From assembly GCA_964016885.1 (NCBI GenBank), contig OZ024741.1, forward strand, positions 191,766,001-191,830,000: a stretch of 64,000 bases of DNA. The letters are read 5' to 3'. The position numbers and the translations under genes were made by a program. This document shows, piece by piece, positions 1-64,000 of the stretch. Under the pieces are notes generated by a model, which was not told where the DNA came from, did no database searches, and saw only the letters and a program-made list of their open reading frames with translations. Positions within the stretch are counted from its first letter, which is position 1, and each line of letters begins with the position of its first letter. The DNA comes from Eledone cirrhosa (taxonomy: Eukaryota).

Positions 1-639
1 CATAGAGTGCTACAACTGAATGTTCCATACGAAGAGCCAGATATTCATGTCAAAGTTCTTTGTAAATGTAGTCTACTCACAGAACCTGTCAGGGGCCCTA
101 TTAGAACCACGTCTATATAACCCCTGGTAAGCTCTGGGTCAGCGTATGGCTGACTGCATGGCAAAGCTAAATATCTCTAGGGTAGACCAAAAAACATCCC
201 TCACTTACAATGTAATTAATCTATCTATCAAGTTATACATGCATATATAATTCACATACCACTTGTACATAATTCATTGTACTCAACATATAGGTTATAC
301 AGATCTCTTATGTTAATGAATTAATCCTATATTTATCTAATGCTAGCACTCCATGCATATAACAACATTTGCACAAATAATTCATTGTTGAATTCGGTGT
401 TTAAAGTTTACATATAATTATATAGTGATACAATACAGTCTAAGTAATTGAAAGTAATTATACTAAAAGTAGGTGTACATGGGGATATTTCTAGGGTAAA
501 AGGTTATAGATAGATGGAACGGATCGTGTTAAGATAGGGTGGATCAGTGAGTGTGGAGTTGTGGTGTAAGGTGTGCCCTGGAGGTGTAGTGCTAGAAGTG
601 GTGATGGGTTCAAGCCTGACATTGCTATATATTGGGTTT

Positions 640-2800
640 AAAGTTTTGGAAGGAGTGTCGGAAGCGGTGCTGGCATGACGCGAACACTTCCGATTTTTTA
701 TTAAGGAGGTTATGGTTTGAGAAGATAATAGTATGGGTCTCTAGTAGACAGAGGTTACAAAATTTATTAGGTGGTTTGTACGATGCCGCCTTACCTATCA
801 CTTCCCATTTAAGTGTATGAGATCTATTTTTAGTTTTTAGATAGTGTATGTAGCTAGATAGTGAAGTGGAGTTGGCTAGACTGTGTTTTTGAAAGAATGG
901 AGGTGCGAATTGTATCTGGTTTTGAAGCAGTTTGAAGTAGAGCCTATATAGGTTTCAGAAGAGTTGCTAGTTGTGACGGTGCATGAGTAGATGATATCTT
1001 TGATTAAGCATTTTTTATCTAAAGGGCGGGTTCTATTAGATCTACAGTTACAATTATTTTGGATGTTAGCCTGCCGGTTATTATGTTGTGTAGAAGTCTG
1101 GATGATAGTTGTTGCATTATGGTTATGGGGGTTGTCGCTCTCAGCGTTATTGCTTACATTAGTGATATTACTATTATTACTATTGTTATTAGGGTTAGTT
1201 GATATAATGTTATTTTGAAGGTTTACCCCCTGTTGTGTTTTAGTTTGTTGGAAGTAAGAATTAATTTTTCTTTTATTGCTACTAGCTATGTGACGTGGTA
1301 GAGTAGGAGATTTTAATTGTGTTTTTGCTTAAAAATGTATTATTTCTTCTTCTATTTTTGTTTTTTATGTCTGGTGAGATGCTTCCGTTTATGGTATTAT
1401 GGTGACTTCTGTGGTGTGGGTTACGTTTGTTGGCATCCTTCGTATTAGTGTGTGTGTGGTTGCTATTCTTATTACTATTTTTCCTCATGGACATATTGTG
1501 CGAAATAATGTTGTAGCTATGTGTTTTTGTAGGTAGGAACCCGATCTCCTTATTGTGGCCTGATCTAGCTAATGCCTGATTATAATATTGCGAGTGTTTG
1601 CTAAATATGTTTTCGCCATAGGATAGATTAGAGATTCTATTGGATATTCCCTTAGAGATAGAGTTTAATATTGACCTAGGGTGGTTAGACTTGGTATCTA
1701 CGTAAATCAGTTTTTCCTTAGGTTTATGGAATGGTGTATATATCCTTGAGTCTAGGTAGAGGGTGGCGTCTAGGAAGTTAACGTTTTTAGTGTTTTTGTC
1801 TATGGTGATACTTAGGTTATAGTTTTTGAAAGTCTTGTGCAATAGTTTTCTAGTTCTTTCTATATTGAATTTTTTATAGTCTATAAGTAGAAGTGCATCA
1901 TCGCGGTACAAACCACCGTTGAGGTATGGAAGGTCCTTATGGATTTCGTTTAGTAAATATAGGCCGACCAAATCAGTGACCTGCGCCGACTCACGAGATC
2001 CCATGGTTATGTCGAAGTTGTTTTGCGTATCCTTGCGGGTCCATAATTGGTCTTCAAAGGTGATTACAGTTTTACGGGCCGCAAATGACATCAATCTGGG
2101 GTCTAGTCAGGTCACTATTGTTCATGGCCATGATTAGTGCCTTATTTAATAGGATAGGGGAAATAGATGTGTAGTATGAATTGATATCAAATTGAATACA
2201 TTTTTTCTCTTTGTTTTCCTTGATATCTTTGAACCATTCAATAACTTCACTCGTATTTCCCCATTGTTTAAGGTATATCTTGTGTTTAATCTGTGGGATG
2301 ATTTTATCTAAAATTTTCTTACTGATAATGCCAATGTCAGACTTGGAAGGGCAGATTAGTCTAATCGAGGGGTTGCTAATGAAGTCCTGCTTATGGTCCT
2401 TCAGAGAGAATCTAGGGTGTTTGGGGTGTATGGTTGTGTATGTCTCTGAAGTCCTAGTTTGGACACTATATTACAGCCTTCTATATTAATTTCTTCCAAG
2501 TTTTTCATAGTAGTTTTCTTGTAGCTTTTATGTAGTTCATTATATATAAACTTTCTATATGTATTATAATCTAAGCTGTATATGTTATTAGTTTTGTCCG
2601 CATGTACAATAATTTTATTACTTGTTTTGAATTCATTAATAGAGGTGTTAAGTTTGTTTAAGAAGGTGTTGTTTTTATTACGATGCTTTTTGTATTTAAT
2701 GTTCTTAACTAGTTTTATTAGGTCATTTTGAACATAGCTTTGATTCTTGTCAATTCTATATAACTGCTCTGTAGACAACTGATGTTATTACATTGAGCTA
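640..2800 (-). mobile_element. Decayed Penelope-like retroelement (YRDD-type RT + C-terminal GIY-YIG)
   Basis: ORF 1282..2094 has FDITMGS..AQVTDLVGLYLL, GGLYRDD, VNFLDATL, YVDTKSNHP; ORF 2401..2778 has HADKTNNIY; minus strand ~700-1050 reads IIYSCTVT..TYIGSTSNCFKTRYNSH; frameshifted. Confidence 0.9.
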
Positions 2801-2859
2801 TTTATCTTACTGGTAATAAGGTAGTAATAAATTACTGACTTTCACTGTTTAGGGTTTAT

Positions 2860-2906
2860 ACGTATATATATATATATATATATATACGTATATATGTATA
2901 TATATG

Positions 2907-2967
<61 letters not shown>

Positions 2968-3161
2968 GTATATATATATATATATATATACGTATATATA
3001 TATATATATATATATACGTATATATATATATATATATATATATACGTATATATATATATATATATATATATATACGTATATATATATAGATATATACGTA
3101 TATATACGTATATATATATATATATATACGTATATATATATAGATATATACATAGATATAC

Positions 3162-3242
<81 letters not shown>
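2860..3242. repeat. (TA)n microsatellite with interspersed TACGTA
   Basis: Direct reading; source of the YI-repeat ORFs. Confidence 0.95.
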
Positions 3243-3247
<5 letters not shown>

Positions 3248-3531
3248 CATCTTGTTCCTACTGCCACTTTATCCAACATCTTTCTGACTTTTAGATTGGT
3301 TATAGCACACACACATTTTATCTTATTTGAATCTTCATTTTTATTTTTCATTTTTCATTAATTTTTTATTTATTTTCTGTTTTCTTCATTTCATTTTATT
3401 GCCTCCTATTACTTCATATGCATGGCACAGCTGAGTAGCCCAATTAACCCACTCGATATGCAAATTGGGCTACTCAGCCGTTAATATGCATAAGGTAAGT
3501 ATATACGTTCAACAATCTGGCAGGAAGGTAT

Positions 3532-3574
3532 ACGTTGTTGACGATAGCTAATAAGCTTGAAACTAGTACAGCGT
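3532..3574 (+). ncRNA. Minimal type I hammerhead ribozyme (C3U core variant)
   Basis: acgttg-TTGACGA-tagct aata agctt-GAAA-ctag-TA-cagcgt; palindromic stem III. Confidence 0.75.
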
Positions 3575-3954
3575 TCCTTTGTCAGTGTTGAACTAACGAG
3601 CAACGATAGTTGCTAGACATTACGGCTTAATACGGGATGTTTGTTTACAAACACACCGAGCATTATAATAAATGTTCGGGTGAATCCATACGTACATATA
3701 TATATATGAGTGCATGTATGTATATATATATACATACTACTGTACGTCTGTATACATATATGTATGTACGTGTACATACTTATATTTAAGTAACAGCCGT
3801 ACTAAGAGTGGGAAATGAAATTTTGTTTCATTTTTTCCGTTTGTCCTTTTCGGTGCACCCGGCCGATTAACCCACTCGATATGCAAATTGGGCTACTCAG
3901 CCGTTAATATGCATAAGGTAAGTATATACGTTCAACAATCTGGCAGGAAGGTAT

Positions 3955-3997
3955 ACGTTACTGACGATAGCTAATAAGCTTGAAACTAGTACAGCGT
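3955..3997 (+). ncRNA. Minimal type I hammerhead ribozyme
   Basis: acgtta-CTGACGA-tagct aata agctt-GAAA-ctag-TA-cagcgt; core-proximal stem I pair mismatched. Confidence 0.78.
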
Positions 3998-4261
3998 TCC
4001 TTTGTCAGTGTTGAACAAACGAGCAACGATGGTTGCTAGACACTACGTCTTAATACGAGATGTTTGTTTACAAACACACCGAGCATTATAATAAATGTTC
4101 GGTGAATCCATACGTACATATATATATGTGTGCATGTATGTATATATATATACATAGTACTGTACGTCTGTATACATATATGTATGTAAGTGTACATACT
4201 TATATTTAAGTAACAACCGTACTAAGAGTGGGAAATGAATTTCGTTTCATTTTTTCCGTTT

Positions 4262-5082
<821 letters not shown>

Positions 5083-5288
5083 TTGTTATACTTGGGGAGG
5101 GTCATATTTGTGTAATATTGCCAGAATTAATAACAGAACACACTCATTGTTTGGTTGGTTTTCGCTTCTCGCTTCTGTGTCTTTTATATCGGTAATCTAA
5201 CTTACTCGGTCCTCAATGTTGCCATTGACTGACCGACGGTCAAAAATAATACAGATACAATATAGACACAAACACATATATATAGTTT

Positions 5289-5331
5289 ATCATAAATCTT
5301 TCGTTGCACATCTGCAACATCGTCAGTGGTT
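5289..5331 (-). ncRNA. Type I hammerhead in PLE pseudo-LTR (degenerate stems I/III)
   Basis: Minus strand: aacca-CTGACGA-tgttgca gatg tgcaac-GAAA-gatt-TA-tgat; homologue at 44923-44964. Confidence 0.65.
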
Positions 5332-5561
5332 CTATCTTTTCCTCCTGTTGTATTGTATGTCTACACCATTTTTATTCAGTCTGTCTATATATTTATTTAT
5401 TTATTTGCTTGTTTGTTTATTTTATTTTGTCTTCTTTGCGCATGCGTTTGTGTGTGTGTATAGTGTTTTGTTTGCTGTGTGATGGGTGACTAGTGTGTGT
5501 TTATGTGCTTGTTGTTATTGTGCTTGTGTATGTATTTATTTATTTTATTTTATTTACTTAT

Positions 5562-7424
5562 TTATACTTCTCTTAGATCAGTGTTGTTTGTTTGGGTGTT
5601 GTTGTTATTCCATTCATTCTTTCTGTTTAGTCTTGGTCTTCTAATTTCTATTTCACTGGCCTCTCTGATTTGCCTATCTGCTGGGTCATTTCTATGTTTA
5701 GATATTATTCTAATTTCTATGTTGTCTATGTTACCGTCATGTTGTTGTCTGGCATGTTCGTATAGTACTGACCCATTTTTTCGTCCTTTTAGTTCCCCCC
5801 AGTGTTGGTCTATCCTTTCACCTATGCTACGAGCTGTCTCACCTATGTATGTTGTTGTCATGTTTCTGCATGTACCCTCTGTACATCTTATGCTATAGAC
5901 TACGTTTCTAGTTTTACAGTTTATCCGGGGGTTTACCTTACATATGATACATTTCCTATTGGTACAGTGGGTTTTCTTAAAAGGGTAGGTTTTGCTGATC
6001 AGGGATTTTATGGTGGTTCCTGGCTTTTCTACCACCTTAATTTTTAAGTGGGTCTTTCTCAGGGCCTTTCTACACTGGTTAGCTAATTTCCCTCCAGGGG
6101 TAGCGTCCACAAACATGACACTCTGGTATCTCTGGTTGTCGTACCATGAGGTGGCTTTCCCTATCTTATGTCTAGCCCTATCTAAGCTATTCCATGATTT
6201 GCTCCTGTATAATGGGCAAATTCCTTTCATGTCCAATTCTATGAGGGTATTATACTTCTCCATGGCTCCTTCGTATACTCTGACTCTGTCTCTTTGGTTG
6301 TAGCCAGAGAACTGCATGCGGTTGATGAAGTGTTGGATGTGTCTTTCCATTTCTGTTGGGTCGCACATGCGGGACACATTCTTCATCACTCGTACCAAAT
6401 CTGCGATCAGAATATTAAACTTAGCACTACTGGACATTGCTGAGTTTTTGAGTATCAGGTATTTTGAGGCCATGGCTTTAGCATAGTATGAGTGGAGAAT
6501 TTGGGCTCTCTCGTCTATAGTGTTAATCCAGAGTTCTGTGTCTAATACAGGTAGTCTATTGTTAGGGTGTTTGGAAGGGAAGTCGATAGTTACAGTTATA
6601 CTCTGGTGTATGGAATTAGCTATCTGCTGGGTGCTTTCCATCGTGCTACGTTCTAAATCAAACTTGTTAGTGCTCTCTAGTGGGGATGTTCTTATAACTA
6701 TATTGATGTCGTCTACATAACGAGAGTACATGATGAGGTCTATGGAGCTCTCATTAAGGAGATCTTTAAGTCTCCTTTCCCACCATACCATGAAAAGGTT
6801 GGCAACATCACCAGCTATGCTGACGCCAATGGCTGCTCCCTCATTTTGGGTGTAGATCTTCTCGTTGAACTTGAATATGTGGCCCTTTAGGGTAGTTTTG
6901 ATACTAGCCCCTATTGCATGTGCGACCATTTTTCTTACCTGATCATTGTTTTGGGGGGTCCGTATAGCTTTGGTCCACCCAATCCACCTTCCCATGGGAG
7001 TCTTTTGAGCCATTGAGGTTATGGTGGGGGGCCTACCTCTTATAGGTCTACTAGGGCAGAAACGTCTAAGGTCATGGCTGTCTAGGTAGTCAGTGTCGTA
7101 GGTAAGGAGGCCCAGTTCATCTGTGTCGACGTCGCAGAACTCCACCTCATTCTCAATGATCATCTCCACACATCTTTTCACAGCAAAATCAATGTTAATG
7201 GATGGGTACAGTGACACCACATCCATGCTGCTTATTATGCAGTTGGATAGGTTCCTGTTTTTGTTGTTGCACTCACTGATTCTGCTGAGGAGGTCCGCTG
7301 TACTGTCACATACATCTGGGGACATCTTGATTATGTGGCGTATAACCATTGAGAGGAAGTAGATCCTGTAGTTACTAGCTATATTAGCTCCGCATACGGG
7401 TCTTGTTGGTGGTCCTGTTGTCAA
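5562..7424 (-). CDS. PLE reverse transcriptase + GIY-YIG endonuclease (cut at its 5' side by an LTR insertion)
   Basis: SMDVVSLYPSI, EGAAIGVSIAGDVANLFM, YSRYVDD, LPVLDTELW, Cys-rich linker CTNRKCIIC, NVVYSIRC..C..YIGETARSIGERIDQH..H..H. Confidence 0.9.
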   Translation of the reverse strand: MTTGPPTRPVCGANIASNYRIYFLSMVIRHIIKMSPDVCDSTADLLSRISECNNKNRNLSNCIISSMDVVSLYPSINIDFAVKRCVEMIIENEVEFCDVDTDELGLLTYDTDYLDSHDLRRFCPSRPIRGRPPTITSMAQKTPMGRWIGWTKAIRTPQNNDQVRKMVAHAIGASIKTTLKGHIFKFNEKIYTQNEGAAIGVSIAGDVANLFMVWWERRLKDLLNESSIDLIMYSRYVDDINIVIRTSPLESTNKFDLERSTMESTQQIANSIHQSITVTIDFPSKHPNNRLPVLDTELWINTIDERAQILHSYYAKAMASKYLILKNSAMSSSAKFNILIADLVRVMKNVSRMCDPTEMERHIQHFINRMQFSGYNQRDRVRVYEGAMEKYNTLIELDMKGICPLYRSKSWNSLDRARHKIGKATSWYDNQRYQSVMFVDATPGGKLANQCRKALRKTHLKIKVVEKPGTTIKSLISKTYPFKKTHCTNRKCIICKVNPRINCKTRNVVYSIRCTEGTCRNMTTTYIGETARSIGERIDQHWGELKGRKNGSVLYEHARQQHDGNIDNIEIRIISKHRNDPADRQIREASEIEIRRPRLNRKNEWNNNNTQTNNTDLREV

Positions 7425-9926
7425 ACAATGTTTGTTAACTTATATGGTTGAAGTTACAGATAAAAAGAGGTTACAAAAGGGAATATGCCATTGCGCCGAA
7501 AAGCCGGCGAGGCTAGGGTGCAATATCTCACCGTTACATTATGCGTGTTGCTGGTTCGAAGTTTCTGGTACAAGAGAGAGATTCTTCAAATCTTCTCGGG
7601 GAATTTCTTCCTCAGGGCGCGTAGGGATACATCCTCTTCTACTGGCGCTGATTGGCTGAACTGAGCCAAATCACGCACAGAGAATGTATGTGAGCCCGCG
7701 GAATGTAGGTCACTACATCACCTCCGAGCAGATTTTCAGCCGGAAATCGATAACGAAGAAACCAAGGACCCACATATTATTGAATCAGCAAGAACAAATG
7801 CTGAAAGAGCACATCAGTGAAAAAATAATTGAGCAGAAAGATTCATGCAAGAACAAAAAAAATTAGGCGCGACGGGCCGTGTTGAGCCGCTGTCAAATGA
7901 CTAGCGGTTTTGTAGTTTAAACGAGACCCTCAAGGGCCTACCAGAAAACAGATAAAGTCTGACATGGGCGAAGTTGCTGTTCTTGCATTAAATGTTAATG
8001 GTAAGCGTTGTACCAGTAGCTGTGAACGAAGCTATTATGGTAGTTTACCAGTGCTGGCGAGAAAATGATGGCCCCCCAGATGTATTGTCGAATGTGCTGT
8101 GGAGCCAGGAAAAAAATGGCTGGTTGCTTTGTAAAGAAAAAAAAAAGCAAGTTTAATCTGTAGGTGGGTTGCAGTGTAAATTCCATAATTCGGGCGAATC
8201 CACAGAAGTGGCTGAAATACTGACAAGTCCAGTTCAATTTGTTGCTTTCCCAGCGAGTCAGGCAAAAACAACAAGACGGATGGCCGTCATGGACGATCAG
8301 TGTGCAACGAGATGCGAAGCTGTTTGAGTTCAGCTGCAATTAGTATTCTCGTGTTGCGGTGCCTGTTTGAATCCAGTGGATTAAGCTCTGTGAGCTGCTA
8401 GCACGTGACAGCACCCCAACCAGGTGAAAAGGGACTCGCAGAATATTACGTTTGAAGAACATATACCAAGAACAACATGTTGGTGTGTGATAAAAAAATG
8501 TGTGCATATGCAGGCATGTAAAACAGTAAAGAATGTGAATGAACAAAAACCATGAGCAAGCAAATAGCGAAAGAGCACAAAACAAGTAAATGCATTCTAC
8601 AAAGAAATATGTGAATGTAACAAACTGATAATTCAAAGTCAATCCAAGGGAGCAGAGAAATTGCTCAATAAGTTCAAAGTTTTTCAAAGTCAAATAGTTC
8701 ACACATCACCAGTGTACAGACACTAGTTCTATCTGAAAACTGAAAAAGAAGTTTGTTACTGCCGTTAGGGGTTAGATGTATGGTGTTTTTGAGAGTTTTC
8801 GTGGCCATTCTACCGTCTTGCCACCCTGTGTGACATAAGGTTTTGTTGTTAAAGCAAAGTCAATGAATCTTCTGTAGAGTAGCAGTCACCAAACATGGCA
8901 GCCACGTCTGACGCCATAATGGTGAGAAAACTACTGTCTCAATTTCTCGAGTCCCTGTGGTAACGAGACAGAAGGTATGGTGGTTGCGTCGGTAAAGTTT
9001 CAAGCCGTTTTGAAATTTCCAATGTGTGGTGGTTTGCGTCGGTAAGGCTATGAAGCTGCCACTCACTATTCCCTGTTTTGGTCAGTGGTTAAACAATGCT
9101 GTCGTCGTTGTTGATTGTAGACAGGACCTGTCGGTAGCCATTTTGAAATTCCCTCGTGGCGAAAAGTTTTTGAAATACTGCTAATTTTTCAAAAAATTTT
9201 GAAAGGAATATATTGTTTTTTCGCAAGTTGCGAAAAGGTTGGCAACGTGGCAAATAAAAGTTCAACTGAATAAAAAAGAAGGGCTGCGTTAAATTCTTAC
9301 GTCGGTCACCACTTTAGCAGGATGGTTAGTCGTGGTCGCCACTTTAGCAGTATGAAAGTTGAATAGTCGCCACTTTAACAGGGTAGATGATTGAAGGTCG
9401 TTAGTTGCCAGTGTGGTAAGTGATAGTATCCTCGTTGGATTATCTTGTCGACATAGACGTGAGGGAAGGTCCCTCGATCTATTTACCATCTTAGTATTTA
9501 CAATATTCCTTTCGTCAGGTCGCCAATTCCAGCAGCATGGATTATAGATGTTATTGAGACACGAGTAACATAATAATGATTTCTACAGCAGAAATTAGAG
9601 ATGAAATGTATGTTTATTTTTGATGTAGCACAAACAATGTTTGTTAACTTATATGGTTGAAGTTACAGATAAAAAGAGGTTACAAAAGGGAATGTGCCAT
9701 TGCGCCGAAAAGCCGGCGAGGCTAGGGTGCAATATCTCACCGTTACATTATGCGTGTTGCTGGTTCGAAGTTTCTGGTACAAGAGAGAGATTCTTCAAAT
9801 CTTCGCGGGGAATTTCTTCCTCAGGGCGCGTAGGGATACATCCTCTTCTACTGGCGCTGATTGGCTGAACTGAGCCAAATCACGCACAGAGAATGTATGT
9901 GAGCCCGCGGAATGTAGGTCACTATA
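7422..9926 (-). mobile_element. Non-autonomous Gypsy-like LTR element: truncated LTR-A (7422-7717), decayed interior, LTR-A (9312-9926)
   Basis: Near-identical direct repeats starting TGTAGTGACC (TATAGTGACC in the second) on the minus strand; PBS-like TGGTGACCGACGT at 9299-9311; purine-rich segment next to the 3' LTR; no intact internal ORF. Confidence 0.8.
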
Positions 9927-10535
9927 GGATTTTCTCTCTCACATCGTGTGTTTGTTGTGCAATTTCGCTCGTGTTGGTGATGTGGGGTTGCATAGCCTTG
10001 ATGTAGTTCGGCATGCTATATTGACATCCTACCAGACTTATCCGTGGGTAGACATACTACCTCACCATCCCCTGTGCGCTGCTTGAGGCTAACTAAGCCT
10101 TCTACACCTTTCCTCCCAAGTTGTTGGGCCTCTGGTCTGCTCTGTCTCTTAGTATACCTGTCTACTATTTGTCTAATCTTATTTCTAGCTATGGTGAACT
10201 GTGCCTCTGTCTCGTCATCTATTTGTTGTGGTATGCAAACTCTTTTATTAAAGGGTAACCTCGTAGGATAGATATTACCCATCTTATATGTTTTGTCGGC
10301 TGGGTTGAAAAATAGTTTCTCTAAGGGGTTGTCATTATATCTATCGTCATAGTTGTGTGTGCTGCTATTATTGTTATCATGGTGGTTGTTGTTGTTTCTA
10401 TCATTAGCATTATTATTATTGTTATGATTGCTAGATGTATTGTTGTTTACTTCACCGTTATTGTTGTTGTTGTTACTGTTATTTCTACCATTGTGGTTGT
10501 TACTTTTATTATGTTTCTTGTTTTTGTTGTGTCTA

Positions 10536-13133
10536 AAGGAAAGGGATGTTTCTCTTTGTTGAATAAATAAATGAACAATCAAATCTAACAATCATTTTAT
10601 TAAATGCGATAATTTAGTAAATTTCCTACAACGTCAATATTTTGAGGAGCGAATCTTTCCACGTCTGTTCATGTCCGCGGTTCAAAGAGAGTGAGTGAAC
10701 CTGCGTCTGTGTCCGGATGTATTTTTGCCTCCGCTCTCTGAAGGGTTGTTAAGGGGAGGCAACTGCTAGTTGCCAAGCGACCATCTCAGCCACTACATTC
10801 ACCTCGGAGCAGATTTTTGTCGAAAAATCGTTAACAATGAAGCGAAGGTAGTTTACAAAATGTTAGAAGAATGTATCAACAAATTAAAAAAAAATAATAA
10901 ATAGGTTCATGTCTGCAAGCATTAACACAGAAAAAAAAAACGTACAGTAAAAGATGCAAAATGCATGAAAAGATAACACTTCGCAATAAAGGGGCCCCAA
11001 ATGCGATAAACAAGAAAAAAATGTTTTGCTAGGCAATGAAAATGCCATATGTAGCATAGTTATAAAAATGCACTAAAAAAATGGACTGTGTCAGAATTGA
11101 CAACAGTCGTAATGTTACGAAAAATATAATATATTGACACTGCCGTAGGCAGTCAAGAATCAAAAAGTAACAAAATACAATATACAGCAAAAACAATTGG
11201 AAGAAAAAAAAAAAATACAATTCAGTTTATATTACTGCATAGCTTACGGGGCCAATGCACCCTTCGGCCAGAACGGGTCGTAGTTCTGTGTGTTGATGGT
11301 GGTGGGGAGGGGGGGGAGAAATAGGCCTATGTGGCAAAGAAAAAGAAGGGGGCATTTGAGTTTCAAGTGTCATTGTGTCATTGTCCAGGTTTGCTCGTTT
11401 GAGACGATCAATGGAAACCGTTTCCCTGGAACCCCGAATGTCCAGTGTGAAATGTTTGTCTGTGCGAGCAAGCACACGATAGGATCCAGAGTACGGCCGT
11501 TGAAGAGGGGGTCTCACGGCGTCGTCTCTAACGAACACATGTGTCCACAAGGCAATATCCCTTGGGACGGCAGTTTTTACAGTCTACTTCCTAGTGCCCA
11601 TCGGTGGTAGATCCTTGAAATAAGAGTGAAGCCGGGACACGTAGGAAGCGGGGTCCTGCGAAGTCAGGTCAAAAAGGGCCAGCATTTGCCCCGGTAACGC
11701 CAGAGGAGTACCATAAACTAATTCGGCAGAGGAGAACCCAAGATCCACCTTTACCGTCGACCGAATACCCAACAACACAATGGGTAGGTACTCGCTCCAA
11801 CGTGAAGAGTCCATGGAAGCCCTTAAGGAGACTTTGAGCTGCCTGTGGAATCTTTCCACCATTCCGTTTGAGGCTGGGTGGTAAGCCGTGGTTCTTATTC
11901 GAGTAGCCCCCAGGATTAGTACTCGGAAGAGGTTAGACTCAAATTGACGACCACGATCCGTTGTTATGGTGGTTGGTACACCGAAACGAGCGATCCATGA
12001 AGATACGAGAGTACGGGCTGTGGTTTCGGCGGTGATATCTGTTATAGGGACGGCTTCAGGCCAACGCGAAAAACGGTCAACAATCGTCCAAAGATACGAA
12101 AAACCACGACTAACCGGCCACGGGCCGACGATGTCCACATGAATGTGACGAAATCTTGCATCGGGACAGGTGAAGGTTCCGAGAGGAGCCTTAACATGTC
12201 TATGAACTTTCGCTTGTTGGCAAGCGACACAGGAACGACACCAAGCAGCAATGTCACGTCTCATATCAGGCCAGAAAAATCTGGCTGTTATGAGTTTTAC
12301 TGAGGCTGATACTCCTGGGTGAGAAATGCCATGTAAAGCGAGAAACGCAGTTCGTCGATGTTCCACTGGGACCAGAGGTCGTGGTGAGTCCAACGAAACC
12401 TCACACAGTATTTGTCCGTCAGCAGTTGAGATCGGAATGTATTTCAGTTTGCAATGTACAAACTCTGGCGATGTAACATCCAACGATTCGAGAGTGGGTT
12501 GGGCAGCTGCCATTCGATGTAAATCTATCTCCTCGGAAGACGAAATCGATGCGATCGGCAGGCGATGAATAGTCGCCACTTTAACAGGGTAGATGATTGA
12601 AGGTCGTTAGTTGACAGTGTGGTAAAGTGATAGTATCCTCGTTGGATTATCTTGTCGACATAGACGTGAGGGAAGGTCCCTCGATCTATTTACCATCTTT
12701 GTATTTACAATATTCTCTTCGTCAGGTCGCCAATTCCAGCAACATGGATTATAGATGTTATTGAGACACGAGTAACATAATAATGATTTCAACAGCAGAA
12801 ATTAGAGATGAAATGTATGTTTATTTTTGATGTAGTACAAACAATGTTTGTTAACTTATATGGTTGAAGCTACAGATAAAAAGAGGTTACAAAAGGGAAT
12901 GTGCCATTGCGCCGTTAAGCCGGCGAGGCTAGGGTGCAATATCTCACCGTTACATTATACGTGTTGCTGGCTCGAAGTTTCTGGTACAAGAGAGAGATTC
13001 TTCAAACCTTCGCGGGGAATTTCTTCCTCAGGGCGCGTAGGGATACATCCTCTTCTACTGGCGCTGATTGGCTGAACTGAGCCAAATCACGCACAGAGAA
13101 TGTATGTGAGCCCGCGGAATGTAGGTCACTACA
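10536..13133 (-). mobile_element. Chimeric Gypsy LTR element: LTR-B (10536-10797), 3' region, integrase, LTR-A (12566-13133)
   Basis: LTR-B starts TGTAGTGG and its adjacent segment resembles 7718-7770; TGTCTA of the host PLE is duplicated at 10530-10535 and 13134-13139. Confidence 0.75.
11227..12579 (-). pseudogene. Gypsy integrase (HHCC, DDE core, GPY/F-like C-terminus), broken by a stop/frameshift
   Basis: [61 protein letters not shown]; PLQRPYSGSYRVL..VSIDRLK. Confidence 0.93.
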
Positions 13134-13615
13134 TGTCTATCATTGATGTTGCTACATGTACTATTTCCATTATTACCACTGTGGTTATTGTTGTTGTTGT
13201 TCGTATTGTTACCGTTATTACTACTGTGGTCGCTGCTGGTGTGTCTGTGGTTAATGTTTCTATTATTATTATTATTGTGGTTGTTGTTCTGTCTATCGTT
13301 AGTATTATTACTATTTCTCACTTTCCTGCTATTGTTATGGTTATGGCTGTTATTTCTATACTCAGAGTTATTGTTTATATTACTACTACCGTTATTATTG
13401 TTGTTGCTGTTGTTGTTTACCTTTGCATTCCAACGTATTTTTGTGAAACACTTTTCCAGCTCCGTTTTGCACTCCATAGGGTTAATCTTTTTGTACATGG
13501 CAACTTTTGGTGGTAGCCGCAGGATTTGTTGTTCTTGTTCACTGATTAAAGTGTATATGTATATACGTATATATATATATATATATATACGAATATATAT
13601 ATATATATATATACG

Positions 13616-13650
<35 letters not shown>

Positions 13651-13947
13651 ATATATATATGTATATATATATGTATATATGTATATATATACATATATAT
13701 ATATATGTATATATATATGTATATATGTATATATATACATATATATATGTATATATATACATATATATACGTAATAATAATATATATATATATACGTATA
13801 TATATATACATATATATATATATACATATATATACGTAATAATAATATATATATATATACGTATATATATATACATATATATATATATACGTATATGTAT
13901 ATATATATATATATATATACGTATATATATATACGTATATGTATATA

Positions 13948-13980
<33 letters not shown>

Positions 13981-14002
13981 GTGTGTGTGTGTGTATATAT
14001 AT

Positions 14003-14780
14003 GACAAATTTAAATTTCAAAACTTATTTGGGTTTTGAAATTTAAATTTGTCTGCGGAACAGGTTTGGATTTTGAAATTTAAATTTGTCCAGGTATCACG
14101 GCTATTGCCAATATGGGTTTGTTTTTATTGATTTATTATTTTAAATCGAGACAGGCAAACTGTATTAATCTAATTAGTATTTTTCAATCTAGCTAACTTG
14201 GTCGTTTACAATACAAACGCTTATATATTTATATTGGTGTTTATCATATATTAATTTATATTAACTTGTATTTCACGGCTCAGAAATGCTTCTTTCTTTG
14301 AGCTAATTAATTGTAAAAGACTGTTTGAGTTTATAACTCTAAATATAATATTTAACGGCTCCTGTTGTTGAGCTAAATTTTAATCCCATATAGAAGGCTG
14401 TTATTTCTAGCAGCATGAGTATGGGGCTAGCTAGGAGCTGGGAAACCACGTGCGTTAGCATTTGATTACCAGTCCTCCAAAAATATTTCGAGGTGAAACA
14501 TGCTAATTTCTGGATACCTGTTGATGACCACAGGAATTGGAATTTTTCACTCTTTTAAATTATCGTTGCGAAACTTATTTGGGTTTTGAAATTTAAATTT
14601 GTCCAGGTATCACGGCTATTGCCAATATGGGTTTGTTTTTATTGATTTATTATTTTAAATCGAGACAGGCAAACTGTATTAATCTAATTAGTATTTTTCA
14701 ATCTAGCTAACTTGGTCGTTTACAATACAAACGCTTATATACTTATATTGGTGTTTATCATATATTAATTTATATTAACT

Positions 14781-14784
<4 letters not shown>
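14003..14784 (+). mobile_element. Non-coding 514-bp tandem repeat (~1.4 copies) with HHR and terminal hairpin (retrozyme-like)
   Basis: CAGGTATCACGG at 14090 and 14604; 14003-14052 is a hairpin with 21-bp arms; flanked by (TA)n tracts. Confidence 0.8.
14513..14611 (+). ncRNA. Type I hammerhead (C3U core, weak stem II)
   Basis: gatacctg-TTGATGA-...-GAAA-cttatttgggttttgaaatttaaatttg-TC-caggtatc; perfect 8-bp stem I. Confidence 0.65.
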
Positions 14785-14845
<61 letters not shown>

Positions 14846-14890
14846 TTTGGTTATGATAATATTCCTCATTTATTAATATTTTGAATAACA

Positions 14891-15437
14891 CAAGGTGGGG
14901 CAGAAAGGTTGCCCTGATTTCAAAGGTTAATAAAAAAACAAACACATGATCATAAGAGAAAAAGCTTCGTATTTATAATAAGTACATTACATGCCATTAA
15001 TTTTCTGTTTCAGGTAGTACCCCACTGTGACCTGGAGTGGAGATCATCGTGCATTTGTTGTGGAAGAGTTTCTTAAGAACGGTGAGTCCGTCGTAAAGAC
15101 GCAGCACTCCTTCCGAAGACATTTTGCGCTTCGTCGTCATGGTCCCGTACCGGATGGAAAAACAATTCGTCTGTGGGTTTCTAACTTTAGGCAAACATCA
15201 TCGGCGTTAAAAAAGAAAAGTCCTGTCCGTCCTGGGACCGCTACAGGGCCAGAAAATGAGGGAGACTTCAAAACTGCATCGACATTGGCGGTCGTCACTT
15301 AAGTCATACAATTTTCAAAACCACTTAAACCACAATGGCATGTAATGTACTTATTATAACTACAAAGTTTTTCTTTTATAATCATGTTTGTTTTTTATTA
15401 ACCTTTGAAATCGGGGCAACCTTTCTGCCCCACCCTG
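14891..15437 (+). mobile_element. Internally deleted Tc1/mariner-type element with ~60-bp TIRs
   Basis: CAAGGTGGGGCAGAAAGGTTGCCC... / ...GGGGCAACCTTTCTGCCCCACCCTG; ORF 15027..15302 resembles the N-terminal HTH (HRAFVVE..TQHSFRRHF..PDGKTIRLWV). Confidence 0.85.
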
Positions 15438-15549
15438 TGTATATATATATATATATATATAAGTTATTCCGTGTTGAATCGGAAGTAACCACAGTAAGGT
15501 ACTCAATACATAACAGAGTATAAAAGTTTTCATATAGAAGAGCTTCCAC

Positions 15550-16980
15550 AGAACCCCAGAACCACTGATGGGTTTCGGAGAAACTTAAGCTCGTTCTTCC
15601 GTAATCTAGGATTTAGTATAACCATAGAATCTAATATGACTAGGGCCAACTTTTTAGATGTCACCCTCGACCTAGATACTTCCCTCTATTACCCGTACCA
15701 CAAACCTAACGAGTCCCTTAGATATATTAATGTTAATTCTAACCACCCCAGAAACATCACTGATAACTTAGTAAATAGCGTCTCAATTAGAATCTCTGGC
15801 GTCTCGGCTAATGAAGATATATTTAACGCCTCCGCCTCCTACTACAATGACGCCCTCGCCTGCAGCGGATTTAAAGAAAAGATAACTTACCTAGAAACCA
15901 CCGCAAGACTACCTAGGAGGAATAGGCATAGGCAGATTAGTTGGTACACCCCCCCCCCCCTTCAATAGAGAGGTCTCTACACCTGTAGCTAGGACTTTCT
16001 TCACTTTGCTGAACACACACTTCCCCATACAACATAGGTACTACACCATCTTCAATAAGAATACAATAAGACTCTCCTACTCCACTACACCTAACCTAGC
16101 TAGGAATTAAATAAGCCACCTCCGAACCCAATCCTCGGTCTGAAGCCTTGTGCAATTGCCTAAATAAGGAAGCCTGCCCACTTGAAAACAAATGCCTGAC
16201 AAATTACATCGTATACAAATGTGATGTCATCTCAGGCACCGATGATAGCAACAACAAAAAAACTTACATCGGCATGACTTCCAATAATTTTAAGACTCGG
16301 TGGTATGCCCATACCCACTCTTTCAGAAGACCGGACAAATCAAATCAGACAACACTCGCCTCCTATGTCTAGGACCTCAAAAGGAACTCCACGCCCTTCA
16401 CGCTTAAATGGAAACTACTCCAGAAAGCGCTGCGACCTTTGTATCTCAGAGAGCTACGAAATATTATTTGCCAAACGCCCGCTGCTGAACAAACTCTCTG
16501 AACACTGCCCGAATTGCATGCACAAAAACTTTGCAACTTTCAAATACCTTAAGCCAGTGTTAATGCCAGATGGCTAAAAAAGATTCCTTTTTTTTTTTAA
16601 ACCCCACTCGACAAAATACCCCTCCACCTCCTTCCCACCCTACCCCTACCTCCTCTCGACCCTAAACACGGCACTATGGTCATGTAAGTACTTCTTACCT
16701 ATCAGCTCTTTCTTGACCTGTTTCTTGACCGCTGTATCACGTGATTGACTCCCCCTTCGCCTTTCAGGATTCTATCTCGCGTCCTACGAACGTGTTTAGA
16801 AATTCTTAATGAGGTAACCTCTTGATAAGTCGGCAGTCCTCACAAAAATTCTATATCTCTGTGATGTAGTGTTTTTGCATAATATGCCACGAAACTACGT
16901 AGTCGAGGAGTAAAGAAGGAGTTTGGGTATGGTATATCTTATTATTAATTATATCTAATGTTTCTTCTCTCTTCATAATG
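15550..16980 (+). mobile_element. 5'-truncated Penelope-like element, family B (RT thumb, GIY-YIG, 3' HHR)
   Basis: ANFLDVTLDL..YINVNSNHP; CNC..CPL..C..IVYKC..TYIGMTSNNFKTRWYAH; near-identical to 18510-19665. Confidence 0.9.
16818..16908 (+). ncRNA. Degenerate type I hammerhead at PLE 3' end
   Basis: cctc-TTGATAA-gtcggca...tgccac-GAAA-ctacgtag-TC-gagg; two core substitutions. Confidence 0.65.
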
Positions 16981-17065
<85 letters not shown>

Positions 17066-17209
17066 TATGTATGTACACATATTTGTATGTATGTGTTTAT
17101 ATATGTTTATATATTTGTATATGTGTATGTTATGTATGTTTGTTGTGTGTGTGCCTGCCTATGTGTGTGTACGTGTGTAAGTGGGCGAATGTGTGAATGT
17201 GCTTGTCGA

Positions 17210-19665
17210 CACCTGGAATATATATTAAGAGAAACTTCACAATAAGGGGAATCACCCCAACACTTGAATCTGTTGATGGAACCCTCTCTGCCTTTGTCAC
17301 CCTTATTCCAGTCTTAAAGAATTTCCCTTTTCTTTAAACCATTGACTTACTGTGGTAACCTCCGATTCAACCTGGAATAACTTATCTTTTAGCACTCCTA
17401 GTGCCCCTCATAACCATCACTAAGAAACCATGCTGACCAAACTCGACCTTGATATCTCCATGAAGAACATCCCCATCCCTTCAAGGAAATTTTACCTAAA
17501 AACACTCATCAGACGTACAGACGAGTTCATCAAGCGAATTAGATGAAGAGCCTTCTTCCTCGACAACCCTGATGTAGCATCTACCAATGATGAGAAGTTC
17601 GGCTTCAAAACGAATAAGGCACTACCCACCAACAGCCTACTTGAATCATTTGAGGAAGACCTCTTCAAGATGATTAGAGATATCAAATTTCGTAGAGCCA
17701 ACACACTATTCCAGACCTACTTAAATACTGAAATGCGGAATATAAAAAATTTCCCCAATCTCCATGTCTCCTCCGATAAAACCAAAAATGTTTATGAGGT
17801 AGACCCACAGACCTATAATAAGCTGGCAAAAAATGACATCACGACCACCTACAAAAAGGTAAATGAGATGGCATTGACTGAGACAAATGCGGCCGGAAAA
17901 GAAATCGCCAAGTCCCTTAAAATACACGACCGAACGGAACATTTAAGGGTAAAGACCCCGCACTTTACCCTGAAGGACCACAAGGGAAACTTCCTCAACA
18001 AACCATCAGTCAGACTTATCAACCCCACACGTTCGGACATCGGCTCTATCAGCAAAAAGATCCTCGATAGAGTTCTACCATCATTGCGGGTTGCCTCACC
18101 ACTGCCACTCTGGAGCAGAACATCTGAGGCAATTTCTTGGTTCCAAGAATTGCCCGACAAATGCCACACTTGCTTCCTGAAACTCGACATAGAAGACTAC
18201 TATGCTTCTATCTCTGAGCTCCTCCTGAAGGACGCACTTACTTTTGCCAGGAACTTTACCACCATAACTGACGCTGAGCAAGATGTAATCCTCCAAGCCC
18301 GTAAGACCTTCCTACACCACGAGGGATCTTACTGGATCAACAAGAAGTCTCAGACCCCCATTTGACGTCAGCATGAGAGCGAGTGATTCGGCTGAAATAA
18401 GTGACCTCGTGGGCCTGTACATTTTACATCACCTGAAGAACCTCTTTACTGGCCCCCACCGGGGGTTTATACCGAAACGATGGCCTCTTCGCCTTGCACA
18501 AGGTTAACCCCAGAACCACTGATGGGTTTCGGAGAAACTTAAGCTCGTTCTTCCGTAATCTAGGATTTAGTATAACCATAGAATCTAATATGACTAAGGC
18601 CAACTTTTTAGATGTCACCATCGACCTAGATACGTCCCTCTATTACCCGTACCACAAACCTAACGAGTCCCTTAGATATATTAATGTTAATTCTAACAAC
18701 CCCAAAACATCACTGATAACTTAGTAAATAGCGTCTCAATTAGAATCTCTGGCGTCTCGGCCAATGAAGATATATTTAACGCCCTCGCCCACAGCGGATT
18801 TAAAGAAAAGATAACTTACCTAGAAACCACCGCAAGACTACCTAGGAGGAATAAGCATAGGCAGATTAGTTGGTACAACCCTCCCTTCAATAGAGAGGTC
18901 TCTACACCTACAGCTAGGAATTTCTTCACTTTGCTAAACACACTTCCCCATACAACATAGGTACTACACCATCTTCAATAAGAACACAATAAGACTCTCC
19001 TACTCCACTACACCTAACCTAGCTAGGAATATAACCAATCTCAATTCTAAAAAATTAAATAAGCCAACTCCTCCGAACCCAATCCCCGGACTGAAGCTTT
19101 GTGCAATTGCCTAAATAAGGAAGCCTGCCCACTTGAAAACAAATGCCTGACAAATGACATCGTATACAAATGCGATGTCATCTCAGGCAGCGATGGTAGC
19201 AACAACAAAAAGACTTACATCGGCATGACTTCCAATAATTTTAAGACCCGGAAGTATGATTTTCCCACTCTTTCAGAAGACCGGACAAATCAAATCAGAC
19301 AACACTCGCCTCCTAGGTCTGGGACCTCAAGAGGAACTCCCCCTCCCTTCACGCTTAAATGGAAACTACTCCAGAAAGCGCGACCTTTGTATCTCAGAGA
19401 GCTACGAAATATTATTTGCCAAGCGCCCGCTACTGTACAAACTCTCTGAACACTGCCCGAATTGCAAGCACAAAAACTTTGCAACTTTCAAATACCTTAA
19501 GCCAGTGTTAATGCGAGATGGCTAAAAAAGATTTCCTTTCTTTTTTTTTAAACCCCACTCGACAAAATACCCCCTCCATCTCCTTCCCACCCTACTCCTA
19601 CTCCCTCTCGACGCGAAACACGGCACTATAGTCATGTAAGTACTTCTTACCTATCTGCTCTTTCC
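17210..19665 (+). mobile_element. Near full-length decayed Penelope-like element, family B
   Basis: ATG 17430 MLTKLDLDISMKNIPIPS; SDKTKNVY; TLKDHK..VRLINP; LDIEDYYASI; GGLYRND; GIY-YIG; stops and frameshifts. Confidence 0.9.
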
Positions 19666-19829
19666 GCATGTAGAGCGTACTTCATCTTAATACTGTATAT
19701 ATGTGTGTATTTGTGTATATTTATGAGTGTATGTATGTACGTATTTGTATGAGTGGATGTACGATTGTATGCGTATGTTTGTGTGTACGTGCGTGTATAT
19801 GTATTTACGAATATGTGAATGTGTGTATG

Positions 19830-19864
<35 letters not shown>

Positions 19865-19869
19865 TGAAA

Positions 19870-21415
19870 AAAGAATTTCTAATTTATCCTCTAATAGATA
19901 TTTTCGAAGCTAATGCCAAATATTATAATAATGCGTTATCTAGGGCTGGATATCCGGACAAAATTAGATACACTAAGGAAACTAATCTTGGCAGAACTTA
20001 TAGTAATCTAGCTAGTAATAATCATACCACTAACAAAAGGAGGAGACCTAGATATAAAATATCCTTTGGTACAACGCTCCCTTCTCTCTTTCAGTTATTA
20101 ATAATATCCCTAAATTATTTTTTAGGGCTAACGAGTACCAATACCTACATTGGCTCTACTTCCACATCTTTTAAAGCAAGACTCTATAATCATTCTTCTA
20201 TATTTAAATATCCACTTAAAACGACCAACACCGCACTCCCAGAACTTATTTGGTCCTTAAAAGACAAAAACATTAATTACGAAATTTCTTAGCGTAAAAT
20301 CTGCAACGCTTATCCATACTCCAATGCTTCCATATCTAGGGTTTGTAATTTATGTCTAGCTGAAAAATTTACCATTATCTCGAATTTCAACTCTATAATA
20401 AATAGACGTACGGATTTATTTGCTCTCTGTAATCATAAGTCCTTCAAGACCTTCCACAAAGTATATAGCTAATGCCCTTTAATACATTCCACGAATAACT
20501 GTTAATTTTTCACACACATATATATTTTTTACTCATATATTTTTTTTTTACACATATTTTCTTCACACATTTTTTTCACACATATTTCATTATATTCTAC
20601 AAAGTATTAATTCATTTTTCCCAGCATAGTTTAAGAGTTTAACCTTTTTCTCTTTTGACTTAAATTTTCGTTCAAACCTTCGTAGATTTTGTAAACAAAC
20701 TATGGCGTTATATGTTTTTCTACGTTTATAAATCATTCTAGCAATTTCCTTTATTTTACTTGTTGATATAAAATAATAATTAAATAGTATACCCCACATA
20801 TATAGATTTTTAATAGAAATTTTTAATTTTGACATAGATTGACTATTCTTATTTTTATTTTTAATCTATCTTATTTTATTTTATTTTATTTTAAAAACCT
20901 TTTTTTTATAAACCTTTTTTTATAATTTAATTTAATTTTTATTTTATTTTATTATTTTTTATTTTATTAATACATTTTTACGCTTCCTAATCCAATTTTT
21001 AGTAAAATAATATACCCAGTATACTCTTATATTTGAATACCATCTATATTATTCGGACATACACCTCATCAATTTATTATTTTTAGCCGTTATTCACAGC
21101 TGTTTTCATCTTGACAGCGTTCCGGATCAAAAGTCTCTCTCTCTTCCTTCTTTCTTTTTTCCTTTTTTTCCTCGCTTCTATTTCTTTTTCCTTTTTCCTT
21201 CTTTTTTATATATATTTCCTATTTTTCTCTTACTCGTATATTTTTATCATATGTAGATTGGACACTTTCTTATTGACAAGTGTTTTTTGGCCTCATATCA
21301 TGTTACCTTATTTTATCTGATGAGAACACAATTTTCGTCCCAGGATGATGTTGTTTTCGAAATGCGCATAATAAAATATATGGAACTTTTTAAACCATCT
21401 TTTAATTTCTTCTTT
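19870..21415 (+). mobile_element. PLE 3' fragment, family C (GIY-YIG, AT-rich 3' region, HHR)
   Basis: YYNNALSRAGY, TYIGSTSTSFKARLYNH, CNLCLAEK; HHR near the end. Confidence 0.8.
21309..21378 (+). ncRNA. Type I hammerhead ribozyme, intact core
   Basis: tattttat-CTGATGA-gaacacaat..gttgttttc-GAAA-tgcgca-TA-ataaaata; perfect 8-bp stem I, palindromic stem III. Confidence 0.88.
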
Positions 21416-21417
21416 TA

Positions 21418-21448
<31 letters not shown>

Positions 21449-21643
21449 TTGTGTATATATATATATATTTGTATGCATGTATGTGCGTATGTTGGTATAT
21501 ATGTAAATATATATATATATGTGTGTGTATATGTATGTATGTATATATATGTATATATTTATATATATATATATATTTATATATAGGTGTGTATGTTGGT
21601 GTTTATATATTTTTATATTTTTATATGTCTATATATATGTGTG

Positions 21644-21699
<56 letters not shown>

Positions 21700-21737
21700 C
21701 CTATGTGTTTTTACTGATATATGGGTGTATGTGTGTA

Positions 21738-21778
<41 letters not shown>

Positions 21779-21805
21779 GTGTGTGTATGTGTGTATATAT
21801 ATATA

Positions 21806-22051
21806 TCACCTTGACCGACCAGTCTGTTGGGCGCCAATCGGCGCCGCTGGTCACAGCACGTCGTGCTGTTTTAGCCATAAGATAACGCCATCCCATTGGC
21901 TGGGCGGGCAGGCCGGTACTCATTTCTACAGCTGAGTAAACTGGAGCAATGTGAAATAAAATGTCTTGCTCAAGGAAACAACACATCACCCGGTCCGAGA
22001 AACAACCTTTCGATTGCAATCCCAATGCTTTAACCACTAAGCCATGCGCCT

Positions 22052-22052
<1 letters not shown>
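21806..22052 (-). mobile_element. tRNA-derived CORE-type SINE
   Basis: Minus strand has A-box-like TGGCTTAGTGG and core GTGTTGTTTCCTTGAGCAAGACA; related copies at 39521, 44100, 54574, 58625, 62030. Confidence 0.75.
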
Positions 22053-22140
<88 letters not shown>

Positions 22141-22212
22141 ATATATATGTAGTTTATTATATGAACAGAAAACAGAGAGGCAGTACAAATGATATGGTTT
22201 TTAGTTTCACAC

Positions 22213-22249
<37 letters not shown>

Positions 22250-22433
22250 TTATATATATATGTGTGTATATGTGTATGTATGTATGTATATATATATATA
22301 TATACGTGTATACATGTATATATATATAAATATATGTGTGTGTATTTATGTATATGTGCGTACGTGTGTATATATATGTATGTATATGTGTACGTTTGAA
22401 TGTGTGTATGTATGCGTGTGTATGCATGAGAGC

Positions 22434-22487
<54 letters not shown>

Positions 22488-22513
22488 ATATATGTCCAGC
22501 TCCTGGTTGTGTT

Positions 22514-23135
22514 GTTATTTCTCTGAGGAACTGGAATCATATGATTCCAGTTCCTCAGAGAAATAACGACGACAAACCACCGAACGTTAGGATGAATAGG
22601 AATAACAATATGAGATGCGAATATAATGAAGGACTGGAGACTGATAGACCATTTAACACGCAAAACCAACAATACTCCAACAGCATACCAACAGATGGGA
22701 ACATTAGAAATAGGGACCTTGCAGCGTTCACCCATAACGCAAAACACGATAGGGGAATAGTACAAGTAGTAGACACCTTAAGACCAACAAATGCAAACAC
22801 CCGTAACTGCAGTAGCGCCGGAAATAGAAATAGAATGAACAATAATGACTCAGATAATGCGCGTCCAAGCATGGATATAAGCCACAAAGTCATGCAACAG
22901 ATGAATAGACCTCATAACAATCGACATAGGAGTGAATATAGTAGTGACGATTATGGTAGCAGCAGACAGCAGAACATCATGCATATACCACCAATGAACA
23001 AGAGACGAGCTAAGAATGGATCTAGACAAGTAACAGGGTTTAATGCGCCCTACTCTAATCCTGGGATTTTCTTTAAAGCACTGGATGAGTGTTTCCCACC
23101 TAACCATAGATACCATAAGCTGTTCAACTGACACA
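22514..23135 (+). mobile_element. PLE linker fragment preceded by a 54-bp perfect palindrome
   Basis: ORF ends GIFFKALDECFPPNHRYHKLFN (PLE RT-to-endonuclease linker motif); 22514-22567 is self-complementary. Confidence 0.6.
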
Positions 23136-23444
23136 CCGTGAAATTCTTATTTTCCACAGCATATTGCAGGCACCAACTCCAAGAAAATGTGAGATTATGC
23201 GTGTTGACAACAGCAGACTGGAGGGTTGTTGAGGGAAATCACAGAGAGCCAACCACCAACTACGCTCTACCGACTACCATGCCACAACCCGTCAAGAGCC
23301 GCATCATTGATACTCACCTGACCACAACGTCAACCAGGAAATGCAACATGTTACCAGGCCACAATAGGAATGACAGAACACCTGGCCCCCCAGATTCTGC
23401 TGCGCAACATCAGAATAGCCGATTAACGACTATAGTGAAGAATT

Positions 23445-24205
23445 TAGCGTGCTGGTTGGCGTCTCCTGTTTATTATCATTCTGCCAGCTATAACAGAGGA
23501 CTTTAAGACTGGCTGCCTATGGGAACTCCTGTGTGTGAATGATCTTATGCTTATAACTGAATCTATAGCAGAATTAGAGAAGATATTCCAAATCTGGATG
23601 CATGGCCTAGAAACAAAGGGTCTTAGAATCAACCTGGCAAAGACTAAGGTCCAAGTAAGTAGAAGAGAAAACAGAGCCCTGATACCCTTGGGGAAATAGC
23701 CTTGCTCAGTGTGTAGGTAGAAATTCCATCCTATGTCCCAAATGCAAATTAAGGGTACACACGAGATGTTGTGGGATCTCAAGTAGTTTAGCTAAAAACA
23801 TAGGTTTTAAATGTGGCCATTACATGGGAGTAGTAAGCCTACACTGTAAAGTGGTCATGATGGCGACCACCCCTCACACACGACCCTATACTCACCTCCC
23901 AAACTCCCACACACCTTCCCCTACCAAAGTCCCCAGCCCACACAGTAAAGTGGTCATGATGGTGACTTAACGAAAATCGCCCAGCCTGCACTGTAAAGTG
24001 GTTGTGTAAGTGTCACAACAAAAAGTACCCAGTACACACTGTAAATGTGGTTGGCATTTGGAAGGGCATTCAGCCATAGAAGCCAAGCCAAAATCAGTTC
24101 TGTATGAACAAGACGTGGTCATCTTACCTGGCTTATCTCCCAACAGGACAATTCATCTAACCCATGCTTGCATGGAAAATGGACGTTAAACAGTGATGAT
24201 GATGC
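23445..24205 (+). mobile_element. RTE LINE 3' fragment with (TGA)n tail
   Basis: FKTGC.WELL..GLRINLAKTKV; tail GAAGGGCATTCAG..GGACGTTAAAC..TGATGATG. Confidence 0.8.
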
Positions 24206-24277
24206 TATAATTTCAAATGTTAAATGTCATTGTTTTGAAGTTAAAAATATAAATACTATTTGATAGGATTAACTCAA

Positions 24278-24857
24278 TCCCATTACTGCACTAGGGCTCT
24301 AGGAACACAACCACAAGGATATGGTCCAAACGTGGAAGAGCCGAACTCCCACTGTCATCGCCTCCATCTCTCTTGTCCTCCCCATCTCTCCATATGGTGA
24401 CCAAATGGGGTCCCACAAGCTGGCCTCCCCACAGCGCCAGCAGACAGAATGGAGACGGCGTTTCCCCGGAGGATGGTAAGGGAGATGCACTGGAAGAACC
24501 ATTCCAACTTACGAGGCTCACTCTTGCGGCTGGTCAATTCCGCGCCTATGGTGGTGAGTAGGGAGGTAGCCCTAGGGCCAAGGACACCAGAAGTCTGCAC
24601 TGCCAAGGGCATGACCGTGAACCTGTCGGAGAGCGGCTGGTACTTGGAGAGTTTGGCCTCCTCAGCCTGATGTACAGCAGAACCTGGGTTAGTCACAAAC
24701 TCCACCAGATTGCGATTGGAGAAAGTGTTGCTGCAAGTGGCATCGCAGACGAGGGGCTTGCCACCGCGGAATGGGAAGATGGTCATGCCATTTGGTCTAG
24801 TGGTTAGGATTCATGGCTTTCACCCAGGCGGCCTGGGTTCGATTCCCGGCATGGGAA
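24278..24857 (+). tRNA. tRNA-Glu(TTC) gene or pseudogene, apparently split: TCCCAT at 24278-24283, body at 24793-24857
   Basis: TGGTCTAGTGGTTAGGATT (A box/D arm), anticodon TTC 24819-24821, GGTTCGATTCC (B box), 3' CATGGGA complementary to TCCCAT. Confidence 0.7.
24284..24798 (-). mobile_element. 5'-truncated non-LTR retrotransposon with restriction-like endonuclease (CRE/NeSL-like)
   Basis: RPNGMTIFPFRGGKPLVCDATC..AEEAKLSKY..PLAVQTSG..ISLTILRGNA (PD-(D/E)xK RLE pattern). Confidence 0.8.
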
Positions 24858-24994
24858 CTCTAATCGATTTCAAATGTTCTTAGTTAAAAAACAAAGAAGA
24901 CCAAGTTTAAGAGGTACTCAATACATGGTAATTAAAATTAAACTGTAGGGCTTATATAATTTTTTGAACCTATGTGTATATATATATATGTAAA

Positions 24995-25768
24995 CAAGGT
25001 GGTATCAAAAGGTTTCAGGACTAGTTCTGTAGTGCTCCAACAGTTGCATGCACTGTGAGAGCTAGCAGTGACCTTCATGTGCCAGTGTGCTGAGTTACAT
25101 TGCTGTGTTCATTGCAAGTTGTGAAATTTGTGTTTTGTGATCATGTGTATGCCTGCGATTTTGTCATGAACAGGAAGTTGGAGCAAAGAGCCAACATTAA
25201 ATTTTACGTTTAACTTGGGAAGTCTGCTACAGAGACTTTGAGCATGCTCTGGCAATGGGTTGCACACAATGTTTTGAGTGGCATGGGCGCTTCAAAAGCA
25301 GCAGGATGTCCCTGGAAGATGATGAGCAACCTGGACGACCTGCAAAGATCGTCGGAGGGCAATCAATGATATTGCTGATGTTGCTGGTCTGTTGTATGGG
25401 TCCATGCAGGCAATCCTAACGTCTGAATTGAACATGCAGCATGTCGCTGCCAAGTTTGTCCGTCAGTGTGCCGCTGATGACTTATCCTTCATGTTGAGGA
25501 TCATCTCCAGTAACAAGAGTTGGATCTATGGGTATGGCCCTGAGATGAAGAAGCAGTCGACACAGTGGAAAATTCTGTCGTCTCCACAACCAAAGAAGGC
25601 ACAACAGAGCCGCAGCTCAATCAAGAGCATACTCATTGGTTTTTTTTTTTTACATCTGCAGTATTGTGCATTGAAATTTCATCTTCCAAGGACAGACCAT
25701 CAATCGAGAGTTTTACTGCAACGCTTTGAGGCATTTGAGGGAGGATGTTCGGTAAAAACGACAGATTG
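24995..25768 (+). mobile_element. Decayed mariner transposon fragment
   Basis: EQRANIKFYV, SLEDDEQPGRP, VAAKFV, IISSNKSWIYGYGPEMKKQSTQWK. Confidence 0.8.
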
Positions 25769-26580
25769 GGGTACCCTATCAAAGTCCTTCTCTAGGTCAA
25801 CAAAAGCTAAGTATAGTGGCTTATTCTTCTCTAAGAACCTCTCTTGTAGTTGTCTCACCAAGAAGAGGGCATCTGTTATACAGACACAAAACCCAACTGC
25901 ATCTCATCTAATTTGACCCTTTCTCTAATCAGTTGTGCTAATATTCTTTCTGCCACTTTCATAACCTGATCCATCAGTTTTATGCCCCTATAATTGCTTC
26001 TCTCCAGAGCATCCCCTTTACCTTTGTAGCAATTTATGAGAATACTGCTGCACCAGTCTTTGGGTATGACTCCACTATATGTAGGCTGATTGACGATGCG
26101 TGCAACCAGTTTAGTTCCTACTTCTCCTGATGCCTTCAGCATCTCAGCAACTATCCCCGATGGTCCAGCAGCCTTACCATTTTGCATTTTCTTAATTGCC
26201 TCTTGGACCCTATATTCATCAATCTCAATAGCTGGTCCTTCTGTCTGGTCTACTGGGAGTAATTTCTCTCTCTCCCATTCTTTCTCCACATTCATCAGTC
26301 TCATAATGACATTTCCAGGCCTCCTTTTTCTGATCATTAGTGAAACTAAGTACACCAGCATCATTTCGGACACACTTATCTCCAACAACATCCTGATTTA
26401 CACTGACACACTACCTTGCAATGCAGAACACCGCACATCTCTGATCTTCCCGTCGCAGAACATTGGCAAACCTACTCTCAGCCTCCCTGCATGCTAAGTA
26501 CACCTGTCGTCTAGCTTCTCTTAGTGTATCGGTCTCTACTCCCACCATTTTTCCAAGCGTTCCATGCTAGTCTTTTGTCT
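25765..26580 (-). mobile_element. RTE LINE RT fragment
   Basis: KAAGPSGIVAEMLK, YKGKGDALERSNYRGIKL, MQLGFV. Confidence 0.85.
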
Positions 26581-27480
26581 TTATATATATATAATTATAA
26601 TTATAGCAATATATAGGCCACATTCCAATGCCAGAAATCAGTAAAAAAATATATTGATATATTTGTATGTATATATATTCATTTATTTATTTCGGACATT
26701 GGATTACGGCCATGATGGCACACTGCCTTCGAAGTTTTTTTAGTCATTCATATTGAGTTCAATACTTATTTTATTGATTTACATTTACTGAACTACTAAA
26801 TGACAATTTTGAGATGAAAGTGATATAAATGAACATTAATTTACATTAGTGAACAAATATATACTAATATAGACACACACACATGATGGACTTTCCATAC
26901 AGTTTTTAATTCCACTCACAAGTTATTGATACATGCACACATATTTACTTGTTTCATTCATTGGACTTAAGCCATGCTGAGGAATACTTTGAAGAGTTTT
27001 ATTTTGATACTTATTTTATTGATCTCTATTATTAATCAAATAACTAAGTTCCATTTTTGACATCTCCTAATCCATCCAATACTGTAGTAAACATAAAAAC
27101 AAAGACATATACATAAGTAGTTGCCATCTATTACATTTCTCTGACAAGGTATATATTACAAACTATTTTGAACATATTTCCTCAGTCAATTGTATTTCAT
27201 ATTTGCTGAAAATTATGGACCAGCCTTCAGGTCATTTTCTGCTAGCAATGTAGTGTGGATATTGATATACGCAAATCCGTGTAGGCAACACGGTAAAAAC
27301 CTCCCAGACCCACACTGTAAATGTGGTTGGTGTTAGGAAGGGCATCCAACTGTAGAAAACCTGCCAGACAGTCCTATGCGAGCAAGACAATCACTCTTGC
27401 CTCAAGTGGGAATACCCCCGTCCAAACCCATGCAAGCTTGGAACACGGACGTTAAATGTTGATGATGATGATGATGAAAT

Positions 27481-30400
27481 CATCATCATCGTTTAACGTC
27501 TATCTTCCACGCTAGCATGGGTTAGACGGGAGTTGTCCCACTTGAGGTAAGATTGGTTGGGTGACCGTGTCTTGCTCGTATAGGACTATCTGGCAGGTTT
27601 TCTACGGCTGGATGCCCTTCCTAACACCAACCACATTTACAGTGTGGACTGGGAACCTACACGGCCACATTACAGCGTGGACTGTGTGTGTGTGTTTTTT
27701 TTTTGTTGTGACACCTACGCAGTCTCATTTGTTTGGACTAGATGTTGTGGTACCAACATAATTTTATAGAGAAAGGGTGGTGTTGGCGGAAGTGGGAGGA
27801 TGGAGTAGGGGTAGTGGGTTGGGGTGTATGTTTGGTTTGGAGGGACCTATTGACTGTAGGTTAACTTTGCATGTAGGGAAAGTGGGTCTTGTGTAATACT
27901 GTGTGGCACCAAAGATCTCGAGGTTCAAGTGTGCAAGGTCGGACTTTATCATGTCATCCCAGGTTTTTCTGGATCTACCTACTCTGTAACTTCCATAAAT
28001 TTTGATCGCCCTGCACTTTTTTATACAGCTGTCACCTTTCATACGCATCACATGACCATACCAGTGTAATCTTCTCTCAAGTAAACAGCATCCGATCCCT
28101 CTTATTCCTAATTTCTCACTTAGTTCATTTAAGCATGCATGCTTCGTTCCTTTCCAGTCTGCACACAATGCCCATGTCTCACTGCCATGTAAGATTGCTG
28201 TTTGTATACAAGCATCATACAATCTACCTTTCATTTTTAGAGAGAAACCTTTTGTGGCCAACAGCGGTATAAGCTCTCTGAACTTTTTCAATCCCGTTCT
28301 AAGTCTGGCTACTGTACTTTCAGAACACCCACCACCACTGCTGATTTTGTCACCCAGGTAATGGAAAGTGTCCACTATTTCTATAGAACCATCTGGGCAG
28401 TAGAAGGAGATAGTATGCTGTGGGTACTTGCTACTTATTGCACCTGAGCATTGGCCACATAAAATCTACGTTCTTAGATAGCTTACCTGTGATCCCACTA
28501 CATCTTTTATGTGCCCATAGTTTGCATTTGGGACATAGAATGGAATTTCTGCCTACTCCTTTCCTACATACTGAGCATGGCCATTTCCCAGAAGGCACTT
28601 GTGTCCTATTTTCCTTTCTACATACTAGAACTTTAGTCTTAGATAAGTTAACTTTAAAGCCTTTTGATTCTAAGCCATGCTTCCATGTTTGGAATTTCTT
28701 CTCTAGTTCAGCCATAGATTCAGCTATGAGCATTGGATCATCTGCATATAGAAGTTCCCATGGGCAGCCAGTCTTAAACTCCTCTGTTATAGAATGAAGG
28801 GCAATAATAAACAGGATGGCGCTAAGGACAGAGCCTTGATGAACACTGACTTTTACACTAAATTCTTCACTATATTCATTGTTAATTCTAACCTTACTGA
28901 CTGTATCTTTATACATGGCTTGTATAGCTCTCACAATTCCTAGCTTTCAAAGGGCCCACCAGATAATGGAGCATGGGACTCTGTCAAAGTCTTTCTCCAA
29001 GTCAACAAAAGCTAAGTAGAGGGGTTTACTTTGAGCTAGGTACTTCTGTAGTTGTCGTACAAGAAAAAGAGCATCTGTCGTAGTTTTACCTGACACAAAC
29101 CCAAACTGCATTTCATCTAGATCAATTCGTTCTCTGATTAGTTGCGCTATAACTTTTTCTGTAACCTTCATGATCTGGTCAACTAACTAACTTAATGCCT
29201 CTATAGTTTCCCCTACCTAGAGCATCTCTTTTACCCTTGTATCAGTTAACGATGATGCTGCTATACCAGTTATTTGGTATGACCCCATCATTCCAGATGC
29301 TTACAACATCTCAACAACTATCTTCGAAGGCCCAGCCACCTTGCCTGTCTTCATATCTTTGATTGCCTTACTTATTATACAACCACTAACTTGCACCACT
29401 GGTCCCGCTATTGGATCAATTTAGGGCAGACTATCTTTTTCCCAGTTATTCTCCTCATTTAGTAGTCTCTCATAGTGACACTTCCAAGCTACCTTCTTAT
29501 CAGCATCAGTGATGGCAAGTACACCATCATTACAGACACACTTCTCCCCGACAATATCACGGTTTTCCTTGACACATTGTCTGGCAATCCTGAACACCTC
29601 ACATTTTTGGTCCTCACGTTGTAGAACATGCTTGAACTTTCTGTCCTCTACTTCCCTTCTTGCAAGGTACACTTGTCTCCTAGCTTCTCTCCTGGCCACT
29701 TGATAGTGTTCTCTACTTCCCCCATCTGCCATACTTTCCAAGCCTGCTTTTTGGCCTTGATTGACTCCTCCACCTTACTGTTCCATCACCAAGTTACTCT
29801 CCTCCTGCCTATAGGTCTGCTCCAGCCACAGATTTCATCTGTTTCCTTCGGCAGGTTAATTTTCAAAAATTCCCACTGAACCTCTATATTGTACGTCTCT
29901 TATTGCTCTTCCTTACTGTCAAAAGCATCAAGTAATAAGCTTTTAAATTTGTCACTGGCTGTGGGGTCCTTCAACTTCCATATTCTTCTCCTCGGGGTAG
30001 TCTTCCTCTGTTGTTGAGTACGTCTAGTCCTGACGATGAGGTCACTAACTATGAGGCTATGTTGGGAGGTGCATTCTTCACGGGGGAGGGACTTAGTGTT
30101 TACAACAGACACTCTGTCATGTCTTCTAGTAAGGATATAATCTATCTGGCTGGCGTGTTCCCCTTCTATAGGTGATCAAGTGATTGTCTCGTTTTTTGAA
30201 GTTTGTGTTACAGATAGTTAGGTTATTAGCATCACAGAATTCCAGGATTCTGAAGCCTTCCTCATTTCTAGTACCAAACCATAGCCTCCATGGATTCCAT
30301 CATAGCCATCACAATGTTGTCCAACATGACCATTAAGGTCATCAGCAATAATTATATAGTCACTGTTGGTTATTTGGGAGGTAGTGAACATTAGCAACTC

Positions 30401-30920
30401 ATAGAACCTGTCTTTTATAACGTCAAGTAGACCAGATTGGGGTGCATAAGCAGATATTATTGTCACAGTAGTTCTATTTAGAACAAGTCTTATTTTAATT
30501 ATTGTCATTCACTCTATTTACAGCAATTACCTTATCTACCCATTTTTCTGCTAACATAATTCCTACTCCACCCAGCCTGTTGTCATTTCCCACCCAGAAA
30601 AATGTATAGCATTGTTTTATACCCACAATGAATCTAGCAGACCCACCTCTCCACCTAGTCTCTTGAACACAACAAACATCAACTTCCTTACATTCAAGCA
30701 TCACTACAACCTCATTTGAGCAACCTTTCAATGTGCCTACGTTCATGGGACCAACTCTGAAGTTTTGGATGACGTTTGGCTGACGTTGGGTTGGAAGGGC
30801 AAGGAGGGGTGTGGGAGACGGAATTATGTTGGGCATCCATGTCTGAAATAAAAAGGGGCCCTTGCGTTCTCGTCTTGCAGCGGGAGGCGAATTTATCTTT
30901 ATCTGTAACATTGTCATTGA
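27481..30920 (-). mobile_element. Near full-length decayed RTE LINE (APE endonuclease + RT)
   Basis: NVGTL..CVQETRW, ISAYAPQ, DLNGHVG, SQHSLIV, AFVDLEKDFDRV, HQGSVLS, LLYADD, LHGSETW; microsatellite tail at 27481. Confidence 0.92.
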
Positions 30921-32209
30921 GTGTTCAAACTCTCCAAATTCCGCAATCCATTTAGCAAACCAAAAAGCAACCAGGTCTAAACTTAAGGAGTAATAACTGA
31001 GGTGGTGGCTTTGTTATACAGATTGGTAAGAGAACTTACTATAAACCACTGAGTTATGATTGAACCAAATAGCAATGGTGGTGTGTGGGGGTGGGAGGGC
31101 GAGCAATGGTGGTGTGTGGTTTAATGGTCAACATTAGAAGGTTAGTTTTTAGGAAGGGTCCAACAGAATGAGGCATATTATTAAAAACATGTGAATTAGA
31201 TAGCTAAATTCTGGCCTTAGAACCCTAGAGAGTTTATTTTATATTTACAGATTGGGGGGGGGGGGGGGGCGTGAGAAGATGCAAGCGTATAGACAATGTA
31301 TGAGAGGGAGTGAGCAGAAGAAGATTCTAGAAATAAAATAACAACAATGGGGTAACTTTAGGAGAAGGTTAGTTTTTAGGAAGGGTCCAACAGAATGAGG
31401 CATATTATTAAAAACATGTGAAATATTAACTGAAAATCCGAGAGAAAAAGAGAGATTAGATTCTAAACGTACATAAATAACAGATTAAATGACTGGTCAA
31501 ATGGACTACGAAAAATGGGAAGACAGACAAAAGTGGGTTGCTTACATTCTCAAATCAACAATTCGGCAGTAAAGAGAGATTAGATAGATAAATTCTGGCC
31601 TTAGAACCCTACAAAGTTTATTTTTTATTTGCGGAGAGAATAGGAGGGGGGGGGGGGCATGAGAAGGTGCAAGCGTATAGACAATGTATAAGAAGGAGTG
31701 AGGAGAGGTAGATTCTAGAAATATAATAAATATATATGCATATAGATATATGTCAAATGAAATCGTAATTGACTATAATGCACAGAAATTGAACGAAGTC
31801 TGTGTTACACTCTCTTCTGTAATCAGTAAAGTAATCCATGATACACTAAAAAAAGACAATATTATATATAAACCGCATATATAATAAACTAAAATGTTAT
31901 GAAAATAAAAAAGGAGAAAATTAGTGACAGAAATATAAGCCTTATATAGCGATGCGAATATATGAACGTTTATATAAGCGATGTGATGAGTGTTAGTTAT
32001 GATATAAGGGACGCTAACCGGAAGTATTGACATTTGAAAATTTTAAAGAAGTAAATTTTAAAATAAGCAATACTTTATACATAAGAATATTTATGTTTAA
32101 TGAAGAGCTACGAAATTTAGTAGATAAATTACATAATATTCATTCATTATTTATTCAAAGTAATCCAACTCATTTTACTAACGGGATAAAAAAAAATATA
32201 AAACGGATG

Positions 32210-32799
32210 CTGTCCCACATGCCCTTCCTAACGCCAACCACATTTACAGTGTGTGCTGGGTGCTTTTTGTCATGACTCCTTCACAACCACTTTACAGTGT
32301 CGACTGGGTGCTTTTTGTCGCAACACCTACACGACCACATTACCATGTGGACTGGATGCTTTTTATCATGACCACTTTACAATGCAGGCTGGATGCCTTT
32401 TTGTGATACCAGAATAACTTTAGAGTGCAAGGGTTGGAGTGGGGTGGGATGTATGGGAGGGAGTATAGTGATTAAGAAGAGCCTACAAGATGTACGTTTG
32501 AGTCCATGTACAGGGAAGGCGTGTCTTCTGTATTACTGCAAAACACCAAAGATCTTGACCTTATGTCTTTGAGAGGTGCAATTGCACAAGGTCAGCTTTT
32601 ATCACCTCGTTCCTGGGTCTTCCTACTTCATATCTTCCATCAATTTTGATCACCCTGCACCTTTTTACAACTGCCGTCCTTCATACGCATCACATGACCA
32701 AACCAATGTAATCTCCTCTCTAGTATACTGCATCTGATCCATTTTATGCTTAGTTTCTCTCTTAGTTCATTTACGCTTTGTCATTCGTGTATATTACTA
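32210..32799 (-). mobile_element. RTE LINE 3' fragment
   Basis: RRLHWFGHVMRM and the shared RTE 3' UTR. Confidence 0.75.
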
Positions 32800-35478
32800 C
32801 TAGCTGAATTACCCAGCGTTGCCCGGGTTACTTCTGTTCTTATTCAGATTAGTAAGCAATAAATATGAAGATATGTTTTTTTTCTCATAATTATTTCAAA
32901 ATATCTATATTTTATTAAAAATATATCAAAATTGTAATGATAATAGAATTTAGAAATGAAAATCTGTCAATTTTGAAGCACCTTAGGGTAAACAATATTC
33001 ATTGTGTAATGCTGTCCAAACGAATAAATTGTTTCTCACATACATATACTAAGACAGACACACATAGATATACATTCACGCAGACACACACACAACTTTT
33101 CACCTCATTTTTGGTCAGTTGCTACATATGTGTAGATGTGTGAGTGTATTTAATCACGAACCAATGGCGTGTTGTTTTCTATTGTTTTAATGCAAATGAA
33201 AATAAAATTTATCACACATACACTCACATATCAAGACAGACACACACAGACATACATTCATGCACAGCTACACTCTCGCATACATATACTAGGACAGACA
33301 CACACAGACATACACTCACGCAAACCTATTACTTGTCAGTCACCACATATGTAGATGTGTGTGTGTGTTTAATTGTCTGTGTGTGAAGATAATGTGTATG
33401 CAACTTACTAACTCTATATGTATGTGTGTGTTCCTCCTCGTACTTTTGATTATAACACCTCGTTGTAAACAATGTTCTTTGTTTTTCCGCGTCGTGCAAA
33501 TGCGAAAAGGTTTCCTATGCTCCCCACACAGGAACACCCAACGTACAATTGTTCGTGTGAGAAACATGTCTCTTCCAAGAAGTCCGGCGTCTGACCTTGG
33601 GATTTGTTAATGAACATTGCAAAGTTGACACGAATTGGAAATTGCAGACGTTTGAATGAAAAGGGAATTTCTGCTCCTGATGGAATGAAGATGTCATCAC
33701 TTTTTCCACATCCAGAAAGAATTGTTGCCTCGATAACATGTGACATCATTTTCTTTACCACCAATCGTGTCCCATTGCACAGTCTTGGGAGATCTAGATT
33801 CCTAAGCAGCATTACAGGAGTTCCAACTTTAAATCGTAATATGTGGGGAGGTAGTCCAGGAGGCTCCAATGAATTGAGAAATTCTGGAGGATAGTTCACC
33901 ACTTCATTGGGATCTGGGATTGTGTCGACAGACTTATGTGAAGATTTCCTGGAAGAGACAGCATTAACTGTTCATTGAGTTTATTAACAGCGATGTTTTT
34001 TGGAGCCATTATTGCTCTTTCGAACAGCCATTTGTGATTTTGGTAATTTTCTGTCAAGTTCGGAAACACTTGGTCTTTCAGCTCCTCCACAGAATGAACA
34101 ATGGTACAAAATGGCCAGACGTCTATTTCTCCGGCAGTGTTGAGAGGCACCTTGCCATCGCCAAGTATCAAAATGTCCTGTGCAAACCTGGCGGACATGT
34201 GGTCACCGTGTAGTTGAGCTCTCATGTTAGTGGTAAGAGTCAGGGTCGTAACGTGTAGCCACAATGGAGAGGATTTAAGGCACGCCTGGACTTTGAGAAT
34301 GACGGGAAGAGTCTGTCCGAAATCACCAGACAACAGAAGCATTACACCTCCCATTGGAGCATGACAATCTCTGATATCTCTAAGGGTTCTATCTACTGCT
34401 TCCAGAGCTCCTTTGTGGGCCATGGTGCACTCATCCCACACAATGAGATGACACCGTTTGAGGACCTGACCCTGGTCTAAGCTTTTACTGATGTTGCAGG
34501 TAGGTGTTTCAGATGTTGCTAAATTCAGGAGGAGTTTAAAAGTCGAGTGCGCTGTCCTGCCACCGGGCAGCAAACTAGCAGCAATCCCAAAGGAGGCAAC
34601 AGCTACCGTGATATCCCTATGCTGCCTAACTTTTGCAAGGAGCTTTCCTACAAAAGTTTTTCCTGTTCCTCCAGGTGCATCCAGGAAGAAGATACCTCCT
34701 TTTCGGTGGCGCACATGGTCAACAATAGTGCTGTAAGCCTGTTGTTGGTCCGGAAGTAGTTGTGGTTCAGTGTCAATAACATATTGGGAAAGAGCATCAA
34801 TGTTGTAGGATGCTGTGAGAAGTATGTTTGACCCTGTTCAGAATGTTTGGGGCAGGCCATATGTGGGAAAATCATTTCCACCGAGTGAAACAATCCTGTC
34901 TTCTATATCAATCAGTGCTCTGTTGTAGACCTCATCGCTGGTACCTTCCATGTCAGGGTACTGCAGTTGTGCCAGACGTTTAAAATCTTCAGAAAGATCA
35001 TCTCTGTACTTGAACCACAAATACGAAGGATTACACAATTCACATGTTTGCAACAATAATTTCAAATAGTATCAACTTTTCTTTGTTCTGTAAAATCAAA
35101 GACAGTAAAACGACTTATTGTTAAACCTTCAACTGATATACTTTGATCTATTGTTTAAGTCGGTGTGGGACGTCTCTCTCTCTCTCTAGAAAGAGATACA
35201 ATTAAAGTGTTAGATATTGAGAGAATATCTAACACTTTAATTGTATCTCTTTCTGCCTCTCCCTCTGTGTGTCTCAAAAATGATTTTTTTAGTCGATTTT
35301 TCTCTAATAGAGGACGCAGTAGACACAAATTTGAAATTTGAAAATGTAATGAGTTCGTACGAAGGTCAGGAGCATAACGCATATTTGTGCCAAATTTGAA
35401 GAAAATAGGTTGCAAGTTGTAGAAGTTACACGGAAACAGACACACACACACTCACACAGTCTATTTTATATATATAGA
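32800..35478 (-). mobile_element. Internally deleted Helitron retaining PIF1 helicase, both termini recognisable
   Basis: 5' A|TCTATATATATAAAA (35478); 3' hairpin ACCCGGGCAACGCTGGGT then CTAG|T (32800); [49 protein letters not shown]. Confidence 0.92.
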
Positions 35479-35783
35479 TAAAGGCAGTTATTTTTTCATT
35501 TCTAATGGCCAGGATTTACGAAAGTACATTATTGGAAGTATAAGGGGTTGTTAAGCTGTTTCGTGTGTATATATGTGTGCTTGCACTGAGGGCTAAATTT
35601 GGTGCGGTTTATTTTCGACCGGTCCAGTAGTCCAGTATATCATTGCAAAGTCCAAAGTAAATAGGTTAATAGTGGCCGAGTATATTCAAAAAGTGAAGGG
35701 AGGGGAAATTGATTAATTAATTAGTCAATTTCAAGCACTCTAGGTTATAGCCAAAGTTAGTCAGAACATAATAACATTTACAT

Positions 35784-35972
35784 TGTTATACTTTGGGAGG
35801 GTCATGTTGCCAATAAGAAACACAGACACCAGTTGCTTTCACTTCAATTTATTATATATTTATAAATTTATAAATTTCTGGTTGGTTGGTTGGTTCCACA
35901 ACCAGATAGTTGTTTATATATAGTCATAGTCCTTTCGTCACACACTCTACTATTATATATTGTAACCTCATG
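35784..35972 (-). mobile_element. Diverged PLE pseudo-LTR end with truncated hammerhead
   Basis: TGTTATACTTTGGGAGGGTCAT matches 5083/44731; minus strand ATGAg-gttaca..tgtgac-GAAA-ggac-TA lacks the CUG of the core. Confidence 0.55.
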
Positions 35973-35989
35973 CCGCGTCCTCGTAACAC

Positions 35990-36095
35990 AATGGAACCCT
36001 CTGTGATCGAGCCGGTGGGGCTGGACCGAGGGGACAGCAGAAGGCCAGGCGGTATGACCCTCTTCCCATTCCGCGGTGGTCTGGGATGCCATTTG
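35990..36095 (+). mobile_element. Short RLE-LINE fragment related to 24284-24798
   Basis: EPVGLDRGDSRRPGGMTLFPFRGG. Confidence 0.65.
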
Positions 36096-36107
36096 CTTAC
36101 TTTATTG

Positions 36108-38902
36108 CAGTGTTTCGAATTTCATCAGTCAAATAGTTGGCTTCTTTAGTGAGAAATGTGTGCCTGGCTTTTATTCATAATTTCTTCAATGTTTGGTCGA
36201 ATATGAGACAGACACACCCTCATTTCTTCTTCCGTTGTACGTAATCTCTCACGCTTCTTGCTTTTGATGTTGTTTAATGTTGAGAATCCTAATTCACATA
36301 TATAAGAAGTTGAAAATTGTAATAAGATTGCTAAAGCTCTTTTACATAATATGGGATACTCCTCTTGAATTGAAATCCAAAATGAATCAATGGGCAGAGT
36401 CGAATGTTTTAATTTTAACCCTCGGTCACTAGAAAGGATGGCCAATTCTTCTTCTTCCTGTAACTCAAGTTCAATGTTGGAAGAATGATTTATGAAAGGA
36501 TCTCTAATCCAATCATACTTTTCTGTCTTTAATGACAGAAAGTAATTGTTGATGCTTTCGTCCAGGGCTGTCAGATGAGTAACCACAAAAGGGATCATTT
36601 CTCTAATGCAGGTAAAACGCAATAAAGGGAACATATCAAGATTGCCAGTGATTCGTAATTTTCTTTTTGAGGGCAACTAACTTGTCTGTTGAAGTGAGAA
36701 TGTTTTCGTTTTTACCTTGCACACTACTGTTTGTTTTTATGATAGTAATTCCTTGTGCAGTTCGTGAACACAATTTAGTACTTTGACTTTCGACAGCCAG
36801 CGAACCTCAGTGTGCATTAATAACTTAACATGCTGAGAGTCCATCTCTTTGCACAGTTGTTCAAATAATCGTGACTTCAATGGCCTACTTTTTATATAAT
36901 TGACCATTCCAACTTGATGTAACACAACCTTTAAATCTTCCTGCGATATTTTTGAAACAAGAATTTCTCTATGTAGAAAGCAATGATACGAATGAGATTT
37001 GGATTTTCTTTTTCTACGAAGGATACAAATCCTTTAATACAGCCTGTCATACATGGGGCTTCATTGGTGAAAATGCCAACACAGGACTTCCAAGACAAAT
37101 TCATTTCTTTGAGGTAGCCTGTTATCAAATCAAAAATATCTTGATCACCTGTAGTTGTGGGCATTTCTTTAAGGCACGAAAAATTGATTGATTATTTCAT
37201 TCTCGTCAATAAAACGTACAAATGCAAGCAATTGACTTTTATTACTGATATTCATCCACGGTTAAAGCAAAATTAGAATTCTTAAACTTTTTCTGAACAT
37301 TGTCTTCAATATTTTTCGATATACTGGGATTCTTCTACGTATTGTATCATTTGGAAGCGGGATATTGTTCAATTCCTTCTCAGCCTTTTCACCAAACATG
37401 GATTTTACCATCTTTTTGCAAGCTGGGAGGATGACTGACTCAGCAAGCGTGTGGGATTTAGATTTTAATGCTATTATTTCAGCCACCTGAATTGACGCTA
37501 GTTGGGCTCGTTCAGACACGGTCATTATTTTTTCAAAATAACTTCGCTGTTTTGATTTCTGCTCTAACAGTCTTTGAAAGTAATCAAGCTTTTTATCTTT
37601 CAGAGATGAATGTTTTGAATTAAAATGTCTTTCTAACTTACTTGGTACCATGGATTCATTTGACATTGTTTCACCGCACACAACGCATGACCAATAAAAT
37701 CCAAATTTCAAATAATTTTCACAATATTGTCAATTAATGTTTCTCTTTTTGACAAAAAGGTTGATGGTTGTTCGCCTCTGGACTTAGACTCGTCACTAAT
37801 ACCTTTCCTTTTCAAATATTCATCCATTGTGAAGGGTCACGAAATATCAATATGACAGTTTTTGGTAGGAGTATCTATATTAAGATGACAATGTCTTTCG
37901 GTCCCACAAAGCCTTCTCTTTCGTGTACAAACACAGCAAAACAATGAAAATATGTCTTCTTAACTAAAATTAATGTTTTATAGCTGGAAATCATCAATTT
38001 TCGATGTATTATGCACAAAAATAGTCAATGTTTGATCACTGACAACACATCGTAAATCCGCCATTTTTGCTATGTTCCACACACTAGTAGACAGCTACAG
38101 GCCTCTACTATACCATCATTAGCATAAGACGATGAAACACTGGAACTCTCCAGTGTAAAAAGTCAGAAAATCAACCCATATTGAACAAGCAAATGCACAT
38201 CAAGCTTCCTTTTCGGCTACACTCGGTGAATGGCTTCTGCTGATTAGTCCAGTACATCACGTGACCACACTTTCCCCCATCACAATATAAACATGGCGTC
38301 CAAACTCACTCTTCCGATGGGATAATCCACCAGAAAATTAGGAAATTATGCCATATAGAGATGAAGCAAGACAAAATATATGTGAAGGGAAGCTAACATG
38401 GACTCATTAAGTAGCATGAACCAGAGAATTTTGAGCTAAATCATCGGAATCATCCATAGATTGTTCCGAAGCAAAGGAAGAAGCTGACATTTGTGTTTCT
38501 AATCTTTACAAGCAATTTTCTCAAAATGGGTACTTCTCAAAATTTCAAAGCTCTTTCTAGAAAATCTACTCGAAAGATTTGCTTGAAATTTTTAGAAGAC
38601 CTTCCTTATAAGAGTAGCTTCATCATGACAGAAGCCTTTTTTTTTAAATTCTGCCTTGGAAAAATGTATTGACCAATATCCATTCATATGATCAATACTA
38701 ATGACGAACGAAACAATAAAAGATATAGAATTTTTAACATTGCGACATTTGGAAACATTTCGCTCATCCCTAAATGAACAAAGCTATGTGGTGCAACATG
38801 TTACACCACAGACTGTGAATACTCAATTGGGATCACGTGGTTTTTTTACATTTTCTTAGTGTGCTGTTCAAAATTTCGTGGCACACTGGTTGAGAATCAC
38901 TG
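36108..38902 (-). mobile_element. hAT (Buster/Charlie, ZBED5-like) transposon with fragmented transposase
   Basis: CVVCGETMSNESMVPSKLERH, HTLAESVILPAC, LPNDTIRRRI, HTEVRWLS, FSTSYICELGFS..QAHISH; terminus CAGTGATTCTCAACC at 38902; left boundary uncertain. Confidence 0.85.
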
Positions 38903-39128
38903 TTTTAGCAACTCTGCCAATTTTCCACCTTGTGTGTGTATGTGTATTTATATATATATGAAAATATTCAGGACCCCGTTGGCTGAGCTCCTGCTATATC
39001 AGCAGTCAAAACGGCCGGAGCTCAGCCGTTGGGGTTCTGAATCTTTTCCTATTACCCACTCTACTACCCCAAGTATTGAGTACTCTGGTGGGTTATGGTC
39101 CACTTGGTATTTTACCACACCCTCTCCA

Positions 39129-39181
<53 letters not shown>

Positions 39182-39196
39182 TTTCGTATATCTCCA

Positions 39197-39241
<45 letters not shown>

Positions 39242-39342
39242 TTTCGTATCTCCAAAGAAATACAGTTTTAGGAAGCCTTAGCTATGCAAACACCAGGGGG
39301 CTAAAGCCCTCTGATGATGTCCAGCAGAAGCAAGGGGGACAA

Positions 39343-39384
39343 CCGTCTATGCATTTCAGGCTTAACTGGCCTTCGTCAGAACGG
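39343..39384 (-). ncRNA. Type I hammerhead ribozyme, intact core, extended stem I
   Basis: Minus strand: ccgtt-CTGACGA-aggc cagttaa gcct-GAAA-tgca-TA-gacgg. Confidence 0.88.
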
Positions 39385-39520
39385 TCCCTCCCTCCGCTTG
39401 CGACTGCTGGACTAGAAGACAGCTGAGAATAAATACTTTTCTCATCTATTGTATAAAGCTATGCTTGAAGCGAAATCCTATTTCTTTTTTATATATATAT
39501 ACATATTCGTATACATATAT

Positions 39521-40120
39521 GGAGGCACATGGCTTAGTGGTTAGAGCATTGGCCTTGCAATCGAAAGGTTGTGAGTTCAATTCTCAGACCGGGTGATGTG
39601 TTGTTTCCTTGAGCAAGACACTTTATTTCACATTGCTCCAGTTTACTCAGCTGTAGAAATGAGATGATTCCACTGCAAAGTGGTCGTGGAGGTGCCACGG
39701 CAAAAAAGCACCCTGCACTCACTGTAAATGAGGTTGGTGTTAGGAAGGGCATCCAGCTGTAGAAATCAAGCCAGAATCAGTTCCCGTCCCACCCTTGCAA
39801 GCAGGGAAAAGTGGACGTAAAATGAGATGATGATGATGATGATATTATATATATATGTGTGTATATCATCATCATCATCATCATCATTTCATTTTATGTC
39901 CGCTTTTTCCCTGCTTGCAAGGGTGGGACGGGAACTGATTCTGGCTTGATTTCTACAGCTGGATGCCCTTCCTAACACCAACCTCATTTACAGTGAGTGC
40001 TGGGTGCTTTTTTGCCATGGCACCTACACATCCAGTTTACAGTGTGGGCTGGGTGCTTGTTTGCCGTGGCACCTCCACGACCACTTTGCAGTGGAATCTA
40101 ACCACTAAGCCACGTGCCTC
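39521..40120. mobile_element. Tail-to-tail pair of CORE-SINE/RTE-tail elements
   Basis: + copy 39521-39842 and - copy 39866-40120 meet at (GAT)n/(ATC)n and are largely reverse complementary. Confidence 0.8.
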
Positions 40121-40122
40121 CA

Positions 40123-40177
<55 letters not shown>

Positions 40178-40689
40178 TATAGGCATATCTACAGAACTTG
40201 TGTTTACTACCTATTGTATTTAACATTTAGTTCTGCACATGTTTAAATTGATTCCTTTGCTTTAAATTGTTGTAGTATCTTACATGCCTGATGCAATTCT
40301 AGCAACTTCCATACCACTGCAAGTTTCATATTATTCATGCAAATATGTTTTCATTTTTTCTCTTTTCAGGTGACATTACATAACTTGAAATGACTTCTGC
40401 TGTTAAACATATTGACCTGAAAACTACAGTTGTTTATTTGTAATGTGTCACAAACCTGCCTGTAGCGCCAAAGCCTAGTCTTCTGGTTGAATTAACCATA
40501 TTTCCTTTGCCAATATCATGCATATGTGTGTGCATGTGTGTGTCTTCATTTGGAGGTATAAATGAAAGAAAAAAGATTATTTGTTTATTCAAAGCCAAAG
40601 CTTTGGTATGTTGAATTTCCCCATTAATAGATATTGGAAACTCAGAGTAACTATAGAGTCAAATTGTAGCTTGGAATAAATGAATGATT

Positions 40690-40740
<51 letters not shown>

Positions 40741-41463
40741 CGTGTGTGTGTGTGTATGCAAATATATATATACATTCATAAATATATTATATATGTATAT
40801 TATCCAACTTATATGTAACTTACATGCATATATGCATAAAAATATTTGTTATAATTGTTATGTATTTATGTAATATATGAATATATGTATATATTTATGT
40901 ATATATATATATATATATATATACTCACAAACGTATATGTCTATCTTACAGATGTACACATTATATCTATATAATAAACTCTACTGCATGTATTGAGTAA
41001 TTTTACTCTTGTTTATATCTACAAAGAAATACGTACAATACATATACATACATATATATATATATGTGTGTGTCTGTGTGTGATTAAGTGTAGAAGTGGA
41101 ACAAAAAGTACTGGATACATGCAGCAGAGTTTATTTATTCATTCAAAATTTGTCATACCCTTCATTGCTGCTTCAGTTTTCTCACCTTAGTTTATTCAAC
41201 TGCATGTATTCACACTAAAGCAAACAAACTCAGACAGTATCATCAGCTTTGAGTGAATATGTATGTTGCTGTCTTGAAAAGGAAGAAGTGAGAAGTTCAG
41301 TAAGTTATAGGTTTTATTCATGTGGTAACTAGAAAGTCAATCTGACACTTTTCTTTACTATTAGCTCAAATTTCATATCTGATTTATCATTGAACATGTA
41401 TTGTGGAGTAGTGACAGCTTGAAGCTTCTGCTTCTCACAAATGAATATATATGTATATATACA

Positions 41464-41513
<50 letters not shown>

Positions 41514-41654
41514 AGTTTATGTTGGTTGTATACCAACACCTCAGTATGCAGGCTGGAGCACTCGACGAAGTGCGCAGATTGGTTTGGTTACTCCGGAGTA
41601 GCGTAAAATAAAGTTAAATAAAAGTCAAATGATTAAAATTTAGCTTCGTTTATT

Positions 41655-41709
41655 ACTGCTATATATATTTCAGTGACAGCCATCTTTGGCTGTCACCTCT
41701 TCAGGCAGT
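41655..41709 (-). ncRNA. Type I hammerhead ribozyme, intact core
   Basis: Minus strand: actgc-CTGAAGA-ggtgacagcc aaaga tggctgtcact-GAAA-tatata-TA-gcagt. Confidence 0.88.
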
Positions 41710-41855
41710 TTGAATTAATTCACTGAGGAACTGGAGTCATATGATTCCAGTTCCTCAGTGAAATAATAACCCAACAAGGATCTGGGCATATCAGAGTATT
41801 GACAATATTATACACCTAAACAACATATGTACTTGTCTATACCATACTAATTCAA

Positions 41856-41910
41856 ACTGCCTGAAGAGGTCACAGCCAAAGATGGCTGTCACTGAAATAT
41901 ATATAGCAGT
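41856..41910 (+). ncRNA. Type I hammerhead ribozyme, intact core
   Basis: actgc-CTGAAGA-ggtcacagcc aaaga tggctgtcact-GAAA-tatata-TA-gcagt. Confidence 0.86.
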
Positions 41911-41954
41911 AATAAACGAAGCTAAATTTTAATCATTTGACTTTTATTTAACTT

Positions 41955-42011
<57 letters not shown>

Positions 42012-42062
42012 GACACACACACATATAGTTTATATGAAGTATTGTGAGATACATATTAAACA

Positions 42063-42423
42063 ATGAGTGTGGGGAAAGCCAATACAATTAAGATAGAAAT
42101 ATAACAATAGATCTGAGATAACCAGGATGACAAATAAAAACAAATTAATGCTTTTACTCTATATATTTCATCATAATATTTCAAGGTAAAGACCTTCTGT
42201 TCTAATGATGAACATCAACTCAGACTGTCACAGTCTTGCTGTGTTGTGCGTGTAACAGACTGTGAGAACAGAATAATTTGTTTTTCCCTGTTCATTGTTC
42301 ATCGTTTGAAAAGGAGGTCTTTACCTTGAAATGTATAGGGTAAAAATATTATTTTGATTTGTTTTGTCATCCTTGTTACCTCAGTATTGTACCTCTGTAT
42401 TGTACCATCTTTCCTCACACTCT
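42063..42423. repeat. Imperfect ~360-bp fold-back (MITE-like)
   Basis: TTTCAAGGTAAAGACCT / AGGTCTTTACCTTGAAA, GGATGACAAA / TTTGTCATCC, GAGTGTGGGGAAAG / CTTTCCTCACACTC. Confidence 0.65.
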
Positions 42424-42627
42424 CTTTTTACTTATGCAAGAGTAAATGGAAAATAAGAAAGCAAACAATACAGTACAATGAAGATATGTGTTAGTTTAAT
42501 GCTTGATAAAGTAGGAAAAGAGTCTTAATGTTTCGGATGTTAGTCATCAGAAAATAGAATGAGAAATGAAATATGATATAGAAACATATATATATGCGTC
42601 TGTGTGTGTATGTATATATCATCATCA

Positions 42628-42810
42628 CCACTCGTCGACTACTGTCGAGATGATGGATCTCACTCTCATGCCCCAGAATCCCCTGTCCCCCATCGCTGCC
42701 CCCAGGTCCTGTCTGCTGATTCCCGTATCCCTAGAGATAACGTCAGGGAATGACAGCTTCCTACTCCTAGTCAGGCTGAAGTCAGGGTTCCAGAGCAAGA
42801 GAGCGGATAT
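42628..42810 (-). mobile_element. RTE-class LINE C-terminal fragment (distinct family)
   Basis: LLLWNP..FPDVISRDTGI..MGDRGFW pattern. Confidence 0.55.
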
Positions 42811-42837
42811 GATTTCATTATCGAATAGTATGTGTAC

Positions 42838-42875
<38 letters not shown>

Positions 42876-43380
42876 CAAAGAATGTGTGGTAAGATACCAG
42901 GTGGACCATAATGCACAAGAGTACTCGATACTTAGGGTAGTTGAGTGGGTAATAGGAAAAGAGTCAGGAACCCGGTAGCTGAGCTCCGGCCGTTTCAATA
43001 GCTAGATCCATTCGGTGGTAGGGGCATACTGTCTATATGCTTCAGCTTTGCCTTGTACCCGTGGGAAGTTGGGTCTTCTGTATTACTGGGTAATGCCAGA
43101 GGTCTCGGTCCTGTGTCATCGCCTTTGAGAGGTACAATTGGTCAAGATCAGTTTTTGTCACCTCATCCCAGGTCTTCTTAGGTCTTCCCATTCCAAGGCT
43201 TCCATCGACATTTAGCGCCCTGCACCTTTTTATACAGCTGTCATCCTTCATACGCATCACATGTCCATACCAAGGTAATCTCCTCTTCTGCACACAGCAT
43301 TTGTTTCCTCTTATGCCTATTCCGTTCAGATCTAACTGTCGAAACAGCCGGAGTTCAGCCGTCGGGTTCCCGACTCTTTT

Positions 43381-43436
<56 letters not shown>

Positions 43437-43437
<1 letters not shown>

Positions 43438-44003
43438 TATAATTGAATATAAAAGAAAAACGAACACAGACATATACATATATGTGTTCAAATCGTAAGG
43501 GACCAGATTCGCTAAGGTGAAAAGAATACTAACCATAGACAATAGGGTTTGCCAAACTCAATTTAAGAATAAATCAAGAAAATAAATACAAACCGGAATT
43601 GTGGTAACTACCAATCACCCAGACAGCTTTGGTAATGCTGTTTTGCAAAATTAATTGTGAAGAGGAATACCGATTCTTGCTCATCAGTGGGTGAAGAATT
43701 AGTATCCTGGACACTTCTAAGAATATTAAAAAACTGAATAGTGTGCGTATATATAATAACGCACATGGTATCTGAACTTAGCGTGTCTCACAAACTCACA
43801 CCACTAAAAATAGCAGCCAGGTTTACTCAACATTTGAATTAGCTCAACAAATTAATGGGGCCGATTTGAACACATATATGTATATATCTATGTTCGTTTT
43901 TCTTTTATATTCAATTTTAATATACGGCTCGGAAAAATCTCTTTCCTAGAGCTATTTTATTGTAAGAGACTATTTTGAGTTTCTAACTCAAAATATACCT
44001 TTG

Positions 44004-44005
<2 letters not shown>
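43437..44005 (-). mobile_element. Diverged relative of the 514-bp HHR unit, with inverted duplication
   Basis: 43437-43495 is inverted at 43862-43922; shares ACGGCTC..GAGCTA..TTGTAA..GAGTTT..AACTC and GGCTG.TATTT..ACCA.GTGCGTTA blocks with 14275-14460. Confidence 0.7.
43615..43694 (-). ncRNA. Type I hammerhead with G12A (GAAA>AAAA)
   Basis: Minus strand: tcaccca-CTGATGA-gcaagaat..attttgc-AAAA-cagc attaccaaa gctg-TC-tgggtga. Confidence 0.8.
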
Positions 44006-44055
<50 letters not shown>

Positions 44056-44326
44056 AGTCGACCGATAAGATCTCAGACCTCATTCACTTAACGAGTGGGA
44101 TGGAGCTCATCAAATTGGGCCAAGGAAACGGTCTTTCCAATTACTAATACTATCTGTCGGTCGCAACTCCAGGCAGAAGGAGCAATGTGAAATAAAGTGT
44201 CTTGCTCAAGAACATAACGTATCGCCTGGTCTGGGAATCGAAATCACAATTTTACGATTGTGAATCCAATTCTCTAACCACTCAGGTATTCAGACACGCA
44301 TATATATATATATACACACAAACATT

Positions 44327-44448
<122 letters not shown>

Positions 44449-44700
44449 ATGTATATATATATATGGCTTTACATGTAGCAGTTGCACTGGAACAGTAAGC
44501 AGCAAACGACCACAGGAAACAAGCACTACCAAATTCTGGTTCTGGGAAGGCTCTGTAGAAACAGTAGACAGCTTCTGCTACCTAGGTGACCTAATTAACA
44601 GCAGAGGTGGGTGTTCTGAAAGTAAAGTAACCAAGGTAAGAACGGGATGGAAGAAGTTCAGGGAGCTACAACCACTGCTACTTGCAAAAGGCTTTTCCTT

Positions 44701-44730
<30 letters not shown>

Positions 44731-44737
<7 letters not shown>

Positions 44738-47700
44738 ATACTTGGAGAGGGTCATATTGTTGTAATAATATTGCCAGAAATAATAACAGAACACACTCAC
44801 TGTTTGGTTGGTTTTCGCTTCTGTATCTTTTATATGTCCACAGTTAATTCATCTGGTCCTCAATGTTTATCATTGACTGATCCACGGTCAAAAATACAGA
44901 TATAAATACATATATATAATCTAACAAAGTTCTTTCGTTACACATTTGCAACATCATCAGTGGTACTATTATGTTCCTCCTGTTGTATTGTATGTCTACG
45001 CCATTTTTATTTTATCTATTTATTTATTGTTGTCTTCTTCTCTGCGCATGCGTTTGCGTGTGTGTATAGTGTTTGGGTGACTGTGTTTTGGTTATTGTAT
45101 TCTATCTTAGTTTACTAGTGTGTGTTTATATGTTTGTTGTTATTGTGCTTGTGTATATATTTATTTATTTATTTATTTATATTTCTCTTAAGTCAGTATT
45201 GTTTGTTTGGGTGTTGTTATTCCATTCATTTTTTTCTGTTTAGCTTTGGCTTTCTAAGCTCTATTTCGCTTGCCTCTCTGATTTGCCTACCTGCTGGGTC
45301 ATTTCTATGTTTAGATATTATTTTAATTTCTATGTTGTCTATGTTACCGTCATGTTGTTGTCTGGCGTGTTCGTATAGTACTGAACCGTTTTTTCGTCCT
45401 TTTAATTCCACCAGTGTTGGTCTATCCTTTCTCCTATGCTTCGAGCTGTCTCGCCTATGTATGTTGTTGGCATGTTTCTGCAAGTACCCTCTGTGCATCT
45501 TATGCTATAGACTACATTTCTAGTTTTACAGTTTATCTGGGGGTTTACGTTACATATAACGCATTTCCTATTAGTACAGTGGGTTTTCTTAAAAGGGTAT
45601 GTTTTGCTGATCAGGGATTTTATGGTAGTTCCTGGCTTTAATCTTTAAATGGGTCTTTCTCAGGGCCTTTCTACAGTGGTTAGCTAATTTCTCTCCAGGG
45701 GTAGCGTCCACGAACATGACACTCTGGTATCTCTGGTTGTCGTACCATGTGGTGGCTTTCCCTATCTTATGTTTAGTCCTATCTATGCTATTCCATGATT
45801 TGCTCCTGTAAAATGGGCAAATTCCTTTCATGTCCAGTTCTATGAGGGTCTTATACTTCTCCGTGGCTCCTTTGGATACTCTGATTCTGTCTCTTTGGTT
45901 GTAGCCAGAGAACTGCATGCGGTTGATGAAGTGTTGGATGTGTCTTTCCATTTCTGTTGGGTCGCACATGCGGGACACATTCTTCATCACTCGTACCAAA
46001 TCTGCGATCAGAATATTAAACTTAGCACTATTGGACACTGTTGAGTTTTTGAGTATCAGGTATTTGGAGGCTATGGGTTTAGCGTAGTGTGAGTGGAGAA
46101 TTTGGGCCCTCTCGTCTATAGTGTTAATCCAGAGTCTAATACAAGTAGTCTATTGTTAGGGTGTTTGGAAGGGTAGTCGATAGTTATGGTTATACTCTGG
46201 TGTATGGAGTTAGCTATCTGCTGGATGTTTTCCATTGTGCTACATTCTAAATCATACTTGTTAGTACTCTCTTGTGGGGGTGTCCTTATTACTATATTAA
46301 TATCGTCTACGTAACTAGAGTACATGATGAGGTCTATGGAGCTCTCATCAAGGAGATCTTTGAGTCTCCTTTCCCACTATACCATAAAAAGGTTGGCAAC
46401 GTCACCAGCTATGCTGACGCCAATGGCTGCTCCCTTATTTTGGGTGTAGATCTTTTCGTTGAATTTGAATATATGGCCCTTTAGGGTAGTTTTAATACTA
46501 GCCCCTATTGCATGTACGACTATTTTTCTGATCTGATCATTGTTTTGGGGGGTCCGCATGGCTTTGGTCCATCCAATTCACCTTCCCATGGGTGTCGTTG
46601 TTGCCATTGAGGTTATGGTGGGGGGGTTTACCTCTTATGGGTCTATTGGGGCAGAAACGGCTAAGGTCATGGCTGTCTAGGTACTCGGTGTCATAGGTAA
46701 GTCTAAGTAGGAGGCCCAGTTCATTTGTGTCGACATCGCAGAACTCCACCTCACTCTCACTGATCATCTCCACACATTTTTCCACAGAAAAATCAATGTT
46801 AATGGATGGGTATAGTGATACCACGTCCATACTGCCTATTATAGGTTTTTGTTTTTGATGCACTCATTGATTCTGCTGAGGAGGTCCTCTGTACTGTCAC
46901 ATACATCTGGGGACATCTTGATTATGGGGTGTATAACCATTGAGAGGAAGTAGGAGATCCTGTAGTTGCTAGCGGTATTGGCTCCGCATACAGGTCTTGT
47001 TGGTGGTCCTGTTGTCGGGTCGTCGACTGTCTTATGGTCTTTGCGGAGCCCATACAAGGGTGGTATGTCATTGTTAGATGCCTGGAAGGTGTTGGCAGTG
47101 CGTCTGCTTGGCTTTAGGATGTCGGTCCACATCATCATGTGAGCATTGAGGATCTTCTCTCTCCCCTCATGTGTTTGTTGTGTAATTTCGCTCGTGTTGG
47201 TGATGTGGGGTTGCATAGCCTTGATGTAGTTTGACGTGCTGTCTATCGACATCCTACCAGACTTATCTTTGGGTAGACACACTACCTCACCATCCCTTGT
47301 GCGCTGCTTGAGGCTAACTAAGCCTTTTACAGGTTTCCTTCCAAGTTGTTGGACTTCTGGTCTGCTTTGTCTCTTAGTATATCGGTCTACTATTTGTCTA
47401 ATTTTATTTCTAGCTATGTTGAACTGTGCCTCTGTCTCGTCATCTATTTGTTGTGGTATACAAACCCTTTTATTAAAGGGTAACCTCGTAGGATAAATAT
47501 TACCCATCTTATAAGTTTTGTCAGCTGGGTTGAAGAATATTTTCTCTAAGGGGGTGTCATTATGTCTATCGTCATAGTTGTGTGTGTTGCTATTATTGTT
47601 ATTATAGTTGTTGTTGTTCCTACCATTAACATTATTATTATTGTTATGATTGTTAGATGTATTGTTGTTGTTACTGTTATTTCTACCATTATTTTTATTA

Positions 47701-48560
47701 TTATGTTTCTTGTTTTTGATGTTGTTGTTGTGGTTGTTTTTGTGTCTATCACTAATGTTGCTACTCGTATTATTTCCATTATTACTACTGTGGTTGTTGT
47801 TGTTCTATCTATCGTTAATATTACTACCATAACTTTGCCTTTCATCCTTACGGGGTCGATAAAATAAAGTACCAGTAATACACTGGAATAATTGGTGGCC
47901 TTGTGCCAAATGTAGAAACAATTATTACTATTTCTCACTCTCCTGCTATTGTTATTGTTATGACTATTACTATTGTAGCTGTTATTTCTATACTCAGAGT
48001 TATTGTTTATATTAGTACTATCGTTATTGTTGTTGTTGTTGTTGTTTATTTTTGCATTCCAACGTATTTTTGTGAAACACTTTTCCAGCTCCGTTTTACA
48101 CTCGATTGGATTAATCTTTTTGTAGATAGCAAATTTCGGTGGGAGCTGTAGAGCCTGTTGTTCTTGTTCATGGATTAAAGTGTTCCCATAAATATTTATT
48201 GTGTGGTCTTTGGTAAACTCTGTCAGTAATGCTACGTCTGTCATACAGATATTGTTGATCTTATCTGGGTATTTTTGTAAATTTTCTATTTTCCTTTCTT
48301 CTTGTTTTTTTCTTCTTCATCCATTTTAATTTCTTATTGAAATGTCTATTGCATTCGTTTTGAGCATATTTTGTTTCATGTCGAATGATGCTCATGAGTT
48401 CATTTATCTCGTTTGGTGTGGTGAGATTTTGAATTTCCTTAACGTTAACGCATTTCTGTTTGTAAAGTTCGTTAATTTTCATATATGTTATTATATGTGT
48501 TCTGTTATTATTTCTGGCAATATTATTACAACAATATGACCCTCCCCAAGTATAACAATA
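44731..48560 (-). mobile_element. Penelope-like element copy 2 (Naiad-like) with inverted pseudo-LTR end
   Basis: Frameshifted RT/GIY-YIG homologous to 5562..7424; PPLYGLRKDHK, YVDD; 48496-48560 is the reverse complement of 44731-44795; short SINE fragment inserted at ~47828-47922. Confidence 0.9.
44923..44964 (-). ncRNA. Type I hammerhead in PLE pseudo-LTR (degenerate)
   Basis: Minus strand: acca-CTGATGA-tgttgca aatg tgtaac-GAAA-gaac-TT-tgtt. Confidence 0.6.
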
Positions 48561-48786
48561 TTTGTTTCGACACACAATTTCATATCAAAAACCTTGCAAA
48601 ACAAATATATATATATATATATAAATACACCAGGATTTTTTCATTCTGATGATTGAAAGCAAAATTTGTTTGCTTTTAAGAAACCACTTGCCTTATGTTG
48701 TTTATTACATAACTATATGTATATATATAGAGAAAGAAACATATATATACCTATACATACATATACACACACATTATGTATACACA

Positions 48787-49697
48787 TCATTATCATCATC
48801 ACCATCACTGTTTTACGTCCATTCTTCCATGCTAGCATGGGTTAGACGAGTTGTCCTGTTGTGGGCAATGCCAGGTCAGGTGACCGTGTCTTGCTCATAC
48901 AGAACTGATTTTGGCTTGGTTTCTACAGCTGGATACCCTTCCTAACACCAACCTCATACAGGGAGTACTAGGCTCTTTTTACTGTGGTGCCCACATGACC
49001 ACACTACAGTGTGGACTGGGTAATTTTTTGTCGTGACACCTACACGACCACTTTACAGTGGGAAGGTGGTGGGGTATATTGTCTATATGCTTCAGCTTCG
49101 CCTTGTACCAATGGGAAGTCAGGTCTTCTGTATTACTGGGTAACTCCAGAGGTCTCGGTCCTGTGACATCACCTTTGAGAGGTAAAATTAATCAAGATCA
49201 GTTTTTGTCACCTCATCTCAGGACTTCTTAGGTCTCCCCACTTCAAGGCTTCCATCGACATTTAGCACTCTGCACCTTTTTATACAGCTGTTTATGCTTT
49301 GCCGTTCAGGTATATTACTATTACACATCCATCGGAGCATGCAAGCTTCATTTCTTTCTAATCCATGCAAGTCTTCTGCACACAACGCCCAGGTCTCACT
49401 ACCATGCAACATTGCTATTCGTATGCACACATCATACTGTCTGCCTTTCATTTTGAAGGAAAAGCCTTTTTGCAAGTAGCAGTGGTTGTAGCTCCCTGAA
49501 CTTCTTCCATCCCGTTCTTACCCTGATTACTGTACTTTCAGAACACCCACCTCTGCTGCTAATTAGATCACCTAGGTAGCAGAAGCTGTCTACTCTTTCT
49601 ACAGAGCCTTCCCAGAACCAGAATTTGGTAGTGCTTGTTTCCTGTGGACGTTTTCTGCTTACTATTCCAGTGCAACTGCTACATGTAAAGCCATATG
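48787..49697 (-). mobile_element. 5'-truncated RTE LINE
   Basis: VDSFCYLGD, GWKKFREL, MLHGSETW, GRPKK; RTE 3' UTR. Confidence 0.85.
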
Positions 49698-49752
49698 ATG
49701 GCTGCCCCCTCATTATCAAGTATGGCCATTGCCCGAAAAAAAACAACATAAT

Positions 49753-49797
<45 letters not shown>

Positions 49798-49863
49798 AAT
49801 AATATATATATATATATACACACATGTGCACACACATAAACATATCTACACACACGATAGCAA

Positions 49864-50140
49864 TTAACAGCGCTGCAATCGAATGTGGCTTTTTAGCCCA
49901 GCCAATGATCTAAAATATCTTGCACAGAGTTGGCAACCAAAACATTCACTGAGAATAGCCGGCTGTGGTTGGAGTTCATGTACTTTTGCATGTCGTTTGA
50001 GCCCTCCTGCTGATCTACACTCTCTTCCACATGCTTGGCAGGCATAATGAGTAGCATCTCCAACAGCAGCCTGGTAGTCAACCACTGGTCTTACTTTATG
50101 ACTGCGAAGATGACTTTCGAGTCCAGCTTTGCTTAAAGCC
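49864..50140 (-). mobile_element. Tandem C2H2 zinc fingers, probably the C-terminus of an RTE/BovB-like LINE
   Basis: SKAGLESHLRSH; YACQACGRECRSAGGLKRHAKVH; [19 protein letters not shown]; related GGCAGCCAT-ending tails at 49698, 59038, 60357. Confidence 0.6.
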
Positions 50141-51119
50141 ATATTTATATATATATACATACATACATATATACACATACATACATATATATATACACAC
50201 ACATATATATACACATATATATATATATATATCATTATCCTCATCATAATTTTACGTCCACTATTCAGCACATCATCTCTCCACTTGTCACGGTCCTTCG
50301 TCATCTCCTCCGTGAGTTTCAGCGATCTGAGGTCTTCTCTCACCATCTCCGCCCAAGTTTTTCTTGGTCTTCATCATCATCATCATCACGACCGTTTTAT
50401 ATCCATTTTTCCATGCTAGCATGGGTTAGATGAGTTGTCCTGTTGTGGACAATGCTAGGTCAGGTGACCATGTCTTGCTCACACAGAACTGATTTGGGCT
50501 TGGTTTCTACAGCTGGATACCCTTCCTAACACCAACCTCATTTACAGTGAGTACTGGGTGCTTTTTATCATAACACCTACATGACCACTTTACAATGTGG
50601 GCTGGGGGGGAGTCTCTGGATGTATACTTTGGCCTGTCCTCATGGGAGGGTGGGGTGGTGGGGTGCATACTGTATATATGCTTCAGCTCTGGCCTGTGTC
50701 TGTGGTATGTCGGGTCTTCTGTATTACTGTGTAACGCAGTATCAGCTTTATCACCTCGTCCCACGTCTTCCTGGGGCTCCCCACTCCAAGGCTTCCATCG
50801 ACCTTATATTTATATATTTATTTAAACAGACGAAAAATCTATATATTTTCGCCTGTTTCAAAGTCCGGCAGTGGCGAGAGCGGAACCATTTAAGTCCTAA
50901 ATGCATCGATGGTTGTCTCCCTTGCTTCTGCTGAACACCACTCAGCGGTGTTGGCCACCAGTGTTATATTCATAGCTGTGGCTTTCAGAATGTTTATTTA
51001 TAAAGAATAGAGAAGGAACTATGATATATGTTAGATGCCTTAGATAAAGTGAAGTGTGCTCAATGCTTAAAGATGCGAGATTAAATAGTATAGTGGAGTT
51101 AATATTTAAGGACTCAGCC

Positions 51120-53564
51120 CAAGTAATGGACCATGTCAGTATCTACCTCCTTTAGACTTAGAGAGGAAATCCCAGTACTACAAGGAGGATTATACAGAGA
51201 TGGTGCTCTATTTACCATAAAAATTATAACCCTCGTAGGGTGAAAAACATTAGCCAGCATATACATAAAATATTTTAAAACAAACGGCCTCTCCGTAATC
51301 ACAGACCCTTACCATAAGATAGTCAACTTCCTAGACATAACCTTAGAGCTAGATACAGGTTTATACCGACCATACCATAAGCCAGGTGAGGTGCTTTCAT
51401 ATGTAAGTAAACTATCTAACCACCCCTCCCTCTATCCTTAACTCTATTGTAAAGAACGTCTCATATAGAATCTCTAGACTCTCAGCTAATATATCCAATA
51501 ACATCGCTGGTTATTATAATGAGGCACTGGATGCATCAGACTACATCAATAAGATCTTTTATATCCCCAATACTAAATCTCTAAATAACCCTCATAAAAA
51601 TAATGTAAGTACGCGGTATAGCAACCTTACAAAAGTTAGACACAATAAAACTAGGGTAGACAAGTGTAATAGGACCAATAAGTATGGAAATAGTGATGTA
51701 GCAGGTACAGATGATACTAATAAACTATACTCCGCACCTCAGACTGGAGCAATAAACCTAGCAATATTCCCTGCCTATAGATGCAATAAGGGTGACAGAC
51801 TACTCCACATGCCTAGTTAACTTAGAATCAAACCAAAGGATGTTCCCAAAGCTGTAACGGCACATAATGTATATCACCCCTTATGGCATAAGAAACAGCG
51901 TAAGCTTAGATCCACCACATAGAAAGCTTGGCAGCAATATTTTATAGTATCTTCCAATCTACTCAATGTAGCCTCAAATATTCCTAAAATTTTCTTCGCT
52001 ATCTTATATAATAACTTCCCACCCAACCATAAATACTATAAGGTTTTTCACAAAAATAATGTAAAAATATCATAATCCACAACCCCCAACTTAGCCGACT
52101 ATATAGCATTTAGTAACCATAGTAAGCTGTCTAAGATTAAGTATTCGAGTGATATTAATGTTAAGCCGTCTCATAACGTTACGCCCATTAATAATACTGA
52201 TAATAACAATAGCAACAATGTCGACACACCTAGGTCTGCTGCAACCACCATCATAAATAATAATAATATTAACACATCTAGTACTTCTACTAACATCAAC
52301 ATAAGTAAGATAACCCTAGCAACCATAATCACCCTAGTACCATTGCGCCTGTTGCTCGCAGAAACTGTAACTGTAGAACTCCTAATAACTACCCATTGTA
52401 GGGTCACTGTCTGGTTAGTAACATGATATATAAGTGCACGGTCACCACTGATAATAGTACTAATTCTTACATAGGGGCTACTGCTAATAAATTCAAAATT
52501 GGATTTAGGTCCCACCTCCATTTGTTTAAAAATAGAAAACTTAGGAATTCCACTTCTGTCACTAGCTATATCATAGAATTAACTGAATCTAACACTAGTT
52601 ACACAACGCAATGGCGTATTATAGACAGGGCACCCTCATATAACTTTAAGAAAAAATGCAACTTATGTCTAATGGAGGCATATTATAATAGATGCTCCTT
52701 ATGCACACTAATTAACAATAAGGCTGTAACAGTAATTAACTACTCGCACAGACTTCCTTATTCCTTCTCTAACAGAGTTTATGATCCTACATAGCCAACT
52801 AAACAGATCAGACCTAAATTCATCCTTCAATCCTACAGTAAATCCTGTTAGGTAACTGCTATATGCTGGACCACAACATCTAAAAAAATTTTTGATAAGC
52901 TTGCAAACCCAGACTGAGCAGAATTCCAGTAGCGAACATATGGATATACATATATGCCACCTGTACTTGATTCTAGTATTGGATATATGTTTACCTCCAA
53001 CTAAAGCACATAAATAAAAAAAATAATATGTAATGTTTTCTATATGACACTATTCCTATTCTTTGCCACTAAACCAAACAATGATATGCAACTGCAACAC
53101 TGTAGCTTATAATTGATAATTTAATTTAAGACTGTAGGCTTTAGTAAAAAATACACCATAAAACCAATGCTCTACTAATATGACCTGATTCATAGAAGTT
53201 AATACTGAATACCCTAGTTATACTCTAGTTACCTCCCCTGTATCATTTCCTCCCTTTAAACACTGCCATCTTAAAAACACGAAACCTAAGATGGATATGG
53301 ACATGTTCATAATATCTCTGAATGTGTAAATGCTAAAGTGTTCTTGAATGTGTAGCCCATATTTTGCATTTGTATGGACTCTGATTATCGCTTTTGCGAC
53401 ATTTTTAAGAGCAAAAAATCTTCCTCTGAAGAGTCTAATAGGTACATTGTTACAGCAGAATGTAAATCTTGTTATTCACCTGTTGAATTATTAATGTACT
53501 TAATGACAAAACACTGTGTAAGGAATAAATTTTGTTATTAAATGTCTTGCTTTCTCCACCATAG

Positions 53565-53570
<6 letters not shown>
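51120..53570 (+). mobile_element. Decayed Penelope-like element, family D
   Basis: GGLYRDGAL, VNFLDITL..YRPYHKP..SNHP, NFPPNHKYYKVF, IYKCTVT..SYIGAT..CNLCLME; 3' HHR. Confidence 0.85.
53421..53525 (+). ncRNA. Type I hammerhead with G12A and long stem II
   Basis: ttcct-CTGAAGA-gtc..ggtacatt..aatgtact..gac-AAAA-cactgtg-TA-aggaa. Confidence 0.75.
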
Positions 53571-53588
<18 letters not shown>

Positions 53589-53598
<10 letters not shown>

Positions 53599-53992
53599 TA
53601 AACGGAATAGAAAATGCTGACAAATTGTTCACAGTTGAAAAATGGTTTAATTAGGAATAAAAGAGTATTAGTGATTGTATGGGTTAGTATTCAGATGTGG
53701 TTTTAAGTTTTTAAGTTTTTACCGGTTGCGCATTTCTAAATGCTTTTCAAAAATAATTTTGAGATAGAGTGTCCGTGCTGTTTGCTCTGATCAGAGCAAA
53801 CAGCACGGACACTCTATCTCAAAATTATTTTTGAAAAGCATTTAGAAATGCGCAACCGGTAAAAACTTAAAAACTTAAAACCACATCTGAATACTAACCC
53901 ATACAATCACTAATACTCTTTTATTCCTAATTAAACCATTTTTCAACTGTGAACAATTTGTCAGCATTTTCTATTCCGTTTACCAATATATA
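53589..53992. repeat. Perfect spacer-less palindrome, 202-bp arms
   Basis: Centre CTCTGA|TCAGAG at 53790/53791; arms read as exact reverse complements. Confidence 0.95.
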
Positions 53993-54203
53993 ATAACTTG
54001 TGTGTTACACCTCTATTCTTTTAACTATATATATATATATACACATACATGTATATTTATATATAGACATACATACATATATCCATCAAGTATATATGCG
54101 TGTGCCTTTTGTTGTGACAGCTACAAGGCATGTAGGTGTAACAACAAAAACACGCAGCACATCTGTAAAGGCAGCCGATGTTAGAACGGGAATCCGTTAT
54201 TTA

Positions 54204-54295
<92 letters not shown>

Positions 54296-54302
54296 TATAT
54301 AC

Positions 54303-54352
<50 letters not shown>

Positions 54353-54388
54353 ATACATATACATATATATACATATACATATATATAC

Positions 54389-54422
<34 letters not shown>

Positions 54423-54432
54423 ATACATATAC

Positions 54433-54463
<31 letters not shown>

Positions 54464-54471
54464 CATATACA

Positions 54472-54503
<32 letters not shown>

Positions 54504-54504
54504 C

Positions 54505-54535
<31 letters not shown>

Positions 54536-54542
54536 CATATAC

Positions 54543-54573
<31 letters not shown>

Positions 54574-54788
54574 AAGGCGTGTGGCTGAGTGGTTAGAGAA
54601 TTGGATTCGCAATCGTAAGGTTGTGAGTTCGATTCCTGGACCAGGCGATGCGTTATGTCCTTGAGCAAGACACTTTATTTCACGTTGCTCCTTCTACCTG
54701 GAGTTGCGACCGATAGATAGTATTAGCAATTGGAAAGACCAACGGAAACATTGTTTCCTCGGTCCGATTTGACGAAAGTCAATCGTTT
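54574..54788 (+). mobile_element. tRNA-derived CORE-type SINE
   Basis: A box TGGCTGAGTGG, B box GAGTTCGATTC, core TGTCCTTGAGCAAGACAC; inverted copy at 58625-58830. Confidence 0.8.
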
Positions 54789-54863
54789 TTCTCTCTCTCT
54801 CTCTCTCTCTCATATATATGTGTGTATAAATTAGCATTGGTGCTCTGAAATAGCAATTTATAT

Positions 54864-55050
54864 AAAGCAAAGCAGAGTAATTGACAGTCACCGTTTCTCA
54901 GTTGTCAGTGGTTGTCAAGACCACCTACACCTTCACTTCTGCCAAGAGTTATAGAAGCTGGATTATTATAGAATTCCAGTTATATTTATGAGCTGTTGAA
55001 ACTCACTACAAGTGAGAAATGGTGACCATCGATTACTCTGCTTTGCTTTT
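54864..55050. repeat. Imperfect inverted repeat (~60-bp arms)
   Basis: AAAGCAAAGCAGAGTAAT..GTCACC.TTTCTCA versus TGAGAAATGGTGAC..ATTACTCTGCTTTGCTTT. Confidence 0.7.
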
Positions 55051-55160
55051 GCCGAGACTAGGTATGTGACTTTAGTCACTACTTTAACATTCATAGTGAA
55101 TGGCCTTCAAAATGTTTTTAAATAAACATACAGTATATTAGTAAATATACTATATGTACA

Positions 55161-55201
<41 letters not shown>

Positions 55202-55237
55202 CACATACATATATAGATACATACATATATATATGTA

Positions 55238-58200
55238 TCATCATCATCATCATAATCATCATCGTTTAACGTCTATCTTCCACGTTAGCATGGGTTTAGA
55301 CGGGAGTTGTCCTACTTGCGGCAAGAATGGTTGAGTGACCATGTCGTGCTCGTATAGGACTGTCTGGCAGGTTTTCTATGGCTGGATGCCCTTCCTAGCA
55401 CCAACCACGTTTACAGTGTGGACTGGGAGGTTTTTACCGTGATACCTACACGGCCACATTACAGCGTGGTCTGTGTGTTTTTTTGTCGTGACACCTACAG
55501 GACCTCATTTATTTTGGACTGGATGTTGTGGTACCAACATAACTTTACAGAGAAAGGGTGGTGTTGGTGGGAGTGTGTGTGTGTGGGAAGGGGGGGGGAT
55601 AGGGATAGTAGGATGGGGTATATATTTGGTTAAGAGGTGCCTACTGACTGTAGGTTTCGCTTTGTACATAGGCAAGGCGGGTCTGCTGTATTACTGCGTA
55701 GCGCCAAAGATCTCGGTCCAGTGACATTGTCTTAGAGAGATGTAACTGTGTAAGGTCAGAATTTATCAAATCGTCCCAGGTTTTTCTGGGTCGACCTACT
55801 CCATAACTACCATCAAATTTGATCACCCTGCACTTTTTTTATACAACTGTCGTCTTTCAAGCGCATCACGTGACCATACCAACGTAGTCTTCTCTCGAGT
55901 AAACAGCATCTAATCCCTCTTATTCCTAATTTCTCACTTAGTTCATTTATGCTTTGCCGTTCACGTATATTACTATTACACATCCAACGGATCATGAATG
56001 CTTCATTCCTCTCCAGTCTGCGCAGATCCTCTGCACACAATGCCCATGTCTCACTGCCATGTAACATTGCTGTTCGTATACAGGCATCATACAATCTGCC
56101 TTTCATTTTTAGAGAGAAACCTTTAGTGGCCAATAGTGGTATTAAGTCTCTGAACTTTTTCCATCCATTCTGACTCTGGCTACTGTACTTTCAGAGCACT
56201 CTCCACCACTGCTGATTTTGTCACCCTGGTAACAGAAGGTGTCCACTATTTCTATAGAACTATCTAGGCAATAGAAGGAGCTAGTATCCTGTGGGCACTT
56301 GCTACTTATTGCACCTGAGCATCGGCCACATAAAATCTACGTTCTTAGATAGCTTACCTGTGATGTGATCCCACTACATCTTTTATGTACCCATAGTTTG
56401 CATTTGGGACATAAATGGAATTTCTACCTACTCTTTTCCTACACACTGAGCATGGCCATTTCCCAGAGGGTACCTGTACCCTATTTTCCTTTCTACATAC
56501 TAGAAATTTAGTCTTAGACAAGTTAACTTTAAGTCCTTATGATTCTAGGCCATGCTTCCATGTTTGGAATTTCTTCTCTAGTTCAGCCATCGATTCAGCT
56601 ATGAGAGTTAGATCATCTGCGTATAGAAGTTCTCATGGGCAGCCAGTCTTGAACTCCTCTGTTATAGCCTGAAGGGCACTAATAAATAGGAGGGGGCTAA
56701 GGACAGAGCCTTGATGAACACCAACTTTTACGCTAAATTCTTCACTATATTTGTTGTTAATTTTAACCTTGCTGACTGTTTCTTTATACATGGCTTGTAT
56801 AGCTCTCACAAGCCATTCATCAACACCTAGTTTTCTAAGAGCCCACCAGATAATGGAGCAGGGGACTCTGTCAAAGGCTTTCTCCAAGTCAACAAAAGCT
56901 AAGTATAGGGGTTTACTTTTAGCTAGGTACTTCTCCTGTAGTTGTACAAGGAAAAGAGCGTCCGTGGTACTTTTACCTGACACAAACCCAAACTGCATTT
57001 CATCTAGATCAGTTCGCTCTCTGATTATTTGCACTATAACTCTTTCTGTGGCCTTTATGACCTGGTCAACCAATTTAATGCCTCTATAGTTTCTCCTATC
57101 TAGGGCATCTCCTTTACCCTTGTAACAGTTAATGATGATGCTGCTACACCAGTCTTTTGGTATGACTCAATTCTGTATGACTTGGTTTACTATCCGGGTG
57201 ACCATAGTGTTTCCCACCATTCCAGATGCTTTCAGCATTTCAGCAACTATCTCCAGGCTGCCTTGCCTGTCTTCATATCTTTGATTGCCTTACTTACTAT
57301 ACTACCTTTAACTTGCACTGCTGGTCCCTCTATTGGATCGATTAGGAGTAGACTATCTTTTTCCCATTTATTCTCCTCATTTAGTAGTCTCTCGTAGTGA
57401 CACTTCCAAGCTACCTTCTTATCAGCATCAGTCATGGCAAGTACACCATCATCATTACAGACACACTTCTCCCCGACAATATTACGGTTTTCCTTGACAC
57501 ATTGTCTTGCAATCCTGAACACCTCACGTTTTTGGTCCTCACGTTGTAGAACATGCTCGAACTTTCTTTCCTCTGCTTCCCTTCTTGCAAAGTACACTTG
57601 TCTCCTAGCTTCTCTCTGGCTACTTGATAGTGTTCTCTACTTCCCCCATCCCGCCATATTTTCCAAGCCTGCTTTTTGGCCTTGATTGACTCCTCCACAT
57701 TACTGTTCCACAACCAAGTTACTCTCCTCCTGCCTATAGGTCTGCTCCAGCCACAGATTTCATTTGTTGCTTTCAGCAGGTTAACTTTCAGGAATTTCCA
57801 CTGTTCCTCTATATTGTACGACTCTAATTGTTCTTCCTTACTGTTAAAAGCATCAAGTAATATGCTTTTAAATTTGTTACTGGCTGTGGGGTCCTTTAAC
57901 TTCCATATTCTTCTCCTAAGGATAATCCTTTTCTGCTGTCGGGTACGTCTCGTCCTGACTATGAGGTCGCTAATTATCAGTCTATGTTGGGAGGTGCATT
58001 CTTCATGAGGGAGGGATTTAGTGTTTACAACAGACACTCTGTCACGTCTTCTGGTAAGGATATAATCTACCTGGCTGGTATGTTCCCCTGATCTGTAGGT
58101 GATCAAGTGATTGTCTCGTTTTTTTATTGTCTCTGTTGTCGAGTACGTCTAGTCCTGCCTATGAGGTCACTAACTATTAGGCTATGTTGGGAGGTGCACA
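55238..58200 (-). mobile_element. Decayed RTE LINE, same family as 27481-30920
   Basis: SQVDYILTR, SQHRLII, AFVDLEKAFDRV, VGVHQGSVLSPLLF, LLYADD, LHGSETW. Confidence 0.92.
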
Positions 58201-58547
58201 TATCACCATCATCATCATCACCGTTTTATGTCCGTTCTTCCACGCTAGCATGGGTTAGACGGGTTGTCCTGTTGTGAGCAGTGTCCAGTCGGCTGACCTT
58301 GTCTTTTTCATACGGGAACTGATTCTGGCTTGATTTCTACAGCTGGATGCCCTTCCTGACACCAACCTCATTTACAGTGAGTGCTGGGTGCTTTTTTTTT
58401 CGTGGCGCCTACACGTCCACTTTACAGTGTGTGCTGGGTGCATTTTTTCTGTGGCACCTCCACGACCACTTTGCAGTGGGAGGGTGTGGGGCATATTGTC
58501 TATATGCTTCAGCTTCGACTTGTACCCGTGGGGGGTCGGGTCTTCTG

Positions 58548-58593
<46 letters not shown>

Positions 58594-58850
58594 CTTATAT
58601 ATATATATATATATATTTTTTTTGCGATCGACTTTCGTCAAATCGGACCGAGGAAACAATGTTTCCATCGGTCTTTCCAGTTGCTAGTACTATCTATCGG
58701 TCGCAACTCCAGGTAGAAGGAGCAACGTGAAATAAAATGTCTTGCTCAAGGACATAACGCATCGATCGGTCCAGGACTCGAACTCACAACCTCAAGATTG
58801 TGAATCCAATTCTCTAACCACTCAGCCATATTCTTATATATATATATATT

Positions 58851-58896
<46 letters not shown>

Positions 58897-58962
58897 TATA
58901 TACATATATATGTATGCGTGTGTATATATATATACACACACATACATACATATACATACATT

Positions 58963-59008
<46 letters not shown>

Positions 59009-59632
59009 ATGCATATATATATATATATATATATATATGGTGGCTGCCAACTCGTTTTCGAGTACGGCCACTACTTTATATCCATGTAGGAGAACCCCTA
59101 CCGATGCGCTGAACGAGTGTGACTTTTTAGTCCAGCCAGCGACTTGAAAACTCTGGTACTACACTTGTGACAATTATTGACACATAGTGCTGGGCCCATG
59201 GTACCATGTGACGACAAGTGCAGAGAGATCTCCAGATATAAAGCAATGCCTGTGCCGTGAAGCTTTTATAGTGAGCAAAGGCACTGCACAAAGCCAGTCC
59301 CACTCTCTTAACCAAGATGATATTTACCAAAAAGAAGAACATGTCAACATCATTGGATACCATCAGAGTTGCAGGTGTTATATCAGTGTTTTCCTTCTCT
59401 AGACTTCTGCCTATATATATATACATATATACATGCATATATATATATATATATATGCATGTACATATATATATACATGCATATATATATATATGCATGT
59501 ACATATATATATACATGCATATATATATATGCATGCCTATATATATATATATGTATGTATATATGATGATGATGATATGTGTGTATATATATATATACAT
59601 AAGTTTAGATGTTAAAGTCCTTTATTGATAAG

Positions 59633-59710
59633 GCTGTGATACATATTTTGATGATGGCAGTGACCACGCGATTTTGTGTAGTACCCAGTGTCATGATCTC
59701 ATCAGACAGC
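59633..59710 (-). ncRNA. Type I hammerhead with G12A, followed by AATAAA (orphan pseudo-LTR)
   Basis: Minus strand: gctgt-CTGATGA-gat..atc-AAAA-tatgta-TC-acagc. Confidence 0.72.
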
Positions 59711-60309
59711 TTCTTACATAATAAGGTTACAATGAAGGAGGTAATCTAAAATCGAAGTGACAAGGGAACGGATAAACAGCGATGTTCAAGAATCAAATGC
59801 CCATTCCCCTGTGAACTTCAGTTCATGCTAACAGGTCTGCGCATGCGTAAATGTAGGATTGCAAACCATAGCAAACTATGACCATCTCCCCTCTCTCGTT
59901 TAAGGTAACTGGGTGCCAGTCAGTGCCCTGAATTCAGCCGATATTTTGCTGGCCGAAGACCAAAATGCTGTGGTAGAGGGAGATTATGAGTTTTAGTGGC
60001 TTTTTTATACTACCCACATAGTGGCCTAATTTTGGGTAGACATAGTATGGTTTCCTAATGGAAGTTAAAATTAGTAAATGAGACTAAATAAGTGAAATTA
60101 AAAGTTTTGAATTGTTGTAAATTAAAGAATATAACCTAAGGTATAGAATGGGATAATTTAAATGAAGTAATATCATCCTCCATCAGATGAATTAATACAC
60201 ATAGTGAAAGATTAAAAGCATGGTAAGTATACATACACACACCCATACACATACATATAGACAAACACCTACACACATACATACACACACACATATATAT
60301 ATTATTTTA

Positions 60310-60361
<52 letters not shown>

Positions 60362-60958
60362 TGCCCCCTCGTTATCGAGTATGGCCATTGCACGATATAC
60401 CATTATTAATAATTATTAATTAATTTTATCGTGCAATGCCTGTGCGTGAAGATATTTTATAAAGTGAGGAAAGACTGTGCACTGAGCCAATCCCACTCTC
60501 TGAGCGACAGTAGCTATAACCTGAAAAGAAGAAAAGATCAACATCATCGGTAACTACTGAGCCGCATATTTTATATCGGAGTTATCCCAGTTTCCTGAGT
60601 TGCCTTCTCCTAGAAGAATGCCCTGACAAAGGCTATGGGTCCTTCACTCCCAGTGGTTTAACCGTGTGATCGGGTGTCCAGCCCGACTATTTCTATGCTC
60701 CTGCGCATATACATACATATGTACATGTGTATATACATATTTACACACTTTTGGATGGCTGTTGACTCTTATGAGTTCTTCCGCCCTTTGTCAGGTTTTG
60801 TTTTTTGTCCTGCAGGGTGTCCAGAATCACCCTCCTCACCAACTTGGTGGGGTTGCCGGTTTAGTCGCCGACGATCCGACCATGCGACAGGTTGTACTGG
60901 GTTACATGTTACAAGTAGCACTCAAGAGTGACCCGATATATATATATATATATACATA

Positions 60959-61264
60959 TCTATACATACACAAATGTGTGGATATACATACAAACCCATA
61001 TATACACAGCCGAGTATATTAAGATAGAAATACTCCGTCATTCCTGTGTGGAAAATGCATGTTGAGTTCCCCAATTGAATTACATCAATATTTTATTATA
61101 TATATATTTATGTATATATATATATATATGTATATGTATATATATGTATATATATATATAAATTAATGTATATATATATAATAACTAGAGATTGATTAAT
61201 ATATAAAAATACATGAATAATCACAGGAGATAATTTAAGCTTGCGTGCAACCGCGCATAGCTAG
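60959..61264 (+). mobile_element. Putative short non-autonomous Helitron
   Basis: 3' hairpin TGCGTG-CAAC-CGCGCA then TAGCTAG|T at 61264; candidate 5' A|TCTATAC at 60959. Confidence 0.5.
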
Positions 61265-63089
61265 TTTAGGCAATATTTACCTTTAAGAATGATTACTTTC
61301 CTTGTATATATCCCATTAAAGAAATATATTTCACCAATTAATCAGATGGTAAGTCATGGAAAGTGGATATTATTGGATTGTCAACAAGGAAATCGATAAT
61401 TATCCAGTCATTCGTGCTTACAGAGCGAGATCAAATCTTTCAACTATCCGTTACCACGTGTTGCGTCCACACAAGATAGCGGTTTCGTTCCAATTTTCCC
61501 TGCTTGCAAGGGTGGGATGGGTCCTATTCAGCACAACATCTCTCCACTTGTCACAGTCCTTCGTCATCTCCTCCGTGAGCTTCAACGATCTGAGGTCTGC
61601 TCTCACCATCTCCGCCCATGTTCTTCATGGTATTCCTCTACTACGTCTTCCTTCTAATGGGATTTCTTGGCACTTCTTTACCCAGCAATCATCCTCCATG
61701 TGCATCACATGTCCAATGACAAACAATTTTTTAGCCTGATAGTGGAGTTTAGAACCCTCTAAGAAATTGAAAAAGATGAGTATTGACGTACATATATATA
61801 TATGTATATATGATTATATATATATGTATATATGATTATATATATATATGTATATAATCATATATACATATATATCATCATGTATACATATATATATCAT
61901 CATCATCATCTTTGTTTAACGTCCATTTTCCACACTAGCATGGGTTAGACAGAGCATGGGTATAATCATATATACATATATATATAATCATATATACATT
62001 TATATATAATCATATATACATATATATATGTGATGTGTTGTTTCCTTGAGCAAGACACTTTATTTCACATTGCTCCAGTTTACTCAGCTGTAGAAATGAG
62101 ATGATAGGGACTGGGGTCCCTATCATTCCACTGCAAAGTGGTCGTGGAGGTGCCACGGCAAAAAAGCACCCAGCACTCACTGTAAATGAGGTTGGTGTTA
62201 GGAAAGGCATCCAACTGTAGAAATCAAGCCAGAATCAGTTCCCGTCCCACCCTTGCAAGCAGGGAAAAGCGGACGTAAAATGATGATGACGATGATGATG
62301 ATGATGATATGTACGTCAATACTCATCTTTTTCCATTTCTTAGAGGGTTCTAAACTCCACTATCAGGCTAAAATTTCGTATATATATCATATGTCATTGG
62401 ACATATGATATATATACATCTAAACCCATACTAGTGTGGAAGGTAGACGTTAAACGATGATGATGATGTATATATATATATACCCAATTGCACCTCTCAA
62501 GGGCGATGACACACGACTGAGACCTCTGGCGTCATGCAGTAATACAGAAGACCCGACTCCCCACGGGTACAAGCCGAAGCTGAAGCATATAGACAATATG
62601 CCCCCACCCCCTCCCACTGCAAAGTGGTCGTGGAGGTGCCACGGCAAATAAGCACCCAGCCCACACTGTAAACTGAACATGTAGGCACCACGGAAAAAAG
62701 CACCCAGCACTCACTGTAAATGAGGTTGGTGTTAGGAAGGGCATCCAGCTGTAGAAATCAAGCCAGAATCAATTCCCGTATGAGCAAGACAAGGTCAGCC
62801 GACTGGACACTGCCCACAACAGGACAACCCGTCTAACCCATGCTAGCATGGAAGAACGGACATAAAACAGTGATGATGATGATGATATATGTGTGTGTGT
62901 ATATATATATATGTATATATATGTGTATATATATATATATGTATATATATATATAAATATATGTACGTATATATATGTATATATATATATATGTATATAT
63001 ATGTGTATATATGTGTGTATATATATGTGTATATATATGCGTATATATATATATATATGGATATATATGTGTATATATATATATATATA

Positions 63090-64000
63090 CGAGGGGGGAT
63101 CAAAAAGTTCGCGGAATTTTATCGTAGTCAGAAAAAAATCAGGTTAAAACAATATTAAACATGTCAGAACATTGTCACTTGGTGTTTACCTTGCAGTCAC
63201 TTGCAGTCAGTTATGCGTGGACTATTGTACAGTACTGACACTCCTTAAACAACCTCTTTTTGGAACAATGGAAAATAGATATTTTGAGATAAGATCGAAT
63301 ATCAAATTTCTGGTGAAACTCAAATGGAATGGGACACAGATTATGGAGGCTTTAGTTAAAGTTTACAGTACTACTGCTGTCTACAAATGGATTCAGCGAT
63401 TCAAACAAGGGAGAGACGACCTTGAAGACGACCATCACAGCGGAAGACTAGGAACATCAAAACATGACCAAAACGTTGAGGCTGCTCAGACTTTAATTGA
63501 AGAAGATCGAAGAATAACAGTTAATCAGTTAGCTAAGTCCCTAGACATTTCATATGGTTCGGCAAATTCAATTCTGCACGATAATTTGGGACTAAGCAAG
63601 CTTTCAGCGCGATGGGTCCCAAAAGCGTTGCACCCTGATCAGCTGATTCTTCGAAGTGATCTGTCTTTGGCGATATTAAACAAAATTGAAGTTGATGAAG
63701 AGCATTTCCTGACCAGAATCATCACCGGAGATGAAACCTGGATCTACCAGTATGATGCTGAATCCAAACAGCAGTCAAAACAGTGGCTTCCACGTGGATC
63801 ATCGGGGCCAATCAAGTTCAAATCTCAAAAGTCGGATCAAAAAGTGATGGCCACCATTTTCTGGGATTCAGATATGGTGATACTAATAGATTATCTTGAA
63901 GGTCAAAGAACTGTGACAGGAGCTTACTATGCAAATGTTTTAAGGAAGCTGAAAGAGGCATTAGTCAAGAAACAAAAAGGGAAACTTCATGGTGGGATCT
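63090..64000 (+). mobile_element. Mariner transposon, runs off the window
   Basis: TA|CGAGGGGGGATCAAAAAGTT terminus at the end of a (TA)n tract. Confidence 0.88.
63268..64000 (+). CDS. Mariner transposase, open to the window end (absent from the ORF track)
   Basis: Manual translation: MENRYFEIRSNIKF..LSARWVPK..IITGDETWIYQYD..KVMATIFWD..TVTGAYY, no stop codon. Confidence 0.88.
   Translation, partial: MENRYFEIRSNIKFLVKLKWNGTQIMEALVKVYSTTAVYKWIQRFKQGRDDLEDDHHSGRLGTSKHDQNVEAAQTLIEEDRRITVNQLAKSLDISYGSANSILHDNLGLSKLSARWVPKALHPDQLILRSDLSLAILNKIEVDEEHFLTRIITGDETWIYQYDAESKQQSKQWLPRGSSGPIKFKSQKSDQKVMATIFWDSDMVILIDYLEGQRTVTGAYYANVLRKLKEALVKKQKGKLHGGI

Follow-up and report, generated by a model that had tools for sequence, protein, structure and literature searches.

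What copies the short hammerhead-bearing repeats scattered through the genome of Eledone cirrhosa (3.0 Gb), and by what signal? The question is raised by a 64,000-nt stretch of contig OZ024741.1 (hereafter the window), which is rich in (TA)n and retroelement fragments. Positions 43434-44011 of the window hold a single insertion, built of two arms, of the 517-nt hammerhead repeat that we call family B; a relative, family A, lies near position 14,100. Table 1 gives the layout of both.

Table 1. Coordinates of the family B insertion, its parts, and related copies (window positions unless a locus is named; blocks on the minus strand read from high to low)
Feature	Position	Strand	Remarks
(TA)n target, left flank	43383..43441
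Left arm, family B insertion	43434..43863	-	Hairpin 2, hammerhead, fixed 3′ end E1, then (TA)n; 431 nt
Conserved blocks TTGATTTATT, GGCAAAC, TTAGTATT, TAGC, TGGTC	43501..43577	-	TTGATTTATT 43577-43568; GGCAAAC 43553-43547; TTAGTATT/TAGCGAA/TGGTC 43532-43501
Type I hammerhead	43615..43694	-	Stem I TCACCCA/TGGGTGA; constrained fold -18.6 kcal/mol
Hammerhead core CTGATGA	43687-43681	-	Followed by stem II
Hammerhead core AAAAC	43644-43640	-	G12A in window copy; stem III AGC/GCT
Hammerhead GTC	43624-43622	-	Predicted cut after 43622
Conserved blocks GGCTGCTATTT, ACCATGTGCGTTA	43757..43818	-	GGCTGCTATTT 43818-43808; ACCATGTGCGTTA 43769-43757
Hairpin 2	43841..43863	-	One change in window copy; at the inversion junction here, after E2 in the repeat unit; GTTGAGCTAA 43848-43839
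Right arm	43862..44011	+	Passes E1, hairpin 1 and the 86-nt tail before stopping at fixed 3′ end E2; (TA)n follows; 148 nt
Hairpin 1	43925..43953	+	Lower stem GGCTC/GAGCT, 2-nt 3′ bulge, upper stem GGAAA/TTTCC; after E1; block ACGGCTC 43924-43930 (+)
Small hairpin TTGAG/CTCAA	43975..43991	+	Within the tail; one also predicted in family A
(TA)n target, right flank	44004..44051
Sister family A insertion	14004..14785	+	514-nt deletion variant of the 551-nt unit; ends at E1
Hairpin 1 of family A insertion	14277-14304
Hairpin 2 of family A insertion	14357-14374
Hammerhead of family A insertion	14513-14611
Family E	L254 (G000:C1:42755500-42761000), L166, L260		Young two-armed arrays; twin hairpin present

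The first-pass annotation had described this copy as a diverged sister of a 514-nt unit near 14,100, with shared blocks in the same circular order and an inversion about 43862. The homology is significant. With 14004-14785 as query, blastn matched 43850-43438 (60.6% over 439 nt, E 9.5e-16) and 43869-43997 (72.9% over 133 nt, E 2.5e-18); the local alignment scores of 195 and 126 compare with dinucleotide-shuffle maxima of 107 and 67 (0/300 each), and every named block was located in the B copy, in the circular order that the annotation gives. The inversion is genuine in that two arms are joined 5′-to-5′ at that point, but no palindrome is centered on 43862, and mirror symmetry of the arms is confined to about 60 nt (43434-43495 versus 43862-43923). 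A 514-nt unit is what the window holds, but A units are usually 551 nt long; the shorter form lacks a 37-nt duplication situated in stem III.

The hammerhead, described by the annotation as having a stem I of different sequence that is nonetheless paired, is a type I ribozyme on the minus strand with exactly that property. Where GAAAC is expected in the core, this copy has AAAAC (G12A), a change carried by a minority of family B: CGAAAC occurs in 36/48 parsed copies and the core is fully intact in 30/48, while G accounts for 7745/7825 of the depth at core position 12 in contigs of unspecified kind from one public sample. Given this change and its single ribozyme, the copy in the window is likely an inactive product. 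Every unit carries a type I hammerhead, as is characteristic of retrozymes, and stems I to III are maintained with differing sequences across families A, B, and E. Cores vary among A subfamilies (C3U, U4C, and U4A; L034, L044, L126, L150, and L174), and many A copies duplicate 37 nt comprising GAAAC and stem III, so that two registers are possible. An Rfam scan at the gathering threshold returned a tRNA and no hammerhead. The hammerhead call is based on core motifs and family comparison, because free minimum-energy folds of the isolated ribozymes are no better than shuffles (z of -1.0 and 0.1).

Head-to-tail units with at least two ribozymes, the definition of "active" in a 2026 preprint (10.64898/2026.07.22.740005), occur at locus L090 and in A and E arrays; the window copy is not one, and they are rare in B. 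Among the loci fetched, a regex found two same-strand ribozymes in B at L090 only, at 519-nt spacing, and the 100 listed B sites held one pair at 519 nt and one at 329 nt. Family E, with a 472-nt period, five ribozymes within one arm, and a canonical core, is better suited than B to activity tests.

Family B is numerous: The exact 19-mer of its ribozyme occurs 250 times in the genome, giving at least 250 ribozyme copies, whereas the candidates from first-look DNA searches (3275 and 3726 for B, 2507 for A) are not copy numbers. Copies of B are mostly two-armed inversions of 1-1.5 units, and A forms tandems of up to about 3 units. Sampling of hairpin-pattern matches yielded C, E, and F as further non-coding sisters with hairpins, along with the autonomous families Y, Z, and W; in F (L161, G000:C1:65212500-65218500) the twin hairpins lie 140 nt apart and the descriptor found no hammerhead. 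L102, considered as a third family, proved to be a microsatellite match only. The annotation had called the family old, which stands for the A/B superfamily but not for B itself, whose spread is fairly recent. The A and B consensuses are 63.9% identical (37-nt duplication excluded), and median B arm identity to consensus is 93.7% over 40 unbiased loci.

Conservation between A and B is structural. Folded independently as circles, the two consensus sequences yield predicted folds with 76 base pairs in common, arranged in 11 helices; 150 substitution-matched controls, changed at the same positions, gave 30.5 ± 10 common pairs and reached 76 in 0/150 cases. Two-sided changes in the common pairs numbered 5 (controls 1/150). 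This excess supports the earlier suggestion of structural selection, and most of the blocks that prompted it are helix strands of the common fold. Four of those at 43501..43577 are strands of helices predicted in both families, GGCAAAC is paired in both with a shifted register, and GGCTGCTATTT forms a hairpin GCTGYTA/TAGYRGY in both; no helix common to the A and B folds was assigned to ACCATGTGCGTTA. A protein-coding reading was rejected: nine PLE proteins or fragments, run by tblastn against the A and B units, gave a best E of 0.39, no frame stays free of stops for more than 68 aa, and 4/28 indels between A and B are divisible by three. The blocks thus encode no conserved PLE peptide, and the description of the family as non-coding holds.

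Copies of A and B stop at one of two sites, E1 or E2, and are followed by (TA)n; the spacing between the sites is 86 nt in B and about 83 nt in A. Because the first B query favored the inverted arrangement, we drew an unbiased set of 40 loci carrying the exact ribozyme 19-mer (the first 45 list places minus five already examined). Where both ends of an inverted copy in this set were defined, the arms ended one at E1 and the other at E2 in 17/17 (binomial p 7.6e-6); in 6 more inverted copies at least one end lay elsewhere. Direct copies ended at E1 or E2 in 15/17 cases. TA follows 47/54 defined ends, as insertion into (TA)n would leave it. In the earlier, partly query-biased locus set, one arm per site was found in 28/29 B, 9/10 A, and 16/17 copies of PLE-X, an abundant autonomous element described below, among inverted copies with both ends defined; the PLE-X exception is two adjacent insertions, and inverted copies with another end numbered 12, 5, and 4, respectively. 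The units contain numerous other AT-rich tracts, which are unused as ends. Together with 5′ truncation, partial tandems, inverted 5′ arms, and a tail at one of two 3′ ends, these copies have the features of PLE insertions. The annotation had proposed checking whether any copy abuts an RT ORF; a copy adjoining one as its pLTR was seen at 0/40 unbiased B loci.

Arms exceed one unit in 15/63 cases. The repeated parts of such arms share 15 variants versus 1 not shared at L090, and in seven others the variants are mostly not in common, so that long-arm repeats are no proof of one circular template. Halting of 5′ ends at hairpin 2 was considered for B and found no support (3/63 arms).

Each fixed end lies directly 5′ of a hairpin of the form GGCTC-(stem)-TT/TA-GAGCT, alike in A and B. 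PLE-X has this same motif pair ahead of its ATG, at the element's own two ends, and the module also stands before the ATG in families Y, Z, and W, which have about 40% amino-acid identity to X. Genome-wide, the hairpin-1 pattern occurs 8250 times (reversed control 2) and the hairpin-2 pattern 1927 times (reversed control 20); some matches are unrelated, as at L158-L160, in an endonuclease region, and the chance-like L169. Across seven families with differing sequences, hairpin 1 shows pairing at 28/28 upper-stem positions (permutation 1/5040), where the structure was defined on those very sequences and the permutation tests are blind to relatedness. At the free position of the pattern, 96/100 of the first matches listed pair when scored by eye; about 15 do so as G·U and 3 show A·C, an imbalance that favors the sense RNA strand. 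The lower stem GCTC/GAGC shows no covariation because it is invariant. PLE-X, the very abundant family, has the most divergent hairpin 1, and the partner may be any of the Hydra families. The annotation had guessed that its conserved motifs might be RT-recognition or promoter signals: The former is supported for ACGGCTC and GTTGAGCTAA, which are halves of the twin hairpins directly after the fixed 3′ ends and are common to autonomous Hydra PLEs; the other blocks are strands of the common fold.

PLE-X encodes a 713-aa RT plus GIY-YIG protein. RW[KR], DK[TS], CxCX5C, CxxC..E, and CxH are found in 32/32 of PLE-X and 31 homologs, while a regex for GIY-YIG at the C terminus matches 25/32; Pfam returned no family for PLE-X. 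Published hallmarks of the Hydra clade are an RWK-type motif, DKT, a CxCX5C linker, a CxxC/CxH endonuclease, a C-terminal GIY-YIG, and (TA)n targets (PMC8557442). Judged by its translated sequence, PLE-X has the protein features of this clade; an identity as Nematis was dropped, since the features fit the Hydra-clade description (PMC8557442). Solo pLTR fragments of PLE-X carry the same ends as the full element. Outside the module, neither A nor B could be aligned with pLTR regions from families X, Y, Z, W, and V (z at most 3.3), and the z values up to 3.3 came from regions containing the module or low-complexity DNA.

The module extends to marine metagenomes, where we collected 78 related loci, 52 of them with at least 120 nt 5′ of the ORF. 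GCTC..GAGC lies 5′ of the ORF in 49/52 of these Hydra loci, compared with 8/149 in ORF-window controls and 1/52 in reversed sequence, and 31 loci have two motifs. The hairpin-1 upper stem is paired at 69/81 positions versus 45 when shuffled (0/5000) and hairpin 2 at 56/81 versus 46 (5/5000), the latter a weak covariation; these counts use 27 distinct motifs each, and some loci are near-duplicates. Where a second terminal copy ended inside the contig, it did so within 5 nt of a hairpin at 10/20 loci by our own count, and four of the other second-copy loci are read-through tandems.

Several further observations concern PLEs in and beyond the window. Broken fragments resembling PLE-X, of Hydra type, occur at 876-2900 (-), 15498-15968, 17547-18365, and 19819-20292; the first of them has a hairpin-1-like motif (2766-2798) at its upstream end, on the strand opposite its ORF. 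Another PLE of the window, probably Neptune-like by its motifs, is present as two copies within (TA)n at 44740-48560 (-) and 5085-7439 (-), with a weak RVT_1 match, and as a fragment at 13055-13540 that precedes the family A insertion. A hammerhead-like core lies near 44960 with no twin hairpin, and the motif was absent from the Neptune-like elements at the three end regions checked. At L061 (4215-4219), L068 (1389-1394), L087 (1268-1283), and L157 (~3000), Hydra elements and retrozyme copies adjoin one another, as they often do, in keeping with repeated hits on the same (TA)n tract. The B-to-RT junction of L061 is no proof of a template switch, since nesting explains it: B is complete there (E1 and E2), and both elements target (TA)n. 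L045 (131-300) is a chimera in which a PLE-X tail ending at E2 is followed by a 21-nt inverted pLTR piece and then, via a 5-nt overlap, by family A; this one case is suggestive of a template switch. Elsewhere in the window, a tRNA match at 24786-24857 (+; 37.6 bits) adjoins an RT-like fragment and may be a pseudogene or a SINE head. Related 48-50-nt tandem repeats of 2-3 copies (32235-32372, 39979-40093, and 58371-58478) are probably ends of a common dispersed element. The segments 11584-12606, 25876-28946, 33450-34837, 36146-37729, and 56633-58148 presumably comprise fragments like an LTR-retrotransposon integrase, RTE-type RTs, a Helitron helicase, and a hAT transposase.

We consider it quite probable, from comparison of these sequences, that the window insertion belongs to a type of non-autonomous retrozyme copied by a Hydra RT-endonuclease that binds the twin hairpins and starts just 5′ of them. 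A rare two-ribozyme copy would be transcribed, cleave itself, and be ligated into a 517-nt circle; the ligated circle is probably the template. The Hydra protein would bind hairpins 1 and 2, probably as a dimer of the kind predicted for a Poseidon element, cut both strands of (TA)n, and extend one DNA end from E1 and the other from E2. Two cDNAs would then run backwards round the template, often for more than one unit, before being joined 5′-to-5′. As each hairpin lies 3′ of its start, it would be copied only if the template goes round or continues through a second unit. The Poseidon PLE PAc has two internal RT starts bounding a tail, with both strands cut and extended and a predicted dimer, and its activity in vitro does not need ribozyme cleavage (PMC11167929). 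Other metazoan retrozymes are circular RNAs for which PLEs have been proposed as partners (PMC7229834), and for PLE-type minimal hammerheads cleavage, ligation to circles, and reverse transcription beyond one unit were proposed (PMC4209133). A broader proposition, which we put forward tentatively and believe a little less than we doubt, is that the twin hairpin is a clade-wide loading signal of Hydra RTs: A dimer would grip both hairpins of a single RNA circle and prime each end of a DNA break from a site of its own, and the ribozyme circles A, B, C, E, and F of this genome would survive by virtue of a module of about 110 nt alone. If so, grafting the module onto any circular RNA would make it a substrate.

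The same partner and starts could instead act on a linear template, an uncleaved read-through transcript of a partial-tandem locus, with the hammerhead a passenger or serving RNA turnover only. Ribozyme mutants left insertion in vitro unaffected (PMC11167929), 18/48 parsed B cores are mutated, A subfamilies have spread with C3U, U4C, and U4A cores, and the repeated parts of long arms mostly carry variants not in common, all of which such a template would accommodate. It sits less well with the rarity of two-ribozyme or long tandem B loci when 15/63 arms are longer than a unit, with the retention of stems I to III under different sequences in A, B, and E, and with the circular RNAs of other metazoan retrozymes (PMC7229834); we judge it unlikely, though a serious competitor. 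Distinctly improbable, in our view, is that the hairpins work at the DNA level or in transcription (as endonuclease recognition site, promoter, or terminator) and that ends arise there by annealing of AT-rich sequence to a (TA)n primer. In its favor, hairpin 2 lies 30-100 nt 5′ of the ATG, a position reported for PLE promoters (PMC8557442), the two ends are AT-rich, a number of pattern matches start exactly at hairpin 2, and the endonuclease of D. virilis Penelope required the tail for recognition (cited in PMC11167929). Yet the upper stems are compensatory around a fixed 2-nt 3′ bulge, G·U prevails over A·C, and the other AT-rich tracts of the units do not serve as ends.

B and A might also be solo or detached pseudo-LTRs of an autonomous PLE family outside our sample, much as solo pLTR fragments of PLE-X share its ends and as the preprint derives vertebrate retrozymes from pLTRs (10.64898/2026.07.22.740005). 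We hold this to be very improbable: Past hairpin 2, A and B run non-coding to their own ribozyme where Hydra elements begin the ORF, a PLE ORF stands in pLTR position at none of the 40 unbiased B loci, nothing beyond the module aligns to the pLTRs of X, Y, Z, W, and V, and the A/B ribozyme has a full stem III where Hydra pLTRs have a minimal one. Across five autonomous families and about 100 B loci, the expectation of a parent pLTR was not borne out. Spread of the repeat as a satellite by DNA recombination, or its domestication by the host as a non-coding RNA, is scarcely credible; tandems do exist (about 3 units in A, five ribozymes per arm in E) and the fold is conserved, but the copies are dispersed, 5′-truncated, and 5′-inverted, and their 3′ ends are fixed and lie in (TA)n, just as is the case for PLE-X.

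Copying by a Hydra protein through the twin hairpins, the reading we prefer, would bear on several questions. In the accessible literature the enzyme that copies retrozymes and the target it recognizes are proposed, not shown; a covarying element shared by both partners turns the question into a mutate-and-restore test. The one-arm-per-site rule is genomic support for two-site, two-strand priming as the origin of the Penelope tail and of inverted insertions, and in other genomes the motif can serve to mark the ends of Hydra elements and their non-autonomous partners. This locus contributes a direct tie of circularly permuted non-coding families to Hydra elements via one module, and a fold that two families have kept at 64% identity. 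Published work already covers retrozymes, their link to Penelope elements, and initiation at two sites; the shared hairpin and the counted arm rule appear new to the literature searched. There, in its accessible parts, we found neither a twin hairpin shared by retrozymes and Hydra PLEs, which subscription papers, Repbase notes, or bioRxiv supplements could hold, nor a counted one-arm-per-site rule.

Set beside known systems, as far as their accessible texts describe them, families A and B resemble metazoan non-LTR retrozymes (PMC7229834; 10.64898/2026.07.22.740005) in their non-coding units of a few hundred bases with one type I hammerhead each, in their dispersed monomers and short tandems, and in having a PLE as the proposed mobilizing partner. 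They differ in that the partner clade and a cis signal are here suggested from sequence, in that B consists mostly of two-armed inversions rather than the arrays of retrozymes, and in that they show no homology to the sampled pLTRs outside the module, whereas the preprint's retrozymes have pLTR homology (10.64898/2026.07.22.740005). With Hydra-clade PLEs (PMC8557442) they share (TA)n targets, partial tandems, inverted 5′-truncated arms, a tail at one end only, and a hammerhead 5′ of the ends. The tail is 83-86 nt here versus 30-40 in that paper, which attributes it to endonuclease resolution, whereas the tail here separates two copies of one hairpin; the twin hairpin and a non-autonomous Hydra partner are absent from the paper's accessible text (PMC8557442). 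The ribozymes of B, A, and E are of monomer type, with a real stem III and a long loop 2, and those of the Hydra pLTRs here are minimal (cf. PMC4209133). Poseidon PAc of Anolis (PMC11167929) is alike in its two internal starts with the tail between them, its two-strand extension, and its AT-rich targets; it uses one AC-rich stem-loop inside the ORF and no target homology, where the elements described here have a hairpin of their own at each site, outside the ORF, and a strict one-arm-per-site pairing counted in genomic copies.
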